DNA of 64,000 nucleotides from a virus, in IMG/VR virus record IMGVR_UViG_3300042359_000621; one strand, written 5' to 3'. Numbering within the stretch: the first letter of the stretch is position 1; the number at the start of each line of letters is the position of its first letter. Shown here in pieces: positions 1 through 64,000 of this stretch. A program made the position numbers and the translations under genes. The notes under the pieces are model-generated. The model was not told the origin of the DNA, made no database searches, and saw only the letters and a program-made list of their open reading frames with translations.

Positions 1-16
1 TTGTTTGAGTATTCAT
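1..16 (-). CDS. 5' end of a leftward gene that runs out of the window (ATG at 16..14)
   Basis: ATG preceded by the same ..CAGAGGACA.. leader seen before three other leftward genes; only 5 codons visible. Confidence 0.25.
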
Positions 17-57
17 TGCGTCGTGTCCTCTGTGCGTTGTGTTTTTACCTTGATCTA

Positions 58-87
58 TTTATATCATAGGGGTTTTAGATTTGTCAA
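58..87 (-). promoter_or_regulatory. sigma70-type promoter: TTGACA (87..82), 18 nt, TATAAA (63..58)
   Basis: Consensus -35 and near-consensus -10 read on minus strand, ~40 nt upstream of ATG at 16. Confidence 0.45.
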
Positions 88-125
88 GCATTAATCTAAA
101 ATTCCTTCTGGGACTGGGTTAGACA

Positions 126-152
126 CCAAAAAACACGGGTTTTGACCCCGTG
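126..152 (-). terminator. Rho-independent terminator after KilA-N gene
   Basis: Stem CACGGG(134-139)/CCCGTG(147-152), followed on minus strand by TTTTTT (complement of 126-133). Confidence 0.6.
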
Positions 153-178
153 CCTTTTGGTTGTTATGTGGCGATCGC

Positions 179-667
179 CTAATTCCCTGACTCAATAGAC
201 CAACTAGAATAAGCCTCGATATCGTAGAAGCGGTCGTCTATTAAGGTTTGATCCTCAATATCCCTATAGTTTTCTGCCATGATTTCAAACATCCGAGCAA
301 ACGGGTCAATGTCTAGGGAAGTTTTGCCGTCCGTCATCAGAACGTAGGAATGGGCATCAAGCCAGTTGGCAAGTTCTGGACTAATCCATCGGGCAACCTT
401 AACCGCCAGTAATGGATGTCCCCATGTTCCCTGCTCCCTATTGTCTGAAAATTTCCCTTTCACAACCTCTAAGAGTGATTCCTCAGATGTGAGGGAATTA
501 GACAGGGCATCCATTTCAGCCTTTGAGGATTTCAGTCGTAACCAGTTATCAAGTCTTGTGTTGTAGGCTTTGCACATTTGAGTCAGGTTCACATACCCAT
601 CTGACTCCCGAACAGAAATCTTAATCCCTTCAAACTGAAGTGGAACAATTTTGCTATTATGATTCAT
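179..667 (-). CDS. KilA-N domain DNA-binding protein
   Basis: N-terminal ..GYVNLTQMCKA.. and ..GTWGHPLLAVKVARWISPELANWL.. resemble the KilA-N signature. Confidence 0.7.
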   Translation of the reverse strand: MNHNSKIVPLQFEGIKISVRESDGYVNLTQMCKAYNTRLDNWLRLKSSKAEMDALSNSLTSEESLLEVVKGKFSDNREQGTWGHPLLAVKVARWISPELANWLDAHSYVLMTDGKTSLDIDPFARMFEIMAENYRDIEDQTLIDDRFYDIEAYSSWSIESGN

Positions 668-766
668 AGTTGACCTGCTGTATAGGTTGGCTCACGTCCC
701 CGAATGTTTCCGCATTGCGGGGACACTTATTATTATAACAATTTTATTAATAGAAATAGTCGATAT

Positions 767-799
767 TAAAAACCCCAGGGGTTGAATCCTGGGGTTTTT
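767..799 (-). terminator. Bidirectional hairpin terminator
   Basis: CCCCAGG(773-779)/CCTGGGG(788-794) flanked by an A-run and a T-run; lies just after stop of 820..1050. Confidence 0.6.
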
Positions 800-819
800 G
801 TCGTTGGGAGTGCGATCGC

Positions 820-1050
820 TTAATCTTTTTCCTTATCTTGCCTGTCTTTCTCCCGTCGCCTTTCGGCGCACAGGCGTTTTTGTTCGCGCCGATTTTCCTT
901 TTGTTCTGGGGTTAAGTTGGCAAGGTAGCGTTTCCGCCGTTCCCTTGCCTTCTCCGTACCCTCGTATTTCAGATCCCGATCCTTGCCCTTCTGGGTTGCC
1001 TTGTATCTTTGTTGGGCTTCCCAGATGGAGGGTTTCCAGTCTTCGGTCAT
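820..1050 (-). CDS. small highly basic K/R/E-rich protein
   Basis: ORF in co-directional array, 4-nt overlap with upstream gene; no motif recognised. Confidence 0.5.
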   Translation of the reverse strand: MTEDWKPSIWEAQQRYKATQKGKDRDLKYEGTEKARERRKRYLANLTPEQKENRREQKRLCAERRREKDRQDKEKD

Positions 1051-1322
1051 GTGATAAACCAGTAATATTTCTTTAACCCTGTACTTCTCCCGTTATTGGG
1101 GCAATCCTCACCCATAACGAGGTTTCCGTCATTGGTGGGATAACCGTCTTCAGTTTCCCCGACTATTGAGAGCATGGCTCTATTTAGTGTGGAGACTGAG
1201 CAAATAACGTCCTTTTCTTCTTTCAGTTTTTGGGCTAATTCTTTGGTAGAAACCCCGTCAATCCATCCGGGGTCGCTGTCAATTATCCCCTTAATTGTTG
1301 TTTTTAATTGCTCTGCTTTCAT
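1047..1322 (-). CDS. hypothetical protein (possible winged-helix)
   Basis: ORF preceded by conserved leader/RBS ..CAGAGGACAG-ATG. Confidence 0.5.
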   Translation of the reverse strand: MKAEQLKTTIKGIIDSDPGWIDGVSTKELAQKLKEEKDVICSVSTLNRAMLSIVGETEDGYPTNDGNLVMGEDCPNNGRSTGLKKYYWFIT

Positions 1323-1380
1323 CTGTCCTCTGTTTGCGTGTTTACTGAATCCCTAGCCGCTTGATGTTTGGCTAGGGTGT
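1323..1380 (-). repeat. intercistronic cassette copy 1 (hairpin CCCTAGCC-N11-GGCTAGGG plus AAACAC..AGGACA leader)
   Basis: ~85% identical to 1884-1946; stem 1351-1358/1370-1377. Confidence 0.7.
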
Positions 1381-1388
1381 GGGGATGG

Positions 1389-1883
1389 TTAATTGTTTAC
1401 AAGACTCATAGCTTCTTTCATGCTAAAGAAATAAGTATCGCGGGGGGATTTCAACCCTTTGATCCAAAACCCGTGTCCTTTATTCCATCCATATAATACG
1501 TTGTAACCCGCTTTACGAAGTGCTAACAGTGCCTTGAGTGCGTGTTGATATCTTTTTTTGTCCTGGTTTTCTTCGAGTCGAATTAAATCTACATCGGGCG
1601 TGAAAACCTCAACTGTTTCTGTTTGCTCAACAACTTCTTTAGGTGCTTCGACAATGTATTGAATCGTCATTGTTTCACCGTCGTATAAATACTCGTCACC
1701 AACTTTTAGATCGGGAAGATGACCAATAAACTGAATGCCTACAAGGTATGTCCGTGATGACATTTTCCAGCTAACCACAGCAACCCTTTTTCCTGCTTCG
1801 GTGGAGAATTTTTTAGCTAGTTCGCCAGCTTCTTGTTTCCGTGTTTCAACCGCTTCTTGAATTTGACTTTTGTAGATTGCCAT
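1389..1883 (-). CDS. hypothetical protein
   Basis: ORF flanked by the two cassette copies; no motif recognised. Confidence 0.55.
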   Translation of the reverse strand: MAIYKSQIQEAVETRKQEAGELAKKFSTEAGKRVAVVSWKMSSRTYLVGIQFIGHLPDLKVGDEYLYDGETMTIQYIVEAPKEVVEQTETVEVFTPDVDLIRLEENQDKKRYQHALKALLALRKAGYNVLYGWNKGHGFWIKGLKSPRDTYFFSMKEAMSLVNN

Positions 1884-1946
1884 TTGATTTGTCCTTTGCT
1901 TGTGTGTTTATTGAATCCCTAGCCGTTTGATGTTTGGCTAGGGTGC
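1884..1946 (-). repeat. intercistronic cassette copy 2
   Basis: Stem 1917-1924/1936-1943 with same 11-nt loop length; leader ..AAACACACAAGCAAAGGACAAATCAA-ATG. Confidence 0.7.
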
Positions 1947-1955
1947 GGGGTTTAA

Positions 1956-2396
1956 TTAATCGTCATCTTCATCTATAAATACAGGAGTTGGGATTAATCC
2001 CCGTTGTGCATCCATCATCACTTTTTCTGCTTTTTCAATTGAATCAAAGCGTTGTTTGCCTTCAATGTTTTTGATTAAAAATCCGGTAGCTCTTTGAACG
2101 ACGTTATACCAAATAGCATATCCATCCTGGTATTCGTCCTCACAAACCTTGTAATCATCGGTTCGGGGTAGTGTTAACTCAGGGTAAGACTCTATTTTTC
2201 CAATGTGACGTTCAATCTCTTGATCAATATTGCCGTGTAGATAAGAAACAAAGCCTTCAAGTGTAAATTCTTTTAATGTATTCCATGCTCCGTACCGCCA
2301 AACTGTAGCCCACTTACTTACAAAATCTTCGCTCATAGCTCCATAGATTTCTGTGTATTTTTGTGTGGATTCTTTCTTGTCAAAGATCGTGGTCAT
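1956..2396 (-). CDS. hypothetical protein
   Basis: ORF preceded by third copy of leader (AAACACGCAAAAGCAAAGGACAAATCAA-ATG). Confidence 0.55.
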   Translation of the reverse strand: MTTIFDKKESTQKYTEIYGAMSEDFVSKWATVWRYGAWNTLKEFTLEGFVSYLHGNIDQEIERHIGKIESYPELTLPRTDDYKVCEDEYQDGYAIWYNVVQRATGFLIKNIEGKQRFDSIEKAEKVMMDAQRGLIPTPVFIDEDDD

Positions 2397-2434
2397 TTGA
2401 TTTGTCCTTTGCTTTTGCGTGTTTCAATAATCTA

Positions 2435-2463
2435 AATATAGTAGACTTACGGCTATATGTCAA
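2435..2463 (-). promoter_or_regulatory. consensus-like promoter: TTGACA (2463..2458), 17 nt, TATATT (2440..2435)
   Basis: Read directly on minus strand; feeds the 2396->179 gene string. Confidence 0.55.
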
Positions 2464-2490
2464 GCGTTTTTATAAAATATTTTTTAGATT

Positions 2491-2523
2491 GACTGAACCC
2501 CTTGCTATGTAAGGAGTTCAGTC
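2491..2523 (-). terminator. hairpin after zinc-ribbon gene
   Basis: GACTGAAC(2491-2498)/GTTCAGTC(2516-2523); A/T-rich tail but no clean T-run. Confidence 0.4.
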
Positions 2524-2529
2524 TTTTGG

Positions 2530-2826
2530 TTAATCCTCAAATTTTGCCTTGAGAGCCAGCATAGCCTTTTTCTTCTTATGCCTTAAATAAGATTCGGCAT
2601 CGGTCAATTTCCTGCCTGGAAAAATAGACGGTCTCCCTATAGGCTTAGGATCAGTTTTGGGATGAATTCTCGGTCTTCCCACGGGCTTAGGATCGGAGGT
2701 TTGGGACGCTCCGCAGGGGGTACAGCGCCACTTTTGCCGACCAGTATGCACCCCATTTTTTTTCATCCTATGCCCACACTTCGGACATGGCGGGTTTTCT
2801 TTATCGCTCATTGATTGATCCTTCAT
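2530..2826 (-). CDS. zinc-ribbon protein with two AT-hook-like GRP motifs
   Basis: CPKCG..x17..CTPCG four-Cys ribbon; tandem KPVGRPRI / KPIGRPSI. Confidence 0.6.
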   Translation of the reverse strand: MKDQSMSDKENPPCPKCGHRMKKNGVHTGRQKWRCTPCGASQTSDPKPVGRPRIHPKTDPKPIGRPSIFPGRKLTDAESYLRHKKKKAMLALKAKFED

Positions 2827-3073
2827 TGATTGATCCTTGATGTTTACCTAATACAATTGCAGCCGGATAAATTGCCATGTAGTCCAATCCTGAAACATTT
2901 ATTTTTTGCTGTTCAATTAAAGTAAAGATTGCAAACCAGAAGATTTTTTCAGTTAGCCCTAAATCTTCTTGAGCTTTTGACGGATTAATAAAAAATACCC
3001 TTTTCCCAACACATTGAGGGATTAGCCAATTTTCCACAATAGCAATCGCATTCTCTAATTCCTGATTGATCAT
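2801..3073 (-). CDS. hypothetical protein
   Basis: ORF at head of leftward string, divergent from 3136 gene. Confidence 0.45.
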   Translation of the reverse strand: MINQELENAIAIVENWLIPQCVGKRVFFINPSKAQEDLGLTEKIFWFAIFTLIEQQKINVSGLDYMAIYPAAIVLGKHQGSINEGSINER

Positions 3074-3135
3074 AATTAATCAACTTAAAACTATTGTTTT
3101 ATTATATAATATAAGTAGTTTTTAAACCGTATATT

Positions 3136-3501
3136 ATGGCACTAGCTGAATCAATAAATATTAGGGTTGAAAATAATTTAACCACACTTTTGAATCCGAC
3201 TCAGGATTATATGCTTATTGGGGGTGTGGCTTCTAATCTTCTATCAACGGACGGCTATCTAACTATTAGACCGTTTCTGTTTAATGCAAAGATTGAACGG
3301 GGTAATCCGTGGCAATTACAAACCAAAGTTTTCTTGTCTAGCGGGTCTAAGCTAGATTGCTTGGTTTCAGATGTTCCTATTAATCTGATCTGGGATTCTG
3401 ACGGGATTAATAATTGGGATTCTGACAATGTTGAGGGATGGAACTCCCCATCTCCTGGATATGGTTCGACTTTGCTAAACTTAACTGTAGCTGCTATTTA
3501 A
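3136..3501 (+). CDS. hypothetical protein
   Basis: First gene of a short rightward trio; TATAAT-like box upstream (~3100). Confidence 0.45.
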   Translation: MALAESINIRVENNLTTLLNPTQDYMLIGGVASNLLSTDGYLTIRPFLFNAKIERGNPWQLQTKVFLSSGSKLDCLVSDVPINLIWDSDGINNWDSDNVEGWNSPSPGYGSTLLNLTVAAI

Positions 3502-3512
3502 GGAATTTAATT

Positions 3513-3992
3513 ATGCACATGGCGACGCAAACTAATATCGCTGCAATCGTGGCATTAAACATCACGACTTTAGAGGATGGGATTATCTTTTGGGCGCGAG
3601 CCGAAAAGACGTGGCTCGGACTAGATAAAACATCCACCGCAACTGCTAATAGTAAATCGTGCTACACAGCAACGGGTGGGACTGGTCGCTGGTTTGTTTC
3701 TAGTGATACTGAAGTTTCTGCTAACACTTTGCCGACGGGTGCGGCTGCCACCGGAACCCGTTGGCGGTATCAGGAGAATAACGCCGTCAATAGTTATGAT
3801 TCAGTTATTAGTTACATCTACAACGGCACAACATGGGTAGAAGTAGACACAAGAATGAGACTCCACACCGGAACCCCCGACAGCTTGAGTAAAACTCCTA
3901 ACTCGAATCGGGAGTCTTGGAAGGATACGTCAACGGGAATAGTTTATACCGCTTTCAATGGCGGTTGGGTGGCAGGAGGTGGCTCTAGTTGA
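3513..3992 (+). CDS. hypothetical T/G/S-rich protein (fibre-tip-like composition)
   Basis: Internal ATG at 3513 with AAGGA upstream preferred over the 3438 start, which overlaps the previous gene. Confidence 0.45.
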   Translation: MHMATQTNIAAIVALNITTLEDGIIFWARAEKTWLGLDKTSTATANSKSCYTATGGTGRWFVSSDTEVSANTLPTGAAATGTRWRYQENNAVNSYDSVISYIYNGTTWVEVDTRMRLHTGTPDSLSKTPNSNRESWKDTSTGIVYTAFNGGWVAGGGSS

Positions 3993-4750
3993 TGCTTCAA
4001 TTCACCTGTGGAAGTTCTTTGGCTTTGGATTTGACCCCGTTTGACGGGGTTGTGATCGGCTATCACTGGCAACCTTTTAATCAAGATGGCACGAAGAACT
4101 CTCTGAATTTCCCTAATAAAATCATCCGAGCGCAGTTTTTATATGGCAACAAACATCACAAACCCTGCCCATTTTCCGGTTGTGATTCAATTATTGAATG
4201 GGTGCATAGAAGGGTTGAGAGATTTCCACAGATCACTGAGTGGGTGTTAGTAAATGAGTGGAGCGATGACCTTGGGGTTCCGTATCCCAACTATTCCCTC
4301 GATAGTTTAAAGCGTTATTGTGAAGCTGCCTATACTGCTAATCCTAGCGCGCGAATAATTTTAGGAGATTTCAGACCACATCTTCTGAATAAATGGCGTG
4401 CGATCGCTAATATCTGCCACGAACTAGCTAAGGATTTTCCGGTAGAAGTTGGGATTCAAACTCACATCAAAAGCTATAACGCTCCCGTTATTTTGGCTCG
4501 TCTCCCTGAAATAATTGGGATGTTTGGCGATATTCCGGTACATTTTATTGAGGCGAGTTTGTGGTATAAGTCGGATCTTGATAAACTCGCCTGTGATTTC
4601 TTATGGAGGGAGTTGGAAGCGATCGCAAATAATCACCAAATCAAATCATTTTGTAATTGGTGGCTGTGTTCTGAGGATGCGGAGGTTGGGCGGCGGATGC
4701 CTACTTTTGAAAACTTGCAGTTATATTCAAGCACTTGGTTGATCAATTAA
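3989..4750 (+). CDS. GH10-like (clan GH-A TIM-barrel) glycoside hydrolase
   Basis: Ordered motifs EWVLVNEW (acid/base NE), ANPSARIILGDF, VEVGIQTHI and VHFIEASLW (nucleophile E) mirror GH10 strands 4-7. Confidence 0.5.
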   Translation: MMLQFTCGSSLALDLTPFDGVVIGYHWQPFNQDGTKNSLNFPNKIIRAQFLYGNKHHKPCPFSGCDSIIEWVHRRVERFPQITEWVLVNEWSDDLGVPYPNYSLDSLKRYCEAAYTANPSARIILGDFRPHLLNKWRAIANICHELAKDFPVEVGIQTHIKSYNAPVILARLPEIIGMFGDIPVHFIEASLWYKSDLDKLACDFLWRELEAIANNHQIKSFCNWWLCSEDAEVGRRMPTFENLQLYSSTWLIN

Positions 4751-6178
4751 ACACATACCATGGGTAGCGTAATATTCTGGTAATTCAGGCTCAATACTAT
4801 AGTCCGACAATTCAATAACCCCATTATTACAAGCTATTATTTTATCTACGCTTGGATATTCTCCTTCTGTCTTATTACCTAGTATTAATACACTGTTTTT
4901 TTGTCCCATTTTAACAATTGAATGTCTCTGTACAATATAATTGTCCATAAAAACACTGTCTAATATATTCATTGATTCAATATCTACCAAGTAAATTCTA
5001 GCGATATTATAATAATCTCCGGTCACTCCATCTATAAATGGTGCATCTCCACCGTTTGCAAGAATAAGTAACTGAGTATCATCTTCTATTAAAAAGGTTT
5101 GAATATTTTTTGACGTGTTACCAGTAGACGAAGGAAATGTGTCAACAAAGTCCCCTGAAATTATATTGGCATTTTCATCAATTACTTGAATAAATAGTGT
5201 GGAAGTAGTACCACCATCTTGTGGCATGGTTTCTGTTAGCCGAGAAAAGTTATATATTAAAATAATTTGACCAGGTTTTTTCTGTATATTAAAATCCATC
5301 AAGCCAACGGCGAAAGCATCGCCAGGAAATTCAGGAAACCCTATTTGAAAACTTCTTAATAATATGGAGTCACTATAAAAAGAATCTTCTGTTTCAATGG
5401 TTGAAATATTGTATATATTTGCTAACACATTTACGATCATATACTTTTTAGTGATATTATCTTCAGGTATCCATTCCCATACAAGATAAATTTCTGTTCT
5501 GATAGCAAGGATATTACCATCATCCAACAATACCTCAAGATGTTTATTGTAAATACCACCATCAACATTTTCGGGAACAAAGCTGCGTGTTGAGTTAAAA
5601 TCTATATCACGGCTTGTAGTAAATTGATAATTGGAATCAAAATATATCAATTTACCTCTTAATGTTTGATATGATTCACCATTTTTTGTATATCTGTTAA
5701 AACCTGAGTTTGGCAACATCAAAAACAATATTGAATTTTGGGAAACAAGATGTGATGTACTCGTTCTATAGGCATAAGAAGTTTGACCATTATCTTCCAA
5801 TCGGACGGGCATAGTAAAACTATCTCCCACTTTTTCAATATTTAATTTTTTTATTTTTAGAAAAATTCCACGCCAAGTAAATTGTTTCACTACACCATTT
5901 TCATCAACTAAGGGTGAATCGTAACATAAAAAGAAATATTCTTTAGACAATTTTATAAAATTTATAGGGTAAAAAAGTTCAGTATAGCCAAACGTATCGT
6001 GCAACCTAGCATCAGGTAAAGGTATTTTTGATTCTATCTTTATTTTTTTGTCACTTGATTGATTTATTATCCTTGTTTCTAAAAAAGTATCTTGCTGCAT
6101 ATAGTTATCAAAAAACAATATGATCCTGTGATACCTTAAAGCTGATGTCTTGAATTTAAAAGCACCATTAATTTTCAT
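4727..6178 (-). CDS. N/I-rich repeat (beta-propeller-like) protein
   Basis: Visibly AT-rich; recurring strand motifs (ILFLML.., IILIYNF.., LLILANGG.., VLILGNK..). Confidence 0.55.
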   Translation of the reverse strand: MKINGAFKFKTSALRYHRIILFFDNYMQQDTFLETRIINQSSDKKIKIESKIPLPDARLHDTFGYTELFYPINFIKLSKEYFFLCYDSPLVDENGVVKQFTWRGIFLKIKKLNIEKVGDSFTMPVRLEDNGQTSYAYRTSTSHLVSQNSILFLMLPNSGFNRYTKNGESYQTLRGKLIYFDSNYQFTTSRDIDFNSTRSFVPENVDGGIYNKHLEVLLDDGNILAIRTEIYLVWEWIPEDNITKKYMIVNVLANIYNISTIETEDSFYSDSILLRSFQIGFPEFPGDAFAVGLMDFNIQKKPGQIILIYNFSRLTETMPQDGGTTSTLFIQVIDENANIISGDFVDTFPSSTGNTSKNIQTFLIEDDTQLLILANGGDAPFIDGVTGDYYNIARIYLVDIESMNILDSVFMDNYIVQRHSIVKMGQKNSVLILGNKTEGEYPSVDKIIACNNGVIELSDYSIEPELPEYYATHGMCLIDQPSA

Positions 6179-7020
6179 ACTACTATTATCTCACTACTGT
6201 CAAAATAGATATATGTTTCTATTGTATCATAAGCTGGAGACAAAAAGATTGGGGCTGTATATCCATGAGCAAAAGCCACTAATGAATCATTGTCTTTGTC
6301 AACAGAAAACAAAAATAATATATTAGCTTTATTGTCATCTCCCCCTACATACTGAACCCCCGTAGATAACTGCATAGACACCCAAGGAGTAAAAGTGGAG
6401 ACTGTGTTAACAACCTGGATATTTGTATAGTCAACCGTAGTAACGGATTTAGTTATAAGTCCAGATAAAAGGTCGCTAGACTTGGTTAATATAATCCCGT
6501 TATCATCTACCACAAACGAAGCTAAAGATTGAGAGGTGACACCAAACCCCGTAAACCAATCAACATCCGAACTAAACCATGTCATGCACTCCCTAGAGAA
6601 GCAGTCCAAAGGGGGAGCCGTGGTAACATTCCGATCTGTTTTATCGTAATTAGAAACGGTTATAATCTCGTTTTGCTCATCTCCAATTCTGAACAAAAAC
6701 AATGACTTTGCTTTATTAATCTTGTTTTTATCTATCTTAACCGAATCATTATAGCCAACATAAACGGGGGATGATTCCGGTCGGGTGTAGGCAAAGGGGT
6801 TCTTAATTGATATTGTCCCTATAGGTGCTTCTAAAAATTCGGCTTCAGTGTTGAGGCATAACCATTCTGAGTTAGTTGTTGAATGAAACATGGGGACAAT
6901 CGTTGATATTCCCAACCCATAACTAGCACTTGAATCCCATTGTTTCTTGGCAACTAACTCCAAAAATTCAATCGTTGGCAGTAGAGAAACCGAGCTAACA
7001 TAATCAGTTGTTGTTGACAT
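6175..7020 (-). CDS. repeat protein, compositionally like 4727..6178
   Basis: 4-nt overlap with downstream gene; motifs SLFLFRIGD / ILFLFSVDKD. Confidence 0.55.
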   Translation of the reverse strand: MSTTTDYVSSVSLLPTIEFLELVAKKQWDSSASYGLGISTIVPMFHSTTNSEWLCLNTEAEFLEAPIGTISIKNPFAYTRPESSPVYVGYNDSVKIDKNKINKAKSLFLFRIGDEQNEIITVSNYDKTDRNVTTAPPLDCFSRECMTWFSSDVDWFTGFGVTSQSLASFVVDDNGIILTKSSDLLSGLITKSVTTVDYTNIQVVNTVSTFTPWVSMQLSTGVQYVGGDDNKANILFLFSVDKDNDSLVAFAHGYTAPIFLSPAYDTIETYIYFDSSEIIVV

Positions 7021-7035
7021 TGCGATCGCCCTCCC

Positions 7036-7311
7036 CTAATTTCTTTTCCACGCTTTCCTGCAATCTTCAGAAGTGAACTTATATAGCGTTCCGTTGTCAC
7101 GAGATGCCTCCCCTCCTTTCTGACCTATTTCAGTTATATGGTCTTTGTTCTGAGATGTTTTTGTTCCGCCTTCACTGCAATCCTCAGAAGTGAACTTATA
7201 TAGCGTCCCGTTGTCACGAGATGCCTTCCCGCCTTTGCTAGAAATCTCTCGACGTTTTTCTGGACTCATAGCAGCAAATCCATATTTCTTTTTCTTATTT
7301 TCTGGTTCCAT
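7036..7311 (-). CDS. KGG-repeat general-stress-type protein (YciG/GsiB-like)
   Basis: SPEKRREISSKGGKAS and EIGQKGGEAS; internal duplication SRDNGTLYKFTSEDC x2. Confidence 0.7.
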   Translation of the reverse strand: MEPENKKKKYGFAAMSPEKRREISSKGGKASRDNGTLYKFTSEDCSEGGTKTSQNKDHITEIGQKGGEASRDNGTLYKFTSEDCRKAWKRN

Positions 7312-7366
7312 AATTAATAAATTTAAGTTAATATTATTTTAACACAAATATTTTATTATAAAAAAA

Positions 7367-7398
7367 AGTATCTGAGTTTGTAGAGCATCTCAGATACT
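7367..7398 (-). terminator. strong hairpin plus T8 on minus strand
   Basis: AGTATCTGAG(7367-7376)/CTCAGATACT(7389-7398), followed on minus strand by TTTTTTTT then TATAAT. Confidence 0.55.
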
Positions 7399-7432
7399 TT
7401 TAAACAACCACACGCACTAGGAGTAAACAACA

Positions 7433-7984
7433 ATGATTATACAACAACTTTGTCTGTTTGAAACACAACCATCACTAATTGATTCAAACGAAAATTATAC
7501 CCCATCTGATTTGATTGATTTAGTCCATAAGTTTTATGGATTTCCTGAATTAGACCCTTTTAGCTGTGAACAAGCTAATCAAATTATTAAAGCTCAAAAG
7601 ATATTTACAATTCAAGATGATGGATTTAAACAGAACTGGAGACGGGCTAAAACACTCTGGTTGAACCCTCCCTACAGCGCGGGATTTATTGAGAAGGTTG
7701 TCGATAAATTGATTGCAACATTGAACGAGACTGAAGCGGAAGCATTCTTGTTAACCAATACCGACAACAGTACGGTTTGGTACAAAAAGGCTTTGAATCG
7801 GTGCGATCGCTTCTGCCTACCGTCAACTCGGTTAACTTTTTATTCCCCAAAACGGGCGCAGGATGGGAAGAAACAAAACCAAAACCGATTCTCCCAAACT
7901 CTATTTTATTTTGGATTGCAACCTCAAAGATTTGAGGAAATTTTTGAGGGTTGGGGAACTGTTTGCCAGACTTCCAAATGGTAA
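7433..7984 (+). CDS. phage-type DNA N6-adenine methyltransferase (Dam family)
   Basis: ..TLWLNPPYS.. catalytic motif and ..LLTNTDNSTVWY.. layout typical of small phage Dam MTases. Confidence 0.85.
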   Translation: MIIQQLCLFETQPSLIDSNENYTPSDLIDLVHKFYGFPELDPFSCEQANQIIKAQKIFTIQDDGFKQNWRRAKTLWLNPPYSAGFIEKVVDKLIATLNETEAEAFLLTNTDNSTVWYKKALNRCDRFCLPSTRLTFYSPKRAQDGKKQNQNRFSQTLFYFGLQPQRFEEIFEGWGTVCQTSKW

Positions 7985-8018
7985 AAAATAACCCCTGTAA
8001 ATTAATTTACAGGGGTTT
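7983..8018. terminator. bidirectional terminator (perfect 24-bp palindrome)
   Basis: CCCCTGTAAATT/AATTTACAGGGG (7992-8015) flanked by an A-run and a T-run, between convergent genes. Confidence 0.65.
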
Positions 8019-8042
8019 AAAGTTTTAGCTATTAATCACTGG

Positions 8043-8255
8043 TTATATATCGCCACGACTGACCTCGCGCCGAAGATCCAGGTCTTTATTTAAAACAAAT
8101 ACTCCATCTTGGAGTTCAATCAAATAGCCTGGTTTCAGTGCTTCAAAGATAGATCCTTGACACCGATCTGCTTTTTTATAATCCCCTGTAGACGCTAACT
8201 TGCCTTCCACGAAATTCAGAAAACCATCTTTGTTAAAGATTTTAATATCTCTCAT
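8043..8255 (-). CDS. hypothetical protein
   Basis: ORF in leftward array. Confidence 0.45.
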   Translation of the reverse strand: MRDIKIFNKDGFLNFVEGKLASTGDYKKADRCQGSIFEALKPGYLIELQDGVFVLNKDLDLRREVSRGDI

Positions 8256-8313
8256 TTGCTTTGTCCTTTATCAATCATTAATTTAGGGTGCTTTTTATTT
8301 GTTGAAACTTAAC

Positions 8314-8511
8314 CTATAAAGTAATCGTTTTTCCTGTTAAAAGATTTTCGAGAGCAACTCGATTTTCCATTAGGTGAATGGACTCTCCATCAAGACACTG
8401 AGATCCTATCTCGCCCTTTCTAATTTTCAAACAGTGGCTTGTTTTATTTGTCATTACCACCACAGGAATAGGGGGATAAGGTGGGGCTACTATGTATGCC
8501 GATAATTTCAT
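8314..8511 (-). CDS. hypothetical protein
   Basis: ORF in leftward array. Confidence 0.4.
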   Translation of the reverse strand: MKLSAYIVAPPYPPIPVVVMTNKTSHCLKIRKGEIGSQCLDGESIHLMENRVALENLLTGKTITL

Positions 8512-8564
8512 AATTATTGATTTAGTCCTCTGCGCTAACTCCTATTATAGTACAAATCAAACCC

Positions 8565-9032
8565 TCAATATCTCCGCCTTAAATATTCTGCCAATAATAA
8601 CGCCTCTGCCCTCCCGTGATGTTTTTCGAGTTTAAGATTGTTAGTTTCACCTGGAAACATCTGCAACGCCATCACCCTTGACGCTTTCTTATCTTTTCCT
8701 ATTAGGCTGTAGTGCTTTTTCCATGCCTGGGGAGTAACAAACTCCATCGGGATTCCTAGCGTTGCAATAATCCCAAGCCAAATCCCAAAACCCATCCCAA
8801 AGTTAAAAGTAGAAGATACCCCTTGCTTGGGCATTGCATGAACATTCTCAATAATTAGGTGAGTATTGATGGTGATCATTTCCTTCAGTCCAGATGCCAT
8901 TAATGTCGGGTTGGGGCGTATCTTTCCACTAATCTTAATCACTGGACAGTCGAGAAATTTAACCTCACCATTAGAAATCCTACACACTGCCCCCGTCGCT
9001 CCGGGGTCAATTCCGATAAATGTTTTAGTCAT
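8565..9032 (-). CDS. RuvC-like Holliday junction resolvase
   Basis: N-terminal FIGIDPGATGAV, later ..ENVHAMPKQGVSSTFNFG.. and C-terminal ..HGRAEALLLAEY.. Confidence 0.75.
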   Translation of the reverse strand: MTKTFIGIDPGATGAVCRISNGEVKFLDCPVIKISGKIRPNPTLMASGLKEMITINTHLIIENVHAMPKQGVSSTFNFGMGFGIWLGIIATLGIPMEFVTPQAWKKHYSLIGKDKKASRVMALQMFPGETNNLKLEKHHGRAEALLLAEYLRRRY

Positions 9033-9345
9033 TATCCGTTGTTGTTTGTAAATAGTTGATAACAGATGGGCTATAGTCAGATATTAAAATTCTTTCAATT
9101 GCCCAAGAGAAGTTGTATTTATCAATTTTTTCACCAAGTCTTCTGCTTAGAATTTTAAATATTATTCTGATTTTATCGCCAATATAAGCAGATCCATAAT
9201 TTAGATTTTTGGCAATCTCAGGATAAGTATTGTCGTTTAATATTCCCTCGAGAATCTTTCTAGTCAAGCTATCAAGATGTTTTCCGGTCTCGGAAAATAC
9301 CAAACTATCAACCAACCAGATATATTCTAACTGTTCCCTAGTCAC
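9025..9345 (-). CDS. HTH protein (LuxR/sigma70-region-4-like)
   Basis: ..LTRKILEGILNDNTYPEIAKNLNYGSAYIGDKIRIIFKIL.. resembles the HTH at N-termini of cyanobacterial signalling proteins. Confidence 0.5.
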   Translation of the reverse strand: MTREQLEYIWLVDSLVFSETGKHLDSLTRKILEGILNDNTYPEIAKNLNYGSAYIGDKIRIIFKILSRRLGEKIDKYNFSWAIERILISDYSPSVINYLQTTTDND

Positions 9346-9628
9346 CTATAAAATCTCCCTCCGCATGGTAGATCCCATTATGAATTTTAAAACCTTCAAT
9401 ATTCTCGGTTTCAATATCCGAAAAACTTACCCGTTCACTAACCATCCAGATTAGTAATTTTTCTAAAGTGTCAAAAGCTGGAAGGTGTGGCAGTTCAAGC
9501 CTTAATCTATCGGGTGTTCCAAAAGCACCTTTAAAGTGAGTGCTGAATTTAAAGATAGAATAATGGCGATCGCTTACCCCTCTTGATATTTTTTCCACTT
9601 CATCGAGTAGGCATCCTAAGTTTTCCAT
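9338..9628 (-). CDS. hypothetical protein
   Basis: ATG at 9628 sits 1 nt after upstream TAG; preferred over the 9670 start. Confidence 0.45.
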   Translation of the reverse strand: MENLGCLLDEVEKISRGVSDRHYSIFKFSTHFKGAFGTPDRLRLELPHLPAFDTLEKLLIWMVSERVSFSDIETENIEGFKIHNGIYHAEGDFIGD

Positions 9629-9644
9629 CCTAAGTTTTCCATCC
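9613..9644 (-). repeat. 14-bp tandem duplication ATCCTAAGTTTTCC x2 (+ATCC)
   Basis: Perfect copies 9613-9626 and 9627-9640 spanning the stop/start junction. Confidence 0.9.
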
Positions 9645-9905
9645 TTTCTTAGCACTGTTGGCATCCGCAAAAGCTATATGATCTCGCGTTACCTGCCACT
9701 TGTAACGAGGTCTTAGTCCCTCTCCAATCCTAACACAATCCGAGTCTGTATCAGTCAAAGGAATCGCGCCGTTCTGATATTTAAACAGGGCTTTTGTTAC
9801 CCAGTTAATATCAGTTAATTGTTGATTTCCCCCGCGCTTTTTTGCTGTCTCAACAACTAATTCCGCGATCTCTGGATAATCTAATTTTAATTTTGCTTTT
9901 GCCAT
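9630..9905 (-). CDS. hypothetical protein
   Basis: ORF in leftward array. Confidence 0.5.
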   Translation of the reverse strand: MAKAKLKLDYPEIAELVVETAKKRGGNQQLTDINWVTKALFKYQNGAIPLTDTDSDCVRIGEGLRPRYKWQVTRDHIAFADANSAKKGWKT

Positions 9906-10068
9906 TAAGACTCCTGTTCGTTATCTATGGTTTTCTTCATTCCTGAGTTAACAGGTGTTAGTCCCTCTCGCCACGCCAACCATCGGGTTTGCTGGTTTAG
10001 TTTGGAGGCGTTATAGTCTTCTAGGGTGATGTTCCAATCCTCAATAGGGGAATAGTTTTAATTTTTTA

Positions 10069-10437
10069 TTATTTTAGATTGGAAAAAGAAATAGCTAATG
10101 TATTTTTTATCCCACCATATAAATCATAAAATTCGACAATTATTGATTCATTTGGTTTCATCACTCGATAACTTCTATCAAAATATCCTGAACAATAGTC
10201 TGTACCGTAATCTTTTTTACAAATAACACGAAAAGGGATATCTGAAGTGATGTTTAATTGTTGAGGTATATCTAAAGGATTTTTTATTATGTATTGTGTT
10301 TTTTTGTTTTTTGATATAAAAACTAGATAATTTCCTGAACGATTAAATATCGTTCTATTTTCATTAGCTAAACATAAATTAGCAAAAGATATGCTCAATA
10401 ATGTAACAGTCAATAGTGATAAAAACAGTTTTTTCAT
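10069..10437 (-). CDS. secreted small protein
   Basis: N-terminal signal peptide MKKLFLSLLTVTLLSISFANLCLA; AT-rich. Confidence 0.55.
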   Translation of the reverse strand: MKKLFLSLLTVTLLSISFANLCLANENRTIFNRSGNYLVFISKNKKTQYIIKNPLDIPQQLNITSDIPFRVICKKDYGTDYCSGYFDRSYRVMKPNESIIVEFYDLYGGIKNTLAISFSNLK

Positions 10438-10481
10438 TATTTTTTCTTGTTTTGTTTTATTGTAATTTTACCATTATTTTA

Positions 10482-12374
10482 CTACATATCAGGTAAAAAG
10501 TTTACACTTCTGAAACCATTAATTTCCTTGATTAGTTTTTGACCTAAACCAAAATTTTGCAATTCATCAAATATTAACTCAGTATTTTCAGCATTCAAAC
10601 CGAATTGAGTTCTGAGTGATGACTTGCGGTAACAGTCACGGGCGGGTATAGGTTCACCCTTAAATATTTCTTTGATAAAATTAAACACCGCTTGAGCTGA
10701 TGGTGAAAGTGTTTTATCCGGCAATACTTTATTGGCTGTACCATTCCACGAAGGTTTATATTTGGCTTGTAATTCAGATTCAAGGCTTAAACGCTTTTGC
10801 TCGTCCCAACCTTTTGTAATATAAAAAGCAACCTTCACAGATAGATTACCAACAGATTCAAGATGTTTCTTGACGTGATGTTCCCAATCACCTCGATTAT
10901 TCCAACGCCTCCAAAGGTCTTTAGATTGACCTATATAGAGGGGATTTTGATAGCCGTCAACAAATACACAGTATACCCCTGCTTCGTGTTGTGGTAGCCA
11001 CTGTAAACCACTGGGATAATCAATAGATTGCCATGTGTTGCAATCTAATGGGTTTATTGATTGCAGTACACTAGGAACATCTTTTTCAATCTTAGGGAGT
11101 GAAACCGTCTTAACGTCTATGGGTTTGTTTAAAAAATTAGGATTCAATAAACCTTCGGGGGCATTGCCTTTTTTCCTATACTCAACATGATGTTTGTGGG
11201 TTGGATGTTCGGCGATTTGATGTTGATTTGATCCACAAACAACAACAGGATAGGGAGCATTTTGGATATATTGAAATTCATGGGTGTCGTGCTTCCATAG
11301 ATTTTGAATTTCATTCCTAGCACTAGCGCCACAGAGGATTAAAAGGAAATTATTTCTAAACTTACCATCAATCCCTATGGCTTCAGTATTATGAGATTGC
11401 ATAAAACCGATTAAACAAATATCAAATTTCCTGGCGTTAGAAAGTTTCCGAATCGCATAAGTAAAGGTCTTAACTCTTTTTTCTTTGCTTTGTAATGGTT
11501 TGATAATATCTAATTGTGCTAACTCGGACATCGTGTCGTTAATCTCATCTAAACAAATTATTATAGAATGCCCGTCTTTTTCTTTCCGGTTTTCAACTTC
11601 TTCAATCAACCAGCACAAAATCTGATAAATTGTTTCAACATCTGATTCAATTCTGGGAAATCCCATCTGTTCCCAAATGGGATTCTTAGAAGCATGAATA
11701 TCCAAAACAATCACTTCGGCGGGTCTATGTTGAGTCAATTTACCAATCACGAAACCAGCGCCTAGAGATGTTTTTGCGCTCCCAGAATTTCCCCCGATCA
11801 ATATTCCCGAAGATTCATCTGCTAATTTATCCCAATTATAAAAGTTTAAGGTATTATCAGAGGGAATTTCACAGGGGACGAACGACAATCCATCAGAAGG
11901 AATATTATAATTATCTTGATTATATTCTGTAGAAATCTCTCGGTCTAAAACCATTAATTGATTCCGGCGAAGATTCCTTTCATTATCTTCTGGTTGGTTT
12001 TGTGGCGATGGTGGTGATGGTGGCAATATTTGATTATGGTTTTTGATTGGCGCGATCGCCTGTTGGCTTTCGTCTAAATATTTAATATCTCTAATTTTTT
12101 CTAATTCATATTCCATACCTAAACGTCGCAAAAATATAGCCTCGGTTTGTTCCTCTAATTTGGCTTGCAACTTAGATGATTTTTCTGCCTGACACCCCAT
12201 CACCCAACCCGCAACAGATAACACCGCACCAGCAGATGTTCCAACTATCCCTAATTGTGGGTTTTTGTTGATTGCCAAAGGTGAGAGAATTGCCAGACTA
12301 CAGCCAGCAATAGTTAGACCTATTGACCATGTTGACAGGTGAGGATTTTTTAAATGTTCAGGGGTGTTATTCAT
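10482..12374 (-). CDS. membrane-anchored FtsK/SpoIIIE-like P-loop ATPase fused to GIY-YIG nuclease
   Basis: Two N-terminal TM helices. Walker A GGNSGSAKTS; VIVLDIH; Walker B IIICLDEIND; FDICLIGFMQSHN. Then GVYCVF..LYIGQS..R..E..N (GIY-YIG). Confidence 0.7.
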   Translation of the reverse strand: MNNTPEHLKNPHLSTWSIGLTIAGCSLAILSPLAINKNPQLGIVGTSAGAVLSVAGWVMGCQAEKSSKLQAKLEEQTEAIFLRRLGMEYELEKIRDIKYLDESQQAIAPIKNHNQILPPSPPSPQNQPEDNERNLRRNQLMVLDREISTEYNQDNYNIPSDGLSFVPCEIPSDNTLNFYNWDKLADESSGILIGGNSGSAKTSLGAGFVIGKLTQHRPAEVIVLDIHASKNPIWEQMGFPRIESDVETIYQILCWLIEEVENRKEKDGHSIIICLDEINDTMSELAQLDIIKPLQSKEKRVKTFTYAIRKLSNARKFDICLIGFMQSHNTEAIGIDGKFRNNFLLILCGASARNEIQNLWKHDTHEFQYIQNAPYPVVVCGSNQHQIAEHPTHKHHVEYRKKGNAPEGLLNPNFLNKPIDVKTVSLPKIEKDVPSVLQSINPLDCNTWQSIDYPSGLQWLPQHEAGVYCVFVDGYQNPLYIGQSKDLWRRWNNRGDWEHHVKKHLESVGNLSVKVAFYITKGWDEQKRLSLESELQAKYKPSWNGTANKVLPDKTLSPSAQAVFNFIKEIFKGEPIPARDCYRKSSLRTQFGLNAENTELIFDELQNFGLGQKLIKEINGFRSVNFLPDM

Positions 12375-12717
12375 TGTTTCCTTGAGGTAAAGAGAAAAAT
12401 ATCCAACATGAAACCGTTATTGTTAATAATAAAATCCACAATAATAATCTTAAGACTATCCAAGATTGTCCTATTCCTAAAGCGTAAAATATGCCAATCA
12501 ATAAAGATATTGCACCGAATATCAACTCATCAGAATCGGTTGATTGTTGATTCTCTGATAACAAATAAACTGCCACGCCACCAACAATTGAACCCAGATA
12601 AAGACAAATTGATAATACTCTAACCTCTGGATAAGTTAGTGCGAAATGTGACAGTAAAAAGGAACAAGATAAACCTGTTCCAAAGATTGAAAACTTTTTG
12701 ACTTTCCATAGTTTCAT
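12367..12717 (-). CDS. multi-pass membrane protein
   Basis: 3-4 hydrophobic helices; 8-nt overlap with ATPase gene. Confidence 0.55.
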   Translation of the reverse strand: MKLWKVKKFSIFGTGLSCSFLLSHFALTYPEVRVLSICLYLGSIVGGVAVYLLSENQQSTDSDELIFGAISLLIGIFYALGIGQSWIVLRLLLWILLLTITVSCWIFFSLPQGNNE

Positions 12718-12723
12718 GTTCTG

Positions 12724-12746
12724 ATTGGGGGATGTTTCACCCCCAA
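12724..12746 (-). repeat. G5/C5 hairpin element, copy 3
   Basis: GGGGG(12727-31)/CCCCC(12740-44); related to copies at 21018 and 21381. Confidence 0.6.
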
Positions 12747-12752
12747 ATAAAT

Positions 12753-13268
12753 TTACAGTTTCATTGAGTTTTCAATTTTGTCCAACTGCTTCATCATCGC
12801 AACAGCCCCCGCATTTTCGTTAGCATAGTTACCAACAGCTTGCATTAAATATACAGCTTGAGTGTCAAGTTGTTTCTGAGTATTCAACTTTTCAGTAAAG
12901 CGTTTTAGAGAACCTTCAGCCACACCTTTAACATATTGTTGGTCAGCTTCGTACCATTCAGTCCGTGCTTTATCAACCTTCAATTGAGCTTCAACAATTA
13001 TCTTTTTATTGGATGCTGCTTTAATCGCATTCTCGGCGATAATCTTAGCTCCCTTAGCCTCATTCTCGGAGGGGTTGACTCGGTCGGGAATGTTGAATTG
13101 TTGGTCAAAATCATCGGTTCCTGCATAGCTGCGTTCACGGGTATAGGGGGTGATATCACCTTTTCCGGTAGGGGTCATCACTTTAGAGAAATTAGCACCC
13201 GTGCCAGCTTCTTTGATAATGTTTCCGGTTGAAAATCGACTGCGTAACCCGTCTAGTTTAGTTGCCAT
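12753..13268 (-). CDS. hypothetical coiled-coil protein
   Basis: Start at MATKLDG (13268) chosen to minimise overlap. Confidence 0.45.
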   Translation of the reverse strand: MATKLDGLRSRFSTGNIIKEAGTGANFSKVMTPTGKGDITPYTRERSYAGTDDFDQQFNIPDRVNPSENEAKGAKIIAENAIKAASNKKIIVEAQLKVDKARTEWYEADQQYVKGVAEGSLKRFTEKLNTQKQLDTQAVYLMQAVGNYANENAGAVAMMKQLDKIENSMKL

Positions 13269-13524
13269 TGATTTTACTCCACTCATTAAGTAATTGTTTT
13301 TTACAACCTTCACCACCTTTAGCTTTTAGGCATTTTTCATACCCTGAAAGATTGGCTACAGCTACAAACTTCTGAAATTCCTCTGTTGGTTTATTTGTTA
13401 ATCTGACAACTTCAGAAGTTATCAAGCCAACTAACAATAAACTCAACAGAGCCATTGACCAATTGAAAACGTGAAACCCTGTTATCTGGGGGGAGGTCTG
13501 GGTTTCAGATTGTTGTAAATACAT
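13258..13524 (-). CDS. single-pass membrane protein
   Basis: TM helix ..WSMALLSLLLVGLI..; abuts rhomboid stop. Confidence 0.5.
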   Translation of the reverse strand: MYLQQSETQTSPQITGFHVFNWSMALLSLLLVGLITSEVVRLTNKPTEEFQKFVAVANLSGYEKCLKAKGGEGCKKQLLNEWSKINGN

Positions 13525-14073
13525 TTAGTTTGTCTCCAATTTCTGACTGTTTGCATCTAAATACCCCGCTATCGCACCACCAATAAACCCTGCCAGATGA
13601 CCTTCCCAACTAATCCCTTGCGCAACCGATGGCAGCATTCCGCCGATTAAACCTTGAAATATTACCCAAGTGATTGTTGCACATACCAAATTAGGGAAAT
13701 CCAACCGGAATATAGCTGACAAAAGGCAAAATCCAAAAAATCCATATATCACCCCGCTTGCTCCTATATGATTTGAACCAGGTTGACCAAAGAACCAAAC
13801 ACCAAAGCCTTCAATTATTGAAATCAGCCAAAAGTTGTAATTAAATTTTCCAGGGGCTTTGAAAATTGTCAAAGTTGCCAATGGCAAATATCCGACTGTG
13901 TTCCCTATCAAGTGTTGGGGATCTCCGTGTAGGAATGGCGAGGTTATAATTCCCAACATTCCTATACCTTCCACTCCTGGTCTGATTCCAAAATAATCAA
14001 ATCCGGGGAAAAACATCTCTAAAGCCCACATTATTCCCAGATAGGTAGCTGCACACTTAAAATCTTTCAACAT
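13525..14073 (-). CDS. rhomboid-family intramembrane serine protease
   Basis: HGDPQHLIGN (HxxxxHxxxN), GASGVIYG (GxSG) and EGHLAGFIGG (catalytic His) in the canonical order. Confidence 0.85.
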   Translation of the reverse strand: MLKDFKCAATYLGIMWALEMFFPGFDYFGIRPGVEGIGMLGIITSPFLHGDPQHLIGNTVGYLPLATLTIFKAPGKFNYNFWLISIIEGFGVWFFGQPGSNHIGASGVIYGFFGFCLLSAIFRLDFPNLVCATITWVIFQGLIGGMLPSVAQGISWEGHLAGFIGGAIAGYLDANSQKLETN

Positions 14074-14077
14074 GGAT

Positions 14078-14230
14078 TTACCAGTCTAAAATTATCGAAC
14101 CCGGTGTTTGATTTTGTGGTGATTGTGTTTGGCGTTGGTTTGGTAAACTTAGTTTTCCAGAATAGAGGAAAAAAGCCAAGGCAACTAACGCAATACCACC
14201 CCAAATTAAATTCTGTTTGTTTTTTTCCAT
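14078..14230 (-). CDS. 50-aa single-TM protein (below ORF-track cutoff)
   Basis: Hand translation MEKNKQNLIWGGIALVALAFFLYSG..; its TAA lies 4 nt before the rhomboid ATG. Confidence 0.4.
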   Translation of the reverse strand: MEKNKQNLIWGGIALVALAFFLYSGKLSLPNQRQTQSPQNQTPGSIILDW

Positions 14231-14592
14231 ATTTTCCTTTGTTGTTTATCTGTTCGTTTTGAATTGTTCATAATATCGGTTACAAACAATGTTGTTATGG
14301 ATTGCAACTAACGGGGGAATTGTTAGGTAAATAAAAATTCCAAAAATCATCCATTGGATAATAAATCTATGGTTTATCGTTATCACAAATCCCCCTCTAT
14401 ATAAGCTCGACAAAAGGCTCCGGTATTGTCTGGGGTGCGATTATCGGTAATATCTGCACCCCCTCTCTTTAGGCAAATAAAATAAGTTAAGAACCAAACT
14501 ACTATCCAAAACATCATTTCTTTGCGTGTGTAAAAATTCCACATTGGTTTCTGTGATGTTTCAATTCTTGTTTAAATCAATAATAAAAACCA

Positions 14593-14844
14593 TCAGTTTC
14601 GATTATTGATAATCACAGGTGGGGATGGTTGACTAGGACGTTCAACATACCTTGCACCCCCCATAACAATCGGAGATATAAAAATCAAAAATATAAATCC
14701 TAGTGGTATCCACAAGATATCTGAAGACCAACCCCCAGATTTAATGTTTTGATTGGGTTGTTGTTGGCAATTATTAAAAGGTTGTTGCTGGTAGTTTTGA
14801 CCAGGAGCTTCATAATAGTTGACTTCGATTTTTGGCTTACTCAT
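14593..14844 (-). CDS. Q/N-rich protein with one TM helix
   Basis: ..ILWIPLGFIFLIFISPIVMGG.. Confidence 0.5.
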   Translation of the reverse strand: MSKPKIEVNYYEAPGQNYQQQPFNNCQQQPNQNIKSGGWSSDILWIPLGFIFLIFISPIVMGGARYVERPSQPSPPVIINNRN

Positions 14845-14871
14845 GATTTTCTCCTTTTAATTATTAAAAAA

Positions 14872-15147
14872 TTAATCGTTTCTGATGTTGTAAACAGTCG
14901 GTGCATTTCCTTGAGGAACAGAATAAGCACCTGAAGGCATTGCAGTAGGATTTATTTGTGGTCTTGCTAAAAAGTTTTGCAAAACTAAGCCTCCAACAAT
15001 TCCTAAAACTAACCACTGCCAACCTTTTAATTTGTCAAAGATATTGTCTTTCATTGTTTCATCCTCTCCTAATAGTTCGTTGATTAATGCTAATTTTTCA
15101 TAATCTTTATCAGAACAAACTTTCTGAGATAAGATTCTTTTTTTCAT
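14872..15147 (-). CDS. C-terminally TM-anchored small protein
   Basis: Start at MKKRILSQ (15147) avoids overlap with upstream gene; TM WQWLVLGIVGGLVLQNF. Confidence 0.45.
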   Translation of the reverse strand: MKKRILSQKVCSDKDYEKLALINELLGEDETMKDNIFDKLKGWQWLVLGIVGGLVLQNFLARPQINPTAMPSGAYSVPQGNAPTVYNIRND

Positions 15148-15157
15148 CTGTTTAAGC

Positions 15158-15478
15158 TCAGAAGAACTTAAAGATGATTGTGTTTTGACTCCCGATGTTG
15201 AATCTGTAACCTGGTAATCCTGAATCACCGTATCCGCGTTCTGCAATCTCTGGATTCTGTTGATACTGATGTGGTTCATATTCTTGAGTTTCTTGAGGTA
15301 ATGTGTACTCGTATTCTTGGGTTACAGTTCTGCGGTTTCGGCATGGACTTTGTGGCATGGTTTCTGTTTGCAAATAAGCATCTTGGTAGGTATACCCTTG
15401 GGGTAATTCAGATGCCATAGCTTGACCTGTCACGGATGTGACCAAGCACAAGACAAGGCTTGTGCCAAGTTGTGCCAT
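15158..15478 (-). CDS. secreted Q/Y/E-rich small protein
   Basis: Start at MAQLGTSLVLCLVTSVTGQAMA gives a signal-peptide-like N-terminus. Confidence 0.4.
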   Translation of the reverse strand: MAQLGTSLVLCLVTSVTGQAMASELPQGYTYQDAYLQTETMPQSPCRNRRTVTQEYEYTLPQETQEYEPHQYQQNPEIAERGYGDSGLPGYRFNIGSQNTIIFKFF

Positions 15479-15546
15479 GTTTTTTACCGGAATCACCGTA
15501 CCACATGACAGGTTGTCGTGAACCAACGGGAGAAGAATTGTATCCA

Positions 15547-15741
15547 TCATTTTGAGTCCTTTTCAATGAGATTAATAAACTGGTTTCTTGCAGAGAGTAG
15601 ACTGCAAATCCCGTTAGCATTTGCTTGAATCATCCAGAGGGCTAACCCGCCACCAATACCTGTTCCAATTATCAAGAGTATGATTGTATTTATCATTGAT
15701 TTCTTGATGTTGTTTGCTGTTTTTACGATAGATGACACCAT
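15547..15741 (-). CDS. single-TM small protein
   Basis: ..NTIILLIIGTGIGGGLALWMI.. Confidence 0.5.
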   Translation of the reverse strand: MVSSIVKTANNIKKSMINTIILLIIGTGIGGGLALWMIQANANGICSLLSARNQFINLIEKDSK

Positions 15742-15820
15742 GATTAAACCCTGATTATTGAACTAACAAATCCCTCCGTGCATAAGAAAAACTACTTCGG
15801 GATATTGTTTTTTAATTGGT

Positions 15821-16366
15821 TTATTTGCCCTCCGGCAATGCAAAGTAACCGAGTACGTTTTCACTTCCGGTAAGTTGAAATCGATCTGCTCTTTCGACCT
15901 CTCGAATCTCGGCATCAATAATCATTCCCACCTGATTGAAACAGGTTGTTACTTTTGCAAATTCAAAGCCTTGGGCAAAATGTTCTAAGACTTTATCCTG
16001 TAGTTTTTCCGCAGCCAGTTCAACAACCTTGGGGGCTATTTGTTCGGCTAGATTGTCAGCCATTTTGTCGATTGTTTCAGCCATTGATCCAGCCGCGTGT
16101 TCGGCTTTTCCGCCCGTTTTCTTTTGCTGTGATTGCAGGTCTTTAACGTACTTTTCAACAGCTTGGGAGACAGATAACGAGTGAGTTTGTTGTATCGCGA
16201 TGATTGAGGAAAGAATCGCTACCATCCCATTTTGAGGAACATTTGTTGCGTCAAAATGGAAATTTTCTACCAGAGAGGAAATGATTAATCTAGCTCTTTC
16301 TGGTTTGACTTTAACCGCAGAGGCGATCGCGTCAAGGTCGTAGTTTTGTTGAGTTTGTGCTGTCAT
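15821..16366 (-). CDS. hypothetical protein
   Basis: 4-nt overlap with upstream HTH gene. Confidence 0.5.
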   Translation of the reverse strand: MTAQTQQNYDLDAIASAVKVKPERARLIISSLVENFHFDATNVPQNGMVAILSSIIAIQQTHSLSVSQAVEKYVKDLQSQQKKTGGKAEHAAGSMAETIDKMADNLAEQIAPKVVELAAEKLQDKVLEHFAQGFEFAKVTTCFNQVGMIIDAEIREVERADRFQLTGSENVLGYFALPEGK

Positions 16367-16620
16367 AGTCCTCTTAATTTAATGTCGTTTAAAATCCGTT
16401 CACGGGTTCGAGTTCTTGCCCTGTTTTTGTACTCGATTAACTTGCTTGCAGCATCAGCCGAAATCATGCCGTCATTGGGTTGAAAATCAAATTCCTCTGG
16501 GCTTAAAACGCCTCGGAGGTCTTGACATAGGGTTCGGAGATAATTAACCGAAACTCCTAAACTCTCGGCTACCTGCTCACGGGTAAAATGGGTAATTTCC
16601 TCAATACTTGCGCTCCGCAT
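16363..16620 (-). CDS. small HTH DNA-binding protein
   Basis: ..FTREQVAESLGVSVNYLRTL.. Confidence 0.55.
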   Translation of the reverse strand: MRSASIEEITHFTREQVAESLGVSVNYLRTLCQDLRGVLSPEEFDFQPNDGMISADAASKLIEYKNRARTRTRERILNDIKLRGL

Positions 16621-16690
16621 AAATGATTACAAATCGTTTGGTTTCTGTTTGTTAAGCGAAATGAAACGCTTGACTAACAACAACAATAAA

Positions 16691-16708
16691 CCCCCTACAG
16701 AGAGGGGG
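16691..16708 (-). terminator. hairpin CCCCCT/AGGGGG plus T-rich tail (minus strand)
   Basis: Read on minus strand: CCCCCTCTCTGTAGGGGGTTTATTGTTG. Confidence 0.45.
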
Positions 16709-16743
16709 TCAATGTCATTTCGTCACTGGATGTCATTCTGTCA

Positions 16744-16959
16744 CTAATTACTCATTGTTTGAGCTAACAAAGATAGGTGACGACGGAAAACAACGTATTT
16801 AGGAGCGTTGTTATTGGAGTTGTTTTGATGTCTAAAAACCGTTCTCCGGTCGGCTCCTGTCTGAATGCAAATCCAATCAATAGATTTATTGTATTTGCTT
16901 ACAAATTCCTGAACCGATAGTTCGGTTGATGTTTGATATACCATTGTAATAGCCTCCAA
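16744..16959 (-). CDS. small HTH-like protein
   Basis: ..IQTGADRRTVFRHQ.. Confidence 0.45.
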   Translation of the reverse strand: MEAITMVYQTSTELSVQEFVSKYNKSIDWICIQTGADRRTVFRHQNNSNNNAPKYVVFRRHLSLLAQTMSN

Positions 16960-17025
16960 GTTGTGCTTAGTCGTGAACTTGTGGGTGGGATTGATCGGCT
17001 GTTATCCGATCAATCCCCTTTAAGT

Positions 17026-17295
17026 TTAAATTCGTGAATTTCGCCACGCTTCTATGCTTTCCCAACCGATAGGGATCAATGGGATTAAGTTGCTTGGTTT
17101 ATAGCATTTCTCATGAATCCGTCCAGCCTCTATACTGAATGACCTGGTACTCGGCGGGATCTCTTTTCCACACTCTACACAAACAACAGACTCGGGTTTG
17201 TAAGCAGTGGGATTCATTAGGTCTTTAAGCTCCTCTGGAGATGGGGTATATTCGTCGATATCCCATTCATCATCGCTATAGTTATCCATGTTCAT
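17026..17295 (-). CDS. acidic small protein with CxxC..HxxC
   Basis: Start at MNMDNY (17295); the longer 197-aa form overlaps the opposite-strand RHH gene. Confidence 0.45.
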   Translation of the reverse strand: MNMDNYSDDEWDIDEYTPSPEELKDLMNPTAYKPESVVCVECGKEIPPSTRSFSIEAGRIHEKCYKPSNLIPLIPIGWESIEAWRNSRI

Positions 17296-17407
17296 TTGAC
17301 TTGTTTTAAGGTGGGGTTGGGATTGAGGTGAGAGGGGTTGGAGCCTTCTCGCCTCTTTTAGCGTGATTAAAATATTGTACACTGAACAGTAACAATAATG
17401 GAACAAT

Positions 17408-17638
17408 ATGGCAAGCGACAAGAAAAACAGAATTAACTCAACGCTCCCGGAATTCCATCGGAAATGGTTAAAGGTATGGGCTTTCCTGAAGTGCACCACG
17501 CCGACCGCATTGGCTGGCAATATTCTCCAGGCTAGGATCGAAGCTAACCTAGACTTGATTAGTCGGATGTTAGCAGAAAGGTCTGAAGATTTGGGGATAT
17601 CTTCAGACGAGTTAATCAATCGGATTTTGGATGAATAG
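17408..17638 (+). CDS. ribbon-helix-helix (Arc/CopG-like) regulator
   Basis: ..RINSTLPEFHRKWLKVWAFLKCTTPTALAGNIL.. has a strand-helix-helix pattern. Confidence 0.5.
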   Translation: MASDKKNRINSTLPEFHRKWLKVWAFLKCTTPTALAGNILQARIEANLDLISRMLAERSEDLGISSDELINRILDE

Positions 17639-17971
17639 CTAAAACAAACTTAATTGACCCTCATTAGCAACCGCTTTACGTTTTGGATTGTTCCACGATT
17701 CCCCACGACTGTTGACACAGTTTCGCCAGTCGGGATAGGTTCTGAATGGTTGTTTCAGAGCCACAAATTTCGGAACGAGTTTCAATTCCTCAAGCCAGAT
17801 TTTATAAGGGGAATATTCTCTGGCTCCGAATGGATACCGCGCATTGACATATTCCCGTGCGTCTTGTGGGTTAATTTCTTGACCGAGGCAAGCGCATTGT
17901 GCTTCATATTCAAGGAGGGAGTTTGCAATCTTTGATATTGAACAATCGCGCCAAGACATTGATTTTTTCAT
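17639..17971 (-). CDS. hypothetical protein
   Basis: ORF in leftward array. Confidence 0.5.
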   Translation of the reverse strand: MKKSMSWRDCSISKIANSLLEYEAQCACLGQEINPQDAREYVNARYPFGAREYSPYKIWLEELKLVPKFVALKQPFRTYPDWRNCVNSRGESWNNPKRKAVANEGQLSLF

Positions 17972-18264
17972 TACTTAACAAGTGTGGGACTAAAATCAAC
18001 CTCACAATCCAAGTCCCAAAATAGATTGGCAGAGGTTCTATATAGGCAAAAAACACGGTCACTCTCAAGATCAATTAAGTAACATTCTTGCCTTTTGTCT
18101 TCCTGGTTCCAATGTTCGCCCGTTGATTGGCAGTCATTGGGGTCAATTAATTGACTTTCTAATTTGCGACGATCCTCTATTCTTAACATCCGAGAATCAA
18201 ACCCTCGTTTTTCAACAGATGACAGCCAATTGTATAATCGTCGAGACCCAGTAACTTTAATCAT
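17971..18264 (-). CDS. hypothetical protein
   Basis: 1-nt overlap with downstream gene. Confidence 0.5.
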   Translation of the reverse strand: MIKVTGSRRLYNWLSSVEKRGFDSRMLRIEDRRKLESQLIDPNDCQSTGEHWNQEDKRQECYLIDLESDRVFCLYRTSANLFWDLDCEVDFSPTLVK

Positions 18265-18417
18265 TTAATTACCCTCCGAACTAGGATAGTTAAGCCAATA
18301 CCAAAACGTGATTAATTGATAGTTGGCTGGGTTTCTGTGGCGGATAATATTACGCCATAGTCTGAAGTTAGTCTTGTAGTCATGTGACCCGTCGCGCCAT
18401 AAGTTAATTAGATTCAT
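18265..18417 (-). CDS. 50-aa protein (below ORF-track cutoff)
   Basis: Hand translation MNLINLWRDGSHDYKTNFRLWRN..; its TAA directly abuts the next ATG and fills an otherwise empty gap. Confidence 0.4.
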   Translation of the reverse strand: MNLINLWRDGSHDYKTNFRLWRNIIRHRNPANYQLITFWYWLNYPSSEGN

Positions 18418-18425
18418 GCTGTCCT

Positions 18426-18686
18426 TTACTTTCTAGGGTTTAGCGATCGCCTATAAATTGCCATCGCTCTAATGTGGTTTGGATCATTGATATTTTCATG
18501 ACACTGAATCCAATTTCTTATCAGCGTCAAATTGTACAAATATCCCGCCCGATTCCCGCCAGGGCGTTTGTAATAATGAATTTTGTCAATCCATTTTTTA
18601 CGATAATGTTTGACGGAATCGGCACTCCTCAGTCCCAAGAGTTGGGCGGCTTCCGTCTTGGAGCCAAATTCGTAGGCTGCAATCAT
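18426..18686 (-). CDS. HTH protein (excisionase/MerR-like)
   Basis: ..SKTEAAQLLGLRSADSVKHYRKK.. Confidence 0.45.
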   Translation of the reverse strand: MIAAYEFGSKTEAAQLLGLRSADSVKHYRKKWIDKIHYYKRPGGNRAGYLYNLTLIRNWIQCHENINDPNHIRAMAIYRRSLNPRK

Positions 18687-19114
18687 AAACCTTGAATCCT
18701 TAACTGAATAGGAACCTCGTTAATCTCCAACAATCCTTTTTTAGAAAGTTTTGCCAATTCAACCTGAACATCTTGCACGTCGAATTTAATTTCTTTCTCC
18801 TTCCCCAATGGAGTTACGCCAGAACAGTCAAGTATTGTGATCAGATTTTCTGGTGTAACTTCTAAATCTTTATTGCAGCCATAAAGAAGACGAAGCATAT
18901 AGAGAATGTAGACAGATTTGTTTATTCCCCCTGCTATTAAATCCGATTGCAAATTATAAACAGATTGGACTAATTTACCCTGTTCATTCATCACTGTCCC
19001 CATATTTTTCTCTGGGAATTGGACAATATTTTCTTCCGTCGCCTCTGCATTTCCTAGCGAATACTCTCCCACAAACATGGTTTTCCTCCTATTTAGTAAA
19101 TGCAATCTTGGCAT
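18683..19114 (-). CDS. hypothetical protein
   Basis: 4-nt overlap with downstream gene. Confidence 0.5.
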   Translation of the reverse strand: MPRLHLLNRRKTMFVGEYSLGNAEATEENIVQFPEKNMGTVMNEQGKLVQSVYNLQSDLIAGGINKSVYILYMLRLLYGCNKDLEVTPENLITILDCSGVTPLGKEKEIKFDVQDVQVELAKLSKKGLLEINEVPIQLRIQGL

Positions 19115-19379
19115 CCCAGAGGGTTTGAAGCCACTGGTTTTGAGTTGGCATTAAGTGTTCGTTATTTTTGAATGGATAGGGGAATATTCTCCTTGCTATT
19201 TTAGACGCTAGGATCGCGTCTTTTTTAGAGTGAAAATACCCTGGGAAACATCGCCCCGATGCCAAGTGAGTGACACCCCAATAATCGTCATCAAGTCGGT
19301 TAACGGCTAACCATTTACGGACTGTTGCCTTTATTTTCCAGCGCCCATAAATAGTATGGGTTACAATCGTTTTTCTCAT
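19089..19379 (-). CDS. hypothetical protein
   Basis: ORF in array. Confidence 0.45.
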   Translation of the reverse strand: MRKTIVTHTIYGRWKIKATVRKWLAVNRLDDDYWGVTHLASGRCFPGYFHSKKDAILASKIARRIFPYPFKNNEHLMPTQNQWLQTLWDAKIAFTK

Positions 19380-19567
19380 GACTCAACCCTTGTTCTTGTG
19401 ATAACTGAAACGGGAACTCCGTCCCAATCTTCCTGGATATAGTATCTACCAGTGCCAGATTTGTTCATTTCCTCGCACTTTTTCCGAGCTTGATTAAATC
19501 TCGGATAAGACGCGATAATAACGCCTTTTCCTAGTTCCCAAATCGCGTAGCCCTTCTGTTTACTCAT
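19376..19567 (-). CDS. hypothetical protein
   Basis: ORF in array. Confidence 0.45.
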   Translation of the reverse strand: MSKQKGYAIWELGKGVIIASYPRFNQARKKCEEMNKSGTGRYYIQEDWDGVPVSVITRTRVES

Positions 19568-19913
19568 TACCTTTCTGTATTCGTCTTAGTGTTAATTTGG
19601 CATATTCAATGGCAAAAAATATGCCCCCCTCATACTGTTCTATGAGGTGTTCTGCAAACTCCTGATTTAGAGTTGGCAATTTGCAAAACAATTGTTGATA
19701 AATTTCCTCCGGTTGTGAGGTTTTTTTTGCTGACCGGAATGATGGGGCGACCCTACCGTAATCGGCAGGGAGTTCCCCGACTCGCTTCCACTGGAAAAGC
19801 GTGGCTCTCCCTATCCCAAGATTTCGAGATATCTCCGTCAGGCTTTTGCCCGACTTAATAGCTTCGTAAGCTATTTTCCTAATTTCTGGAGAATAACGCT
19901 TCGTACTTGACAT
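19560..19913 (-). CDS. HTH protein (IS-OrfA/resolvase-type HTH)
   Basis: ..KSGKSLTEISRNLGIGRATLFQWKR.. Confidence 0.55.
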   Translation of the reverse strand: MSSTKRYSPEIRKIAYEAIKSGKSLTEISRNLGIGRATLFQWKRVGELPADYGRVAPSFRSAKKTSQPEEIYQQLFCKLPTLNQEFAEHLIEQYEGGIFFAIEYAKLTLRRIQKGNE

Positions 19914-20048
19914 CTGGTTTCTGGTTAATGGTTATTGGGTTAAAAAAAGGGTGTAACTAGAGGGCTTTCCACCCCAGGAGATTCTTACTTACAAACACAA
20001 TTAAATGATCTTTGTCTGGACATCACCTCCTTTCTGTCTTAAATTTAT

Positions 20049-20483
20049 TCAACACTCTGAAATATAGGTATAAGCATCATTTTGAAACTGCTCATTTTCC
20101 CGCAAAGATTGATGGTACTCTCCCATCTTTTTCAATGCGTGACCAAAATGTTTTAATGTCCCTCCCTCAAGTTTTATTAAATAAGATCCATTGTTGTTGA
20201 AATAATTAGGAAATCTCGATGAAATTGGACTATACCAATACAAATACATTTCATCATCTCCAATGAGCAGACCGATGTCACCTTGAAACATTTTTTCATC
20301 TTCATCAGAAAAGTCTTCAACCTTTTCTAATGTTTCGGATTTGATCGTGTGACACAAAAACGTAACGTCCGATACTATACTTGTGTCAATCTCTATGTCT
20401 AAAATGCCTGTTGTGGCTTCTAATGTCAGGTTGCTTCCCTGACTTAATAAATTTATTAAAACCTGTAATTGTGGTGTTAGCAT
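20049..20483 (-). CDS. hypothetical acidic protein
   Basis: ORF in array. Confidence 0.45.
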   Translation of the reverse strand: MLTPQLQVLINLLSQGSNLTLEATTGILDIEIDTSIVSDVTFLCHTIKSETLEKVEDFSDEDEKMFQGDIGLLIGDDEMYLYWYSPISSRFPNYFNNNGSYLIKLEGGTLKHFGHALKKMGEYHQSLRENEQFQNDAYTYISEC

Positions 20484-20755
20484 ACATCTCCAAGTGATAA
20501 AACATAAACTTCTGTCCCTTGTTCAATTGTTCCTTCGCTCCATTCAGGCTTGGGGATTCCCTTAGAGATTCCCAACAATTCAACAGTTATCGAGGGGACG
20601 CTGTTGCCGTATCCGTTGGTAAATCGGATATGGGTTAGTGGCTTATTGAATCGGGATTGATAGTAAGGTTTAATCTCCCGATATTCCTCTAGCTTCACGC
20701 CGGAGGCTATCATGTCAAACCACTTTTTCTTGATGGCTAGAGTTAAGGTTTTCAT
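20477..20755 (-). CDS. ASCH-domain-like protein
   Basis: MKTLTLAIKKKWFDMIASGVKLEEYREIKPYY resembles the ASCH N-terminal signature. Confidence 0.55.
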   Translation of the reverse strand: MKTLTLAIKKKWFDMIASGVKLEEYREIKPYYQSRFNKPLTHIRFTNGYGNSVPSITVELLGISKGIPKPEWSEGTIEQGTEVYVLSLGDVC

Positions 20756-20997
20756 AACCCTTTTCCTGCTCTCATAAGTTCATTGATCCAGCGAGTGCGA
20801 TCGCGCCCCGCTTGTTGACCATCTTCATAACACCCTTGATCAAGGTGTGCTATTACTTCATCCCCTTTCAGGAGCCACCATTTCCGGTGATAAGGGACAG
20901 AACCCGTAGCGGTTCCCCAGAGTTCAACGCCTTCGGGCATCGCGTAATAATCTTTGTCGTAATTTGAAGCCACCCGTCTAATTTCTGATGCGTTCAT
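20752..20997 (-). CDS. hypothetical protein
   Basis: 4-nt overlap with downstream gene. Confidence 0.5.
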   Translation of the reverse strand: MNASEIRRVASNYDKDYYAMPEGVELWGTATGSVPYHRKWWLLKGDEVIAHLDQGCYEDGQQAGRDRTRWINELMRAGKGL

Positions 20998-21017
20998 AAT
21001 TCTCTTATTTATGCTGG

Positions 21018-21047
21018 GTTTTGAATTGGGGGAATTTCACCCCCTGA
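21018..21047 (-). repeat. G5/C5 hairpin element, copy 1
   Basis: Minus strand GGGGGTGAAATTCCCCCAATTCAAAAC; intercistronic. Confidence 0.65.
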
Positions 21048-21087
21048 GTTAATCAGTCAAGAACCAAGGCAATTGTTAACCTGAGTT

Positions 21088-21351
21088 TTAGTCTTCGATA
21101 ATTTTGATGCCGAAGTATTTCTCAAAATTTTCGTAGTCGTCAGATTCGCGGATATAAATATCTAATCCGTTACCGTTTTGGACAAAACCTCGGATATCCT
21201 TTGTTCCTTCTGGTAGATCATCCTCACCACCCAATAGGCAGGAATATCGGATTTCCTCTATATATTCGTCTTCGGTTAATTCAGCACCTTTACTTGATTG
21301 ATATTCCCCATCTGTTGATGTAGGAGTAATTGAGTAGAAATATTTCGGCAT
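21088..21351 (-). CDS. hypothetical acidic protein
   Basis: Start at MPKYFYS (21351, AGGAAAG upstream) leaves the hairpin element intergenic. Confidence 0.45.
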   Translation of the reverse strand: MPKYFYSITPTSTDGEYQSSKGAELTEDEYIEEIRYSCLLGGEDDLPEGTKDIRGFVQNGNGLDIYIRESDDYENFEKYFGIKIIED

Positions 21352-21380
21352 AACTTTCCTGGTTTCTTTTGTGTAGAGTG

Positions 21381-21409
21381 GTTTGAATTGGGGGAATTTC
21401 ACCCCCAGG
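21381..21409 (-). repeat. G5/C5 hairpin element, copy 2
   Basis: Minus strand GGGGGTGAAATTCCCCCAATTCAAACC, near-identical to copy 1. Confidence 0.65.
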
Positions 21410-21415
21410 AGTTGT

Positions 21416-22264
21416 TTAGAAATCAATACCCGCAGCCGCCAATGCCTCTAAGTCACTAACAGGGGGTAATGCTGCCATAATTTGATCGGGTTGGATCAAT
21501 GGGCGTTTAGGCTGTAACCCTTGCCAGGTAAATTCTTTAGCCCGTGCATTGTACCCAACAAAATAGTTTTTCCAGGTTTCTAATGTTGGGTTTTCAAATC
21601 CTGCAACTTTACAAGCGGGGGATTTTGTTTCATCGCCTGCCATCTCGCGTTTAACCTCAAAAGCAAAAACGCATAAACTCTTGAATGTCATCGCTTTTTC
21701 ACTAGCAGGAATTTGGTTTTCAATGGCATGACAAGATGTAATTGCCGTTATGAATTTTCCCCATTCAACAGAAAAGGTCGCTTGAGCAGCACCAGTAAGT
21801 TTTAGGCTCAAGGGAATTTGGTGCAGAGGAATGTTTTTTGCATCCAAAAGAAATACATCAAACGCTTGAAAATTAGTGAAGTCTTTATTAGCTTTATGGA
21901 TATTTTTTTTATAATATCCATCAAAAACATTCGTTTGCTGTTCTTTTGTCGCAGTTTTATTGAGTGCCAAAACCGGAGTCCGAGGACACACTAACATCCG
22001 CATCTTTTTAAACGACAAACCTTGTTCAGTCTCACCGCTTGCAAAAACATATTCAATTAAATCTTTTTTGTCAAAATTATTCCATCCGGCTTTTGCGGCT
22101 TGGTTAATTTCGATAAAATACCCGCACTGTTTGGGGTCTTCTCCGCGTAAGGCTTGAATCCGGGGAAGCCGTGCATTAGGGTCTAAATATTCCTCGGATG
22201 CAAATTCATCGCGTTGAACTTGCATTAATTGATCTTGGTCAACATGGTCAATAGTTGAAGTCAT
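21416..22264 (-). CDS. hypothetical protein (largest early gene; function unknown)
   Basis: 282-aa ORF; no motif I can name. Confidence 0.55.
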   Translation of the reverse strand: MTSTIDHVDQDQLMQVQRDEFASEEYLDPNARLPRIQALRGEDPKQCGYFIEINQAAKAGWNNFDKKDLIEYVFASGETEQGLSFKKMRMLVCPRTPVLALNKTATKEQQTNVFDGYYKKNIHKANKDFTNFQAFDVFLLDAKNIPLHQIPLSLKLTGAAQATFSVEWGKFITAITSCHAIENQIPASEKAMTFKSLCVFAFEVKREMAGDETKSPACKVAGFENPTLETWKNYFVGYNARAKEFTWQGLQPKRPLIQPDQIMAALPPVSDLEALAAAGIDF

Positions 22265-22355
22265 TGTTTTAACTTGATTTCTGTGGGTTTATTCGGGCTT
22301 AATCGCACCGCCCCAACGCCTCACAATCGCACTATGAAGCGTAAGGGAAAAACGA

Positions 22356-22592
22356 TTACTGATTACGCTCTTTGTACATATCAAAAGGATAAAAGTCGTC
22401 ATCCGGCATTTCGGGAAAGAAGCCGTCGCTACCATCGGCAAATAGAATAATTCCCCCTGAGTTGTTGGGGTTCTTGATAAAAATGTCCCCTTCTGGATTT
22501 GAGAAATAATCCAGACTTAAACTAGATCCACGATCAGATCCAATCTCATAGGCTCTATCTAAATTTTTTCTGTCCATGTTAGTTTTCTCCAA
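22356..22592 (-). CDS. hypothetical protein
   Basis: ORF in array. Confidence 0.45.
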   Translation of the reverse strand: MEKTNMDRKNLDRAYEIGSDRGSSLSLDYFSNPEGDIFIKNPNNSGGIILFADGSDGFFPEMPDDDFYPFDMYKERNQ

Positions 22593-22782
22593 GAATCGAA
22601 TTAATTAATTCGTTAAACTCATTCATCGTTCCACGGGGAACCTGTGAGATGACTAAAGGAATTAGCTTGTCGTCAATCTCCACACACCGGGCATTTGTTC
22701 CCTGTTTGTGAAAAGGGATCGAATCCCTTTCTTTAATTAATCTGGCAAATTCTTCAGCTAACTGCTTAACATCCACATCCAT
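22579..22782 (-). CDS. hypothetical protein
   Basis: ORF in array. Confidence 0.45.
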   Translation of the reverse strand: MDVDVKQLAEEFARLIKERDSIPFHKQGTNARCVEIDDKLIPLVISQVPRGTMNEFNELINSILGEN

Positions 22783-23303
22783 TACGCCACCTCCTCGTCA
22801 ACCCAAGACTGTTCAACCAAAGCATCAACAGCCAACTGAAAACTCCCATGTCGGGATTGGGAATATTGAAACCCTTTCCCGTGTACCAACATCTCAGAAA
22901 CCGCATAATAATCAGATTTGTAGTTCACTACATAGCCCAGTTTGCAGCCGGTTTCATAGATGGCTGTACCTTTTGATTTTGCTAAGGAAACAATCATTTC
23001 TTGAGTTGGTTGATTCGCGTCGATTAATTCCCGTTTTTGGGAACAGATTAGCTCCCAATAGAATGAGAACTGATCCGCACCAATCAGAATCGCGCCACCA
23101 TCTGCTAACACAAATTTCAAGATGTCGTGATTGGTAAAGATACCTGTTATCTGTTCGGGCGTGGGATTGATTTGTCCGAATGTATCCCAAGCAATGACTT
23201 GGGCAGCGATGGTCTTGTCTAGTGCTAACGCCATGATTTCCCCTGAAATCAGAGGGGCGGGCGCTGTCTGAACTTGACTTGTTTGGACGGTTGTTGCTAT
23301 CAT
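22782..23303 (-). CDS. hypothetical protein (first gene after early promoter)
   Basis: 1-nt overlap with next gene; the nested 22954..23340 ORF was discarded. Confidence 0.5.
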   Translation of the reverse strand: MIATTVQTSQVQTAPAPLISGEIMALALDKTIAAQVIAWDTFGQINPTPEQITGIFTNHDILKFVLADGGAILIGADQFSFYWELICSQKRELIDANQPTQEMIVSLAKSKGTAIYETGCKLGYVVNYKSDYYAVSEMLVHGKGFQYSQSRHGSFQLAVDALVEQSWVDEEVA

Positions 23304-23385
23304 GGTTTAGTTGGGTTTTGACCCGTAAGGCGGTTGGCACTGATGTTGTAGTCGGGTGCTGACCGCTTTTGGCTTTGTACCTACA

Positions 23386-23414
23386 ATCTTATAGTAATCT
23401 AATTACTATGTCAA
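23386..23414 (-). promoter_or_regulatory. early leftward promoter with palindromic operator in the spacer
   Basis: TTGACA (23414..23409), 17-nt spacer TAGTAAT-TAG-ATTACTA (palindrome), TAAGAT (23391..23386). Confidence 0.5.
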
Positions 23415-23522
23415 GGGGTTTCGGAAAAATTCTTGTTACTACACAAAAAGAAGTTTAGGTATTGGCGGCAAGGCTTGTACAGAAAGGCATTTAGCTTATG
23501 CGGTTACAATCGACAATCACTC

Positions 23523-23795
23523 TCATCGCTTCTGACTAAAGGACTTGATTGTCACGGTAGGGAACAGGTCTCGGATATCAGCACCGAGGGTCTTTAAAAC
23601 AAAATCCAATCTTTCACGACTAACAGATGCAACTTTTCCCTGTTCCCATTTGAGGATTGTGTCAAAGGAAACCGTTGGCTCCGTAAGGGTTGCAAGTTTT
23701 TTTTGCGATATGTTTTTGGCATTTCTTACATCTTGCAATCTAGTCCCAACGTCCTTATCCCAAGCAATTTGGACAATACAGTTATATGGAATCAT
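23523..23795 (-). CDS. XRE-family HTH regulator (Cro/CI-like)
   Basis: ..LQDVRNAKNISQKKLATLTEPTVSFDTILKWEQGK..; start at 23795 has GAGGAG upstream, but the N-terminus is uncertain. Confidence 0.65.
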   Translation of the reverse strand: MIPYNCIVQIAWDKDVGTRLQDVRNAKNISQKKLATLTEPTVSFDTILKWEQGKVASVSRERLDFVLKTLGADIRDLFPTVTIKSFSQKR

Positions 23796-24237
23796 AATCT
23801 CCTCTTCTTGATCTTTCGGTATAGTATTGACATTACTACCTTTTTGTTCTAACATAGCAATATTGTAGGAATCTGGCAAGACCAAATCACCAGATTCCTG
23901 CACCCCCTGAAACAACAAGCCTTGGATCGGCTTTGTAAATCGTAAGGGGAAAAACCCGAAAAGGAAAATGCCTATGGGATGAAACTGAACGGGCAGATTG
24001 TAGAACACCTAAATACCAGAGGGAAGATTCAAGCATTCCCTTTGGTTTCCTAAATAATGAAATGAAAAAAATAGCGATAGCGATTGCGATTGCGATTTTT
24101 GCAGTCATAAATTGTTTATTAATTTTCTGTGATGATTCGCAGAAAATCGGGGAAAATTCCCCGTCGGAAGAGCAACCCAAACGGGGAGATGGTCGAAGAA
24201 GCTGATCATCATTTTCCCTAAAAATTTTGAGGAAAAT

Positions 24238-24516
24238 ATGAAGATTTCAATTTCAGAAGAATTGGATGACATTGGAATGTCCGCCGAAGCATTCCGAGTC
24301 TATTTTGCGATCGTTTGCCATATTGCAAATCACGAGACGTTTCCAACGGTTGATCAAATCACATCAAAATGTTTTTCCAGACGACGCGCGTCTGGAAAAA
24401 CGCAGACAAGGCTTGCGTTGCGCGAGCTAATTAAGCTCGGTTTAATTAGCGGTGATATCGAAACGGAAAACTATACCTTAGTTCATCCCAGTAAGTGGGA
24501 AGTGGGGGCTGTATGA
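24238..24516 (+). CDS. winged-helix-like DNA-binding protein, first gene of replication operon
   Basis: ..FRVYFAIVCH..FPTVDQITSKC..LRELIKLGLI.. Confidence 0.5.
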   Translation: MKISISEELDDIGMSAEAFRVYFAIVCHIANHETFPTVDQITSKCFSRRRASGKTQTRLALRELIKLGLISGDIETENYTLVHPSKWEVGAV

Positions 24517-25688
24517 AACCATCTATTCTAGCCGCCTTTGCAGAAGCCGTCCCCTATATCCCCGGACTCAGACAGCAAACAGGGAGCGTAGTAGCCACGA
24601 TTCTTATGATGCAACTTGAGTATCGTTTCGCAAAGTATCCAGACGGGTTTTATAAGTTTTTAGAACCCCCTCAAAACGGACATCAGGACTACAGGCTTGG
24701 GGATAGTTGGGTTGAGGAACTCGCTTTTTCTAAAGAAGAATTTAGGACTGGGTTTGACAAGATTGGAGTCCGTTACAACTCCAAAACCCAGTATGACGAA
24801 GCAAAATCTAGCGGATCGGAATTTGGTTGTAATTACTACTGTTCTTACGTTGACCGGAGGTCGGGGTTAACTTTCTACTTTCGGAATCACAGCAAGGTAG
24901 ATGAGCTAATTTCCGATATCGAACCCAGGCAAAAATCAGTGGGTTTTCGCCCACGGAAAACTAGACCCCAAATGGTAGATCCCAATCTACAGGAAATCGG
25001 GAATCCCAATTTACTGAATATGGTAAATCCCAATTTACCATCATCGGGAATCCCAATTTACCAGAGTGGTGAATCCCAATTTCCTATTCCTTATATAGAT
25101 ATTTCAGAAAAGACTTCAGAAAAGACTCCAGAAAATACCCCCCTTACCCCCCAAGGGGAATCGGAGGAGGGGGGGATTCAGAACGAAGCCGTTTTGATTT
25201 CAAACGAAGACCAGGGGAAAGAGCTTACCGAGGACTCTGCTACACAGCAAAGTCAAAAAGAGAATCACCGACCTGAACAAAATCTTAATCCGGTGATCAG
25301 ACATTCCGCCGCCGTCGAGTCCGATCCTCGATTTCTACCAACGGACGCAACAGCAGACAATATGAAAACTTGGAACGCAATTGTGGCGACCGGAGCCATG
25401 AGAGGTGAGCGATCGCCCGACCCTGAGTTTTTGGAATATTACAGGGGGCTATTAAGCAAATGCACTCATTACAGGGGCAAAGACTGTAATTCAAACCATG
25501 CCAAATCTTCCCTTGCTCAGAAATGGAAATCCGAGCCACTAAAAATCCTTGCCGATGCCGAGTCGTGGTTGAAATCAAAAGCCAAGTTTAGCGGTGGCAA
25601 ATCAACCCAGACCCGCAATATCAGCGAACTTTCTAGGGATGAACGCCTCGCCATCCTGAGAGCCAAACGCGAACAAAAAGGAGCCTAA
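24513..25688 (+). CDS. putative replication initiator (contains its own iterons)
   Basis: ATGA overlap start at 24513; lies upstream of DnaB; five iterons plus an AT-rich tract inside the ORF (lambda O-like logic). Confidence 0.5.
   Translation: MKPSILAAFAEAVPYIPGLRQQTGSVVATILMMQLEYRFAKYPDGFYKFLEPPQNGHQDYRLGDSWVEELAFSKEEFRTGFDKIGVRYNSKTQYDEAKSSGSEFGCNYYCSYVDRRSGLTFYFRNHSKVDELISDIEPRQKSVGFRPRKTRPQMVDPNLQEIGNPNLLNMVNPNLPSSGIPIYQSGESQFPIPYIDISEKTSEKTPENTPLTPQGESEEGGIQNEAVLISNEDQGKELTEDSATQQSQKENHRPEQNLNPVIRHSAAVESDPRFLPTDATADNMKTWNAIVATGAMRGERSPDPEFLEYYRGLLSKCTHYRGKDCNSNHAKSSLAQKWKSEPLKILADAESWLKSKAKFSGGKSTQTRNISELSRDERLAILRAKREQKGA
24977..25084 (+). repeat. five iterons (R)ATCCCAAT(T/C)TAC, spacing 23-24 bp
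   Basis: TCCCAAT cores start at 24980, 25004, 25028, 25051 and 25074. Confidence 0.85.
25103..25138 (+). repeat. 3 x 12-bp tandem repeat TTCAGAAAAGAC
   Basis: Copies at 25103-14, 25115-26 and 25127-38 (third degenerate), just after AT-rich 25081-25102. Confidence 0.8.
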
Positions 25689-25690
25689 CC

Positions 25691-26278
25691 ATGACCGAGC
25701 TTAACGATGAAATCTTTGATCAGGGAATTGAAAACCTGAAAGAAAATTTTTCCGACGCGATTTTCACCGAACTCAAATATGAAATTTGGTTCGACAAACT
25801 CTCTCAGGAGTTATCAGCTGAAGAATTTGAGACTGCAATCCGTGAGGCAATTTTCAACCTTAGCAAGTGTCCCACGGGAAAAGAGCTTGTAAGCCTCGTT
25901 AAAGAATCCGAACGTGAGTTAGTAAGTAACTGTTGGTCAAGATGCCTAGAATCGCTTGCTAAACGCCTCCCGTTGAATAATTTAGACGATGCGAGTCAAT
26001 ATGCAATCGTTCAACTCGGAGGGATGTCTCACCTTGGGTCGATTGAAAGTACCCAACTCAACTACCTGAGCAACGATTTCAAGACTCATTGGCAAGCCTA
26101 CCGAAAAGCCCCGCGAGAATTTGAGCGTCCCACGCAGGTCATCCCCCGTGAGCAAATCGAGTTCAAGCCCAATGGACTCAAGCCACAGATTTCAGAGGAA
26201 CAGAAGTTAAAAAATCAGGAATTTCTAAATAACCTGATCGCCACAAAAATGAATAAAAACTTAAATGGAGCGAAATAA
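25691..26278 (+). CDS. hypothetical replication-module protein (helicase-loader position)
   Basis: Lies between initiator and DnaB; 1-nt overlap with dnaB. Confidence 0.45.
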   Translation: MTELNDEIFDQGIENLKENFSDAIFTELKYEIWFDKLSQELSAEEFETAIREAIFNLSKCPTGKELVSLVKESERELVSNCWSRCLESLAKRLPLNNLDDASQYAIVQLGGMSHLGSIESTQLNYLSNDFKTHWQAYRKAPREFERPTQVIPREQIEFKPNGLKPQISEEQKLKNQEFLNNLIATKMNKNLNGAK

Positions 26279-27591
26279 TGGAAACAATAATCATGCAAAA
26301 CGTTGAGGCAGAACAAGCCGTTTTGGGAGCGATTCTCTTAGACCCCGAAGCTATGGGGCGAGTTGCGGAAACGCTAACTGCTAAATCTTTTTCCCTGCGA
26401 TCGCATCAAACAATCTACAAAGCAGCTTTAGCATTACATTCCGAGGGAATAACCACGGATTTAATGACCGTCACTACCTGGTTATCCGATCAGAAATTAC
26501 TTGAGAAAGCCGGGGGACAATTAGGATTAACCCAATTATTAGACCGCACAGTTTCAGCAGTTAACATTGATCAATACGGGCTGTTAATTGCCGATAAGCA
26601 AACTCGAAGAAACCTAATTGAATCTGCCCATAAAATTATTGAATTGGCAGAAGATACCAGTCAACCTTTAGAGACAATTCTCCAAAAGTCAGAGGAACAA
26701 ATTGCTAATATTTCCCAATCAAAATCACAACAGGATTTAGTTTCGATTGGTGAAACTTTAATTGATACCTTTCAAGAAATTGAAGATCGGAGCGAAAGCA
26801 AGATTCCCCCCGGTGTCCCCTCTGGATTTTATGACCTCGATGCTATGACTGGAGGATTCCAACACACCGACTTAATTATTGTGGCAGGAAGACCTGCAAT
26901 GGGCAAATCGAGTTTGGCTTTAAATTTTGGATATAACATTGCCAAAAAAGGGTTACCCGTCGCGGTCTTCAGTTTAGAAATGTCCAAAGGTCAATTAGTC
27001 CAAAGACTATTATCGAGCGAAACCAAAATTGAAAGTACCCGCATTCGTTCGGGAAACATTCAGCAAGAGGAATGGGAACCTTTGACAACCGCAATTAGTT
27101 CCTTAGCAGAATTACCGATTTTTATTGACGACACCTCGAATCCAACAGTTAACGAAATCAAGAAAAAAGCCCAAAAATTGCAAGCCGAAAACGATGGAAA
27201 ATTAGGATTAATCCTAATAGATTATCTGCAATTAATGGACGGAGGAAGTGATAATCGGGTGCAAGAATTGTCAAGAATTACACGGGGATTAAAGGGAATG
27301 GCAAAAGATTTAAACGTTCCTGTAGTTGCCTTATCTCAGTTGAGTCGTGCCGTTGAACAGCGCACTAATAAACGCCCAATGTTATCGGATTTGAGGGAGT
27401 CGGGAAGTATTGAGATGGATGCGGATTTAGTAATGATGATCTATCGAGATGATTATTATAATCCTAACACTTCGGACGAGGGAATTGCAGAGTTAATTTT
27501 AGCCAAACATCGCAACGGCCCCACCGGAACGGTCAAGTTATTATTTGATTCTCAATTTACCCAATTTAAAAATTTAGCGAGGTCTAACTAG
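26278..27591 (+). CDS. dnaB: replicative DNA helicase DnaB
   Basis: AEQAVLGAILLDPEA N-terminal domain; Walker A GRPAMGKSS; IDYLQLM; SQLSRAVEQR..DLRESGSIEMDAD. Confidence 0.95.
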   Translation: METIIMQNVEAEQAVLGAILLDPEAMGRVAETLTAKSFSLRSHQTIYKAALALHSEGITTDLMTVTTWLSDQKLLEKAGGQLGLTQLLDRTVSAVNIDQYGLLIADKQTRRNLIESAHKIIELAEDTSQPLETILQKSEEQIANISQSKSQQDLVSIGETLIDTFQEIEDRSESKIPPGVPSGFYDLDAMTGGFQHTDLIIVAGRPAMGKSSLALNFGYNIAKKGLPVAVFSLEMSKGQLVQRLLSSETKIESTRIRSGNIQQEEWEPLTTAISSLAELPIFIDDTSNPTVNEIKKKAQKLQAENDGKLGLILIDYLQLMDGGSDNRVQELSRITRGLKGMAKDLNVPVVALSQLSRAVEQRTNKRPMLSDLRESGSIEMDADLVMMIYRDDYYNPNTSDEGIAELILAKHRNGPTGTVKLLFDSQFTQFKNLARSN

Positions 27592-27600
27592 GAGAGTTAA

Positions 27601-27879
27601 ATGGAAAATTCAACAAAACGAGATGAGTTGATTGCATTTCTTGAATTCCATGTACCACTACAACTTTATGAATTAAAATTGCGCGAACTCGAGCCAGGGA
27701 CATCCAGATTTAACAAAGAGTTGCGCGAGTGTGGTCAGGTAGTTTCCGAAAAAGGTGACACCATTCTTTTTCACACCAAAGAAACAGCGAAAAACGTTGT
27801 TAAATTATCCAAAGCAATAGCAATGTTACTACTAATAAACAAGGAAGTAACAGTTTTCGGTACAACCTTTAAACTCTGA
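27601..27879 (+). CDS. hypothetical protein
   Basis: ORF in rightward array. Confidence 0.5.
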   Translation: MENSTKRDELIAFLEFHVPLQLYELKLRELEPGTSRFNKELRECGQVVSEKGDTILFHTKETAKNVVKLSKAIAMLLLINKEVTVFGTTFKL

Positions 27880-27885
27880 CGACTA

Positions 27886-28314
27886 ATGGATAGACTTGGT
27901 TGGGAAGACTTAGGAAGTATTATCAATTGGTTTTACGAACAACAGAGACAAGGCAAAACTTCCTTTAAAGTTCAAGAAATGCGCGATAAGTTTAATTTGA
28001 ATATTCCAAACGCAAACACCAGAATAAAACGGTTTCTTAAGTTTGAAATCATTAAGCCACTAACTTATGGCAGATACAAAATCGAACCACTGTCGGAAGA
28101 AAGAATCCAGGAGATTAAAGACAAAATCATCCCCCCTAATCCCATTTTTAAAACCTATTATTTCAGGGGAAGACAACATACCGTTGAATGGATTTACCAA
28201 AACCAAAACCCCCCGATGACCCTCCAATATTTTGCTCAAAGACTTCAACGGGGTTGGTCACTAAAGAAAGCATTAGAAACACCGACCCGAAAATACAAAA
28301 AAGAGGTTAATTAA
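27886..28314 (+). CDS. DNA-binding protein with C-terminal phage-type HTH
   Basis: ..YYFRGRQHTVEWIYQNQNPPMTLQYFAQRLQRGWSLKKALETP.. is a pattern common in phage HTH modules. Confidence 0.45.
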   Translation: MDRLGWEDLGSIINWFYEQQRQGKTSFKVQEMRDKFNLNIPNANTRIKRFLKFEIIKPLTYGRYKIEPLSEERIQEIKDKIIPPNPIFKTYYFRGRQHTVEWIYQNQNPPMTLQYFAQRLQRGWSLKKALETPTRKYKKEVN

Positions 28315-28318
28315 CGCC

Positions 28319-28897
28319 ATGACCGCAGCAACCAAGAAGATAATTGAAAGAGTCTTAAAAATTGGTGAGTGGGTAGAGATTGACCCTCACAAACACCGCT
28401 CAAACTATTTAATTAAGGGAACAGCTTGGCGGGTTGAGGGATTTAATTCAATAAAACAAACCTGTCAAATAACTAACGAAAAAACAGGGAATTTACATAG
28501 ATCGGAAACCCTAGATTTTGAGGAAGTTTCCGATTCAAGTCCATTCAAAAAAACTGATATTGTCCAACTTAAAAGCGACCATCGATATGTTGGGCGGGTT
28601 GTTAATTGTCGAAGAAATAAAATAACAATTGAATGGGCATGGGGTGGAGTCCGAGAATCCCTAGACTCGGACAAAATAAAGTTATTTGTTCGGATGGTCA
28701 TGGGGGAACAAATATTGTTGGGTGATTATGCTTTTAAAGAAGGCGATCGCGTTCACACCAGTGATAAGAATTTTGGCAATGTGATTCTAACTGTTCGGGA
28801 GTGTTTACCTTCTGGGATGGTGGTTTTAAGTTCATCAAATGATCCTAACTTATTACTCCCCGGCTGTGGCTTAACGATTGTTGAGGAGGATTTCTAA
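28319..28897 (+). CDS. hypothetical protein
   Basis: ORF in array; 1-nt overlap with MTase gene. Confidence 0.5.
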   Translation: MTAATKKIIERVLKIGEWVEIDPHKHRSNYLIKGTAWRVEGFNSIKQTCQITNEKTGNLHRSETLDFEEVSDSSPFKKTDIVQLKSDHRYVGRVVNCRRNKITIEWAWGGVRESLDSDKIKLFVRMVMGEQILLGDYAFKEGDRVHTSDKNFGNVILTVRECLPSGMVVLSSSNDPNLLLPGCGLTIVEEDF

Positions 28898-29928
28898 TGT
28901 TAACATTTGCAACATTATTTACAGGCGGTGGCGGTGCAGATTTAGGCCTAGAGTCAGCAGGATTTAAGTCTATCTGGGGAGTTGAGCGAGATCCTAAAAT
29001 TGCTAAAGTTGCCCAAGTAAATCTCCCTAATACTAAAATATTTAATTCTTGCGTCGGTGAAATTCGCACTCATCTCATGGAACGGGTTGATTTGCTTTGG
29101 ATGAGTCCCCCATGTCAGCAATATTCAATGGCGCGGCGTGGTGATATTCCCGATCACAAAGACAAAGATGCGGGGTTGTATTGTCGGGACTATATAGCTA
29201 CATTAAACCCTCGATGGGTGGTTCTTGAGAATGTACCAGGATATGCTAAGTCGCCGACATTTGAGGCGATATTGCGATCGCTGATTGATTGCGGATATCG
29301 CTACCATTGGTTAATTCTTGACGCGGCGGATTATGGGGTTCCGCAGAACCGGAAACGATTAATCATGTGGGCAGTCAAAAACTCAGAACCCCTCCCATAT
29401 TTTCCCGAATCAAAGCCTAGAAAGGGATGGTATCAAGCTATTAGTGATTTAATCCCTGAGATGAGTGATTGTGAGCTTGCAGACTGGCAGATTAAGCGAC
29501 TGAATGAATTGGGTTATTTGCCAGAAAAAGCCTTGATTGATATTAGTAAGAATCGACATAAACCAGCTACGGCCAGAGATGGGAACGATCCGAGTTTTAC
29601 CCTATTAACCGATCATAGTGGCTACCATTCACCCGTTTTATTAGTCCCCCGTGCAGGCGCTTGTATCAAAAATATCCTCCCAACCCCCTCGGACAAACCC
29701 TGCCCAACAATTCGAGCTATGAAGGATGTTTCGACCCATTGGGCGGACATTGTAGAGGGAAGTCAAATTAAACGAATTAGTCAAAAAGCGACGGCACGGC
29801 TTCAGACTTTCCCCGACTCCTGTCAATTCCCAGAATCCAAATCTTTAAGCCAACAAATAATAGGAAACGCCGTGCCTCCGTTATTGGCTAAAGAATTAGG
29901 TTTAGCAATCTTAAAATCAATTAACTAA
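28897..29928 (+). CDS. DNA (cytosine-5) methyltransferase
   Basis: Motifs FTGGGG(ADLG), SPPCQQYS, LENVPG, PQNRKRL and GNAVPP in canonical order. Confidence 0.9.
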   Translation: MLTFATLFTGGGGADLGLESAGFKSIWGVERDPKIAKVAQVNLPNTKIFNSCVGEIRTHLMERVDLLWMSPPCQQYSMARRGDIPDHKDKDAGLYCRDYIATLNPRWVVLENVPGYAKSPTFEAILRSLIDCGYRYHWLILDAADYGVPQNRKRLIMWAVKNSEPLPYFPESKPRKGWYQAISDLIPEMSDCELADWQIKRLNELGYLPEKALIDISKNRHKPATARDGNDPSFTLLTDHSGYHSPVLLVPRAGACIKNILPTPSDKPCPTIRAMKDVSTHWADIVEGSQIKRISQKATARLQTFPDSCQFPESKSLSQQIIGNAVPPLLAKELGLAILKSIN

Positions 29929-29930
29929 CC

Positions 29931-30374
29931 ATGAAAACATTAACTAAAGCCAAAACCAAACCCGCTAAAAAAGGATTTCAACCCGCCCAAAAAATTCATG
30001 CCAACGACCTCCACACATTCTCTTGTGAGTGTCTCTGGTATGATGCTGCCACCGACGAGGAACTCCTGACCGAATTGTGGACGATCAAACTCGACAAACG
30101 GCGATTCAGAACAGATGTCCGGCAGGCAATTGTTACGGGGTTGATCTATTGTTTCTTGGAAACCCCCGAAGCAGCAGAGCGACATATTAACCGAGTATTT
30201 TTTTGGAATAATAAATCCCGTGCCTATGAGCCATTAGGGGCAGTGTCTGACGCGCCGATGGACGGATCTAGTCCGGTTGATTTTGAAGCCGATCCGGTGG
30301 TGGCTTATGAGCGATTAAAAGCCCTTTGTGTCGAGATCGAAGTTATCAAGGTTGACGATTGCTTTTGCTCTTGA
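29931..30374 (+). CDS. hypothetical protein
   Basis: ORF in array. Confidence 0.5.
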   Translation: MKTLTKAKTKPAKKGFQPAQKIHANDLHTFSCECLWYDAATDEELLTELWTIKLDKRRFRTDVRQAIVTGLIYCFLETPEAAERHINRVFFWNNKSRAYEPLGAVSDAPMDGSSPVDFEADPVVAYERLKALCVEIEVIKVDDCFCS

Positions 30375-30384
30375 CCTTTTAAAA

Positions 30385-30424
30385 ATACACAAATAAACTT
30401 GTTTTTTTTGCGTTATTTGTGTAT
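30385..30424 (+). repeat. perfect 12-bp inverted repeat ATACACAAATAA / TTATTTGTGTAT with 16-nt loop
   Basis: Arms 30385-30396 and 30413-30424; the right arm overlaps the TATAAT box. Could be a terminator or an IS200/605-like end hairpin. Confidence 0.6.
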
Positions 30425-30427
30425 AAT
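30399..30427 (+). promoter_or_regulatory. promoter TTGTTT, 17 nt, (TGTG)TATAAT
   Basis: Perfect -10 (30422-30427) with extended TG; would start the structured RNA near 30434. Confidence 0.5.
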
Positions 30428-30433
30428 GAAAAC

Positions 30434-30690
30434 AGTCAAGAATCAAGGTTTACCAATGTAGTTTGTTGGTAAATAGTTAACCAGTCTAAGCTCTTTACTG
30501 AGCTACGTTATTGGGAAGTGTTTAAGTTCATACCTTGGGATGCGTTGCCAGTTCCAAGCTCTATAACTAAGTGATTAAACAGATGTACAGCAATTAAGTC
30601 AGTGTCACTTAGATAGTACCGCCCAATAACATTGACGAGGCACACATTACCCGATTTATCGGAGGCTCGAAAGAGTTATTTTTAAATGTC
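30434..30690 (+). ncRNA. IscB-associated omega-RNA / HEARO-like structured RNA (boundaries approximate)
   Basis: ~250-nt non-coding stretch directly 5' of an IscB N-terminus. Long-range pairings: 30507-15/30622-30 (9 bp) and 30567-74/30605-12 (8 bp). Local hairpins: TTTACCAA/TTGGTAAA, CCGAT-tt-ATCGG, CTC-GAAA-GAG. Confidence 0.55.
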
Positions 30691-30910
30691 TAAAGTCTTT
30701 GTGATGGATACCGAAAAGCGTCCATTAAATCCAATCTCACCCGCAAAAGCTAGGATTCTTTTAACTCAAAAGAAAGCCGCAGTTTTTCGGCATCAACCTT
30801 TTACAATCATCCTAAAATATGCTGTCAAATCTTCAACTGAAGACTTGAGGCTAAAGATAGATCCTGGTTCTAAATTTACTGGCATTGCCTTGGTAAACGA
30901 CGACAGTTAA
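30686..30910 (+). pseudogene. iscB: truncated IscB (PLMP domain plus RuvC-I only; RRXRR/HNH/RuvC-II-III missing)
   Basis: MSKVFVMDTEKRPLNPISPAKARILL..PFTIILKY..LKIDPGSKFTGIALV matches the IscB/RRXRR-family N-terminus. Stops after 74 aa and no continuation exists in any frame. Confidence 0.6.
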
Positions 30911-31104
30911 CAATTGTCTTGCTTCTTGACTAATTTGATACTCAAGATGGGATGATCACCCATTATTGTTGATCCAATATCTGACCAATTCCGAGAGGGA
31001 TAGATTTCTTGAGGATGCGATCGCCTCTAGCCTTTCCCTCTCGATTTCCGAAAGCCTTATCCCTATTCGGGTTGAGCAATTTAAAAGTTTTTTCTTTTTA
31101 GGGG

Positions 31105-31133
31105 TTGACATATTTCTATTTTGTTAGTACAGT
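31105..31133 (+). promoter_or_regulatory. promoter TTGACA, 17 nt, TACAGT
   Basis: Read directly; followed by a ~160-nt leader before the ATG at 31297. Confidence 0.4.
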
Positions 31134-31296
31134 TTTAAATGTACAAGATTTTGTATGGCTAGGCTACTGAAGCGAAAATCACCCAAAGAAGTAGCACACA
31201 CAAAGATCGAACTTTGAAAGCGGGGGTGGGCTGGCAGCCGGAAAGACGGCACTTACAAACAGAACAGGGACGCCGCCGTCAAATCGGGCGTAAAAG

Positions 31297-31905
31297 ATGA
31301 AAAACTCCACAACCACTGTCGCTCAACTTTCTAAAAGAATCGCTCAACTAAATAGCTTGATTAGCAAGTTCCCCCGCGTCCGAAGCCTGATTCGGAAGTG
31401 GGCTTTTGAATTGACTATTCTTGAGGGGCGGTTAGAAGCCCTGAAAGCGGTGGCGGTTGTGGAGACACCGAGGCAATTAACAATTTGGGATATGCCACAA
31501 AAAATTGACTGGTTTTTTCCTCCCCTTGTGGGGTCGGAAAAGCAAATTCAGTGGGCGGATAAACTCCGCCGTGATTTTGCTGAATATTATTCTTCTCTGG
31601 GTGGCGAACCTGGAGGTGGCGAAATCAAAATCAAGAAAGCGGTAGGCATTGCAGTTTCAGCCAAGTTCTGGATCGAAAACCGCGATTTTTGCGAAAAAAT
31701 ATCTTGGGAAAATATGACCAAGGTTTTGAGGGAATTGGCTGCCTTGGTTAACGAATGCCAACCTTGGTATAGCGATTCCGATCAGTCGGAATTTAAACAA
31801 ATTCTGAAAGATAAAAAATCAATCCTCAGATTATTGAGGATTGACAAAGCAGGGATCGTCGCCTGTTGCAATCAACAGAGTCAAAACAGACGCTTCAATG
31901 GATAA
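31297..31905 (+). CDS. hypothetical protein
   Basis: 202-aa ORF; contains ..GSEKQIQWADKLR.. but no family assigned. Confidence 0.5.
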   Translation: MKNSTTTVAQLSKRIAQLNSLISKFPRVRSLIRKWAFELTILEGRLEALKAVAVVETPRQLTIWDMPQKIDWFFPPLVGSEKQIQWADKLRRDFAEYYSSLGGEPGGGEIKIKKAVGIAVSAKFWIENRDFCEKISWENMTKVLRELAALVNECQPWYSDSDQSEFKQILKDKKSILRLLRIDKAGIVACCNQQSQNRRFNG

Positions 31906-31967
31906 TTTATGGGCTGGGTGCGATGCCTTAAATCCGCGCAAAAGTTAACGATATAAAGGTAGGAAAA

Positions 31968-32258
31968 ATGAATAAAAAATTGGTTGATTTGATTAAAATT
32001 ATGCCTAATCCTAAAGCTACTTGGTTAGCTCTGGAAATGGGATTGCTAAATGATTCGGATGATAAATTTATTTTAGGGGGCGCGATATTAGAAACCGTCC
32101 CCGAAAACAAGCGAGGCAATCCAAAAATTATTTCTGCGATATATGAAATCGCAGAGATAGCCTTAGAGCGTTATCAAAGCATTTACAAAGGATTGCCCTC
32201 AGAATGGAATAATCATCGCTTACAAGTCAGAAAGTCAGTGTTTGGATGGTTATTATGA
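31968..32258 (+). CDS. hypothetical protein
   Basis: ORF in array. Confidence 0.5.
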   Translation: MNKKLVDLIKIMPNPKATWLALEMGLLNDSDDKFILGGAILETVPENKRGNPKIISAIYEIAEIALERYQSIYKGLPSEWNNHRLQVRKSVFGWLL

Positions 32259-32533
32259 CTCAAAAACTTTTACACGCCCGTTACTGGAAGGCGGACGGTA
32301 CCGGAGAAAACCGAACATCCTACGACCCCCACGGATTCGGGTTAAAAACCCTAGAAACTATGGATGCCCTGATCAATAGCTTAGGCTTAAAACAAGTTGA
32401 GGGAGTGTCTTTGAATGGGGTTCTCGTCAATCATCACAAAGGTGATTCCTTTGGGCATCAGGTTCACATCGCGGCAACCGCCGAACAGTGGGAAGCTGCG
32501 AAACAATATTGGGAATCAGGAGCTTTTGATTAA
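32255..32533 (+). CDS. hypothetical protein
   Basis: ATGA overlap start at 32255. Confidence 0.5.
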   Translation: MTQKLLHARYWKADGTGENRTSYDPHGFGLKTLETMDALINSLGLKQVEGVSLNGVLVNHHKGDSFGHQVHIAATAEQWEAAKQYWESGAFD

Positions 32534-32805
32534 TGTCAAAACATCGATACACAGTTACATACGTTCAGTGTGATATTTGTGGAAAAACTTGTGATCATGT
32601 TTCTTTTGATTACAACTCGGATTGGAACATTGAACACGGAATAGATATCTGTGATGAGTGTTCAGAGAATGGAGAGAACGGGGAAGTGTGGGATTATCGT
32701 GATGTAGACGATGATATGAAAGCCCCAGAAAGAGAAGACTCCAAAATGGCTTTTATGAAAGTCAACCCAGAGGGAGAGGAGTGGAGATTTGCTAAGTGGC
32801 TATAG
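32533..32805 (+). CDS. small zinc-binding protein
   Basis: CDICGKTC .. CDECSE (two CxxC pairs); acidic tail. Confidence 0.5.
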   Translation: MSKHRYTVTYVQCDICGKTCDHVSFDYNSDWNIEHGIDICDECSENGENGEVWDYRDVDDDMKAPEREDSKMAFMKVNPEGEEWRFAKWL

Positions 32806-32894
32806 CTAACAATTGATCAACAATTGGGATCTCAAGTACCCAAACACCCAAAAACCCCACGATATAAGGGTTTAACTACATTGAATATACCTTG

Positions 32895-32933
32895 GGGTGG
32901 TAGGGGTCGCAGGTTCAAATCCTGTCGCTCCGA
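32895..32933 (+). other. tRNA 3'-half fragment (T-arm plus 3' acceptor strand): attP-type core
   Basis: GCAGG-TTCAAAT-CCTGT then CGCTCCG-A; no matching 5' acceptor strand (CGGAGCG) upstream, so not a complete tRNA. Confidence 0.65.
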
Positions 32934-32943
32934 TAGACGCAAA

Positions 32944-32973
32944 AGCCAGATTCTATAAAGGGTCTGGCTTTTT
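32944..32973 (+). terminator. tRNA-style Rho-independent terminator
   Basis: AGCCAGA(32944-50)/TCTGGCT(32963-69) followed by TTTTT. Confidence 0.7.
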
Positions 32974-32998
32974 CCCGTCTGATGGTTGATAATCTTCT

Positions 32999-33036
32999 AT
33001 TAGACAAGATTAGACAAAATTAGACAAGATTAGACT
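32999..33036 (+). repeat. 4 x 10-bp tandem ATTAGACAAR (candidate integrase arm-type sites)
   Basis: Copies start at 32999, 33009, 33019 and 33029, 20 bp upstream of int. Confidence 0.8.
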
Positions 33037-33054
33037 GATTATTGATCATCAATT

Positions 33055-34191
33055 GTGACTCAGAAGAAAGCACCCAAGGGAAGCGTACAGGTCAAAACTA
33101 CCATCAGTTCGGCGGGGGTGGGGTGGCTCCGGCTGGTTTGGAGTCACCAGGGCAAAAGATATTTTTTGAGCTTAGGATTGGAGGATAATCCCCTAAATCA
33201 GATGGTGGCTCAAAGACTCGCGCTACAGATTCAGGGTGACTGCGCCACGGGAAACTTCGATAGCTCCTTGATTAAATACAAACCGCAATCAGAAATAGAA
33301 TTGAAACCCGTCACGGTTTCAGTTGTCGGGCTAATTGAACGGTATTTAATTTTCAAACAGCAACAAATTGAATCAGAAACGCTATACAAATACAATCATT
33401 TCTTGCCTAGAATCCGAGAATATTTTGGTAACAATAGTTTAACTGAAAAATCCGCTTTTGGCTTTCGTGATTGGCTGCTACAACACAACGAACCCGCCAC
33501 AGTTAGGGAAAGAATTGTATTCTTAAATGCTGTTTATGAGTGGGGGATTAAGAAGCAATTAGTTGAGGTCAATCACTGGACTGAAGTATCGGTTAAGGTT
33601 CCCCCAAAAAGAAGATTAAAACCATTCTCAATTGAAGAAATAAAACGGATTTTAGAAGGGTTTGCAACGGATCAATATTATTCCCATTATCTCCCTTATG
33701 TTGAGTTTTTACTGGGTACAGGTTGCCGCCCGGGTGAAGCAAACGGGCTACAGTGGAAACATATATCAGAAGATTGTGGAGAGGTTTTAATTAGCTGTAA
33801 ATTAACGGTATCCGGTGAGCGGAAATCGACTAAAACTAATCGCGATCGCTTAATTCCACTTCCCCCTCGCCTTCAAAATATTCTCAAAGCAATCCGTCCG
33901 ATTGACCCCGACCCGGAGGCTCCGGTTTTTGTCTCCTTGACTGGATTGCCAATTGATTCCCACAACTTCAGGAATCGGGCTTGGAAACAGGTTTTAGCTA
34001 AGGTTGGCGTGGAATATAGAAAGCCCGGAAACTGCCGTCATACTCTGATTTCCCACGGGTTATCGCAAGGGAAAAGCCCTGCTGAAATGGCAGAACTCGC
34101 AGGGAACAGAATTGAGACTATTTACAATAATTATGCTGGGAGCGTGATCCACCGACCATCATTGCCTGAATTATTCGTCGATGACGAATAA
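33055..34191 (+). CDS. int: tyrosine recombinase / phage integrase (GTG start)
   Basis: ..GCRPGEANGLQWKHI.. (Arg), ..CRHTLISHGL.. (HxxR) and ..ETIYNNYAG (Tyr); N-terminal SAM-like region. Confidence 0.9.
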   Translation: MTQKKAPKGSVQVKTTISSAGVGWLRLVWSHQGKRYFLSLGLEDNPLNQMVAQRLALQIQGDCATGNFDSSLIKYKPQSEIELKPVTVSVVGLIERYLIFKQQQIESETLYKYNHFLPRIREYFGNNSLTEKSAFGFRDWLLQHNEPATVRERIVFLNAVYEWGIKKQLVEVNHWTEVSVKVPPKRRLKPFSIEEIKRILEGFATDQYYSHYLPYVEFLLGTGCRPGEANGLQWKHISEDCGEVLISCKLTVSGERKSTKTNRDRLIPLPPRLQNILKAIRPIDPDPEAPVFVSLTGLPIDSHNFRNRAWKQVLAKVGVEYRKPGNCRHTLISHGLSQGKSPAEMAELAGNRIETIYNNYAGSVIHRPSLPELFVDDE

Positions 34192-34240
34192 ATTCCATAA
34201 TCTGTTATAAACTGGTGAATAGTTATATGAGGTTGTTTTT

Positions 34241-34441
34241 ATGGTAAGACCCCACGAACACAGGCAAGAAATCAAAGCCAGACTCAAACCAGAAGATAGG
34301 GAGAAGTTGAAAGCCCTCGTCGTTGGCATGGGTTATCGTTATTGGAGGCAGGACTCACCGGAACCCGCATGGACTGAGTTTTTGGAGGCGATCGCAACGG
34401 GCGATATAATTCTTTACAAAAAAGTCGGGGGAGGGGGTTGA
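34241..34441 (+). CDS. small protein next to int (possible RHH / directionality factor)
   Basis: ..QEIKARLKPEDREKLKALV.. has a strand-helix pattern; the functional idea rests on position only. Confidence 0.35.
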   Translation: MVRPHEHRQEIKARLKPEDREKLKALVVGMGYRYWRQDSPEPAWTEFLEAIATGDIILYKKVGGGG

Positions 34442-34466
34442 CCTTTTGGGATAAGTGGGGTACAGT
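34438..34466 (+). promoter_or_regulatory. promoter TTGACC, 17 nt, TACAGT
   Basis: Same GTACAGTTWTAA -10 context as the promoter at 31105. Confidence 0.35.
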
Positions 34467-34556
34467 TATAAGTGCAGAAGGTTAAAAGTTAAGCAAGTAA
34501 GGTGGCTGCCCTACTTGCTCTCAAGTCAATCATTTTAGGTCAATTAGGAGTATACC

Positions 34557-34898
34557 ATGAAAGTTAAAGTCTATTTCAATCTCCATAAGAGATGTTTTTC
34601 GGTAGTCGCCCTTGAAGGTGAAAATAAGGGGCGGGTAATAGCCCACGAAACAGAAGTTAAATTAATAAATGCTACATTCAAAGTTTCTGAAGCCGGACGG
34701 CAACGGGTGATCCGAGAGCAGCGTAAAAACGTCCACGCTTGCGTTGTAGGAACATTGACTGACACAGTGAAAAACTGTGATCAAGCTGTTACTTACAACC
34801 CCTACAAATACAACTCATTTGTGTTTAAAAAGGATGAATCCCCTGTGTTGACGGCTCAAAACGTTTTGCTAATCAACAAGCAAATTTTTATCAACTAA
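34557..34898 (+). CDS. hypothetical protein
   Basis: AGGAG RBS upstream; 113-aa ORF. Confidence 0.55.
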   Translation: MKVKVYFNLHKRCFSVVALEGENKGRVIAHETEVKLINATFKVSEAGRQRVIREQRKNVHACVVGTLTDTVKNCDQAVTYNPYKYNSFVFKKDESPVLTAQNVLLINKQIFIN

Positions 34899-34911
34899 AC
34901 AGGAGGATATT

Positions 34912-35070
34912 ATGATTTATCGCATTACACGGGTCAAAACTGCGCCCAACAAGGCAAACAGACAAGGGTATTACCTCGAAGCCCTAAATGAACTAGAGGC
35001 TTTGACAAGGTTTTATACCCAATTCCCTGATTTTGTAGGGGAAGAATTAGAGTTAGAGGAATGGAATTAA
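34912..35070 (+). CDS. 52-aa protein (below ORF-track cutoff)
   Basis: AGGAGG 7 nt upstream; hand translation MIYRITRVKTAPNKANRQGYYLEALNELEAL.. Confidence 0.45.
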   Translation: MIYRITRVKTAPNKANRQGYYLEALNELEALTRFYTQFPDFVGEELELEEWN

Positions 35071-35095
35071 AAGACCTCTAATTCAACTTAAAACT

Positions 35096-35125
35096 AACCA
35101 GGGAATATAAACCCCTGGTTTTTTG
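35096..35125 (+). terminator. Rho-independent terminator between convergent genes
   Basis: AACCAGGG/CCCTGGTT stem followed by TTTTT. Confidence 0.65.
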
Positions 35126-35129
35126 CTGT

Positions 35130-35726
35130 TTATCTAATCACAGGGACAGGAATAATCCCCATCAGAATGCCAGATATTTCCTGAGTTATTCGGGTAGTTG
35201 TTTGCGTTGCGTTAATCACAATCCAGTTATTCTCCCTCGCCAATTCAAGATATCCAAACCGAACCCGATCTAAAAAAAGCAAGTCTCGTTCAACCTTGTC
35301 CAGAGGTTTGTCGAGATCGCGGCGCACCGCCACCTCAACAGGACAATCGAACAAAATCACCATATCGGGATCAATTCCCCCCGTCGCCTCGTGATTTAGC
35401 TTCCTTAAATTATCTAAATTAAGCCCGTGCCCATACCCCTGATAAGCAAGAGTTGAATCCGTGTATCGATCGCACAATACCAAATCAGAATCTTCTAACA
35501 AATATCTAATCGTGGGATTGTGTTTAATCCTATCCTTCAGGATTAATTTAAGCTGCTGCTCCGGTGTCAAAAGCCCATTCTTTAATTCAAACCGAACGTC
35601 ATAATCACAGGGTTCTCTTGTGATGTAAAACTTTAACTTTAACGCCGTGAAATGGTCGCAAAGTTTTCTGATTTGGGTTGTTTTGCCACTGCGGTCAATG
35701 CCTTCAAAAGCAATCAATTTACTCAT
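35130..35726 (-). CDS. tmk: thymidylate kinase
   Basis: IAFEGIDRSGKTTQ P-loop, ..DRY..S..AYQG.. and overall dTMP-kinase layout; ATG at 35726 preferred over TTG at 35741. Confidence 0.85.
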   Translation of the reverse strand: MSKLIAFEGIDRSGKTTQIRKLCDHFTALKLKFYITREPCDYDVRFELKNGLLTPEQQLKLILKDRIKHNPTIRYLLEDSDLVLCDRYTDSTLAYQGYGHGLNLDNLRKLNHEATGGIDPDMVILFDCPVEVAVRRDLDKPLDKVERDLLFLDRVRFGYLELARENNWIVINATQTTTRITQEISGILMGIIPVPVIR

Positions 35727-35887
35727 TTCATCCTCATCCAATTTTTAATCAAATCATCTTTAATCATATCTTGCCGTACTAATTGAATTATATATTCTCT
35801 AGCTTCCTCCAGTGTCAATATATCCACATTACGTTTAATTATCGCAAGTTTAAATTCTTGCTCCATTGTTAGCTGTGTTGGTTCCAT
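35723..35887 (-). CDS. nblA: NblA-like phycobilisome degradation protein (54 aa, not in ORF track)
   Basis: Hand translation MEPTQLTMEQEFKLAIIKRNVDILTLEEAREYIIQLVRQDMIKDDLIKNWMRMK. It follows the NblA pattern LS.EQ[EQ]F.L....V..LS.EEA......Y.Q.M; ATGA overlap with tmk. Confidence 0.6.
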   Translation of the reverse strand: MEPTQLTMEQEFKLAIIKRNVDILTLEEAREYIIQLVRQDMIKDDLIKNWMRMK

Positions 35888-35917
35888 TTCCGTTGTTATA
35901 AGAATATCAACACATAG

Positions 35918-35981
35918 ATTATATCAAAAAATATTTTGATTTTTATATCTCTTTAATACAGAATCAAAATATTTTTTTGAT
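35918..35981 (-). promoter_or_regulatory. extended -10 promoter (TGATATAAT) plus two ATCAAAA-N4/5-TTTTGAT palindromes
   Basis: -10 at 35923..35918; palindromes at 35923-35940 and 35963-35981 (~40 bp centre to centre). Confidence 0.45.
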
Positions 35982-36196
35982 TTACCTGTTGCCAATTGCT
36001 CCTGATAATGGATTTAATTTGCCAATGCGTATTCTAATATTGCCTGATAATCAGGAAAGTGATAGGCTATTTGACCCCCAAGGAGTGAGAGTTCTTTTAG
36101 TGCGGATGCGTATCTATCCTTTGTTGGTGAATTCATTTTTTATTAATGCTTACTTAGGTTTAACCCCTCTAAATATTTAGAGGGTTTATTTTTTGA

Positions 36197-36532
36197 TTAG
36201 CTCATGCTCAATATAAACGCCTCTTGTTCCTCAATGACTCGCCATTCCTGTCTATCTTCTTCGAGCCAATTGATATTTTTAGCTAATTCGGCACAGTACA
36301 TCGCCCGTTTTTGTTCAACAGTCCATCTAGGGAGCGCGAAGGCATCCGTAAACAGATCCGCGTCGGATGATAAGGACTGATAAGCTAACAACGCCACGGC
36401 TTTCATTTTGCCCTGTTGCGCGGCGTAAATCTTGAGCCGTTGCCAGTCCGAGAGGGAGATCGTCGTTGCCTTTGTGCCACCGCCGTTGATGGAATCTAGT
36501 TCTGCCTCAACCGGTAAGCCGGTATAACCTAT
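36197..36532 (-). CDS. nuclease-module partner A2 (paralog of 60468..60806), ATA in place of ATG
   Basis: Upstream extension ..LKALQG-I-GYTGLPVEAELDSINGGGTKATTISLSDW.. aligns with ..LKELQG-M-GFTGRTKDTEVKIARGATRSKTISSRDF..; may be decaying. Confidence 0.4.
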   Translation of the reverse strand: MGYTGLPVEAELDSINGGGTKATTISLSDWQRLKIYAAQQGKMKAVALLAYQSLSSDADLFTDAFALPRWTVEQKRAMYCAELAKNINWLEEDRQEWRVIEEQEAFILSMS

Positions 36533-36562
36533 ACCCTGAAGGGCTTTGAGTGGTAGAAACCT

Positions 36563-37255
36563 TTATTCCGGTTCGTAGGTTAAAACAATACCCATATCTT
36601 GACAATGAGACTCTACCAATAAAATAAAATCTGGACTCGCGCATCCAAAGAAGTGAATCCGTTTTTCATGCTCTGGATAATACTTTCCATAACAGAAAAC
36701 CTGTCCTATAGCTTCTTTCCATCGTTTCCAATCTTTGATCTCGATTAATTGAGTGTCGGTTAAAATGTCGATTCTCCCAGCTAATGTTGAGACTTCGAGC
36801 TTTGCATTGAGTAAAGTTTTTGCCAGTTTCTTCTGTATGATCTTCTCGACTTGATTAGGGTTTAATGTCTTTTTAATTCGAGGCTCTAACGATGTTGCAC
36901 GTTCTATCTTTGAGTTTTTTGTTAGTAATCTCATGGCGTCTCTTTTTCCCTCAGATGCAGCAAAAGATATTAAGACATCAAAATCTGACTGTGAAAGCGT
37001 CTGAGCGCACCGACCACCGCCATTAATACTTTCACATACTACAGGAATAAACTCGCCCGTATAACCCATTCTTTCTAATGTCTTCGAGGCTTTGCCAACC
37101 CTGCTAGTGATCTGAGTCAACCAGTTTTCCGCATACCCTAAAGCCAAACTCGCCCCAACCATCCCAACTCGGAACTCGCCATTGGGCATCATGTACCCAT
37201 CAACAGAAATTCCTTCTACATATTCGATAGTTGCCCGTTGTGATTTAATTGTCAT
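36563..37255 (-). CDS. Bro-N/KilA-like N-terminus plus PD-(D/E)XK nuclease (module A1)
   Basis: C-terminus ..GRIDILTDTQLIEIKDWKRWKEAIGQ.. (D..ExK); paralog of 59807..60415. Confidence 0.6.
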   Translation of the reverse strand: MTIKSQRATIEYVEGISVDGYMMPNGEFRVGMVGASLALGYAENWLTQITSRVGKASKTLERMGYTGEFIPVVCESINGGGRCAQTLSQSDFDVLISFAASEGKRDAMRLLTKNSKIERATSLEPRIKKTLNPNQVEKIIQKKLAKTLLNAKLEVSTLAGRIDILTDTQLIEIKDWKRWKEAIGQVFCYGKYYPEHEKRIHFFGCASPDFILLVESHCQDMGIVLTYEPE

Positions 37256-37284
37256 TGTGACTATTTCCTTAATTAATGGTTACG

Positions 37285-37334
37285 GCTCCTGGGTGCGACG
37301 AACACCGCGAGGAGCATTTCTATTATTAATTATA
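37285..37334 (-). promoter_or_regulatory. TGATATAAT promoter plus conserved leader hairpin (copy A)
   Basis: -10 at 37334..37329. Outer stem 37285-90/37310-15, inner 37292-95/37303-06. Covaries with copy B. Confidence 0.55.
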
Positions 37335-37502
37335 TCAATATTTTATTAGTTTGTCTGTTAATTAAGCCACGTCAAACAAACTTAATTGCTTAAATTCCGG
37401 TTGTTTTAACTCCATGATTTCTAACTCTGTTTCTGAATATTCCCTGGGTTGGGAGATGCGATCGTGTGATACAATATAATCAGATTATTGGGTAACAACA
37501 CA

Positions 37503-38144
37503 ATGGAATATTATTTTGACACCGAGTTTATTGAAGACGGAAAAACCATTGACTTAATTTCTATTGGGATTGTCGCGGCTGATGGTAGAGAATATTATGC
37601 AATCAATGAAGACTGTGATTTTTCTAAAGCCCATCCTTGGGTTAAAGAGAATGTAATTACTCAACTACCAGAAAAACACCCTCAACCGCCACGGGAAAAC
37701 GGATCTTCAGATAAGTGGGAAAAATCAAAACTATGGAAACCTAAAAGTCAAATTAAAGAAGATGTTGCTTTATTCCTTGGTTGTCGCCACTCATTCTACA
37801 TTCCCAACCCTAAAAACTGGATCGAAAAACAATACTGGAAACTTCCTTTTGTAAATATAGAAACTAAAGTTGAATATATACTAGAAAAAGACACACCTCA
37901 ACCTGAAATTTGGGCTTATTATGCCGATTATGATTGGGTTGCCTTCTGTCAACTGTTCGGCACTATGATGGATTTACCAAAAGGGTTTCCCATGTACTGC
38001 CGAGATATAAAACAACTCTGTGATGAACTTGGCAATCCAGAAATACCAAAGGACAGAATAGAACACAATGCCCTAGATGATGCCAGATGGGTTAGAAAAG
38101 CCCATTTGTGGTTAAGAGATTATCAAATCAATGGAGTCCGGTGA
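37503..38144 (+). CDS. DEDDh 3'-5' exonuclease (DnaQ-like)
   Basis: YFDTEF (Exo I), ..AYYADYDW.. (Exo II) and ..HNALDDARW (Exo III, DEDDh). Confidence 0.75.
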   Translation: MEYYFDTEFIEDGKTIDLISIGIVAADGREYYAINEDCDFSKAHPWVKENVITQLPEKHPQPPRENGSSDKWEKSKLWKPKSQIKEDVALFLGCRHSFYIPNPKNWIEKQYWKLPFVNIETKVEYILEKDTPQPEIWAYYADYDWVAFCQLFGTMMDLPKGFPMYCRDIKQLCDELGNPEIPKDRIEHNALDDARWVRKAHLWLRDYQINGVR

Positions 38145-38635
38145 TACAGCAAATAACAGGATTCACAAGACAAGAAACAATTCAATTAACTAACTGCACA
38201 TCCAGTCGGATTGCTTATCTGGAAAAGATGGAGTTAATAATTCCCACTCGGTACGGGGCAATTGGAGGCAAGCCAACGGTTATATTTAGCTATGGGCAAT
38301 TGCTAGGGATTCAGGCTATTCGAGAATTAAGACTAGAGGATGTTCCATTGCCAACGGTAAAAAGACTCATTACCTTTTTGGAAAATGCCAGTTATGCCGA
38401 TATTTCAAAAGATAAATTATTGATCGCAATGAACGATGATATTTTTTGGACTCAGAAAGATTGGTCTGATTTTGCCAACAATATGCCAAAAAGCCTCAAG
38501 AAAGCCAGTAAGGAGAATAAGAATATTTCTTGGTACATATTGATAGTGATTCCTATGGGAGATATTATTGATGAAATTTTTAATACAGCTAAAAAAATCA
38601 ATTTTCAGGATTTCCAACAGAGAATAACTTGCTAA
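38108..38635 (+). CDS. MerR-like HTH protein (start uncertain: GTG at 38108 or 38141)
   Basis: ..FTRQETIQLTNCTSSRIAYLEKMELIIP.. Confidence 0.5.
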   Translation: MVKRLSNQWSPVIQQITGFTRQETIQLTNCTSSRIAYLEKMELIIPTRYGAIGGKPTVIFSYGQLLGIQAIRELRLEDVPLPTVKRLITFLENASYADISKDKLLIAMNDDIFWTQKDWSDFANNMPKSLKKASKENKNISWYILIVIPMGDIIDEIFNTAKKINFQDFQQRITC

Positions 38636-38809
38636 ACTTCAAAACAATCACCGTGAATAATTTGATTAAGCATAATAATATTAATTATTTAGTCTATCAA
38701 TATTATAATACAAACCCAATATCTTCACCAATAAAAATAACCCAACAATCAATAAGATTCCTGGGTTAGTATCGTCCAATTTCAATCAGTGTGCATCATT
38801 ATTATAACA

Positions 38810-39235
38810 TCATATTTCATAATCAATCATTGCCGAAACCAAAGGTTTTCTTTCTGGAAATAAATCTTTAATTGACCTGACAGCATCAGTATAACACTGA
38901 CCGAGATATGTCCCATTATCCGTAAAACTAGCGCGGGTCTCGGCAACAGCCCACCATCCAGACCGACTCCTGAACTCAATATACCAATAACCATAGTCGG
39001 TATTTTCTCCCGTTGTTTGGGATATTAAATTATTTAATTGTTCCGTTCTTGTTCGCATTCGCAACATCATTTCCTCTCTAATTTTCCCTTGAAGTTCCCA
39101 GATATCTTTTTTTATCATGTCGTTCATCTGATTAGCTAATCTCATTTTATGCCCTGAATCCGTAATATCCTCGTATTCGCTTATTAACATTTGCAACAAC
39201 TCAATATCCATGTCATCCCACCTCAAAAGTAACAA
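38810..39235 (-). CDS. hypothetical protein
   Basis: ORF at distal end of leftward late string. Confidence 0.5.
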   Translation of the reverse strand: MLLLRWDDMDIELLQMLISEYEDITDSGHKMRLANQMNDMIKKDIWELQGKIREEMMLRMRTRTEQLNNLISQTTGENTDYGYWYIEFRSRSGWWAVAETRASFTDNGTYLGQCYTDAVRSIKDLFPERKPLVSAMIDYEI

Positions 39236-39428
39236 CGTTCCACTTTAATTCTACCTGTTCCCCAATCCATTTGTCCATACACGAATTAACAAAAACTTGA
39301 TAATCTCCCCTAGAATTTAGCCAAAGTTTAGGGTATTTATCCTTCAATTCCTTAATCGTGAAAATCTCCTCAGATGCCGTTACCTCCCTGTTGAGTGCTA
39401 TTAACTTAATTATAGTAGAATTTTTCAT
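39213..39428 (-). CDS. hypothetical protein
   Basis: ORF in array. Confidence 0.45.
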   Translation of the reverse strand: MKNSTIIKLIALNREVTASEEIFTIKELKDKYPKLWLNSRGDYQVFVNSCMDKWIGEQVELKWNVVTFEVG

Positions 39429-39443
39429 AATAAAAAGGATTCT

Positions 39444-39848
39444 TTATTGGTCAGGATGGTGTTTAACACTTTTTTTAAACTTATTAATAACTGCAATAGC
39501 TTTTTTATATTCTAAATTCAACTTCTGATTTTTTTCTTGTAATTCAGCTATTTGATTACTAATACTTGAATTACTCTGCTCTTGTAATATGGTTAACTTT
39601 TCCTTTAAGTTAATATTCTCGGTTTCGATTTTGCGAAGATTGGTTTCTCTGTATTCAATCTCCCTTTCAAGAGTCTTAATTTTCCCTTGAAGTTCCACAA
39701 TTATTTTAGCATTTTTAATATCAAAAATTCGATTAATAGCAATCCCGATCACGCTACTACCACTCAATAAAATACCAGTGAACCCCAGGACAGTTTGGAC
39801 GGTTTGGTCTGGTGGTGTGGTTGTAGTAATCTGAAGAAAGGTCAACAT
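39444..39848 (-). CDS. N-terminal TM plus coiled-coil protein (holin/spanin-like architecture)
   Basis: TM ..VLGFTGILLSGSSVIGIAI.. followed by heptad-rich K/E/L/N sequence. Confidence 0.45.
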   Translation of the reverse strand: MLTFLQITTTTPPDQTVQTVLGFTGILLSGSSVIGIAINRIFDIKNAKIIVELQGKIKTLEREIEYRETNLRKIETENINLKEKLTILQEQSNSSISNQIAELQEKNQKLNLEYKKAIAVINKFKKSVKHHPDQ

Positions 39849-39849
39849 A

Positions 39850-40353
39850 TTAGGACTTATAGGTATACTTTATAGATAACACAATTCCCACAAGAGTTGA
39901 GAAAAAATTTCCGCAAATTAAAGCAGAAATATTCCCGTTTTGTTCAATTCCTATGGCTCCAAAAAAACCGAGAACAAACAACACTGAAAGGATGTGGCAG
40001 ATATTCAATAGCAAATAGCAAGCCACCCAAACCGGAGAACTAACGTAATGATTTTTTTTCAACTTATAAACAAATACCCAACAAATCACACCGCTAATCC
40101 CCACCCCCAACATAAAGGCGTTCAGGAAGTCGATGCTTTCGTTTACGAAATAAATGGAAGTTTTTGGCGGGGTAAATATCACCCCAAAAAACCCCAATAA
40201 AATCATCACCAAGAAATGATGATTAAAAAACAATGCCTGACCGACATACTTAATCTTAAAAACTGGTTTACTGTTGTATCTCTCGTATTCAATCAACGTC
40301 GGGAAAGTCCTGTTTTTTTCTCTTTCTTTCCTTGAGTTTTTTGTTCCGTTCAT
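39850..40353 (-). CDS. multi-pass membrane protein
   Basis: About 4 hydrophobic helices. Confidence 0.5.
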   Translation of the reverse strand: MNGTKNSRKEREKNRTFPTLIEYERYNSKPVFKIKYVGQALFFNHHFLVMILLGFFGVIFTPPKTSIYFVNESIDFLNAFMLGVGISGVICWVFVYKLKKNHYVSSPVWVACYLLLNICHILSVLFVLGFFGAIGIEQNGNISALICGNFFSTLVGIVLSIKYTYKS

Positions 40354-40624
40354 AGTAATGCTCCCACACCAAAAACAACGATAGAAAACTGATAAAAACC
40401 TGAATAACTAAAGTCGAAACTTTGATATATCCAAATTTTTGATAGCCAAATTTATTTAAACTATCAAATATCAGCATTATACCACTGTTAATCAATAGCG
40501 TTGAACTCAAGTATTTATTTAATTTTCTATCATCAAAAAATAAGAAGATGCCATTAACAATAGAAATTAGTCCGGCAAAAAATAGCAGGAGAATATAGCC
40601 AGAATTGTCGATTGTCAATGGCAT
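40289..40624 (-). CDS. three-TM membrane protein with basic tail
   Basis: Hydrophobic helices; 65-nt overlap with next ORF, so one start is uncertain. Confidence 0.45.
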   Translation of the reverse strand: MPLTIDNSGYILLLFFAGLISIVNGIFLFFDDRKLNKYLSSTLLINSGIMLIFDSLNKFGYQKFGYIKVSTLVIQVFISFLSLFLVWEHYYERNKKLKERKRKKQDFPDVD

Positions 40625-40628
40625 ATTG

Positions 40629-40943
40629 TTATTGTACTAACGGGTCGTTGTCCATGGATTCAAGTGCGACTAATTCCGCGTCTAATTTTTCTTGATATTC
40701 CTTCTCAAAGGCATCAATGAAAATAGGGACAAAAGCCTCAATAGCATCGTGCAGCCCTGGATATTTAGCCAACGGAATCCTAATGATTCCGCTTTTATTC
40801 GTTGGGATTGTATGACCCGTTTCATCGTCAACCATGACGATTACATAACAGGCTTCAATATATTCCCTATTAACAATTCCAGTTTGAGGATTTGCAGTTT
40901 CAAACTGTTGACGATAGACAATTCTATGCTCTTGGTAACTCAT
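40629..40943 (-). CDS. hypothetical protein (fibre-adjacent)
   Basis: ORF 2 nt after fibre gene. Confidence 0.5.
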   Translation of the reverse strand: MSYQEHRIVYRQQFETANPQTGIVNREYIEACYVIVMVDDETGHTIPTNKSGIIRIPLAKYPGLHDAIEAFVPIFIDAFEKEYQEKLDAELVALESMDNDPLVQ

Positions 40944-40945
40944 TT

Positions 40946-42973
40946 TTATGCTCCTATTAATCCGTGAGTTGTCAAATCATCAATCAACGCTTTTACTCTT
41001 TCAGCTAATTGTGGAAGAGTTACCGTTGAAGTTGCAAAAGTTGTGCGAGTAGCGGTTCCCGTAGGGGCAGCCCATCCCGTTCTTCGGGCGGAAACAACTT
41101 GATTAGTCCCAACAACAAAAGACGTTGCTTTTGCCGACCCATTAACATCTAATTGTTGCGATGGGCTAATAGTACCAATTCCTACATTATCATTATCTAA
41201 AATAGTGAAGGGTATTGATTTAACAGCATTATTATTATAAGAGTAAATATGAAAACCATTTTGCAAGCTCCCCCCCGCATTTGTTGATTTCATATTATAG
41301 AGAACGTATGAGGTGCTAAGTCCTGCTTCTGTTTTTCCAAGGTTACTGATTTCGATAGCAGCTGTATACTCCAGACTTCGTAACCTTAAAGCACCCGTTA
41401 CAATACCACCAGCCAAAGGAAGGTATGTGTCGGGAAGTCTGGCAGCACTCAAGGTTCCGGTTGAAATATTAGAAGCATTTAAACTGGTTAGTCCGGAGCC
41501 ATTCCCGTTCAACGAACCAGCAAAAATCGCTCCCGTAATCCCCAAACTAGCTGCACGAATCGCGCCTGTAGTGGTAGAAGTTGATTCTGCGGTACTATCA
41601 GTTGACACAACACCTCTAAGGTAAGTGTTGGTAATATTTGAATCACCAAGCGTAACCGTGTTTGAGCCATTCCCTGTGGCGTTAAAACCGAAAACATTTT
41701 CATTGGTTGCATTTTGGGTTCCTTTTGTCGATGCACCTATAAAACAAGAGTTGCTTGATGCCGTGAGACCCGTTACACCATCGGCAATAAAACGCCCTGC
41801 ACCAACTCCAAAACCTACCAAACTACTCCCTGTTGCATTGCTGAAAAGTGCACCAACTCCAACGGCAGTTGAATTATTCCCTGTAGTGTTATTTTGTAAA
41901 CTCCCAACACCAACGGCAGTCAAGTTGCTCCCACTGGTATTGACACGGAGCGAATCCAAACCAACGGCAGTTAAACCATTCCCTGTGGTATTAGCTAAAA
42001 GCGAATTAACACCAACGGCAGTCAAATTAGCCCCTGTGGTATTAGCTAAAAGCGAATTAACACCAAATGCGGAGCAGTTAGTACCTGTGGTATTGGCCTG
42101 GAGCGAATTAACACCAAATGCGGAGCAGTTAGTACCTGTGGTATTGGCCTGGAGCGAACTAGAACCAACAACCGTATTTGAACTTACCCCCCCTGCTCCC
42201 CTCCCAACAGGAATTAGATTATAGGAATTTGCGCTAACAGTATTTGCAAAAATCGCTCCAGTAATCCCTAAACTGGCTGCACGAATCGCGCCTGTAGTGG
42301 TACTGGTAGAAGCTGTTGCACTGGTTGAAACCAAGTCACCCGTTACTGTGCCTCCTGGCAAGGGTAGATAATTATTGTTATCAATCGAATAATTACCATC
42401 ACCCGTTTTCTTTAAGAATCCCGCAGTATCAGCTAATGCTTGAATGGCAATTAATTCATTTCCGATGCTGTTAGTTGAAACGGCTGTTATTTGTCCTTTC
42501 CCGTTGACAGTAACGACAGGAATTGAACCAGCACCGCCAAACGCACCAACATTACTATTAACTGTTGCCAGAGTTATTGCGCTTGAAACATTAGCTGAAC
42601 CATCAAAACTAACAGAATAAGTAGCATCCCCCGTCGTTGAAATTGTCCGGGCGTTTGTTAGTTTTAACGCCTCCCCCGCCGTTGCCGAGCTTGATATTTC
42701 AACATAAACAGAACCTGACCATCGGTAGGTTTTGTTAGTATCTTCGGTGACATAAATTTTGCCAGCATCACCCGCAACCGGAAACGCTGCAAGGTTAGCA
42801 AAATTCAAGACATCATCAACATAGGATGGCAAAACCGATGCTGAAATTGTGCCAGACGCGGCGTTAACAGCCGTTAAGATTGTGTTGCTAGAAGTTAATG
42901 ATTTTGTGAAATTTGCCACCGTTGGATCGGTTTCAGCTGTAATCACATTCCTAATTAATTGTCCAACGCCCAT
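40946..42973 (-). CDS. tail fibre with 17-residue periodic repeats
   Basis: G/S/T/N-rich; about 7 x ..NTTGxNxTAVGVxSLxx..; duplicated STSTTTGAIRAASLGITGAIFA blocks. Confidence 0.75.
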   Translation of the reverse strand: MGVGQLIRNVITAETDPTVANFTKSLTSSNTILTAVNAASGTISASVLPSYVDDVLNFANLAAFPVAGDAGKIYVTEDTNKTYRWSGSVYVEISSSATAGEALKLTNARTISTTGDATYSVSFDGSANVSSAITLATVNSNVGAFGGAGSIPVVTVNGKGQITAVSTNSIGNELIAIQALADTAGFLKKTGDGNYSIDNNNYLPLPGGTVTGDLVSTSATASTSTTTGAIRAASLGITGAIFANTVSANSYNLIPVGRGAGGVSSNTVVGSSSLQANTTGTNCSAFGVNSLQANTTGTNCSAFGVNSLLANTTGANLTAVGVNSLLANTTGNGLTAVGLDSLRVNTSGSNLTAVGVGSLQNNTTGNNSTAVGVGALFSNATGSSLVGFGVGAGRFIADGVTGLTASSNSCFIGASTKGTQNATNENVFGFNATGNGSNTVTLGDSNITNTYLRGVVSTDSTAESTSTTTGAIRAASLGITGAIFAGSLNGNGSGLTSLNASNISTGTLSAARLPDTYLPLAGGIVTGALRLRSLEYTAAIEISNLGKTEAGLSTSYVLYNMKSTNAGGSLQNGFHIYSYNNNAVKSIPFTILDNDNVGIGTISPSQQLDVNGSAKATSFVVGTNQVVSARRTGWAAPTGTATRTTFATSTVTLPQLAERVKALIDDLTTHGLIGA
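42051..42152 (-). repeat. perfect 51-bp tandem duplication inside fibre gene
   Basis: 42051-42101 equals 42102-42152 (encodes NCSAFGVNSLQANTTGT twice). Confidence 0.9.
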
Positions 42974-43462
42974 CTAAAACCCCCTTATTAGTTCAACGGA
43001 TGCCCCTTCTGGAATAACGATTGTGATGGCGGGATGTCGCGCGGGTAAGCATGACTCCAAATTCACAATGTCGTTTATTCCATTTGTTGCTGTTTTTGTC
43101 AGCCCATTAATTGCTACAGTTCCGGTTAAAACAGTCATATAAACATAACAACTACCTGCGGGAATAGTTGTTGTGCCTGCTGTTAAAATCCTCCAATCTG
43201 CTGTTAAGTTGGTCGCGGGCAACTCAACCGGAATCCTGTTATTAGAAAGACTGGGAATCTTGGCGTTTACTGCTTCAAGGGTTGTTTCTTTAGCCAAGCC
43301 AGAGACATCTGTAGACCCCCCTCCCCCTCCCCCTACGCCTTCACTCGATATAGCACGATAAACCTCCCAGTAGGGAAGTGTCTGTGCAGGGTGTTCCAGT
43401 GCTTCTATTTGCTCTCTAATTAAAGCAGCCGCATCCGCTTGTTGTGTACTAATATCAGGCAT
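42974..43462 (-). CDS. hypothetical tail-associated protein
   Basis: Abuts fibre gene; contains a poly-G linker. Confidence 0.5.
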   Translation of the reverse strand: MPDISTQQADAAALIREQIEALEHPAQTLPYWEVYRAISSEGVGGGGGGSTDVSGLAKETTLEAVNAKIPSLSNNRIPVELPATNLTADWRILTAGTTTIPAGSCYVYMTVLTGTVAINGLTKTATNGINDIVNLESCLPARHPAITIVIPEGASVELIRGF

Positions 43463-43591
43463 TTTTCATAAAAATAAGTATTTATAAATAATTTTAACCC
43501 CTCTTTTATTGATTGCATTTTCAATTTAAGAAATTCCCACAAGAAGTGTGATTAGCACTTGACATATAGCGGGTCGGAGTATTTCACGAAA

Positions 43592-45319
43592 TTATCCAAA
43601 TACTAAAGCGTATTTTTTAGCTGAGTTTTCAATAAAACTCAAAATGTCAGAATCCATCTCTAAAATCCCTTGGTGAGAGATGGATGTCACAGTGTTTGTA
43701 TAATAATATGCGACTGTGATCAAATAACTCCCATTCGCAAAACCTGAAGTCCCACTGATGGCAGTTACAGAGTCAATTACAGGGCTATACAATCCCAATT
43801 CTGAAACAGGAACAGTAGTTGCCACTCCGCCAGATCCAGTTAAAGTAATAGTTTGAGTCGCTTCGCCTAACTGCACTGGAGTGGTAAACTTATTCCCCCC
43901 TACCCAAATCCATATATCTGTAGCATTGAAGTTCCCTTTTGAATTTCCTGCTATGACATCAAGATAGTCGGATCTGATATTTGTGGGATGCGTTAATTTA
44001 ATCTGCAATTGTATTGAAGAGCTTAACGTTACATTCCCTGCCACAATTGCTTTTCCGCAACCGTTCAATGTCCCGACCTTAGCTCTTAATGTTTGACCCG
44101 ACCCTAGCTCCGAAACTGCAAAACAAGTCCCATTCCCGTTAATAGCAACGATTTGATTGGCAGTGTTGGCAACCAGCCCAAAGACACCACGCTCTCCCAC
44201 ACCAATAAATGATCTGCCATTTACTATTCCCGATCCTGATAAGGCGATCGCACTTAAACCCGTATCAGGGACAATCCGACGCAGATCCAACCCCGCACTA
44301 ATCAAATTACCAATGATTGCAGCCACACCCGAATAATAGCCAACACGCTCCCCGATTGATAGACTGACTTCTATCTGGGCATTCTCGGCTACTCTCCCCC
44401 CTAAACTTGCCACGTCAACCTGAATCTCCACAGCAACTAGATAGGCATATCCCGATAGCAAATCTTTTTCTAAAATTAATCCCGAATTGTTGTTGGTATA
44501 AGTAATTCTTTGATTAATTCCCGTCATCTCCCCACCTCCAGAGGCGGAGGTATCCAGAGATCCATCGGTCAATTTGACGTATCCTAAAAATGTCAAATTG
44601 ACCGCACCCGCACCAAAAAACAGATCAGTTAAGTCTGTATCCCCCCACGATATCCCTACTGATATGGATCTCCCCGCAAAATAGGGAGATGTCGTTTCGT
44701 TTCTTAGCCAAAATTTGACGGGCTCGGAATAACTTCTGTCAACTGCATAATCGGGACGGATAATAATTTCTTTTTGCTCATCTGTGAACTCAGAAAGCAA
44801 CCTATCACAGCCGTTTACCGAACGAGTTGATGTAACTAAGGTTTGGAATTCTTGGGGATAAACCCTCAGCCACTGACTGTCTTGCCATTCTCTGATTTCT
44901 CCCCATTCGTCAACGTAAACCCGCATCCCGTCAATTTTATTAACAGGGATTTGAGAGGTATTCGCTACGCTTTTTTGGGTAACGAAGTATTCATTTTTGT
45001 TAAGTGTTAGCGTCCCAGGTAAAGTATCTGAAGCTGAGTAAGCGGCTATAACATAAGCAGCTAAATAGGTATTTGTCGGGGAGAATGACAGCACATAGGA
45101 GACTGGATCATACCCATCACAATTACAGTCAGGCACAATTACAGTCACGCCTTGACCTGTTGTTAAACTAATGGCTGTTGGTGGGGAATACAGGTTAAAT
45201 CCTTGGCGGTTCCGCATCTGCCAATATAGAGATCCTGCTACCGAACCCGTTAGGCTTCCCGAAATTACCGAGACAACCGGAGCAGGAATTTGAGAGGGAA
45301 TACCAGCGTAAGTCAGCAT
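43592..45319 (-). CDS. tail / receptor-binding-type structural protein
   Basis: 575 aa, G/S/T/V-rich beta-type composition within the tail block. Confidence 0.5.
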   Translation of the reverse strand: MLTYAGIPSQIPAPVVSVISGSLTGSVAGSLYWQMRNRQGFNLYSPPTAISLTTGQGVTVIVPDCNCDGYDPVSYVLSFSPTNTYLAAYVIAAYSASDTLPGTLTLNKNEYFVTQKSVANTSQIPVNKIDGMRVYVDEWGEIREWQDSQWLRVYPQEFQTLVTSTRSVNGCDRLLSEFTDEQKEIIIRPDYAVDRSYSEPVKFWLRNETTSPYFAGRSISVGISWGDTDLTDLFFGAGAVNLTFLGYVKLTDGSLDTSASGGGEMTGINQRITYTNNNSGLILEKDLLSGYAYLVAVEIQVDVASLGGRVAENAQIEVSLSIGERVGYYSGVAAIIGNLISAGLDLRRIVPDTGLSAIALSGSGIVNGRSFIGVGERGVFGLVANTANQIVAINGNGTCFAVSELGSGQTLRAKVGTLNGCGKAIVAGNVTLSSSIQLQIKLTHPTNIRSDYLDVIAGNSKGNFNATDIWIWVGGNKFTTPVQLGEATQTITLTGSGGVATTVPVSELGLYSPVIDSVTAISGTSGFANGSYLITVAYYYTNTVTSISHQGILEMDSDILSFIENSAKKYALVFG

Positions 45320-45338
45320 ATTTTAACCTTGTACTCAT

Positions 45339-45545
45339 TTAACCTTGTACAACTTGCCATTTTCCATTGTGTTTAAAGGCGATCGCCTTACCAGTAACCA
45401 CGCCTTTGGCTACAAAACTTTTACCCATCCCAGAGAATACAGATCCACTACTCCCTAGGGGGTAAGCCTTGCCAATTAACACTGATTTGTTACGACCATT
45501 TAATCTACTTAAAGTCTGAGATGCGATTTGATTTACCGTCGCCAT
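45339..45545 (-). CDS. small structural-block protein
   Basis: ORF in array. Confidence 0.45.
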   Translation of the reverse strand: MATVNQIASQTLSRLNGRNKSVLIGKAYPLGSSGSVFSGMGKSFVAKGVVTGKAIAFKHNGKWQVVQG

Positions 45546-45706
45546 GCTACTGATTCCCTTAATGTTCTGGTTTGGTTTGTTGCTGTTACTGTTTTCCCTC
45601 TATATCTGCCCGTAATGGAACTTCCTGAAACATTCCAAGTTGGTTGTCCATCAGATAATATTTTAAGTAATTTAGCTGCTAATTCTCTTTCTTTTGGGGA
45701 TGACAT
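45533..45706 (-). CDS. 57-aa protein (below ORF-track cutoff)
   Basis: ATG 2 nt after upstream TAA; fills a 163-nt gap; hand translation MSSPKERELAAKLLKILSDGQPTW.. Confidence 0.35.
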   Translation of the reverse strand: MSSPKERELAAKLLKILSDGQPTWNVSGSSITGRYRGKTVTATNQTRTLRESVAWRR

Positions 45707-45708
45707 TC

Positions 45709-48153
45709 TTAATTTCTCCGACTGGGGACAGTTGGGGGCAAAACCCCTCCTAAAGTAATTATAGTGGCATTATTGTCTACTTTTGGATCTTCTCCTTGAT
45801 TATTGTCCGAACCTTCGTTAGACGGGACGGTATCTTTTCTTGTCTCAACACGAATAGAACGACTTTCCCACAATCCCAGTGTCAACTTCGTGCCGTCCGT
45901 TTTGCAGATTGGATCTAATCCATAGGCATTTTGGCTTCCGTCATATTCCAGTGTGTAGGAAGCCGATAAGACTCTAAATCTCCCCCGAAATCTATCCCCA
46001 CTGAAAGTGCAAAAATCTCCCCCTTCAATGTTCGGGAAGTGCCAGCTAACTGTCCGGGTTTCTTGGGTACTTTGAAGGGTGTTAATTGTAAGTTGAGTTT
46101 TGGCAGCTTTTTCTGCTTGACTAAGTGTAGAGGCAGCCCCAAAATTTAGACTTTCTCCCCCTTCTGATGCCCACTCAGGGATTGAATCAGAATAGACAAA
46201 GTATCGTTTTGTAACCCTACTTGTTATAACCCTACTTAGTGGCGGTTTTGGTTGTTGTTGCTCCCATGTTGTTTTCCTGTATTGAGCTTCTGGTGGCCTC
46301 CCTTGGATCTCTCGATATCGAATATTCTCAACCCCATCAACAAACCCTGCTCCCGATGCGGTTAATTCCACTATCTTCTCGGTTGAATATTCGTCGTTCT
46401 TTTTAGTCCAAATTGATTGATAATAGCTCTCCTCACCCGCCACCAAAGCGGGGAGGGGATCTTCTTCGGTTGAGTCAGGGTGAGCCATTGTTGCAATCGA
46501 AGACGCTTGCCTAGATTCTGTCCACACCAGCATTGGCTCTACAAAATCCATGTCGGCAGTAATTAAGCCCACTTTCAACCTTTGATTAGAACCCTCTCTT
46601 GGGGGTGTAACTTTTGAGAACATCATTCGCTGCATCTGCTCGTCCATTTCATCCCAAAAAACCCACTCAATGCTGTAGGGAACTGCATCCTGTTCATAGT
46701 CTGCGCGCATTGATTTTAGATAAAACTTAGTTTCATCCCACCTGTTTATTCTTTGAAATTTAACTACTTTCCACCAAGGATCAGGGAGTAGCCTTCCTGT
46801 CTTGACCAGCCCCCACTGTAGTCTTTCTTGACCTGGTGGGCCAACATAAACCCATCCCGGTATCATTTCTTCTATCATTCCCTCCCCACCAACAAAAATC
46901 ATCTCACGGGTATCGGTGTCTCCTCCTATTTCTTCTTGTTGAAATCGGCTTAATTTCCATCCAGACGTGACAATACTTGTTAAATATTTAGCCTTTGAAG
47001 CCTTAAACTTAATCCCATCAAACCCCACACTTTCTACATAATCTTCATAATCTGGATGCACAACTAATTCATACTTTATTTCTTGTGTGTTTTGAGGTTT
47101 AGCAAGTGTGTAAATCGGTGAAACCACCTCCTGATAATAATAACGAGTTTCCTGATATTCGATTAGCTTCCAGAAGTTTGCCGGATTATAAATTATCAAT
47201 CCATCGGGCGTTTCCACAAAATCTTTTAAATAATAAGCAAATCCCCACGTCTCGATAACCTCTCTGTCTGTTTGCCCGTCAATTGTATAAGTTGTTCTCC
47301 TGACTTTCTTGGGGCCGGATTGGTCTAAGTTGCTATCTAAACTCCTTAAAATAGTTGTTCCTTTTGGTGGGTTTGTTACGTCTTGGTCGTATTCATATTC
47401 GGTTTTAAGTTCAGGTTCTTTTTCCTCGAATTCGGGAGGTGAATTTGGGTCAACTTGCTCTTTGTTACTTTCCCTTGGAGTCCATGTCAACGCGGCTCCA
47501 TTGTAATAGGGTGCGACTCCTAACTGGTTAGATCCGTCCGCTATTTGTTCTCCCCAACTAAAACTATAAGAAGAGCCAGAATTGATATTCTTCAATCCGA
47601 CAAACTGCCCATAATGGACGTAACAGCCTTGTACTAAGGCATATTCCCCAAGTACGTCATCCAGGGAAATCATAGAGTCTTCGCCAACTTCATCAATGAA
47701 GATGTTAAACCCACCAGACAAATTGACCCCCGCCTTGGATGCCAACCGACTCGCCGATAATGTCCCCGTGGCAATATTAACCAAAGGCTTGATTTTCACC
47801 GACCGTGAACAGTAAACCTTCCACCATCCTTCTAGGTTGATTGAGACAGTATAAACATTTATTTTCTGGGTTCCTTTATATAAATATCCAGTTCTTTCGT
47901 AGCCATAACCGCCATCGGGAGCAACTCTAAATGGAATCCCATCTATGGTGATTCTTGTATTCCTTGAAGGATCATAAACCTGCTCGTAACTGCTAATATC
48001 TTCTTCTGTAATCCCTTCATAGGTAATTGAGGCACTGGGATGATCTTGGAAACTTTTTGTAACAGTTAATGATCCCAGTTTTATCGGAACTGGAAGGTCA
48101 GGGGGATTTTTGACAATATTACTTTTAAATAATGGACGGGAAACAATAGGCAT
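45709..48153 (-). CDS. large tail/baseplate-type structural protein
   Basis: 814-aa ORF in tail block; no motif named. Confidence 0.55.
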   Translation of the reverse strand: MPIVSRPLFKSNIVKNPPDLPVPIKLGSLTVTKSFQDHPSASITYEGITEEDISSYEQVYDPSRNTRITIDGIPFRVAPDGGYGYERTGYLYKGTQKINVYTVSINLEGWWKVYCSRSVKIKPLVNIATGTLSASRLASKAGVNLSGGFNIFIDEVGEDSMISLDDVLGEYALVQGCYVHYGQFVGLKNINSGSSYSFSWGEQIADGSNQLGVAPYYNGAALTWTPRESNKEQVDPNSPPEFEEKEPELKTEYEYDQDVTNPPKGTTILRSLDSNLDQSGPKKVRRTTYTIDGQTDREVIETWGFAYYLKDFVETPDGLIIYNPANFWKLIEYQETRYYYQEVVSPIYTLAKPQNTQEIKYELVVHPDYEDYVESVGFDGIKFKASKAKYLTSIVTSGWKLSRFQQEEIGGDTDTREMIFVGGEGMIEEMIPGWVYVGPPGQERLQWGLVKTGRLLPDPWWKVVKFQRINRWDETKFYLKSMRADYEQDAVPYSIEWVFWDEMDEQMQRMMFSKVTPPREGSNQRLKVGLITADMDFVEPMLVWTESRQASSIATMAHPDSTEEDPLPALVAGEESYYQSIWTKKNDEYSTEKIVELTASGAGFVDGVENIRYREIQGRPPEAQYRKTTWEQQQPKPPLSRVITSRVTKRYFVYSDSIPEWASEGGESLNFGAASTLSQAEKAAKTQLTINTLQSTQETRTVSWHFPNIEGGDFCTFSGDRFRGRFRVLSASYTLEYDGSQNAYGLDPICKTDGTKLTLGLWESRSIRVETRKDTVPSNEGSDNNQGEDPKVDNNATIITLGGVLPPTVPSRRN

Positions 48154-48157
48154 AATA

Positions 48158-48877
48158 TCAAGTGATTAATTTTAAAGATTGAATGGCATCATCCCAGAAA
48201 AACTGACCAGGTGTAAATTCTCCCTGTTGCTCAACAAACCGTCTGCCTCTCCATTCTACATAATCAATAAATCCCAAGTTCTCCCCAATATTAAAAACAT
48301 TGAGTTGACCAATTAGCTCCTGAGGTGCGGTATATTGCCCTGTCATCTCCAAAGTTTCCCCTCCTCTAATCCGACAGCAGGAATTAGAGCAATCAATCAC
48401 AACTCGCTCCCCTACTTGCCCAAAATTAAGAGGGACACCTCTATTTAAAACTTGAGACACAATCATTCCTGAAGGAACGGTAACTATCAACTCACACATT
48501 ACCCTGGGGATAGGGGCGTTAAATTCTATGGTTAAATTAATACTATCAGGAACGGTATTAGTCGCAAAATAGACAGTAGTATTTTGTAAATAGAATCTTT
48601 GCCCAGTCAATCTATCTGGGTTTGTGGCTTGAATAAAATTGTTTATCCCGACCCGTAGAACAGCTAAAAAAGGCAGGTTTATTTTATAAAGGGTAAAGAC
48701 GGCATCAGGGGTTGTTAGCTCTGTTGGGGAAGGGTTAACGCCAGGGTATTTGTGAAATGTTTTAGTTTGAAATAAAGGAGCTAATGTCTGATTTCCTTGT
48801 GCAGACAAAATAGGAGCCGATAAATTAAATGGACTCAGGATTGTTGCGGGTAAGTTAGAATTAGAGAGCGTGAACAT
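48158..48877 (-). CDS. structural-block protein
   Basis: ORF 4 nt upstream of the 814-aa gene. Confidence 0.5.
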   Translation of the reverse strand: MFTLSNSNLPATILSPFNLSAPILSAQGNQTLAPLFQTKTFHKYPGVNPSPTELTTPDAVFTLYKINLPFLAVLRVGINNFIQATNPDRLTGQRFYLQNTTVYFATNTVPDSINLTIEFNAPIPRVMCELIVTVPSGMIVSQVLNRGVPLNFGQVGERVVIDCSNSCCRIRGGETLEMTGQYTAPQELIGQLNVFNIGENLGFIDYVEWRGRRFVEQQGEFTPGQFFWDDAIQSLKLIT

Positions 48878-48908
48878 AAAAAATTAATTTAACTACTAAT
48901 ATTATCCC

Positions 48909-49325
48909 GTGAATTATCGCCAAGAATTAAAACAGACCATAGAATTGTTTGTCCCTCAAGTTGAACAAGCATTTCTCAAAGCATTCTTTCTAAAAGACCT
49001 CGATTTTGGGCGGGATTTAATGGTGGGGGAGCGGACGGGTGCGATAGATTGGTATACCTCTGACCTGGGATCTCTTGTAGGAAACGTGATGATTTCGATG
49101 GGTTGTAGCTCCCGATTAAATGCCGAGATAGAAAAAGCAACCGAGGCGATTTATGCCAGACACGGGATATTTTCCATCAACGAGGAGGTTGTTAGAGCCA
49201 TAGAGCTTTCAACCGCCAAGGTACAGCTAAAAGGGGAAGTTAACGCTACAACAGTGCAACAAACTTCTTCTCGGCTCTGGGTAGCAATTTCCACGTTTCA
49301 AATTGACTGTTTTATTGGGTTGTGA
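48909..49325 (+). CDS. lone rightward ORF between tail block and terL (GTG start)
   Basis: Only a long open frame supports it; non-ATG start. Confidence 0.35.
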   Translation: MNYRQELKQTIELFVPQVEQAFLKAFFLKDLDFGRDLMVGERTGAIDWYTSDLGSLVGNVMISMGCSSRLNAEIEKATEAIYARHGIFSINEEVVRAIELSTAKVQLKGEVNATTVQQTSSRLWVAISTFQIDCFIGL

Positions 49326-49326
49326 T

Positions 49327-50931
49327 CTATTTTTTCATCCAATCAGCCAGTCCTTCTCGGTAAGTTTTAGCAAACGCATAGCATACCGCATCGGCTAAGT
49401 TAGGCGATCGCCCGATAATACTCTTAATATCATCTTTTTTGGTAATCATTATTGTTTTCCCAGACTCCCACCACCGGAATGCACAGAGTTCTTCTTTTAA
49501 TTGATCATCGGGAGGTAAACAGATCGGGATTTGATTCTTGGGGTCTAATAAGTCTCGCAGATTCCAGTACCAATAAGTCCGCATATTAGCAAAAGTCAAG
49601 AGTCCGCTTTTGTCTTTCAAATACTCGCCGTTTCCATCCTTCGCGGCTTCACTTCCTTTCAAGGGAATAACGTGCATTTTCATCCCTCGACAGGTATCGT
49701 GAACCGCAGCACCCACCCCAATTACGTCAATTTGTACCTTTACCCCAATGTTCGCCATACAGGAGGCAATCTGCTGTGCGACAATATTGCTGTCTGGGGT
49801 CTGGCTTCCATCAAATTCCCTGAGTCTATCAAGCCAGTTGTCCCATCGCAGAGCCAACACTGTCTTATCTATCCCACCCCTCGCCACATCCACACCAATA
49901 TGGGACATTTTTAAGGTTTGAGGATAGTCAACCCATCGTTGCATCGCCAAAGTGACCCAATCCCCAGGAATAACTTGATAGGGGTCTGATTCTGGCTCGA
50001 TGGTCATGTCGCCATAGAGAAGCTGCGATCGCAAAGGTTCAGGGAGAGATTGCAGCACCCCTCTATATCCTGAATCTTTCAGGAAAGGATTGTCGTCTAG
50101 TGTCGCTCGAATAAATGTGCGGGATCGGGGTTCTAAGTCTTCGTCTCCAATTCTGATCTTTTTAGGCTTGGGATAATAGAGTTTTCCCTCAACCTTTACA
50201 GGATCAAGAGAAGAAACCTCGTGGATTTCCTTGCCAATCGTGAGATAAAAGCTATCAACATCTACTTCTTGGTCTTTCCCGTTTACCCCCACAAACCAGC
50301 GCAACTCACCTGGTTCGGCAAGGTGTCTTCCCGTCTGAGATTCATATTTTGGATCAAGCCAGGGAGCCAGATAACCAATAATCCATCGCCCACTTACTTG
50401 ACTGGGAGGATTAAACGTAAAGATTACTCGGCATTTTTGATGGGGATCGGGACTTCTGCACCAACCCGTTAAAAAGAGGAATTGCTCAAGGGAGAATTCT
50501 GTCACCTCGTCTACTGCCTTGAGATCGTGTTCAATCCCTCGCCAGTTTTCAATATCACTTTCATGTTGCGCCGCGCCAAACTTTAGAGTTCTCCCTCCGG
50601 GTATTTTCCTCCACAGCTTTTCGTTACTATTGTAAGTAGCCCCACTCCCCCGTAATAATAGCCGTGATTTTTCAATAATATCTAGCAGCCGAGGATACTC
50701 TCGCCGGAAAACAATTGATTTCCGGTGTTGTGTCACCGCCATAATCTGAATGATTGCGGTTTTCCCCCCTCCAGCACTCCCCCCAAACCCAATAATGTCA
50801 GCATGGGAAGACAAAGCCATTCTTTGTGGTTCACTTTTGGGTTCCCAAGGGTTCCAGTTTGCAATACTCTGTCCAGTAAATCCTAATTTGTCTAATACAG
50901 AAGGGTAGCCACTATGTCTTTGTTTTGTCAC
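49327..50931 (-). CDS. terL: terminase large subunit
   Basis: Walker A GFGGSAGGGKT, Walker B ..LKAVDEVTEF.., C-terminal nuclease-type region; divergent from portal. Confidence 0.85.
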   Translation of the reverse strand: MTKQRHSGYPSVLDKLGFTGQSIANWNPWEPKSEPQRMALSSHADIIGFGGSAGGGKTAIIQIMAVTQHRKSIVFRREYPRLLDIIEKSRLLLRGSGATYNSNEKLWRKIPGGRTLKFGAAQHESDIENWRGIEHDLKAVDEVTEFSLEQFLFLTGWCRSPDPHQKCRVIFTFNPPSQVSGRWIIGYLAPWLDPKYESQTGRHLAEPGELRWFVGVNGKDQEVDVDSFYLTIGKEIHEVSSLDPVKVEGKLYYPKPKKIRIGDEDLEPRSRTFIRATLDDNPFLKDSGYRGVLQSLPEPLRSQLLYGDMTIEPESDPYQVIPGDWVTLAMQRWVDYPQTLKMSHIGVDVARGGIDKTVLALRWDNWLDRLREFDGSQTPDSNIVAQQIASCMANIGVKVQIDVIGVGAAVHDTCRGMKMHVIPLKGSEAAKDGNGEYLKDKSGLLTFANMRTYWYWNLRDLLDPKNQIPICLPPDDQLKEELCAFRWWESGKTIMITKKDDIKSIIGRSPNLADAVCYAFAKTYREGLADWMKK

Positions 50932-51023
50932 CTATCTTCCCCGTATAACCAATTGTGATTTTAATTTTTATCCTTCCCTTTGAAGATGGTCTAGTTGCTC
51001 TATTTAGAACAATTCTTTCCATA

Positions 51024-51683
51024 TTAAAACTCCGTAGGAACACTTACCCCAAAATTAATTAACCAGTTATATAACCTAGACCTATCCTTAACAAAATCAT
51101 CGTCCAATGGTTCGTTTTCTAAGTTTTCATCCCCACCTGTTGTTTCCCCTTTGGCTAACTCCTCCGCCTGTTTTAGTCTATCATTTGCTTGTTTACATAG
51201 CTTTGCCAAATCATCTAAAGAGTAATGATTTTCAAGTCCTCCCACCTTAAATATTAAGATAGCATCCGCTATAATATCAAGGGCTAAATCTCCCGTTGTA
51301 ATAAGCTCCTGGGGAAGTAATTTAGAGTCTGTCCCATCTTCGGGATACTTGTAACCTAATAATTGTTCTAGTAAACTCAATCCTGGGATTAGCTGCTCTC
51401 GATAGGTGATTGGCTCCGTTGCTATAAAAAAATGATGGCGTGATTCTTGAGTTAATTGGTCAGGATCAAACTCAAAAAAATGAGCTATTTTTAAATAATG
51501 ATAACGAAACCGAGGGAAAAGGTAATCATCCATTTTCTCTGGGTAAATGTGAAGCCCTGCAATGGACTTCTTTAAATCCAAAAGATATGCAGATAGTTTC
51601 CTAGACTCTCTAATAGCCACAGGGAAAACCAAGATAAAATTCCCAGTCTGATAATTTAATCGGAAGTGCAACATTAAAGCCAC
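51024..51683 (-). CDS. hypothetical protein upstream of terL
   Basis: ORF in array; a TerS role is possible by position only. Confidence 0.45.
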   Translation of the reverse strand: MALMLHFRLNYQTGNFILVFPVAIRESRKLSAYLLDLKKSIAGLHIYPEKMDDYLFPRFRYHYLKIAHFFEFDPDQLTQESRHHFFIATEPITYREQLIPGLSLLEQLLGYKYPEDGTDSKLLPQELITTGDLALDIIADAILIFKVGGLENHYSLDDLAKLCKQANDRLKQAEELAKGETTGGDENLENEPLDDDFVKDRSRLYNWLINFGVSVPTEF

Positions 51684-52315
51684 TCCTCCTGACTATCTTG
51701 CCAATTAACTAACTTGATTCTATTGCCAAATAATGGCTCGAATTCGCATTGTTTTAATTCCAAATATCGCCACCTTCGATTTAGGGATTCCCCTTCCTTG
51801 AAGACAAGATGGGCATCTAATTTTTCTATGGGTTCCTGTAGCTCTTGGGTCGCTTCACGGTAAATCACCTGCGTCCTAATTTTTACCGTTTGCCCAGAAA
51901 GATTGGGAGAAGCATAGATTTTCCCGCCTTCTTCAACCACGATTTGAGATTGACCTGTAATCCTATCTACTAATTCTACTGTTAGAGGCGATTTATTATC
52001 GGCATTTGGGAAGTAATAAGCGATCGCCTCGCTATCTGGTTTAGGGATTTTAATATCATATTTTGAAGCATTGCCAGAGAGGGATAATTGCCCACTATTC
52101 CCCGATAACCTCGCCTCTAAGAGCGTAAAGTCCAGAAATTCAGGGGTAACAGCCCATCGTTTTTTCCTGCACAATGCCGCGACTAATGGATGACCAGCTA
52201 ACTTTAACTCAATTTTATCTTCGTCAACCTTGACAGAAGAAGGCAACACCAAATCAGGAGGGGTGTACAACTCGCCTCCTGACTCCTTTACCCAAGCTCG
52301 GCAAACTTTACGCAT
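51674..52315 (-). CDS. hypothetical protein
   Basis: Start at MRKVC (52315) gives an ATGCGTAA overlap with the upstream stop. Confidence 0.45.
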   Translation of the reverse strand: MRKVCRAWVKESGGELYTPPDLVLPSSVKVDEDKIELKLAGHPLVAALCRKKRWAVTPEFLDFTLLEARLSGNSGQLSLSGNASKYDIKIPKPDSEAIAYYFPNADNKSPLTVELVDRITGQSQIVVEEGGKIYASPNLSGQTVKIRTQVIYREATQELQEPIEKLDAHLVFKEGESLNRRWRYLELKQCEFEPLFGNRIKLVNWQDSQEEWL

Positions 52316-52964
52316 TAACAGAAGCGGAGATCGCCTCCATGCTTGTAGGGTGATTTGCGAGGGTTTCAGTGCCTGTCCGTGAAACAGTAGGAGGGTTTCC
52401 CCCGTCATAAAAAATGGCTTGTGAAACCCCTGCAATATTCCGCCCACCAGAGGGGAGAATGAAGTACGTTTTTATCTCTCCTATTTTTCGCATTTTTGCG
52501 GTTCCCGATGCAGCAGTGGTTTGGGCGACAACAATATTACTAGGCGTGGTAGACCCACCTACATCGTAAGTAATTGTTACCCCAGGCAAGTCAGAAGTAA
52601 GGGTTAAAACATTGGTCGCTGCCGTTCCTGAAACCAAAGCAGATGCAGAAGGAACTCCATTAATCTCCTCTAAAAGTCTTGTTGCAATTGTGGTCGCAGT
52701 ATCACCTGACCTTTGGGTATGGGAGACAATAGCCGAGTTACCCCCGGCAGTGATTCCTATTAGGTAGTCATCCCCTGTACTCCCTGCTGTGATGGTCATG
52801 GTATTCACTTGAGACACCGCGCCACCAAAATCTGCCCAGGCTTCTAACACATCCTTTACCACCCCCCCTTCAGTAATTTGTGTCCGTACCCTTTTAAAAG
52901 GGATTGTTACCGTCAGGTCGGGTTGGGATGCAGGATAACTAATTGAGCCAATTGAAGAAGTCAT
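52308..52964 (-). CDS. hypothetical T/S/G/A-rich protein
   Basis: ATG at 52964 preferred over TTG at 52991. Confidence 0.45.
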   Translation of the reverse strand: MTSSIGSISYPASQPDLTVTIPFKRVRTQITEGGVVKDVLEAWADFGGAVSQVNTMTITAGSTGDDYLIGITAGGNSAIVSHTQRSGDTATTIATRLLEEINGVPSASALVSGTAATNVLTLTSDLPGVTITYDVGGSTTPSNIVVAQTTAASGTAKMRKIGEIKTYFILPSGGRNIAGVSQAIFYDGGNPPTVSRTGTETLANHPTSMEAISASVNA

Positions 52965-53062
52965 TTGTTTTGAGTAATAACTTATTAACAATATTATAAT
53001 TATAATTATGCCTTAAACTCAAAGATAATTCCGCAAAAAAATACCAATAACTTTATATAAAA

Positions 53063-55051
53063 ATGACCGCCCAATCATCCGAGACAACAAAAAAAGAAAC
53101 CACCACAGAGATTGTGAATCGTTATAGAGAAGACTCTCGTGTCATGATGCAAGCGTTAGCGGAGAGTGCCGACGCAAGTTCGATGCGAAATCCTCTCCCT
53201 GTAACGGGAAGAATCCAGCCTTTCTCTCAACAGCAAGTAGAAAACTGTTTAGCAGACGCGATCTTAAAACGAATAGCGTGGAGCCTCCCATCTTCGTCAA
53301 CTCAAAAGATGTGGCAGTTATCCTTGGGAGATGATTTTTCTAGTAAGACGGGTTCTAAATTAGTCCGAGATTATTATGCCTATCACGAAAGATTGAAAAC
53401 CATATCACAATTTAGAAAAGCATTGCAGTTCTCTCGCTCTCATGGTGGGACAGTTATTATTCTCAAGATTAACGATGGAAGACATTATTCCGAACCTGTT
53501 GATGAAGGCAAGATTAAATCAATCTCTGGGTTAATCGTTCGTCACCGATGGCAAGTTGCTCCTTCGGTGAGAACGGCTGCTAGTATATTTGACCTTGATG
53601 ACATTGAACATTATGAAATCCTAACAATTGACCAACAAATAAAACAAAAATTACTATTTAACGGAACAAATTCCAAGCAGGATGATCGCCTGATTCATCG
53701 GTCAAGAATCCTCCGGTTTAATGGGGCATTAATGCCTGATGATTGGATGATTTCCTATAACAATGGATGGGGATTGAGTGTCTTTGACGAGGTTTGGAAA
53801 TATTATAAAAACTATACAAATGGACTCAATGCAGTAGGCGAATTAATTAAAACCCAATCAGTTCTACAGCATTCTTTTGAAGGACTGCGGGAACTGATGA
53901 TGGCATCTGATGAAGAAAGTATCGCAGCTATTAAGCAAACCATGAAATCAATCCGACTAATGTTTGATCTATATGGCATGGTTCTCCACGACTCCCGTGA
54001 ACAATTCAACTGGAATGCCCGCCCCGTCGTCGGGATGGATTCACTCGTGCAAGTACAGAAGGATGGGGTAACAGGAGCCTCTGGGATGCCTCACACGATA
54101 GTTTGGGGAGAAAGCCCTGGGGGTTTGGGGCGTGATGGCAAGGAGACCCAAATCAACTATGCTAACTCGGTGGCAGAGTACCAAGGAGAGAGCTTAGATC
54201 CTAGCGCAGCTATTCTTGATCGTTATATCTTCTTGGCTAAAGACGGCCCCACAAAAGGCAAAATCCCCGACAACTACCAGAGGCAGTACCCTTCTATCTT
54301 GAGGATGACCATCGAGGATCTCCGCTCTGGACGCTCATCTGATATTCAGGCATTGGCTTCAGGTATTCAAGCCGGATTCATCACGACAGATGAAGCTCGG
54401 ACAGTGCCTTCTAACTCCGGTTGGTGGCCAGAGCTTAACCTTGATCAAAAAGCATGGGAAGAAGCCAGGAAAAAAGCAGAAGAACAAGCAAACTTCCTTG
54501 GTGGTTTTGATATGGGAGCATTAGGAGGCGAGGAAGCTGCCCCACCCACTGAAGAACCCGTCGAAGAAGAATCTATAACTCAAATGGACAGTGCTGTTTA
54601 CACCCCAATAAAGCGGGTTCTTAATTGGCACGGGCTATCAATTGGGGTCACTCACGACAAAGGGGATCTTCGCTATAACAAAACGATGAAGGTAGGGTAT
54701 GGGCATATTAGACGCAGCTATGGACACGCGGAGGACGCAAAAGCAATCGACGTTTATATCAAAAATCCAAACTCACCTAGTCTCTGGAAGGTTCGGCAAC
54801 TCAACACAACAACAGGGGAGATTGACGAAACAAAGTATTTCTTGGGTTTTGATTCCCCCAAAGAAGTGCGCGATTGCTATTACTATCATGCCGGATTAGA
54901 TCGTTTTGGAGGAGTGGAGAAGTGCGATCCTACGGAATTAAACCAATACCGCCAAGATGCAGAAGAATTGGAGGGAGTTAATGAAGTTTATCAAAATAAG
55001 ATATTAACAGATGTAGCAAATAGAATCAATCAACAAACTCAATTAGATTAA
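53063..55051 (+). CDS. portal protein with extra C-terminal domain
   Basis: Size and position divergent from terL; ..SHGGTVIILKINDG.. portal-like core. C-terminal ~150 aa ..GYGHIRRSYG..IDVYI..TGEIDETKYFLGF.. Confidence 0.6.
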   Translation: MTAQSSETTKKETTTEIVNRYREDSRVMMQALAESADASSMRNPLPVTGRIQPFSQQQVENCLADAILKRIAWSLPSSSTQKMWQLSLGDDFSSKTGSKLVRDYYAYHERLKTISQFRKALQFSRSHGGTVIILKINDGRHYSEPVDEGKIKSISGLIVRHRWQVAPSVRTAASIFDLDDIEHYEILTIDQQIKQKLLFNGTNSKQDDRLIHRSRILRFNGALMPDDWMISYNNGWGLSVFDEVWKYYKNYTNGLNAVGELIKTQSVLQHSFEGLRELMMASDEESIAAIKQTMKSIRLMFDLYGMVLHDSREQFNWNARPVVGMDSLVQVQKDGVTGASGMPHTIVWGESPGGLGRDGKETQINYANSVAEYQGESLDPSAAILDRYIFLAKDGPTKGKIPDNYQRQYPSILRMTIEDLRSGRSSDIQALASGIQAGFITTDEARTVPSNSGWWPELNLDQKAWEEARKKAEEQANFLGGFDMGALGGEEAAPPTEEPVEEESITQMDSAVYTPIKRVLNWHGLSIGVTHDKGDLRYNKTMKVGYGHIRRSYGHAEDAKAIDVYIKNPNSPSLWKVRQLNTTTGEIDETKYFLGFDSPKEVRDCYYYHAGLDRFGGVEKCDPTELNQYRQDAEELEGVNEVYQNKILTDVANRINQQTQLD

Positions 55052-55076
55052 TTTTAAATTAATTGGTTTTTGAATG

Positions 55077-55120
55077 CAACTTAGTCAACCCATTTTATTT
55101 CACTAGGGTTGGCTAAGTTG
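55077..55120 (+). terminator. 15-bp stem hairpin after portal (no T-run)
   Basis: CAACTTAGTCAACCC / GGGTTGGCTAAGTTG. Confidence 0.4.
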
Positions 55121-55395
55121 TCTAAACTGTTACATCAAATCTTTGTCGGTTCCTGATTTACGGGCTGCGTAAATCTATGTATAGGTTAAGGTAGTTTGGC
55201 AACAATTGGCACTTCGGACAGTAAGGACACCCCAGACCCACTGCAACGGTCTGTCTCCCGCCTATTCACCAAGAAATCAATACAATAAAAAAGGTGTGAT
55301 TTTCTTATATAGAAATTATTTTGTAAAGTCCTGTTGATCTATAAGAATTTAACCTTAAAATTATAGTGATAACTTCTGATCAGAAGGGTTTTATC

Positions 55396-55788
55396 ATGCC
55401 AATTCCTGTTAGTTTTTTCAATCTTACAAGAGCCGGAAAGGTTTACGCCTTCAAGCCCGAAGACATCTCGTTTGGGGACGACGACACTCTTGAGGTTAAA
55501 TTAAATCAAGGGGGAGATATAGCGGTCATCCCTCTTGTAAAAAAATCCGTGACATTAACAATTCAGGGTGCTGTTGACACTGATCTTGATACGTTTGAAA
55601 CCGAGAGAACCCAAAATGTCCAAAACTTAATTGACAATCAGCCGGTTGGCGCAAACATGGCTTTTGCAAACTATATTATTTACAGTGCTTACTTGCGAAA
55701 AGTAACCCCCACTGCCCCAATTACCGTGTCAGGGAAGACCTTGTTTGACACGATTGAACTAGAGTTTGCCTCTCGCGTTTACGTTTAA
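55396..55788 (+). CDS. hypothetical head-region protein
   Basis: ATG at 55396 with AAGG upstream. Confidence 0.5.
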   Translation: MPIPVSFFNLTRAGKVYAFKPEDISFGDDDTLEVKLNQGGDIAVIPLVKKSVTLTIQGAVDTDLDTFETERTQNVQNLIDNQPVGANMAFANYIIYSAYLRKVTPTAPITVSGKTLFDTIELEFASRVYV

Positions 55789-55850
55789 ATTTATACTGCC
55801 TAAGCCAATCAAGGTTTAGGTAGTAGCCCCTAAAATCTATGTATAAAAAG

Positions 55851-55967
55851 ATGACATTTATACTTTATAGACAAAGATTAAGATTTGATGCTCCGCCAAC
55901 AGAAATCCAAGCGAAGTTAGCGATCGCCAAAGTACATCTCAATATTGGCAAAAGTGAACTTAATTAA
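55851..55967 (+). pseudogene. 38-codon orphan stub of the paralog-family N-terminus
   Basis: MTFILYRQRLRFDAPPTEIQAKLAIAKV.. aligns with ..LLRFDAAPTEVQMKLAIAQV.. of the three full genes, then diverges and stops. Confidence 0.55.
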
Positions 55968-56016
55968 GCAAAAACAAAGTACAATAGACTCATCGCATTA
56001 AAAAGGAAAATCAATT

Positions 56017-56241
56017 ATGAAAGCTAAAAAAACTGCTGTTGAAGGACAGAAGAAAATTAAAACCGTTCCCCCTGCTGTTGTAGATGAAGATGAGGATGTT
56101 TTAGGGGAAGGGGAGACATTGCAGGAATTTGACAAGAGAATGGAGAAAAAATATCCGAAAAGAAGTTATGACGATTTGACAGAAGAAGAAAAACGCGAAC
56201 GTGCCAAACGTTTTGTAGCTCAAGGGCCGGAAGACTGGTAA
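56017..56241 (+). CDS. small charged protein
   Basis: AGGAAAA RBS upstream; K/E/D-rich. Confidence 0.5.
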   Translation: MKAKKTAVEGQKKIKTVPPAVVDEDEDVLGEGETLQEFDKRMEKKYPKRSYDDLTEEEKRERAKRFVAQGPEDW

Positions 56242-56283
56242 GTTTGCAATCCGCACCCGTACAGAAAGATTTAACTCAAAACA

Positions 56284-57372
56284 ATGGTCACCACCTTAAA
56301 CCGTCAAAATCTCCTTCGCTTTGATGCTGTTCCTACCAAGGAACAGATGCGGTTGGCGATCGCTCAAACACTATCCCTCCCCTCAATTTATAATTCTCCA
56401 GTTATCATACTGGACTTTGAAGTGGGTGATGATGGTAAAATTACGGGGCGGTTTAAGGATGCTGATCGTCCTCGTGTGTTTAGCTTCGAGATTTTGGACG
56501 ATATCCGTTTTAGCCCTTTTAAGTCTGGGCGACTGGACAATGAGGAGGAATGGGAGGATTTTTCCCTTGGTTATAGCTTTCGCTTTGATACACCCGGAGG
56601 GGCTAAAAAAAAGCCGCAGTGCGTGAAACCCACGTCTTATAATTGTGGTAAATCTTGCATAAATATTAAGAAAAATTGCAGGTGCAATCCCGATGATGCT
56701 CAGTCAAAAGATAGAATAGATAAATTAAAGTCTCTGGCGAAGGATTTTAAAAAGGGGCAAGAAGGGGGAGGAAAGCAGAAGGAATCAAAAGTTTCTGAAT
56801 CAAAGGACAAGAAACTTTCTTACTCTAATTTTGAGAGTGACTTTGAAGACCTTTATTTTGAGGAGAAAAGGAAACAAGAGTTAAAAGGTGTTGTAGCAAT
56901 TAAACGCCGACAGATGTTAGATATTGCCGAAGGAAAGTACAATGTTCCCCGTGAACAGTTAGAGGATTATTTCGAGAAGTTAAAAGATAATAAAAAAATA
57001 TTCTCAGTAATAGAGAAAGGGGAAGAATTATTATCTTGGGTTGGAGGACAGACACCCAAAAAGCAGGGAAAACAACCTAAAGCCAAATCTTCTAAAACAA
57101 AAGACTTAGTTGCAGGACAAAAAGCAATCAAGGAAAAACAGATATCTTATGCTAAATTCGAGAAAGACTTTAAAGAATTCTATAACGAAGAAAAAAGAAA
57201 GCAGGAACTACAGGGGGTTGTAGCAATTAAACGCAATAAGTTGTTAGATGATTATGCTAAAAAAAATGGGATTTCTCGACAGCAATTAGATAATCATTTT
57301 GAAAGTCTTAAAACCAATGGTAAGATATTCTCTGTCAAAGAGAAAGGGGAGGAGTTGTTTCAGTGGAACTAG
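56284..57372 (+). CDS. family member 1: shared N-terminal module plus two ~77-aa tandem repeats
   Basis: N-terminus LLRFDAVPTKEQMRLAIAQTLSLPSIYNSPVIILDFEVG..; Cys motif C..SYNCGKSCINIKKNC. Confidence 0.65.
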   Translation: MVTTLNRQNLLRFDAVPTKEQMRLAIAQTLSLPSIYNSPVIILDFEVGDDGKITGRFKDADRPRVFSFEILDDIRFSPFKSGRLDNEEEWEDFSLGYSFRFDTPGGAKKKPQCVKPTSYNCGKSCINIKKNCRCNPDDAQSKDRIDKLKSLAKDFKKGQEGGGKQKESKVSESKDKKLSYSNFESDFEDLYFEEKRKQELKGVVAIKRRQMLDIAEGKYNVPREQLEDYFEKLKDNKKIFSVIEKGEELLSWVGGQTPKKQGKQPKAKSSKTKDLVAGQKAIKEKQISYAKFEKDFKEFYNEEKRKQELQGVVAIKRNKLLDDYAKKNGISRQQLDNHFESLKTNGKIFSVKEKGEELFQWN

Positions 57373-57440
57373 GTTAGTATTTTAAAAGCAAGCTAAAACA
57401 GATCCAAGTAAAAAAATTAGAATTAATTAAATTTTAAAAT

Positions 57441-59672
57441 ATGGTCACAATTTCAAGTTATCAAAATCTCCTTCGCTTTGATGCTGCTCCTACGGAAGTG
57501 CAGATGAAACTTGGTATTTCTCAAGTTTTGTCGATGCCATTTGCCTACAACTCTCCGGTTATCGTTCTGGACTTTGAAGTAGGCAATAAAAACATCATCA
57601 AGGGACGGTTTAAGGATGCCATTAGATCCCGTGTTTTTGAGTTTGAGATTGGGGATTCTATCACGTTCAAGCCGTTCACCTGGAGGCGAACGGATAGCGA
57701 CGTTGACCCGATGGCGTGGGAAGACTTCTCTAAAGGGTATTGCTACCGATTCGATGCAGTTAAGACCGTCAGAAAGGAAAAACCTAAGTGTGGCAATACC
57801 TCCTATAACTGCGGCAAAGCCTGCATTGGCTTAAACAAGAATTGCAAATCAGATCCCCCCGATAAACCGTCCCAGGAGAAAGTCGATAAACTCAGAGCCG
57901 CAGCAGGGGAGTTTAAAGCTGTTCAGGGCGATCCAACCAAGAAGCAAGAGGATAATAAGTTAACGCCAAAACCACAGGAAGTTAAGGCGGTTAAGACCAA
58001 AACTGCTAAGGGCGCGATCGCTAAATCAGAAACACCACCAAAAACACCCAAGACAACTAGACCCAAGGTAGGGACAAAGCAGTATGACGAATGGCTAGAA
58101 ACCGAATCTCAAAAACTCAAGGGTAAAGATGGGGAATATGTAATTAAAACCCGTTCGGGGGATGAGACGGTCAAAGGAACCGTTTATGGCAATGGATTGG
58201 GGATTAATCCAAATAAAGGGTCTTTGTACAACACTCACAGCGTTACGCACATCGGCAGTGGCAGATCGTTGGGTGATTTTGATGATGAAGTTCAGGCTAA
58301 AAAGGCATTAGTTGAGTTGAACCGATCCGGCGTTAATTGGAGCGAACAAGACTTAACAAAAATTCCAGGGATAGAGAAGAAAATAGTCAAAGTTAAGGGC
58401 TTGATAGATAATGCCAAAGACTCGGACTTAAGGGTTAAACGGGATGCTAAAAGGAAGGTGATAGAGGAAAAACGAGCTAAAGACGATGCCAAAATTGAGG
58501 CTGGTATGCAAAGGTTTAGAGAGGAAGAAGCTAAGAAAAAACAACAGGCTGAAATAGACAGAAAAATACAAGAGGAAAAAAATAAGGTAGAGCGTGAAAA
58601 GCAAGTTGAGGCTATGAAAAAGATGGCAGAAGATCAAGCAAAAGTTTATCAAGATTATGAGATCAATAGAACAAATCAACTGATCGGAGAATTGAAATCA
58701 TCCTTTGATGTTAAGTCATTGGAGTCTGAAGTTAGCGTGCTGGAATCGAGGCTAAAGACGGAATCATCTCCCAAGGCAAAAAAAGAGTTAAACCAACGAT
58801 TAAATAATGCAAACATCAAACTAAAGGAGGTTAAAACATTTTTATCTCAGGACAAACTTGAAACCTATCCCGCTTTTTTGAAATCCAGAGTAAAGGGAAT
58901 GGCTAATACTGTTGGGATTGAAAAAACCAGGGAGATTTTACAGGAGCAAATTGACAATTACAAGAAACAAGTAAAGGAGGAGCCAAAGCAAAAAACAATA
59001 AAAGTTCAAGGGGAGCGATCGCAAGAACAAGAATCCCCTCTAATTCCGAAAGAAGAAATAGTTAAAGAGGCTCCTAAGCGAATTGGGGATGGAACCCAAA
59101 AAAGCTCCCCTCTTAATGCTCAGGAATACCACAAAATGATGGTTGAGAGAGGGAATAATATCTCAATAGAAGAAGCTGAGGAAACTGTTAAATCAATCGT
59201 GTCGTGGAAACTTAGAAACGATGCCATAAGAGGAGATCAGCAACAAGGAAAGCCCAATAAAGATGCAGATAACATTGATAACTTTATCAAAAACTCTACA
59301 CCTTATGAGGGAATGGTCGCTAGAGGGCTTAAGTTTTTCAGTAAAGAGGAAGCAGCAAACTTTATCAAAGGGGATGAGAATGGGATATTAAATAACCAGT
59401 CTGCTCATGCTTCATGGACTTCTGATTTTGATCAAGCTAAGAGGTTTGCTGATGTAGAGTCAAAAACAAATCCCTACTGGAAGGAATATTCTGAAAATCT
59501 TTATCCTGTGATTGTCCTTGCCAAAAATAAAACAGGTGTTCCAGCCCAAAATACAGGAGATGGATTACATAGTAACGAAGCCGAGGTTATTGTTTCAAAG
59601 AATACAAGGCATAAAGTTGTTAGGGTGATAGATAGAGATGGAATTATTTTAGTGGAAACCGAAGAAGTGTAA
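57441..59672 (+). CDS. family member 2: shared N-terminal module, K/E-rich coiled-coil middle, C-terminal ADP-ribosyltransferase
   Basis: R-S-E triad: ..GMVARG (R628), ..HASWTSD (S658-S661), ..SNEAEVIV (E713/E715). Confidence 0.7.
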   Translation: MVTISSYQNLLRFDAAPTEVQMKLGISQVLSMPFAYNSPVIVLDFEVGNKNIIKGRFKDAIRSRVFEFEIGDSITFKPFTWRRTDSDVDPMAWEDFSKGYCYRFDAVKTVRKEKPKCGNTSYNCGKACIGLNKNCKSDPPDKPSQEKVDKLRAAAGEFKAVQGDPTKKQEDNKLTPKPQEVKAVKTKTAKGAIAKSETPPKTPKTTRPKVGTKQYDEWLETESQKLKGKDGEYVIKTRSGDETVKGTVYGNGLGINPNKGSLYNTHSVTHIGSGRSLGDFDDEVQAKKALVELNRSGVNWSEQDLTKIPGIEKKIVKVKGLIDNAKDSDLRVKRDAKRKVIEEKRAKDDAKIEAGMQRFREEEAKKKQQAEIDRKIQEEKNKVEREKQVEAMKKMAEDQAKVYQDYEINRTNQLIGELKSSFDVKSLESEVSVLESRLKTESSPKAKKELNQRLNNANIKLKEVKTFLSQDKLETYPAFLKSRVKGMANTVGIEKTREILQEQIDNYKKQVKEEPKQKTIKVQGERSQEQESPLIPKEEIVKEAPKRIGDGTQKSSPLNAQEYHKMMVERGNNISIEEAEETVKSIVSWKLRNDAIRGDQQQGKPNKDADNIDNFIKNSTPYEGMVARGLKFFSKEEAANFIKGDENGILNNQSAHASWTSDFDQAKRFADVESKTNPYWKEYSENLYPVIVLAKNKTGVPAQNTGDGLHSNEAEVIVSKNTRHKVVRVIDRDGIILVETEEV

Positions 59673-59721
59673 CAAGTTAAAAAAATAGTGAATTTATCCT
59701 CTGTTTTGCCCAAAATAAAAA

Positions 59722-59774
59722 TGTTATAATTAATAATAACAAACGCCTCTCGCGGTGCGCTAACACCCAGAGGC
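59722..59774 (+). promoter_or_regulatory. TGTTATAAT promoter plus conserved leader hairpin (copy B)
   Basis: -10 at 59725-30. Outer stem 59745-50/59769-74, inner 59754-57/59764-67. Confidence 0.55.
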
Positions 59775-59806
59775 AGTAAACCTAAAACTTAAAACAGAGG
59801 TTCACC

Positions 59807-60415
59807 ATGTCGGATATTGTAAGATCAATCCGTGCCGAATTGGAACTAGGCAACAGAAGTATTGACTGCTATCTATTCCCAGATGGGGAGAAACGGATCG
59901 GAATTGGTGGCGCGAGTATTGCCATCGGACGGAGTAAAGAGTATTTGGGTCGCTTATTGAAAAGCGAATCAGAGGATCTCGGAAAACTCAAAATCATGGG
60001 ATTCTGTGGAAAAATTGTCGAAACGGAGTTTCTGTTTGGGAGAGGATCTACTCGCTCCAAAACTATTTCTTTGGCTGATTTTGATATTCTGATGATGTTT
60101 TTTGTTGACTTGCGGATGAAAAAAGAAAAGAAAAATCCTGAAGGTATTGTTAGGGATAAGTTATTAGAACAGTCAGGGGGATCTAAAGAGGTTTCTACAT
60201 TGGCAGGAAAGATAGACATATTAACCCCATCGCAAATAATAGAAGTAAAACAGGTTAATGGATGGAAAGGGGCTTTAGGACAAGTTTTAGTCTATGGATA
60301 TTATTACCCGTCTCATCAGAAAAGGATTCATTTGTTTGGAGAGTGCCATAGTAGCTATCTCGATATTATCCAAAAACATTGTCAAGAATTTGATGTTATT
60401 GTTACATGGGAATAA
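59807..60415 (+). CDS. Bro-N/KilA-like N-terminus plus PD-(D/E)XK nuclease (module B1)
   Basis: ..GKIDILTPSQIIEVKQVNGWKGALGQ.. (D..ExK); paralog of 36563..37255. Confidence 0.6.
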   Translation: MSDIVRSIRAELELGNRSIDCYLFPDGEKRIGIGGASIAIGRSKEYLGRLLKSESEDLGKLKIMGFCGKIVETEFLFGRGSTRSKTISLADFDILMMFFVDLRMKKEKKNPEGIVRDKLLEQSGGSKEVSTLAGKIDILTPSQIIEVKQVNGWKGALGQVLVYGYYYPSHQKRIHLFGECHSSYLDIIQKHCQEFDVIVTWE

Positions 60416-60467
60416 GATTTACCAGGTCGGCTAAACGGAGTCTAAAGCCCTCAAAGAGCTACAGGGT

Positions 60468-60806
60468 ATGGGTTTCACAGGTCGCACAAAAGACACTGAG
60501 GTTAAGATAGCCAGAGGTGCGACACGAAGCAAGACCATCTCATCCAGAGACTTTACGAAGTTAATCACATGGGATGCGGTAGTCAATAATAATCAAGATT
60601 CCATTATTTTGTTGGCTGCGTTTGCCGAGACGGGGTTGGATGACATATTGGAAAAAGTCTTCACACGGCAATCGTTGGACTTTCTGTTAGAAAAAATAGT
60701 CCACTATAGCAAATGGACTATGGAAGACTTACAAGAAGCCCTCGATGCAAATAACGATGATTGGAGAGTGATCAGGGAACAAGAGCAGTTTTTATTAGAG
60801 GGCTAA
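60468..60806 (+). CDS. nuclease-module partner B2
   Basis: N-terminus repeats the central MGFTG..T.S..DF domain of B1; C-terminus ..WRVIREQEQFLLEG matches A2 ..WRVIEEQEAFILS. Confidence 0.55.
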   Translation: MGFTGRTKDTEVKIARGATRSKTISSRDFTKLITWDAVVNNNQDSIILLAAFAETGLDDILEKVFTRQSLDFLLEKIVHYSKWTMEDLQEALDANNDDWRVIREQEQFLLEG

Positions 60807-60836
60807 ACATCAAATTTGTTTAACAGGTTAGTATGG

Positions 60837-60885
60837 GATATATGCTACTCTTAACCCCATGCTAACTCTAAAATTCGTTGCTAAC
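60837..60885 (+). repeat. copy 1 of ~49-bp direct repeat (5' end of the downstream morphogenesis gene)
   Basis: GATATATGCTACTCTTAACCCCATGCTAACTCTAAAATTCGTTGCTAAC versus 63809-63857 (about 90% identity); leaves a 14-codon mini-ORF at 60859..60903. Confidence 0.85.
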
Positions 60886-60938
60886 GGCTCCAAAGATTGG
60901 TAAACTAAGAAGATTAGCAAATTAAATTAATTCATATT

Positions 60939-63746
60939 ATGATTACAACTCCCGTCATCAAAGCAAACCAATCTAACATGGCTCCCACCGAAGTTCAGAT
61001 GAAGTTAGCGATCGCGCAAGTCCTATCCCTTCCATTTGCCTACAACTCCCCCGTAATTGTCGTTGATTTTGAGGCAGGTAACGGGAATGTGATCAAGGGT
61101 AGATTTAAGGATGCCTCCCGACCCCGTATATTTGAATTTAAGATTGATGACTCCATAAGTTTTAAGTCATTTACCTGGAAAAGAATAGACAGCGCGGATA
61201 TCGATCCAGTGGTGTGGGAAGAATTTTCTAAAGGGTACACCTATCGGTATGACGCAGTTAAAACCAAGAGGAAGGAAAAACCTAAGTGTGGCAATACCTC
61301 CTACAATTGTGGCAAAGCCTGTATTGGGTTGAATAAAAACTGCAAATCAGATATACCGGATAAACCCTCCCAAGAAAAAGTCGATAAACTCAGAGCCGCA
61401 GCAGGGAAATTTAAAGCCGTTCAGGATGATCCAATCAAGAAGCAAGAAGATAATAAATTAACGCCAAAACCACCGGAAACAAAACCGACACTAGCGAACG
61501 AAGATAAAATGCGCGATACACTAAAGAAAGCTATCGCGGAAAATGAGTTGAATAAAAGTTTAGCAGAAACAGCTTATCAAAAATACCACCAGTATCAAAA
61601 CGGACTAAAAAATGAAGCAGAAGGTTTATCATCTCGGTCTATCGCTAGTTTATATCAAATCCCCCACGCCACTGCTGTAGCTAGAATTAACGGACTTAGA
61701 GAAGCTGTTGGACTAGGAGGGTCTAATGCTGTATCTGTTGACAAAGAATTAGGGGGAAGAATTAACGACCTTTTAAATAATGGGAAACAAATTAAAATTA
61801 ATTCGTCAGGCGGTCAACTAAAAGATCGGAAAAAAGAACCAAGTCAAACAACAATTAATGCTGACAAAAAATGGTCTGACTTTTTAGAATCTAAAAATGT
61901 TACAGAGAAAGGACTTAGAAAACTAGACCCTGAGACTAGAAAGAAAATTACAGAAGAATTTGAAAATACTCGGATTGAAGAAAGGGCTCAGGAGTCAAGC
62001 AAAAGGAAAGGTCTATCACTACCTGAAGACCCCAAACCATCCCCAAATTCAACAGGGGTTAAGGGTGCGGGGGGTAAGACACTTGACCTAAAAGATTTGT
62101 GGCAACAGACAGCCGACGCTGCTTATTCTAAAAATAAAGATGGGGTCTCAAAAAATCTTGAGCAATGGAAAGAAGTTGTTAAAAAACTAGAGTCAGGGGA
62201 GGGAATTTCTAAAGATGTTAACTTAAACGAATACGAAAAGTTGATGGATAATTTAGAAAGAAAATTAGTCCTTAACCCAAAAGATCCGTCTAATGTCGAG
62301 TTTAAAAAAATTACTGGGTCTATTTATAGAACTCTTGACAAGGCTGTAAGATACGATCCGTTAACTCAGGAAGATTTAGAAAAAGCTCACCCCAACTTTA
62401 GACCCATCATGCAACGGATGAAAAAAACCGTTACCAAGGTAAACGAATTATCCGGTAAAAAACAGCAATTACAAAAGGAATTAGACACATTAAAACACAG
62501 ACAATCTTATAACGAGCTTATAGTCAAATCTAATTCAAGGCAATTTCGTGAAACGGCGATTGACAATAATTATAATGAGCTTAGGCTCCTTACGATGCGA
62601 AACCCGAATGACATGATAGAAGTCAGAAATCCAGTATCTAATCTCCCAGAAAGGACAGTATCCATCCCGACAAGGATTAATGAGATCAACAAAGATATTA
62701 GAGATTTGGCAGACGATAAAAAGGCTGTGGAGTCTTCAGATCGTGCTAAGGGCGAAATAGCTAAATTACAGACCAAAATTAAAGATGCTGAAAGTCGGGC
62801 AACTTCCTTAGATGGTGAAATTAAGGCGTTAAGAGAATCGAGAGGAACGGGATCTGTTTTATCAGAACCTAAGTCAGCCCCTATTCCTGCTGTAGCACAA
62901 AGAGCGATCGCTAAAACCAAGACTGACAAACCCCCTGTTAAATCGGTTGATCAACAATACAAGGATATTATTGCCAGTTCTAAAGATCCAAAAGGAACAG
63001 AGGAGGCTTTGTCATCGGCACTCAGAGGCGGTATAGGTGACTTCGAGAGAAAGAATTATAACGAGTATTTAACTGCGATAGCTTCTGGGACAGTCCCAAA
63101 AGGAATGGGAGACTATTATCAAAAGCAAATTGATAAATATAAGCCCGTTATTGATGCCGAAAACTTCATAAACGAGAGACGGCAAAAGGCAAAAGCAGGT
63201 GATTATGAAACAGAATCAGAAGCAGGGGTTTATATTCTTGATAAACTAAAACAAAAAGGCTACAAAGAGCATGAATATTATGATAGTCCAGACTATAAAA
63301 TGGATTATGACAAATTAAAAACCGTAATGAAGTCTATGGAATTACCTCCCCCTCTGTCTGGTAATATTCCTAGTAAGGAATTAAAACAGACACTAACTCA
63401 GGGGGATAAATTGCTAGTTAAAGAAAGCACTTATTCTATGATGGGAGGAAGTTCCCCTGCGGGTTATCGAATTGTTGACGGTGGCGAAGTTCTAAAAGTT
63501 AATGTCAAGAATGTTAAAACAAGAGTCCAGGGCGAGTATATGGGGAAACCTTATAAAAATGAGCCATCCCTTGCCCTTGATACAGTTACCCACGTCATCC
63601 GAGATGGTAAACGTTACAAAGTAGATGATTCTGATAGTTCCCCTAACGACTTAAAGCCTGAAGTTACTCAACCCCAGAAGGCAGTAAAACAAAAGTCAAT
63701 AAAACAAAAGGCGATAAAAGTTCAAGAGGTGCGATCGCAAGGTTAG
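60939..63746 (+). CDS. family member 3: shared N-terminal module plus 750-aa unrelated C-terminal region
   Basis: N-terminal ~175 aa is co-linear with member 2, with DNA stretches near-identical (e.g. AAACCTAAGTGTGGCAATACCTCCTA). Confidence 0.65.
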   Translation: MITTPVIKANQSNMAPTEVQMKLAIAQVLSLPFAYNSPVIVVDFEAGNGNVIKGRFKDASRPRIFEFKIDDSISFKSFTWKRIDSADIDPVVWEEFSKGYTYRYDAVKTKRKEKPKCGNTSYNCGKACIGLNKNCKSDIPDKPSQEKVDKLRAAAGKFKAVQDDPIKKQEDNKLTPKPPETKPTLANEDKMRDTLKKAIAENELNKSLAETAYQKYHQYQNGLKNEAEGLSSRSIASLYQIPHATAVARINGLREAVGLGGSNAVSVDKELGGRINDLLNNGKQIKINSSGGQLKDRKKEPSQTTINADKKWSDFLESKNVTEKGLRKLDPETRKKITEEFENTRIEERAQESSKRKGLSLPEDPKPSPNSTGVKGAGGKTLDLKDLWQQTADAAYSKNKDGVSKNLEQWKEVVKKLESGEGISKDVNLNEYEKLMDNLERKLVLNPKDPSNVEFKKITGSIYRTLDKAVRYDPLTQEDLEKAHPNFRPIMQRMKKTVTKVNELSGKKQQLQKELDTLKHRQSYNELIVKSNSRQFRETAIDNNYNELRLLTMRNPNDMIEVRNPVSNLPERTVSIPTRINEINKDIRDLADDKKAVESSDRAKGEIAKLQTKIKDAESRATSLDGEIKALRESRGTGSVLSEPKSAPIPAVAQRAIAKTKTDKPPVKSVDQQYKDIIASSKDPKGTEEALSSALRGGIGDFERKNYNEYLTAIASGTVPKGMGDYYQKQIDKYKPVIDAENFINERRQKAKAGDYETESEAGVYILDKLKQKGYKEHEYYDSPDYKMDYDKLKTVMKSMELPPPLSGNIPSKELKQTLTQGDKLLVKESTYSMMGGSSPAGYRIVDGGEVLKVNVKNVKTRVQGEYMGKPYKNEPSLALDTVTHVIRDGKRYKVDDSDSSPNDLKPEVTQPQKAVKQKSIKQKAIKVQEVRSQG

Positions 63747-63808
63747 TAGATGTTTCGGACGTTTCCATGTGTTAAAGCCTCCTTTTTTGTTTCGTTATAC
63801 TGAAGTCA

Positions 63809-63857
63809 GATATATTCTACTCTTAACCCCATGCTATCCCTAAAATTCGTTGCCAAC
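63809..63857 (+). repeat. copy 2 of the ~49-bp direct repeat
   Basis: See 60837-60885. Confidence 0.85.
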
Positions 63858-64000
63858 CAAGCCCAAAATTACCTCAATAAATTAATCAGAAAGTTTCAGA
63901 ACCTCACACCTGAACTGCATAAAGTCGGGCAGTTTATGGTGGCATCAACCGACGAGAACTTTCAAAAGGAACAGAGTCCTTACGGGGAGAAATGGGAACA
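63831..64000 (+). CDS. virion morphogenesis protein (Mu gpG-like), 5' partial
   Basis: ..STDENFQKEQSPYGEKWE.. resembles the F..E.sP.G..W motif of that family; runs off the window. Confidence 0.45.
   Translation, partial: MLSLKFVANQAQNYLNKLIRKFQNLTPELHKVGQFMVASTDENFQKEQSPYGEKWE

Follow-up and report, generated by a model that had tools for sequence, protein, structure and literature searches.

A widespread hairpin cassette that may encode an antisense RNA ahead of selfish and lysogeny-control genes

Free-standing homing endonucleases and similar selfish genes need to be expressed at low levels and to leave their neighbours undisturbed. To our knowledge, the only well-studied solution to this problem is the hairpin of T-even phages that sequesters the ribosome-binding site (RBS). 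Selfish and lysogeny-control genes are also a class known for repression by cis-antisense RNA, as in the control of the IS10/Tn10 transposase by RNA-OUT/RNA-IN and of the antirepressor of phage P22 by the sar RNA.

Hairpins that sequester the RBS and contain an embedded late promoter precede the endonuclease genes I-TevI, I-TevII, I-TevIII, segB and mobE in T-even phages and phage Aeh1 (PMC2988022). Conserved 5′-UTR hairpins were also described before 15 of 16 GIY-YIG or Vsr-like endonuclease ORFs in a study of 'fractured genes' in marine metagenomes (Dassa et al. 2009; PMC2677866). Ten of these hairpins carry a TATAAATA box, two conserved motifs pair in the stem, and the structures are read as sense-strand translational hairpins of free-standing endonucleases. 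An antisense RNA detected by experiment, CfrI, is tied to a homing-endonuclease gene in cyanophage S-PM2 (Millard et al. 2010, as cited in PMC12197685). CfrI lies between psbA and the endonuclease gene, which it links (PMC12197685, which also cites the P22 sar RNA). Finally, T4-type phages contain PeSLs, in which a terminator stem-loop is followed by an early promoter and which flank variable genes (PMC4122927).

Hairpin 1 in the window and among viral contigs

The window analysed here, a 64,000-nucleotide stretch of viral DNA, belongs to a phage related to Planktothrix phage PaV-LD. The original prediction described a hairpin, here called hairpin 1, ahead of two genes in the window. The two copies head the units that we call cassettes A and B:

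37285-37315, minus strand: hairpin 1 of cassette A on the mRNA strand, a strand-neutral, 5′-proximal mRNA stem-loop
37285-37315, plus strand: opposite-strand copy of the same hairpin, the proposed terminator hairpin of an antisense RNA
37329-37357, minus strand: sense promoter of cassette A, with a −35-like box, a 17-nt spacer and TG + TATAAT (10 of 12 matches)
36563-37255, minus strand: gene A, 230 aa, with its N-terminal ~114 aa corresponding to phrog_32599
59722-59730, plus strand: sense extended −10 box of cassette B, TG-n-TATAAT, 14 nt before hairpin 1, as read from the sequence
59745-59774, plus strand in the mRNA: hairpin 1 of cassette B, with a minus-strand copy that is the proposed terminator
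59807-60415, plus strand: gene B, 202 aa, a paralog of gene A

The sequences of both hairpins agree letter for letter with the original prediction, and the adjacent outer-stem positions that differ between A and B are two compensatory pairs that leave pairing intact in each copy. In A and B alike, hairpin 1 consists of a 6-bp outer stem, a G-C pair between two single-C bulges, an inner stem of 4 to 5 bp and a loop of 6 to 7 nt, with folding energies of −15.6 kcal/mol for A and −14.4 kcal/mol for B (z ~ −3 relative to shuffled sequences). The core pattern occurs at only these two sites in the window, where the chance expectation is 0. A −10 box of the TGnTATAAT type is located 13 to 14 nt upstream of hairpin 1 in both copies, and the start codons of the paralogous genes lie 29 to 32 nt downstream. 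The predicted sense start of cassette A is 6 to 8 nt before hairpin 1. A two-hexamer promoter scan did not list the sense −10 box of cassette B.

When the whole window was searched with Rfam 15 at the gathering threshold, the only match was to HEARO and none fell at the hairpins. Permissive Rfam scans of sites A and B gave only chance snoRNA and MicA matches (E > 0.3). These searches assign hairpin 1 to no family, in agreement with the original statement that it could not be matched to a known motif. A tRNA and tmRNA search was also negative. The HEARO element (the omega-RNA of IscB) is full length, occupies 30435-30650 on the plus strand, and scores 126.9 bits compared with a gathering score of 83.

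A sense-direction terminator of an upstream gene was rejected for hairpin 1, because copy A faces a divergent gene and the gene strand has no U run after the hairpin. A double-stranded operator for a dimeric regulator was rejected because the distance between half-sites ranges from 4 to 12 nt and changes in one arm are compensated in the other. Inspection of ~12 copies by eye revealed no consistent pairing for a pseudoknot between the loop and 3′ tail or for a preQ1-like fold.

Further instances of hairpin 1 were collected with four pattern scans of viral contigs and a script filter. Most were gathered with patterns that fix the core, so the sample is biased. Exact-core matches with all six outer pairs numbered 92, with a Shine-Dalgarno (SD) sequence and an ORF just downstream in 74, and exact-core matches with at most four outer pairs numbered 220, with 200 located inside open reading frames. 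On the basis of this bimodal distribution of pair counts, together with the covariation described below, a chance pattern and a relic of gene duplication were rejected. The credible matches comprise 71 hairpins in 70 loci with 22 distinct outer arms, and the start codon is found a median of 28 nt downstream of the hairpin.

The original prediction had let its case for a selected structure depend on covariation in a larger alignment, and covariation is present there: with 45 sequences, 97.8% of cells pair, a value reached by 0 of 500 shuffles, and double changes occur at all five variable pairs (92 cells). This larger sample of leaders confirms that the structure is under selection. A structure-only scan of the collected loci specified a 6-bp outer stem separated by CGC on the 5′ side and by C on the 3′ side from a 4-bp inner stem with its loop. 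It found 57 unique matches, compared with 0 to 2 when any one of 13 control sequences took the place of the internal loop. The matches show covariation of the inner stem as well, since at least seven alternatives to it occur in the same promoter and SD context. Only the asymmetric CGC/C internal loop stays invariant. Additional variants of hairpin 1 were seen in Rhizobium phage RHph_I1_18 and in one PaV-LD-like contig.

Hairpin 1 is strand-neutral, folding on either strand. The outer stems of 30 unique intergenic copies contain 172 Watson-Crick pairs, a single G·U pair and four A·C mismatches. RNAs that act from one strand usually hold far more wobble pairs, and a nearly pure Watson-Crick hairpin is expected if both strands must fold. 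Nearly every loop in the family begins with UU on one strand or the other; in A this is the mRNA strand and in B the antisense strand.

Carriers of the cassette and the genes it heads

PaV-LD has three copies of the motif, before ORF028L, ORF068R and ORF099R/100R ("anti-repressor"), and the third has yet another outer stem that is perfectly paired. PaV-LD-like genomes contain three or four canonical copies each, and dozens more copies were found in uncultured phages, cyanobacterial MAGs and Deinococcus genomes. The genes that follow the motif are mutually non-homologous. They encode HNH, SegE-type GIY-YIG, NUMOD3-bearing and I-TevI-like endonucleases, as well as a KilA-N/T5orf172 protein, Ant-like proteins, and phrog_32599 proteins with or without a nuclease tail. 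In four Deinococcus genomes (loci L366, L373, L385 and L391), the cassette precedes genes for ~320-aa tyrosine-integrase-like proteins, an identity confirmed with Pfam for one of the four.

Genes A and B are 36% identical. They match phrog_32599, a profile of 178 positions and unknown function, over the first ~110 residues only, and their C-terminal part is a nuclease-like tail (D...EIK), which in gene A is restriction-endonuclease-like. The whole profile is matched by relatives such as L039 and PaV-LD ORF068R. The original prediction placed the hairpin in front of nuclease modules, and this association does not hold up. The same cassette heads the whole-profile phrog_32599 paralogs of PaV-LD, which have no C-terminal extension, and it also heads an Ant-like gene, a Bro-like regulator gene at the left end of the window, the Deinococcus integrase genes, and many HNH and GIY-YIG genes. 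The motif accompanies selfish and lysogeny-control genes in general and not the nuclease modules of this window, and the Deinococcus copies take it past phage homing endonucleases, into the integrative elements of a distant phylum.

Some copies have no gene. In contig IMGVR_UViG_3300042908_001106 (L401), from a near relative of the window's phage, a relic of hairpin 1 at 1731-1772 on the minus strand has CGT in place of CGC. Neither a promoter nor a gene can be recognised with it, and an intact cassette is found 230 nt away. On the minus strand of contig IMGVR_UViG_3300044922_000828 (L199), the promoter and hairpin 1 are intact, the sequence diverges 10 nt past the hairpin, and no ORF follows; this locus is possibly an emptied cassette at the breakpoint of a deletion.

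A second hairpin and a proposed antisense RNA

Hairpin 1 is only half of the element. A second hairpin, hairpin 2′, which is not part of the original prediction, adjoins it on the opposite strand. The corresponding features in the window, which include a third cassette, C, are:

37257-37283, plus strand: hairpin 2′ of cassette A, 9 bp including two G·U pairs
37241-37249, plus strand: antisense extended −10-like box of cassette A, TG-n-TTTAAT, in codons 3-5 of gene A, a sequence motif only
37254-37327, plus strand: predicted antisense RNA of cassette A, ~70 nt, with two adjacent hairpins and a U-rich tail at 37316-37327
59775-59806, minus strand: hairpin 2′ of cassette B, covering the complement of the gene B SD sequence
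59816-59821, minus strand: antisense −10-like box of cassette B, TACAAT, in codons 4-5 of gene B
59733-59809, minus strand: predicted antisense RNA of cassette B, with a U-rich tail at 59733-59744
665-745: cassette C, a third and diverged copy, heading the Bro-like regulator gene at 179-667 (minus strand; phrog_129)

In cassette C, hairpin 1 at 696-724 has a GC/C internal loop instead of CGC/C and scores 13.2 bits with the hairpin-1 model. The minus strand carries its sense TATAAT (732-737) and the plus strand its hairpin 2′ (668-692), and the antisense box reads TG-n-TATTAT. A clean terminator at ~768-799 precedes the cassette. The predicted antisense RNAs of A, B and C each contain two directly adjacent hairpins, and each folds more stably than the sense strand of the same stretch: −23.4 kcal/mol (z −3.7) compared with −16.4 kcal/mol (z −2.1) for A, −26.7 kcal/mol (z −3.4) compared with −19.3 kcal/mol for B, and −27.2 kcal/mol (z −4.6; 665-745, plus strand) compared with −19.2 kcal/mol (z −1.8) for C. 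A fold screen of all ORF starts in the window found no cassette beyond these three.

The same asymmetry is seen across the family. In all 33 unique leaders, the antisense strand gives the more stable fold for the segment from hairpin 1 to the start codon, by a mean of 4.35 kcal/mol (Wilcoxon p = 5e-7). The RBS is located 10 to 25 nt downstream of hairpin 1, where the sense strand folds with only 0 to −8 kcal/mol, always more weakly than the antisense strand. The helix of hairpin 2′ is mostly 8 to 9 bp long, and in the 33 leaders it includes 194 Watson-Crick and 57 G·U pairs, each of the latter becoming an A·C mismatch on the mRNA strand. An anti-SD sequence occupies the 5′ side of the hairpin 2′ loop in 21 of the 33 leaders, and in cassette A the loop (~37264-37270) is complementary to the SD sequence of gene A. 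Thus, a stable antisense structure displays the complement of the RBS, as is characteristic of cis-antisense regulators. In a first full-length alignment of the antisense strand, RNAalifold missed hairpin 2′ because MAFFT misaligned its variable spacer, and anchoring the alignment on the helix base recovered it. In the anchored alignment, the first pair of the helix is C-G in 12 leaders and G-C in nine. It is followed by U-A in 20 and then by a conserved G·U in 19 of 23, and the next two pairs covary.

Promoter-like boxes for the opposite strand are found within the first codons of the genes. In A, B and C, antisense −10-like boxes lie 3 to 9 nt from the complement of the start codon, and the PaV-LD and cyanobacterial copies carry similar boxes. 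Such boxes are present in 19 of 30 cassette genes and in 20 of 142 other ORFs from the same loci (Fisher p = 1e-7), an enrichment that is less than twofold over AT-matched control ORFs (63% versus 35%). No −35 element was found for these boxes, which persist across differing codons and gene families. In cassette A, the predicted antisense start coincides with the complement of the start codon.

In the T4-like class, the antisense box is a late-promoter sequence, and the facing late promoters mean that the cassette is bounded by a late-promoter inverted repeat. Unrelated ORFs in T4-like loci such as L131, L259, L266, L286 and L349, which encode GIY-YIG and zinc-finger/HNH proteins, start with Met-x-Ile-Tyr/Phe. 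These shared starts arise because the late-promoter box, read as its reverse complement, makes up the first codons. In two T4-like ORFs with longer N-termini, the box shifts along with the Ile-Tyr codons. A long-range pairing between promoter and ORF start in read-through transcripts, in the style of I-TevI, is possible in this class.

At the other end of the element, the 10 nt that follow hairpin 1 contain a mean of 5.8 U on the antisense strand compared with 3.0 on the sense strand, and at least five U in 32 of 35 copies compared with 2 of 35, a comparison that is confounded because the antisense tail, which is imperfect and interrupted, overlaps the A/T-rich sense promoter. A short U run is kept there also by G+C-rich phages. 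A simple consensus scan for terminators at sites A and B found no canonical terminator, and the two bulges of hairpin 1 are unusual for a Rho-independent terminator.

From this anatomy we propose a cassette of ~90 to 115 bp (~117 bp in A) in which two facing promoters ~80 bp apart would enclose the two hairpins. The gene-strand promoter, sigma-70-like here and a T4 late-promoter sequence in T4-like phages, would lie a few bases before hairpin 1 and produce an mRNA with, in order, hairpin 1, a largely unstructured SD region, and the start codon. Antisense transcription would begin at the complement of the start codon, directed by the box in codons 2-5. The antisense RNA would fold hairpin 2′ first, with the anti-SD displayed in its loop, and then the complement of hairpin 1 (hairpin 1′), and would end at the U-rich tract. 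Being fully complementary to the mRNA leader, it could pair through its anti-SD loop with the open SD region, probably with an additional kissing contact between the loops of hairpin 1 and hairpin 1′. Such pairing would keep ribosomes from binding and probably make the duplex a target of RNase III, so that expression of a selfish or potentially toxic gene would stay low. The stems and loops of A, B and C differ while the core is kept, which would make each antisense RNA specific for its own gene. We infer the antisense transcription, the termination at hairpin 1′ and the translational repression.

A cis-antisense RNA of ~70 nt with hairpin 1 as its terminator is the best reading of these data, and we favour it with modest confidence. 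The original prediction suggested an autoregulatory protein-binding site or a processing site in a 5′ leader. Its premises are borne out, in that the structure is selected, the covariation is real, and the upstream sense promoter places the hairpin in an mRNA leader. However, the anatomy is better accounted for by a cis-antisense RNA than by a site on the mRNA for an autoregulatory protein. Because hairpin 1 is strand-neutral, it may also have a role in the mRNA.

If the element acted solely on the sense strand, hairpin 1 could serve as a protein site, a processing site or a 5′ stabiliser, and the features of the opposite strand would follow incidentally from A/T-rich promoters and coding sequence. 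The promoter is located 4 to 14 nt upstream in most copies, which would put hairpin 1 at the very 5′ end of the mRNA, where its strand-neutral fold is compatible with such a role, and the invariant CGC/C beside freely covarying stems (57 matches versus 0 to 2 for the 13 controls) resembles a recognition site. However, hairpin 2′ folds on the antisense strand only, with its 57 G·U pairs, and this hairpin, its anti-SD loop and the asymmetry of the U-rich tail are then left unexplained. No protein is common to all of the carrier genes and phages, so any binding factor would have to come from the host and be present alike in cyanobacteria, in Deinococcus and in the hosts of T4-like phages. We consider a sense-strand role on its own to be unlikely.

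Two further explanations dispense with the antisense RNA as the functional product, and both appear highly improbable to us. In one, the hairpins act at the DNA level, as folded single strands or cruciforms, and help the cassette to recombine or move, comparable to integron attC sites or to shuffling by PeSLs. Portability among unrelated genes and hosts and the gene-less relic in L401 would be explained in this way, small promoter and stem-loop units can mediate shuffling (PMC4122927), and the nearly pure Watson-Crick hairpin 1 is compatible with folded single-stranded DNA, which also tolerates strand-specific G·T pairs. Against this, the element always sits between a promoter and an SD sequence, in one orientation and with a median of 28 nt to the start codon, the hairpin 2′ loop holds an anti-SD, the element has promoter-like boxes and a U-rich tail at its flanks, and no recombinase is common to the carriers. 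The other explanation is a one-way insulator, in which hairpin 1 on the antisense strand stops stray transcription toward the upstream neighbour and the antisense RNA is a by-product. Invading endonuclease genes must spare transcription of their neighbours (reviewed in PMC2988022), the U-rich tail is on the antisense side only, and the upstream neighbour of cassette B, at 57441-59672, is convergent with antisense transcription. However, an insulator has no need of hairpin 2′, with its conserved G·U pair and anti-SD loop, or of an antisense promoter-like box of its own that keeps a fixed distance to the start codon.

Within the antisense reading, the role of terminator does not account for the strict invariance of CGC/C, which points to a further partner or function. 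A broader proposal, which we put forward only tentatively, is that the motif defines a very widespread, previously undescribed family of self-contained brake cassettes with facing promoters, in which the mRNA leader and a ~70-nt antisense RNA have a strand-symmetric hairpin in common and CGC/C may be a dock for a universal factor or a kissing device, and that such cassettes may travel among unrelated selfish genes (for homing endonucleases, Bro/KilA/Ant proteins and integrases) in cyanobacterial phages, Deinococcus elements and T4-like phages.

Implications and comparison with known systems

If the proposal is correct, a single portable antisense cassette used by unrelated gene families, with different promoter types and in different host phyla, would solve in a general way the problem of controlling selfish genes. 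It would explain why unrelated endonucleases have the same few codons at their start, how a gene that has just been inserted comes with its own control, and why paralogous copies in one genome keep the core and change stems and loops, which would avoid cross-talk. The cassette could serve as a simple annotation marker for selfish genes and, in synthetic biology, as a compact and host-independent expression brake. For the window itself, three intergenic regions are re-read, from a "leader hairpin" to an "overlapping sense/antisense unit".

The leaders of T-even phages and Aeh1 resemble the cassette in being structured, in having a late promoter, and in restricting the expression of homing endonucleases. 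In contrast, the promoter of the cassette is upstream of the hairpin and not inside it, as it is in the I-TevI/mobE type, and hairpin 1 does not include the RBS. With promoter and RBS both outside hairpin 1, an RBS-sequestering hairpin of the I-TevI/mobE type with an embedded promoter was rejected as its identity. A further difference from the T-even type is that the RBS region of the cassette has only weak structure in the mRNA but folds strongly on the opposite strand. The hairpin of seg43(25) in Aeromonas phage 25 is closer to hairpin 1, being located just upstream of the RBS without sequestering it (PMC2988022).

Going by their published description, the hairpins that Dassa et al. (2009) found may be this motif or a relative of it. 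The element analysed here is one instance of a widespread antisense-type cassette that is uncharacterised as far as we could find. The present data add its form with a sigma-70 promoter in a cyanophage, its presence before non-nuclease genes, and its presence before the Deinococcus integrases.

PeSLs, too, are small regulatory units that recur beside variable genes, and they may contribute to the shuffling of these genes (PMC4122927). The cassette is not a PeSL, because its order is promoter and then hairpin and it has a second, facing promoter. CfrI of S-PM2 (PMC12197685) is a precedent in concept only: a search of S-PM2 with the hairpin-1 model gave no match, and CfrI was rejected as the same element.

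The closest parallels to the predicted cassette are in IS10 RNA-OUT and P22 sar. The cassette differs from both in having no sequence or Rfam kinship with them, in being portable, in its two adjacent hairpins, and in its invariant CGC/C. It would share with them facing promoters, a predicted antisense RNA of ~70 nt that covers the 5′ end of the mRNA, the RBS and the start codon, a selfish or lysogeny-control gene as the target, and the complementary sequence displayed in a hairpin loop.

Follow-up and report, generated by a model that had tools for sequence, protein, structure and literature searches.

The principle of a head-associated module joined to a variable effector is known from MuF and portal fusions and from polyvalent proteins, so the novelty of the locus described here lies in its carrier module and gene arrays, not in the principle. 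MuF toxins (Jamet et al. 2017, PMC5576092; Iyer et al. 2017) have a head-module N-domain followed by a variable enzymatic C-domain, ADP-ribosyltransferases (ARTs) included, in a gene that adjoins the portal, and their payloads diversify through recombination. Our locus is alike in all of these respects; however, neither sequence nor predicted fold makes its N-terminal module (N-module) a MuF domain, its genes stand in arrays of 1–3 plus 5–7 per genome where MuF is a single gene, an immunity gene is not apparent, and the hosts are filamentous cyanobacteria, Planktothrix phage PaV-LD having been isolated as a lytic phage. Polyvalent proteins (Iyer, Burroughs, Anand, de Souza, Aravind 2017; PMC5512222) share the portal-terminase context, the giant multi-unit members, and a repertoire overlapping in ART, InPase, LPD1, SNF2-type helicase, GNAT and peptidase/LRAT domains. 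Here, by contrast, that repertoire is spread across tandem paralogous genes with a dedicated leader module. Polyvalent proteins have two or more effector domains per polypeptide; the ART-bearing gene of our locus has one recognised effector domain, and some of its relatives have 2–3 ART domains. PMC5512222 describes neither the N-module nor its cysteine motif (the word 'cysteine' has 0 occurrences). A further likeness, read here from the genes, is to Alt and the internal proteins of T4, which comprise a head-packaged, injected ADP-ribosyltransferase, basic proteins and an N-terminal incorporation element. The T4 element, the CTS, is a ~10-residue peptide cut off by the prohead protease, whereas the N-terminal element here would be a folded domain of ~140 aa plus a helix. 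True homologues of our genes, carrying the N-module and/or the Cys motif, are ORF044-048 of phage CL131 (Sulcius et al. 2018, PMC6293099), which were detected in virions by LC-MS/MS and lie just upstream of the tape measure gene, as does a second array (array B, below) in relatives of our phage. PMC6293099 reports them as hypothetical structural proteins, contains no 'ADP-ribosyl', and does not draw the link to the ART genes of PaV-LD.

The window, by which we mean the whole 64,000-nucleotide stretch of viral DNA that was analysed (IMG/VR record IMGVR_UViG_3300042359_000621), is a near relative of PaV-LD. Its portal gene (Table 1), with an InPase domain, is a portal-effector fusion in its own right, and is parted from the first gene of interest by a single small gene. 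The initial annotation described three genes of 362, 743 and 935 aa (m1, m2 and m3) that begin with a common module containing a four-Cys motif and then diverge; the ORFs are exactly as it gave them, and pairwise protein alignments agree with both the module and the divergence. The reading we favour, and regard as moderately probable, is that m1–m3 belong to a multigene family of virion-associated, host-delivered effectors of phages of filamentous cyanobacteria; delivery of m1, m2 and m3 themselves in the virion is something that we infer.

Table 1. Features of the portal-proximal locus; coordinates are positions in the window.
Feature	Coordinates	Strand	Description and evidence
Portal with C-terminal InPase domain	53063–55051	+	Pfam Phage_portal_3 E 2.4e-44; PF18823 E 5.2e-26; phrog_146
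Relic of a fourth member, 38 aa	55851–55967	+	Start of the N-module (~27 aa) followed by a stop
m1, 362 aa	56284–57372	+	N-module and two 79-aa repeats
Four-Cys motif of m1 (CVKPTSYNCGKSCINIKKNCRC)	56620–56685	+	Present in 115/152 family proteins
m2, 743 aa	57441–59672	+	N-module, variable middle, K/E-rich helical region, ART domain
N-module of m2	57441–57980	+	Predicted alpha/beta core, Cys4 knuckle 57789–57845, conserved helix, KKQEDNKLTPKP linker 57939–57974
Middle cassette of m2, exchangeable	57981–58984	+	Nucleotide similarity to contig L002 absent here
Pre-ART linker of m2 (KQKTIKVQGERSQ...), conserved	58985–59045	+	Downstream recombination joint
R-S-ExE mono-ADP-ribosyltransferase domain of m2	59046–59669	+	Profile match vs PDB, Pfam, motifs
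202-aa gene between m2 and m3	59807–60415	+	phrog_32599, function unknown; variable insert
112-aa gene between m2 and m3	60468–60806	+	phrog_32599, function unknown
m3, 935 aa	60939–63746	+	N-module, then mosaic of segments
N-module of m3	60939–61478	+	Cys4 at 61287–61343
Neck1/tail-completion gene, start	63812–64000	+	88% nucleotide identity to PaV-LD 46433–46622 (ORF069R); synteny

The shared N-module spans ~165–180 aa in m1–m3. It is 53.8% identical between m1 and m2 (171 aa, E 2e-55), 75% identical between m2 and m3 (191 aa) and 43% identical between m1 and m3 (E 3e-45), with the four-Cys motif at aa 113–134 in m1 and aa 117–135 in m2 and m3. The additional stretch said to be common to m2 and m3 is indeed there, as PSQEKVDKLRAAAG..KKQEDNKLTPKP. 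At the level of DNA, 57486–57980 and 60981–61478 are 77% identical; identity is 87–93% over the final ~200 nt and 30–60% beyond 57978, placing the edge of homology, which had been put near 57975/61473 and described as abrupt, at 57978–57980. The relic upstream of m1, which is PaV-LD ORF059R, is 54–55% identical to residues 1–29 of m1 and m2 (tblastn).

An AF2 model of the m2 N-module (pLDDT 84.3) predicts a helix against a four-stranded sheet, together with an amphipathic helix and a Cys4 knuckle, which is likely to bind Zn. Pfam searches on 44 diverse copies of the N-module gave nothing consistent even at E<=1, and neither a sequence-profile search of the PDB with the N-module nor a Foldseek search of the PDB with the model returned a match. 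The N-module has already been catalogued, as the uncharacterised phrog_16619 ('minor head protein') and phrog_33618, and the original view that it belongs to no described family holds for scaffold, decoration and MuF families across Pfam, PDB profiles and Foldseek. The N-module is unlike known packaging, portal-binding and DNA-binding domains, which counts against delivery, and we argue for a carrier role from its position and conservation. It could be proposed instead that the N-module is a very divergent MuF/SPP1 gp7 domain, making these genes ordinary MuF-effector fusions: they fill the slot directly after the portal, the usual place of MuF, phrog_16619 bears a head-protein label, and the window has no MuF domain of its own (jackhmmer from the CL131 MuF region gave no match in it). 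We consider this very improbable, given that PF04233 is absent from m1–m3, from 130 full-length homologues and from the 44 N-modules (E<=1), that Foldseek against BFVD (E<=1e-3) gave just relatives from PaV-LD, CL131 and Nodularia phages with no protein described as MuF among the matches listed, and that a MuF protein coexists with N-module proteins in some phages (e.g. contig L034).

Beyond the N-module, the three proteins differ. In m1 there are two repeats of 79 aa, 59% identical, at 56803–57039 and 57130–57366; the repeats noted earlier are thus real, yet they are not strictly tandem, because a linker of ~30 aa lies between them, nor are they of 77 aa. They are possibly winged-helix-like, with weak hints from DUF7774 (E 0.003) and the BirA wHTH (E 0.045). 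The C-terminus of m2 is, on profile and motif grounds, a true R-S-ExE ADP-ribosyltransferase domain of the arginine type, as first proposed: its profile matches the Vis toxin in the PDB (4xzj, E 2e-13), and also Tre1 and XopAI, and its motifs are intact, with the Arg in VARGL (59316–59330), S-x-S in AHASWTS (59403–59423) and ExE in NEAEVIV (59574–59594). Among 20 diverse copies of the domain R93, G94, S123, S126 and E180 are invariant. It is thereby like the C3/VIP2/Vis-type R-S-E mono-ADP-ribosyltransferases, but of a divergent subfamily, single Pfam models catching about half of the copies (ART 9/20, ADPrib_exo_Tox 8/20). In m3 the segments past the N-module relate to both PaV-LD genes and include no ART domain; its final 14 aa (63702–63743) match the linker that precedes the ART domain of m2 (58986–59024). 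That linker matches the end of m3 (63701–63741, 85%) and PaV-LD 40824–40938 (87%), and stretches of m2 and m3 have homology to different parts of the two PaV-LD genes. The C-termini do diverge, but they are not wholly unrelated as had been claimed, since m2 and m3 have this linker in common. We found a recognised effector domain in neither m1 nor m3, and it is important to note that m2 stands alone among m1–m3 in having an identifiable enzymatic payload, which counts against delivery.

An exhaustive profile search gathered 154 family representatives at E<=1e-3 (93 at <=1e-10), of 45–1975 aa, so that the three-gene family of the initial annotation stands as the trio in the window but not as the size of the family, which has a second array in relatives. 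The N-module is at the N-terminus in 111 of the 154, in proteins of up to 1975 aa, and is followed by InPase, GNAT, ART/ADPrib_exo_Tox, ParB_N, Pkinase, LRAT, lipase/DUF676, PARP, DnaJ, SNF2-like helicase or LPD1 domains; the payload enzymes of the family require cytoplasmic cofactors (NAD, acetyl-CoA, ATP). The C-termini of 100 representatives fall into 60 clusters, and 31 proteins (334–1205 aa) share a breakpoint at m2 aa 154–183, which in 29 of them lies at 171–183. Related phages thus keep the N-module constant while the C-termini vary, and the logic of a constant module with a variable payload, suggested from the window, is supported by this wider comparison. Most members have a single payload type per polypeptide, although some carry 2–3 ART domains or 2–3 Cys-motif units; the ART copies, often 2–3 in tandem, each end in V-E-x-E-E-[VI].

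In PaV-LD-like phages the family occupies two hypervariable arrays, one proximal to the portal (A) and one upstream of the tape measure (B). In PaV-LD-like contigs covering the whole of this region, the gene order is TerL - portal - [array A] - Neck1 - protease - MCP - ORF077 - [array B] - tape measure, with backbone proteins around the arrays 83–100% identical; in our window the conserved backbone resumes at the Neck1 gene, and array B of related phages would lie past the window end. In a distant 110-kb phage (L040) a gene with N-module and ART overlaps the portal stop, further distant members are in head or pre-tape-measure modules, and in L045 an LPD1 protein adjoins a family gene. Contig L002 matches the window at 99.3% identity as far as 57979 and at 99.6% from 58985 onward, and between these positions has no nucleotide similarity to it; the difference is an exact replacement of the m2 middle cassette at two conserved linkers. 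Its edge near 57979 is the same as that of the m2/m3 homology, and from the alignments the upstream joint for recombination is the KKQEDNKLTPKP linker, at the 3' end of the N-module.

Cassette swapping and a constant-N/variable-C architecture are also hallmarks of polymorphic toxins, and two small genes lie downstream of the ART-bearing m2, as they might if these were inter-bacterial toxins freed at lysis together with immunity genes, a role that has been suggested for MuF toxins encoded by temperate phages. The first of the two, outside the N-module family, is missing at the PaV-LD locus (L001), and the second is its partial paralogue (51% identity over 35 aa). That the small genes are missing from PaV-LD and not consistently paired with ART genes, that ART units occur 2–3 per protein with no small genes between, that no lysogeny module is seen near the m1–m3 locus, and that a search of a genome collection matched only a short MAG contig, together make us highly doubtful of this explanation.

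Evidence on where proteins of the family are located comes from CL131. Its gp045 has an N-module at aa 6–134 (E 9e-13), gp048 matches at E 5e-40, and both are abundant in purified virions, where gp045 gave 123 PSMs and gp048 gave 105 unique peptides (54.6% coverage; PMC6293099 SI Table 5). This bears on the possibility that the family consists of non-packaged enzymes, late or early, acting in the producing cell only and with a regulatory or localising N-module. T4 provides a precedent in ModA/ModB, phage ARTs outside the virion (summarised in PMC9503650). We regard this as unlikely, given the family members in CL131 virions, a location within virion modules that is kept across distant phages, and the basic composition of m1–m3, which, at pI 9.1–9.4 and net charge +15 to +32, resemble the CL131 virion proteins.

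Some observations count against delivery. Unlike m2, the virion-borne CL131 relatives carry no recognisable enzyme; gp045 is abundant enough for a tail component, its PSMs exceeding those of the major capsid protein; and ARTs are reported from only ~3% of sipho- and podoviruses (Iyer et al. 2022). Array B, furthermore, follows the connector genes and precedes the tape measure, a stretch that in siphoviruses normally holds the genes for tail tube and chaperones. The family might then be structural parts of the tail, the neck or the outside of the capsid that are not injected, the N-module being an anchor or oligomerisation unit, and it fits this that the major tail protein was not identified in CL131 (PMC6293099) and that the original PaV-LD record calls ORF081R a 'virion structural protein' and ORF085R a 'minor virion protein'. 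We are nevertheless inclined to think such a role rather unlikely: the payloads are enzymes that depend on the cytoplasm for their cofactors, copy number and content differ among near-identical phages, which is unlike essential structural parts, and PHROG and Pfam give no tail-protein signal.

Under the delivered-effector reading, m1–m3, whose gene order is observed, would be expressed together with the head genes, and the N-module would act as a carrier bringing each protein into the assembling particle, with basic, disordered linkers joining it to the payload. Upon infection the proteins would accompany the DNA into the cell or precede it, and the payload would then work in the host cytoplasm; for m2 this would be the arginine-type ADP-ribosyltransferase, of which we see the domain and presume an activity and a target. 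Comparison of paralogues and contigs shows that the source of the diversity is homologous recombination at two sites, the 3' end of the N-module and the pre-ART linker, with paralogues trading cassettes with one another and co-circulating phages doing likewise. More tentatively, the ~140-aa alpha/beta core, Cys4 knuckle and helix may amount to a self-sufficient, previously unrecognised 'address tag' for loading into the particle, unlike MuF, portal fusions or the T4 CTS; this is possible, but we would not yet bet on it. Were it true, one phage could carry as many as ~10 different effector proteins, with 6–10 ART domains among them, in two arrays re-assorted in nature via linker cassette exchange, the repeated Cys-motif units of giant relatives would be the borders of concatenated cargo units, and arbitrary cargo could be packaged for bloom-forming cyanobacteria. 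Since the N-module is small, N-terminal and tolerant of varied C-terminal fusions, the packaging hypothesis lends itself to direct tests and might find use in cargo delivery.

A new carrier module would thus join the short list of presumed effector-loading routes (MuF, portal fusions, T4 CTS), with the same effector logic running here over multi-gene arrays and not one fusion protein. The functional hypothesis extends to the abundant, unannotated virion proteins of CL131, PaV-LD and Nodularia phages. The locus is a recombination hotspot in natural phage populations on toxic, bloom-forming Planktothrix, and genomes 99% identical that differ by whole payload cassettes bear the mark of an arms race still under way, possibly one with host defence systems, for which the multiple ARTs, GNATs and kinases are concrete counter-defence effector candidates.

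The initial annotation had proposed that three neighbouring genes, m1, m2 and m3, begin with the same module (the N-module) and end in unrelated C-termini. The open reading frames are 362, 743 and 935 aa long, as claimed, and the common N-terminus is borne out in every pairing: m1 matches m2 at 53.8% over 171 aa (E 2e-55), m2 matches m3 at 75% over 191 aa, and m1 matches m3 at 43% (E 3e-45). The four-Cys motif, C-x(5-7)-C-G-x-x-C-I-x-x-x-K-x-C, is present at residues 113-134 of m1 and 117-135 of m2 and m3. The abrupt edge of DNA homology is also real, with 57486-57980 matching 60981-61478 at 77%, reaching ~90% over the last 200 nt and collapsing after 57978. The repeats of m1 exist as two 79-aa copies, 59% identical. 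The C-termini of m2 and m3 are not completely unrelated, since the 14 residues with which m3 ends match the linker ahead of the C-terminal domain of m2 (58985-59025 against 63701-63741, 85%). Queried directly against PDB sequences, neither m2 nor its isolated C-terminus found a significant match, and nor did the repeats of m1 or the C-terminal region of m3; an NCBIfam search returned none.

The Planktothrix phage PaV-LD is a close relative: its 29087-38723 aligns with 46900-56518 of the window at 96.7% nucleotide identity. From 56518 the two can be aligned only in patches, until similarity returns at 63812 (88%). A 38-aa ORF preceding m1 is kept in PaV-LD, as ORF059R, and from its sequence looks like the relic of a deleted fourth family member. 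PaV-LD lacks the two phrog_32599 genes found between m2 and m3, and carries a KilA-like gene in their place. The products of these two genes have a 35-aa stretch in common (51% identity), and the C-terminal end of the longer shows, by eye, a D...EVK motif that recalls PD-(D/E)xK nucleases. They may be immunity, mobility or moron genes. Immunity genes are also part of an explanation of the family as inter-bacterial toxins, which we consider less likely. A promoter and terminator scan gave signal at background level, and Tandem Repeats Finder nothing relevant at the DNA level. The InPase domain of the portal (aa 507-630, PF18823, E 5e-26) is a polyvalent-protein domain, and portal fusions of InPase have already been reported; the portal of cyanophage CL131 is a 1393-aa fusion of portal, InPase and MuF.

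Features of the window, of PaV-LD and of comparison contigs (L-numbers; L001 is the PaV-LD locus)
Feature	Location	Strand	Remarks
Portal with C-terminal InPase domain	53063-55051	+	Next a small conserved gene, then m1-m3
38-aa ORF, MTFILYRQRLRFDAPPTEIQAKLAIAKVHLNIGKSELN	55851-55967	+	First ~27 N-module residues, then stop
m1	56284-57372	+	
m2	57441-59672	+	
V/I-E/Q-x-E-E-[VI] ending of m2	59652-59669		Also in L001-L035 relatives
phrog_32599 gene, 202 aa	59807-60415	+	Between m2 and m3
phrog_32599 gene, 112 aa	60468-60806	+	Between m2 and m3
m3	60939-63746	+	
PaV-LD array A	ORF061R/062R, ORF065R/066R		
PaV-LD array B	ORF078R-085R (L035 141-8205)		Array B genes also in L028-L033
PaV-LD frameshift sites	L001 12800-13060, 16950-17200		PaV-LD 40.8 kb and 45.0 kb
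MuF-like ORF and N-module gene	L034 4301-4975, 5466-5705		Short viral contig, MuF-like ORF directly upstream
CL131 gp045 gene	L036 34950-36311		

Relatives of m2 reveal where the variable part begins. Thirty-one proteins of 334-1205 aa have an N-module at least 78% identical to that of m2; their similarity stops at m2 residues 154-183, and for 29 of them at residues 171-183, just past KKQEDNKLTPKP. Contig L002 matches the window at 99.3% identity over 54800-57979 and at 99.6% over 58985-59952; it shows no nucleotide similarity to the 57980-58984 stretch between them, and m3 is missing from it altogether. Both of these edges coincide with edges of the m2/m3 homology and of the PaV-LD alignment, and thus the 3' end of the N-module and the linker before the m2 C-terminal domain are the joints at which cassettes are exchanged by homologous recombination.

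Since a word-indexed homologue search with the N-module found only 7 close matches, the family was assembled by an exhaustive profile search of 1.84 billion representatives, yielding 154 proteins at E<=1e-3, of which 93 reach E<=1e-10. The module is N-terminal in 111 proteins of 45-1975 aa and occasionally lies internally or in more than one copy; 115 of 152 proteins have the Cys motif, giant ones two or three times over. PHROG holds only two entries for it, phrog_16619 and phrog_33618, and a genome collection scan (query A7) matched solely one short Kamptonema MAG contig. The prediction that C-termini would vary behind a constant module holds across relatives, with 60 C-terminal types (>=50% coverage) among 100 representatives having at least 120 aa beyond it. 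In a Pfam scan of 130 full-length homologues no family matched the N-module itself; the payloads were InPase (9), GNAT (5), ADPrib_exo_Tox/ART (5/4), LRAT (4), ParB_N (3), DnaJ (3) and Pkinase (2), together with DUF676/lipase, PARP, SNF2-like helicase, LPD1 and pentapeptide repeats. Polyvalent proteins of phages and effectors fused to MuF or portal proteins have a matching repertoire, and for these packaging and injection have been proposed (PMC5512222; PMC9503650).

AlphaFold2 modelling of the N-module from a 44-sequence alignment (mean pLDDT 84.3, pTM 0.76; all five models 82-84) predicts a helix at 19-30, four strands within 40-78 and helices at 90-98 and 142-162, with the Cys motif (121-137) forming a small three-stranded unit. 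An earlier model from 7 sequences was poor (pLDDT 64) and was left out of the fold search. Foldseek gave no match in the PDB (best E 0.22), and its only matches in BFVD were PaV-LD ORF061R, 065R, 078R and 079R, two proteins from Nodularia phages and one from CL131. When the 44 N-modules were searched leniently against Pfam and PDB profiles, no consistent match emerged. A likeness to the Rho OB-fold (E 0.064), a hint of nucleic-acid binding, was rejected as not significant. By these tests, then, the module is not a MuF, scaffold or decoration protein, in agreement with the earlier failure to recognise a described family. That it is a divergent MuF domain is less likely for us also in view of its neighbourhoods. 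The family representative P0116 has Neck1-like genes on one side and protease/MCP genes on the other, and its phage encodes a separate MuF protein; P0047 lies near portal and MuF, beside an LPD1 protein; therefore the N-module coexists with MuF rather than simply replacing it. Contig L034 shows the two in one head gene cluster. Elsewhere, P0085 is downstream of connector genes and upstream of a 1397-aa protein, and on a 110-kb contig of a distant relative an N-module gene with an ADP-ribosyltransferase (ART) domain overlaps the portal stop codon. The contigs of P0061 and P0043 are too short to add to this picture.

The ART assigned to the C-terminus of m2 stands. We reduced 72 copies of the domain from relatives to 20 diverse sequences, among which R93, G94, S123, S126 and E180 are invariant; the corresponding motifs of m2 are VARGL, AHASWTS and NEAEVIV. 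Their profile matches the NAD+-arginine ADP-ribosyltransferase Vis at E 2e-13 (4xzj), and the Arg, S-x-S and ExE motifs of the two line up; the T6SS ART effector Tre1 and XopAI come next. Pfam identifies ART in 9 of the 20 copies and ADPrib_exo_Tox in 8. Residues and profiles together mark the domain, at the sequence level, as an R-S-E mono-ART and not a MuF domain. The domain itself is acidic; m1-m3 as a whole are basic (pI 9.1-9.4). Two or three ART copies per protein are common among relatives, and an individual PaV-LD-like genome has roughly 6-10, unusually many for a non-myovirus. We also observed that 68 of the 72 units end in V/I-E/Q-x-E-E-[VI], both at protein C-termini and between tandem copies; such an ending may mark where a maturation protease cuts single ARTs free, or it may be no more than the final strand of the fold.

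PaV-LD-like contigs have the order TerL, portal, array A, Neck1, protease, MCP, ORF077, array B, tape measure. Array A comprises 1-3 N-module genes of 150-1213 aa, and array B, whose expected start falls beyond the window end, comprises 5-7 N-module or Cys-motif genes, one of which encodes a GNAT in a PaV-LD-like phage. Array content varies from contig to contig, while the backbone proteins are 83-100% identical. This genomic setting is preserved in distant relatives, those with P0116, P0085 and P0047 and the 110-kb contig among them. Each of the PaV-LD pairs ORF061R/062R and ORF065R/066R is a single gene that, compared with m2 and the metagenomic versions, is broken in two by a frameshift. 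In the deposited annotation the ART domains therefore appear as genes of their own, for which RefSeq uses the name 'minor head protein', also the label of phrog_16619. Since fused versions occur intact, in contig L003 and as an unsplit 816-aa protein in metagenomes (P0012), programmed frameshifting at the ORF061R/062R junction is less likely than a mutation or a sequencing error.

Distant family members are virion proteins. LC-MS/MS of purified CL131 virions detected ORF044-048, including ORF048 with 105 unique peptides (54.6% coverage) and ORF045 with 123 PSMs vs 86 for the major capsid protein (Sulcius et al. 2018, PMC6293099). Using the broad profile, we find a full N-module in gp045 (aa 6-134, E 9e-13) and another in gp048 (aa 1206-1331, alongside four partial copies; E 5e-40), and its Cys-motif part in gp044 and gp047, so that real members of the family are present in virions. 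These proteins are basic, like m1-m3. That the family consists of non-packaged enzymes is, in our judgement, less likely. The leading alternative is that the proteins are structural, whether in the tail or at another site, which would suit both the abundance of gp045 and the position of array B, the larger array, between connector genes and tape measure. As no major tail protein has been identified in CL131 (PMC6293099), gp045 could be part of the tail; a PHROG search found no tail-tube identity for CL131 gp044-048 or PaV-LD ORF080R/081R. Were gp045 a tail component, the reading of the N-module as a carrier would need revision. However, a structural role fits poorly with enzymes that depend on cytoplasm, and with the presence or absence of members between near-identical phages.

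We therefore favour, with moderate confidence, a family of virion-loaded, host-delivered effectors with exchangeable payloads. The N-module would act as the carrier that loads m1-m3 into the virion, from which they would be ejected into the host, where the payload enzymes would act on host targets. The principle of a head-associated module joined to a variable effector is known from T4 Alt, MuF toxins and polyvalent proteins. The literature searched contains no description of the carrier module or its Cys4 knuckle, nor of two multi-gene arrays and linker-mediated cassette exchange in cyanophages, and these elements appear to be what this putative effector family adds to that principle.

What the first reader, a model, noticed from the sequence alone, without database searches (positions are those of the whole stretch)
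59722..60806. Two paralogous, inversely oriented two-gene PD-(D/E)XK nuclease modules: candidate free-standing homing or recombination cassettes
Module B (59807..60415 plus 60468..60806, + strand) and module A (36563..37255 plus 36197..36532, - strand) share several features. Both have a TGnTATAAT promoter and a conserved leader. Gene 1 in each has a Bro-N/KilA-like N-terminus, a central ..MG(Y/F)TG..G...T(L/I)S..DF.. domain and a C-terminal D..E-x-K nuclease core (IDILT..IE(I/V)K..GQ). Gene 2 re-uses the central domain and ends ..WRVI.EQE.F.L. Each module is self-contained and sits between unrelated functional blocks: A between nblA-tmk and the exonuclease, B between family members 2 and 3. 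That placement is typical of mobile homing-endonuclease genes. B lies inside the polymorphic array, so its cuts could drive the cassette exchange inferred there.
Basis: partly seen in the sequence, partly recalled or inferred. Interest (0 to 1): 0.7.

Follow-up and report, generated by a model that had tools for sequence, protein, structure and literature searches.

The report
Nuclease cassette splitting a phage gene
Each "two-gene module" in this Planktothrix cyanophage is one ordinary 175-residue phage gene cut in two by an inserted piece of DNA that encodes a restriction-enzyme-like nuclease; closely related phages carry the same gene uninterrupted, so the insert behaves like a mobile, homing-type element of an undescribed family.

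Summary
The two modules are paralogous: gene 1 is 36% identical (E 3e-43) and gene 2 is 28% identical (E 4e-9).

The unit is not a free-standing two-gene cassette. Gene 1 matches positions 5-116 of the 178-position family phrog_32599, and gene 2 matches positions 66-175. Phage PaV-LD and many cyanobacteria carry this gene intact.

At module A, metagenomic phages have the intact gene at the same place. Their flanks are 95% and 91.5% identical to the window. About 568 nt in the window replace about 31 nt in those phages.

The insert is fused in frame after host codon 46. It encodes a diverged second copy of the rest of the host N-domain, a linker and a 95-residue domain. That domain has invariant E, D, ExK and Q residues and a confident alpha-beta-beta-beta-alpha-beta model.

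This nuclease domain has at least 2,571 representative relatives. It has no Pfam or NCBIfam model, and it is joined elsewhere to KilA-N, Rha, Bro-N or helix-turn-helix domains.

The A-type insert sits in four host-gene lineages, and each lineage has a close intact allele. Gene 2 stays under purifying selection.

Mobility is well supported. Self-catalysed homing is inferred, not shown. The promoter and the leader hairpin belong to the host gene, not to the insert.

The parts
37329..37357 (-). Module A promoter (CAGACA-17-TATAAT with TG extended -10). It belongs to the host gene.
   Evidence: The same sequence lies upstream of the intact PaV-LD ORF028L and of L003.
37285..37315 (-). Module A 5'-leader hairpin (GCTCCT..AGGAGC outer stem, GGTG/CACC inner stem). 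It belongs to the host gene.
   Evidence: 99.1% paired over 10 loci, 7 of 11 pairs compensatory.
37118..37255 (-). Gene 1A codons 1-46, the host-derived 5' part of the interrupted phrog_32599-family gene.
   Evidence: 100% aa and ~95% nt identical to the intact allele P0009/L003. Homology ends after ...GAAAACTGGTT.
36551..37117 (-). A-type insert (~568 nt). It holds a diverged replacement copy of host residues ~47-115 (central'), a linker, the nuclease domain, TAA (36563-36565) and a 12-15 nt spacer.
   Evidence: Absent from L003/L004, where ~31-34 nt lie in its place. Net +537 nt = 179 codons, in frame.
36566..36850 (-). PD-(D/E)XK-like nuclease domain of gene 1A (E137, D163, E172-x-K174, Q185).
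   Evidence: Invariant residues. AF2 pLDDT 94.8 with alpha-beta-beta-beta-alpha-beta-alpha-beta order. Fold hits. Weak Cas4a2 hit, E 0.0047.
36197..36550 (-). Gene 2A, the displaced 3' two-thirds of the host gene (host residues ~57-173). The frame is open from the TAA of gene 1A; the codon at 36532 is ATA and the first ATG is at 36406.
   Evidence: 94% aa identical to residues 57-173 of intact P0009. Matches phrog_32599 positions 66-175.
36165..36184 (.). GC-rich hairpin just after gene 2A, a likely terminator shared with PaV-LD.
   Evidence: Identical in L002.
59722..59730 (+). Module B extended -10 element TGTTATAAT. It belongs to the host gene.
   Evidence: A similar element lies upstream of intact PaV-LD ORF068R.
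59745..59774 (+). Module B 5'-leader hairpin, identical to that of PaV-LD ORF068R.
59807..60415 (+). Gene 1B: host-type N-terminus, B-type central' copy, and nuclease domain (about 60116-60412).
   Evidence: The ortholog P0022 in L012 is 78% identical.
60441..60806 (+). Gene 2B, the displaced 3' part of the host gene. Host-like coding sequence (SKALKELQG) starts ~9 codons before the ATG at 60468.
   Evidence: phrog_32599 positions 66-172. Purifying selection versus L012: dN 0.14 with dS saturated; central part dN/dS 0.06.

Best explanation
Each module is one ancestral ~175-residue cyanophage gene. It belongs to family phrog_32599 (function unknown), carries its own extended -10 promoter and a structured 5' leader, and is common in cyanobacteria. 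A ~540-570 bp nuclease cassette has interrupted it in frame.

The cassette has no promoter, ribosome-binding site or start codon of its own. It is read as a continuation of the host's first ~46 codons. It supplies a diverged copy of the remainder of the host N-terminal alpha/beta domain, then a linker and a 95-residue PD-(D/E)XK-type nuclease domain, then a stop codon. The displaced host residues ~57-173 follow as a separate gene 2.

Shown:
- the split architecture;
- presence or absence of the cassette at one locus with near-identical flanks;
- the same cassette lineage in four host-gene lineages;
- a conserved catalytic signature and predicted fold;
- purifying selection on gene 2 in the split state.

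Inferred:
- The fusion protein is a site-specific endonuclease that cuts intact alleles near codon ~50-57.
- The cassette is copied in by double-strand-break repair (homing). The host N-terminus serves as the left homology arm and residues 57-173 as the right arm.
- The original junction arose by one-sided homologous invasion through the shared N-domain plus end-joining at the break.
For: Split architecture:
- Gene 1 matches phrog_32599 positions 5-116 and gene 2 matches 66-175.
- PaV-LD ORF028L and ORF068R are intact, with the same leaders.

Presence or absence at one locus:
- L003/L004 carry intact P0009 directly upstream of nblA-tmk. Their flanks are 94.8% and 91.5% identical to the window, and the ~568 nt insert is missing.
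- L035, another PaV-LD-like genome, has a split allele at the ORF028L locus.

Same cassette in several host lineages:
- Split/intact pairs with close host parts: winA~P0009 (N-terminus 100%, gene 2 94%), L005~P0181 (90%, 91%), L010~P0183 (96%, 87%), L009~P0200 (77%, 71%).
- The cassette-borne central' copies form their own group (49-89% identical to each other) against 29-51% identity to any host copy.
- Identity is mosaic. L005 versus L007 is 57% in the N-terminus and 86% in the nuclease. L005 versus L010 is 85% and 67%.

Nuclease domain:
- Invariant E, G, D, ExK, GQ and Y across 102 diverse members.
- AF2 pLDDT 94.8 with the canonical strand order.
- The high-probability PDB hits are PD-(D/E)XK nucleases: Cdn1, Card1, FANCM, MUS81, CdiA-CT and Avs4.
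- BFVD hits include annotated restriction or endonuclease-like phage proteins.
- Cas4a2 hit at E 0.0047.

Modular family typical of selfish nucleases:
- 2,571 representatives.
- N-termini include KilA-N (20), Rha, Bro-N, ParB-N and helix-turn-helix domains, and the host-type N-domain (39 of 119).
- Second nuclease genes lie next to the split modules in L005 and L010.

Other points:
- Gene 2 is kept under selection. For winB versus L012, dN is 0.14 with dS saturated.
- The arrangement appears in independent ENA, JGI, Logan, NCBI and IMG/VR assemblies, so it is not an assembly artefact.
Against: - No cleavage activity, target site or transfer event has been observed.
- Matches to solved PD-(D/E)XK structures are weak: best E 7.6e-3, TM at most 0.59. 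No Pfam or NCBIfam nuclease profile matches, and sequence searches of the PDB are empty.
- N-domain plus nuclease is also a widespread stand-alone gene type with no host remnant (L007, L031, L032/L033, L034). The nuclease may therefore have a cellular or phage function unrelated to homing.
- Module B has no close intact allele. Its mobility is inferred only from its architecture and its different genomic context in L012.
- Host lineages are only ~57% identical in the left arm, which is poor substrate for homologous repair between lineages.
- Repeated precise loss, rather than gain, cannot be formally excluded.
Confidence: 0.6

Rival explanations
1. Ordinary domain-swap paralogy without self-mobility. 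N-domain plus nuclease ('X') and N-domain plus helical C-domain ('H') are two old paralogous gene types that share promoter, leader and N-domain. General recombination between them in co-infecting phages produced X followed by a 5'-truncated H. The nuclease serves the phage (host or competitor DNA degradation, regulation, recombination) rather than its own spread.
For: - X is a common stand-alone architecture: 39 of 119 representatives have the host-type N-domain, and stand-alone X genes occur in L007, L031 and L034.
- An H-like gene lies immediately upstream of an X gene in L032/L033.
- A stand-alone X gene (L007) and a neighbouring KilA-N gene carry the same leader hairpin.
- Whole leader-gene-terminator units sit at different genome positions.
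Against: - The right junction is at the same host position (profile positions ~49-59) in every split locus, in both the A-type and B-type lineages.
- Four host lineages each have a close intact allele.
- The window and L003 change abruptly from 95% identity to unalignable at codon 46, and back to 91.5% at the second junction.
- These are features of a site-directed insertion, not of random paralog recombination.
Confidence: 0.28
2. One reading: each complete two-gene module, with its own promoter and leader, is a free-standing homing cassette that inserts between unrelated genes.
For: - The leader-gene-terminator units do occur at different genomic positions in related phages: near nblA-tmk, in the structural block, and after a tape-measure-like gene.
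- The immediate flanks of module B resemble those of PaV-LD ORF068R although the coding regions are ~40% identical.
Against: - The promoter, the leader, the first 46 codons and the whole of gene 2 are present in nuclease-free intact alleles at the same locus. The polymorphic piece is therefore internal.
- Gene 2 is a host fragment.
- The intact gene family is far commoner than the split form: 152 clusters against about 10.
Confidence: 0.07
3. The insert is a self-splicing intron or an intein, so that an intact host protein is restored after transcription or translation.
For: The insert is in frame, and in module A gene 2 is in the same frame as gene 1 behind a single TAA.
Against: - Rfam finds no group I or II intron in either module, only chance-level hits with E above 0.3.
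- The insert is coding almost to its last base.
- It replaces ~31-34 nt of the intact allele rather than being precisely added.
- Stop codons end gene 1 in every locus, and the frames differ in module B and L005, which excludes an intein.
- Splicing would still leave two copies of the central region.
Confidence: 0.02

Closest known systems
Homing-endonuclease insertions that leave a phage gene in pieces: mobE in nrdA of Aeromonas phage Aeh1 (PMC3045599). From my own knowledge, not checked here: mobA between T4 genes 39 and 60.
   Same: A mobile nuclease gene lies inside a phage coding region. The host gene survives as two separately translated pieces. Sequence that came with the insertion becomes part of the host polypeptides. 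Relatives carry the uninterrupted gene.
   Different: - Here the nuclease has no expression signals of its own and is translationally fused to the host's N-terminal fragment.
- It carries a diverged duplicate of ~60 host residues, which completes the N-domain.
- The nuclease is PD-(D/E)XK-like rather than HNH.
- The host gene's function is unknown, and reassembly of the two pieces is untested.
I-Ssp6803I, the PD-(D/E)XK homing endonuclease of cyanobacteria (reviewed in PMC3384342)
   Same: A small restriction-fold nuclease acting as a selfish element in the cyanobacterial world.
   Different: - I-Ssp6803I is intron-encoded in a tRNA gene and recognises DNA as a tetramer, without a separate DNA-binding domain (PMC3384342).
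- The present domain shows no sequence match to any PDB chain.
- I-Ssp6803I did not appear among the top 50 fold hits.
- The present domain is always joined to a separate N-terminal domain.
Free-standing phage homing endonucleases of the Seg (GIY-YIG) and Mob (HNH) type (PMC2988022), and nuclease genes at boundaries of genetic exchange between phages (PMC10448857)
   Same: Modular build of a DNA-binding part plus a small catalytic domain. Patchy distribution among close relatives. Location at mosaic boundaries.
   Different: Those genes are intergenic with their own expression signals and have a different catalytic fold. Here the insertion is intragenic and in frame.
KilA-N, Rha or Bro-N proteins of phages and giant viruses with variable C-terminal domains
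   Same: - The nuclease domain is the C-terminal partner of KilA-N in 20 of 149 representatives, and of Rha and Bro-N in others.
- It is 31-39% identical to parts of giant-virus 'KilA-N domain-containing proteins'.
   Different: The N-domain of the window genes is not KilA-N or Bro-N by Pfam or by fold search. The C-terminal domain itself has no Pfam model.

Membership tests
PD-(D/E)XK (restriction-endonuclease-like) superfamily | Alpha-beta-beta-beta-alpha-beta core | tested here: met
   AF2 model, pLDDT 94.8: H16-30, E35-40, E43-48, E52-58, H59-73, E80-86, H91-103, E106-110.
PD-(D/E)XK (restriction-endonuclease-like) superfamily | Acidic residue on strand 2 and (D/E)xK on strand 3, conserved, with an upstream helix Glu | tested here: met
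   E20, D46, E55 and K57 (plus G67, Q68 and Y72) are invariant in 102 diverse sequences. D46 lies in E43-48 and E55-x-K57 in E52-58. Both window copies keep them.
PD-(D/E)XK (restriction-endonuclease-like) superfamily | Significant structural or profile similarity to established members | tested here: inconclusive
   - PDB Foldseek best hit E 7.6e-3. The high-probability hits are Cdn1, Card1 (TM 0.59), FANCM, MUS81, CdiA-CT and Avs4.
- BFVD restriction or endonuclease-like proteins at E 1.7e-3 to 8e-2.
- Cas4a2 at E 0.0047.
- No Pfam, NCBIfam or PDB sequence match.
PD-(D/E)XK (restriction-endonuclease-like) superfamily | Metal-dependent phosphodiester cleavage | not testable with these tools
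   Needs biochemistry.
Homing endonuclease gene (functional class) | Presence or absence among close relatives at the same site, with conserved flanks | tested here: met
   - Module A against L003/L004 (flanks 94.8% and 91.5% identical) and PaV-LD.
- Three further split/intact pairs.
- Not met for module B, which has no close intact allele.
Homing endonuclease gene (functional class) | The encoded enzyme cleaves the insert-free allele at or near the insertion point, and the insertion destroys the site | not testable with these tools
   The only indirect hint is that the right junction is at the same host position (profile 49-59) in all split loci.
Homing endonuclease gene (functional class) | Lateral spread, shown by element phylogeny discordant with host-gene phylogeny, or co-conversion tracts | tested here: met
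   - Cassette central' copies group together across four host lineages.
- N-terminus and nuclease identities are mosaic.
- The left junction varies: codon 46 in the window, about codon 58 in P0004.
Free-standing HEG (Seg/Mob type) | Intergenic location with its own promoter, ribosome-binding site and start codon | tested here: not met
   The insert begins inside codon 46 of the host ORF. The promoter, leader and ATG are host sequences present in intact alleles.
Group I/II intron-encoded or intein-encoded HEG | Self-splicing RNA or protein context | tested here: not met
   No Rfam intron match. A stop codon ends gene 1, and the frames differ in module B and L005.
phrog_32599 (host gene family) | Profile match over the family model | tested here: met
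   Gene 1A E 2.3e-32 (positions 3-116), gene 2A E 4.9e-31 (66-175), gene 1B E 6.8e-19, gene 2B E 1.2e-13. Together they cover the 178-position model.
   No Pfam hit at E up to 1. The AF2 model of the intact protein (pLDDT 90.7) has no PDB match (best E 1.2).

The most novel reading that the evidence does not exclude
A previously undescribed way for a selfish nuclease to live inside a gene. The cassette has no expression signals. It takes over the host gene's promoter, structured leader, start codon and first ~46 codons. It brings its own diverged copy of the rest of the host's N-terminal domain, so that a complete DNA-binding domain is rebuilt in front of a PD-(D/E)XK nuclease. It targets genes of the very family whose domain it copies, at codon ~55.

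Two nuclease lineages show the same architecture. The nuclease domains of A and B are 47% identical, and the B nuclease is closer to nucleases with helix-turn-helix N-termini. This would mean recurrent, site-directed invasion. The nuclease domain would then be the founding member of a large unannotated family of mobile or conflict nucleases in cyanobacteria, cyanophages and giant viruses.
Probability: 0.25. Interest if true: 0.75.

Novelty: new variant of a known kind. Interest (0 to 1): 0.58.

Why it matters
- It gives a clean natural pair of filled and empty alleles, with 91-95% identical flanks, for an uncharacterised nuclease in bloom-forming Planktothrix phages. The homing hypothesis becomes directly testable with a defined substrate.
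- It shows a third way, besides splicing and tail-mediated reassembly, in which a nuclease insertion and its host gene can coexist. The insert duplicates the part of the domain it disrupts and fuses itself to the host's N-terminus.
- It flags a nuclease-like domain with at least 2,571 representative clusters that no curated library models. This domain is the recurrent partner of KilA-N, Rha, Bro-N and helix-turn-helix modules from cyanobacteria to giant viruses.
- It affects annotation. Gene callers treat these loci as two unrelated hypothetical genes.

Tried and rejected
- Pfam, NCBIfam and PADLOC scans of all four proteins gave no family for the nuclease domain. The only exception is a weak Cas4a2 hit.
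- PDB sequence searches with 8- and 102-sequence profiles gave nothing meaningful.
- Rfam at a permissive threshold on both modules gave only chance hits and no intron.
- A Foldseek search of the intact host protein against the PDB found no match, so the host gene's function remains unknown.
- The leader motif was searched in the window. It occurs only upstream of the two modules, so it is not a general phage promoter element.
- Literature searches found no description of this domain or this arrangement.
- The genome-collection scan with the 102-sequence alignment failed for lack of a conserved stretch. The 8-sequence alignment returned only 11 loci: 10 cyanobacterial, and one contig binned as a gammaproteobacterium that also carries a B-type module.
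- I looked for a close intact allele of module B among 273 fetched proteins and found none above 49% (N-terminus) and 39% (gene 2) identity.
- I considered stop-codon read-through joining genes 1A and 2A, which share a frame. I rejected it as a general mechanism because the frames differ in module B and L005.
- I considered an assembly artefact. I rejected it because the arrangement recurs in independent assemblies from five sources.
Full report
**What is in the sequence**

The window is a relative of Planktothrix phage PaV-LD (~85% nucleotide identity in shared stretches).
- gene 1B, 59807..60415 (+), 202 aa
- gene 2B, 60468..60806 (+), 112 aa
- gene 1A, 36563..37255 (-), 230 aa
- a gene 2A reading frame, 36197..36532 (-)

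Gene 1A and gene 1B are 36% identical (E 3e-43). The two gene 2 products are 28% identical (E 4e-9).

The flanks of module A are as described: nblA, thymidylate kinase, and a gene with an Rv2179c-like 3'-5' exoribonuclease domain. Module B lies between 743-aa and 935-aa proteins whose N-terminal ~190 residues are plainly alike.

One correction applies. Gene 2A has ATA, not ATG, at 36532, and its first in-frame ATG is at 36406.

**What the modules are**

A scan against PHROGs gave the key result. Gene 1 matches positions ~5-116 of the 178-position family phrog_32599. Gene 2 matches positions 66-175 of the same family. The two genes of a module are therefore two overlapping pieces of one gene.

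PaV-LD has that gene intact twice: ORF068R (178 aa) and ORF028L (172 aa). A profile search found at least 152 clusters of the intact 170-200-residue form in cyanobacteria and cyanophages, all unnamed and without Pfam domains. The nuclease-bearing form is rare, with about ten clusters.

**The empty site**

Metagenomic contigs L003 and L004 carry the intact protein P0009 directly upstream of nblA-tmk, exactly where module A sits. BLASTN gives two matching blocks:
- window 37464..37119 = L003 4792..5137, 94.8% identity
- window 36550..36162 = L003 5169..5557, 91.5% identity

Between these blocks the window has ~568 nt where L003 has ~31. The net gain is 537 nt, or 179 codons, in frame.

The left junction falls after ...GAAAACTGGTT, at codon 46. 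Host sequence resumes at AAAGCCCTTCAGGG, which encodes (L)KALQG. PaV-LD ORF028L shows the same thing with a more diverged coding region. L035, another PaV-LD-like genome, has a split allele at the ORF028L locus.

The insert encodes, in order:
- a diverged second copy of host residues ~47-115 (46% identical to the copy retained in gene 2A)
- a linker
- the nuclease domain
- TAA and a short spacer

**The nuclease domain**

An exhaustive HMMER search found 2,571 representative proteins (E up to 1e-3). Most are 200-250 aa with the domain at the C-terminus.

E20, G43, D46, E55, K57, G67, Q68 and Y72 are invariant in a 102-sequence alignment. AlphaFold2 on that alignment gives pLDDT 94.8 and the order alpha-beta-beta-beta-alpha-beta-alpha-beta. 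The Asp lies on strand 2 and ExK on strand 3.

Foldseek against the PDB is weak, with a best E of 7.6e-3. However, the high-probability hits are PD-(D/E)XK nucleases: Cdn1, Card1 (TM 0.59), FANCM, MUS81, CdiA-CT and Avs4.

Against BFVD the best hits (E 1e-11 to 8e-7, 31-39% identity) include five giant-virus proteins annotated as KilA-N domain-containing (moumouvirus, megavirus, Heterosigma akashiwo virus), plus uncharacterised giant-virus and algal-virus proteins. Phage proteins annotated as restriction or endonuclease-like follow at E 2e-3 to 8e-2. PADLOC gives a weak Cas4a2 hit on residues 125-188 (E 0.0047).

No Pfam, NCBIfam or PDB sequence match exists. Every public source calls family members hypothetical.

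I accept PD-(D/E)XK as the fold on the basis of motif and topology. Direct similarity to known members is only suggestive.

**A modular family**

Among 149 representatives the N-terminal partners are:
- KilA-N in 20, Rha in 3, MarR in 2, and Bro-N, ParB-N and PadR in one each
- the host-type N-domain in 39 of 119

N-terminal types are interleaved in a neighbour-joining tree of the nuclease domain. Stand-alone N-domain plus nuclease genes with no host remnant exist in L007, L031 and L034. In L032/L033 such a gene lies just downstream of an H-like gene.

The module B nuclease is only 47% identical to that of module A. It is 62-65% identical to nucleases with non-host-type N-termini, several of them helix-turn-helix. 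A and B are therefore different cassette lineages.

**Evidence for mobility**

The A-type cassette sits in four host-gene lineages. Each lineage has a close intact allele:

| Split locus | Intact allele | N-terminus identity | Gene 2 identity |
|---|---|---|---|
| winA | P0009 | 100% | 94% |
| L005 | P0181 | 90% | 91% |
| L010 | P0183 | 96% | 87% |
| L009 | P0200 | 77% | 71% |

The cassette-borne central copies group together (49-89% identity). They are only 29-51% identical to any host central region.

Identities along gene 1 are mosaic. L005 versus L007 is 57% in the N-terminus and 86% in the nuclease. L005 versus L010 is 85% and 67%.

The right junction is at the same host position (profile 49-59) in every split locus, including the B lineage. 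The left junction varies.

This is the pattern expected of a site-directed insert spread by recombination with variable co-conversion. Repeated precise loss is less parsimonious but is not excluded. For module B no close intact allele was found. Its ortholog in L012 lies in a different context, after a 2,336-aa tail protein.

**Gene 2 is not debris**

Window B and L012 are both split. Their gene 2 sequences differ by dN 0.14 with saturated dS, and the retained central part has dN/dS 0.06.

Start codons differ between loci:
- ATG in module B
- GTG overlapping the gene 1 stop in L012
- TTG three bases after the stop in L035
- TTG in L005

The window's gene 2A has no obvious start. It lies in frame behind the TAA of gene 1A, and its expression is uncertain.

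AlphaFold2 of the intact protein (pLDDT 90.7) shows an alpha/beta N-domain (residues 1-113) and a helical C-domain (119-172). Gene 1 therefore has a complete N-domain. Gene 2 has a partial N-domain plus the C-domain.

**Promoter and leader**

The extended -10 elements are real. The leader is a hairpin with strong covariation: 99.1% paired, 7 of 11 pairs with compensatory changes, 0 of 500 shuffles, and slid controls at 35-46%.

The leader precedes intact alleles, a stand-alone nuclease gene and a KilA-N gene. It belongs to the host gene family, not to the insert. It occurs only twice in the window.

**Rejected alternatives**

- Intron or intein: no Rfam intron, stop codons, differing frames, and replacement rather than clean addition.
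- Assembly artefact: the arrangement recurs in independent assemblies.
- Free-standing two-gene cassette: contradicted by the intact alleles.

**Mechanism**

Shown:
- in-frame insertion
- fusion to the host N-terminus
- duplication of the disrupted domain segment
- presence or absence polymorphism
- lateral distribution
- a conserved catalytic signature

Inferred:
- The fusion protein cuts intact alleles near codon ~55.
- The cassette is copied in by break repair.
- The founding event was a one-sided homologous invasion, through the N-domain shared with a stand-alone N-domain plus nuclease gene, followed by end-joining at the break.

The main rival is ordinary paralog recombination with a nuclease that serves the phage.

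**Comparison with known systems**

The closest precedents are:
- mobE in nrdA of phage Aeh1, where sequences created by the insertion became essential parts of the split protein (PMC3045599)
- the PD-(D/E)XK homing endonuclease I-Ssp6803I of cyanobacteria (PMC3384342)
- free-standing Seg and Mob endonucleases (PMC2988022)
- nuclease genes at exchange boundaries between phages (PMC10448857)

The present case differs in three ways. It is translationally fused to its host gene. It carries a substitute for the domain segment it displaces. It uses an unannotated nuclease family.

**Verdict**

This is a real feature, reinterpreted. It is a new variant of a known kind, and its interest is moderate to high because the hypothesis is now directly testable.

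Noticed in passing
window 59745-59774 (+) and 37285-37315 (-); also L001, L002, L003, L005, L007 (two genes), L009, L010, L012: A conserved 5'-leader hairpin lies ~10-15 nt downstream of the -10 box. The outer stem is 6 bp, followed by a CGC bulge or internal loop and a 4-bp inner stem (GGTG/CACC, AGTG/CACT, GATG/CATC, GACG/CGTC). 7 of 11 pairs show compensatory changes. It also precedes a KilA-N gene in L007, and it matches no Rfam family. It could be a regulatory RNA element or an operator for this gene family.
   Followed up: partly
nuclease domain: window 36566-36850 (-) and 60116-60412 (+): The domain family has at least 2,571 representative clusters at 50% identity, yet no Pfam, NCBIfam, PHROG or PDB counterpart. 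Members are mostly cyanobacterial. The family is 31-39% identical to parts of giant-virus and algal-virus proteins, several of them annotated as KilA-N domain-containing (moumouvirus, megavirus, Heterosigma akashiwo virus).
   Followed up: partly
L010 2536-3171 (+); L005 6143-6805 (-): A second gene with the same nuclease domain lies next to the split module. It has a different, helix-turn-helix or Rha-like N-terminus, and its nuclease is ~62% identical to that of module B. Nuclease genes of this family therefore cluster in these phages.
   Followed up: no
L012 7011-7397; L032/L033 2531-2992: Further truncated or complete copies of the host (phrog_32599-like) gene lie directly beside nuclease-bearing copies. 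In L032/L033 they are near a DnaB helicase gene. An IS605-type TnpB gene follows in L032, and a resolvase gene in L033.
   Followed up: no
L035 ~1805-1810; window 36530-36532: ATA replaces ATG at the conserved start of gene 1 in L035. The gene 2A position that is ATG in module B is ATA in the window. This may be non-canonical initiation or decay, and it is unresolved.
   Followed up: no
window 57441-59672 and 60939-63746; PaV-LD ORF061R and ORF065R: The large proteins flanking module B share a nearly identical N-terminal ~190 residues and then diverge completely. The intergenic pieces (...GCTAACGGC.C..AAGATTGGTAA, and an inverted repeat TTAG.ATGGGG...CCCCATGCTAA after gene 2B) recur in PaV-LD next to ORF068R. 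The block is rearranged between the two phages.
   Followed up: partly
window 36165-36184: A perfect 8-bp GC-rich hairpin lies between gene 2A and the nblA region. Its T-run is on the + strand only, so it would terminate transcription coming from the opposite direction. It is conserved in PaV-LD, L003 and L007.
   Followed up: no
L025 (JBIPMB010000298.1) and L017: A 4.4-kb contig carrying a B-type module, with a nuclease domain identical to the window's, is binned in a 'Gammaproteobacteria bacterium' MAG. This is probably a mis-binned cyanophage contig.
   Followed up: no
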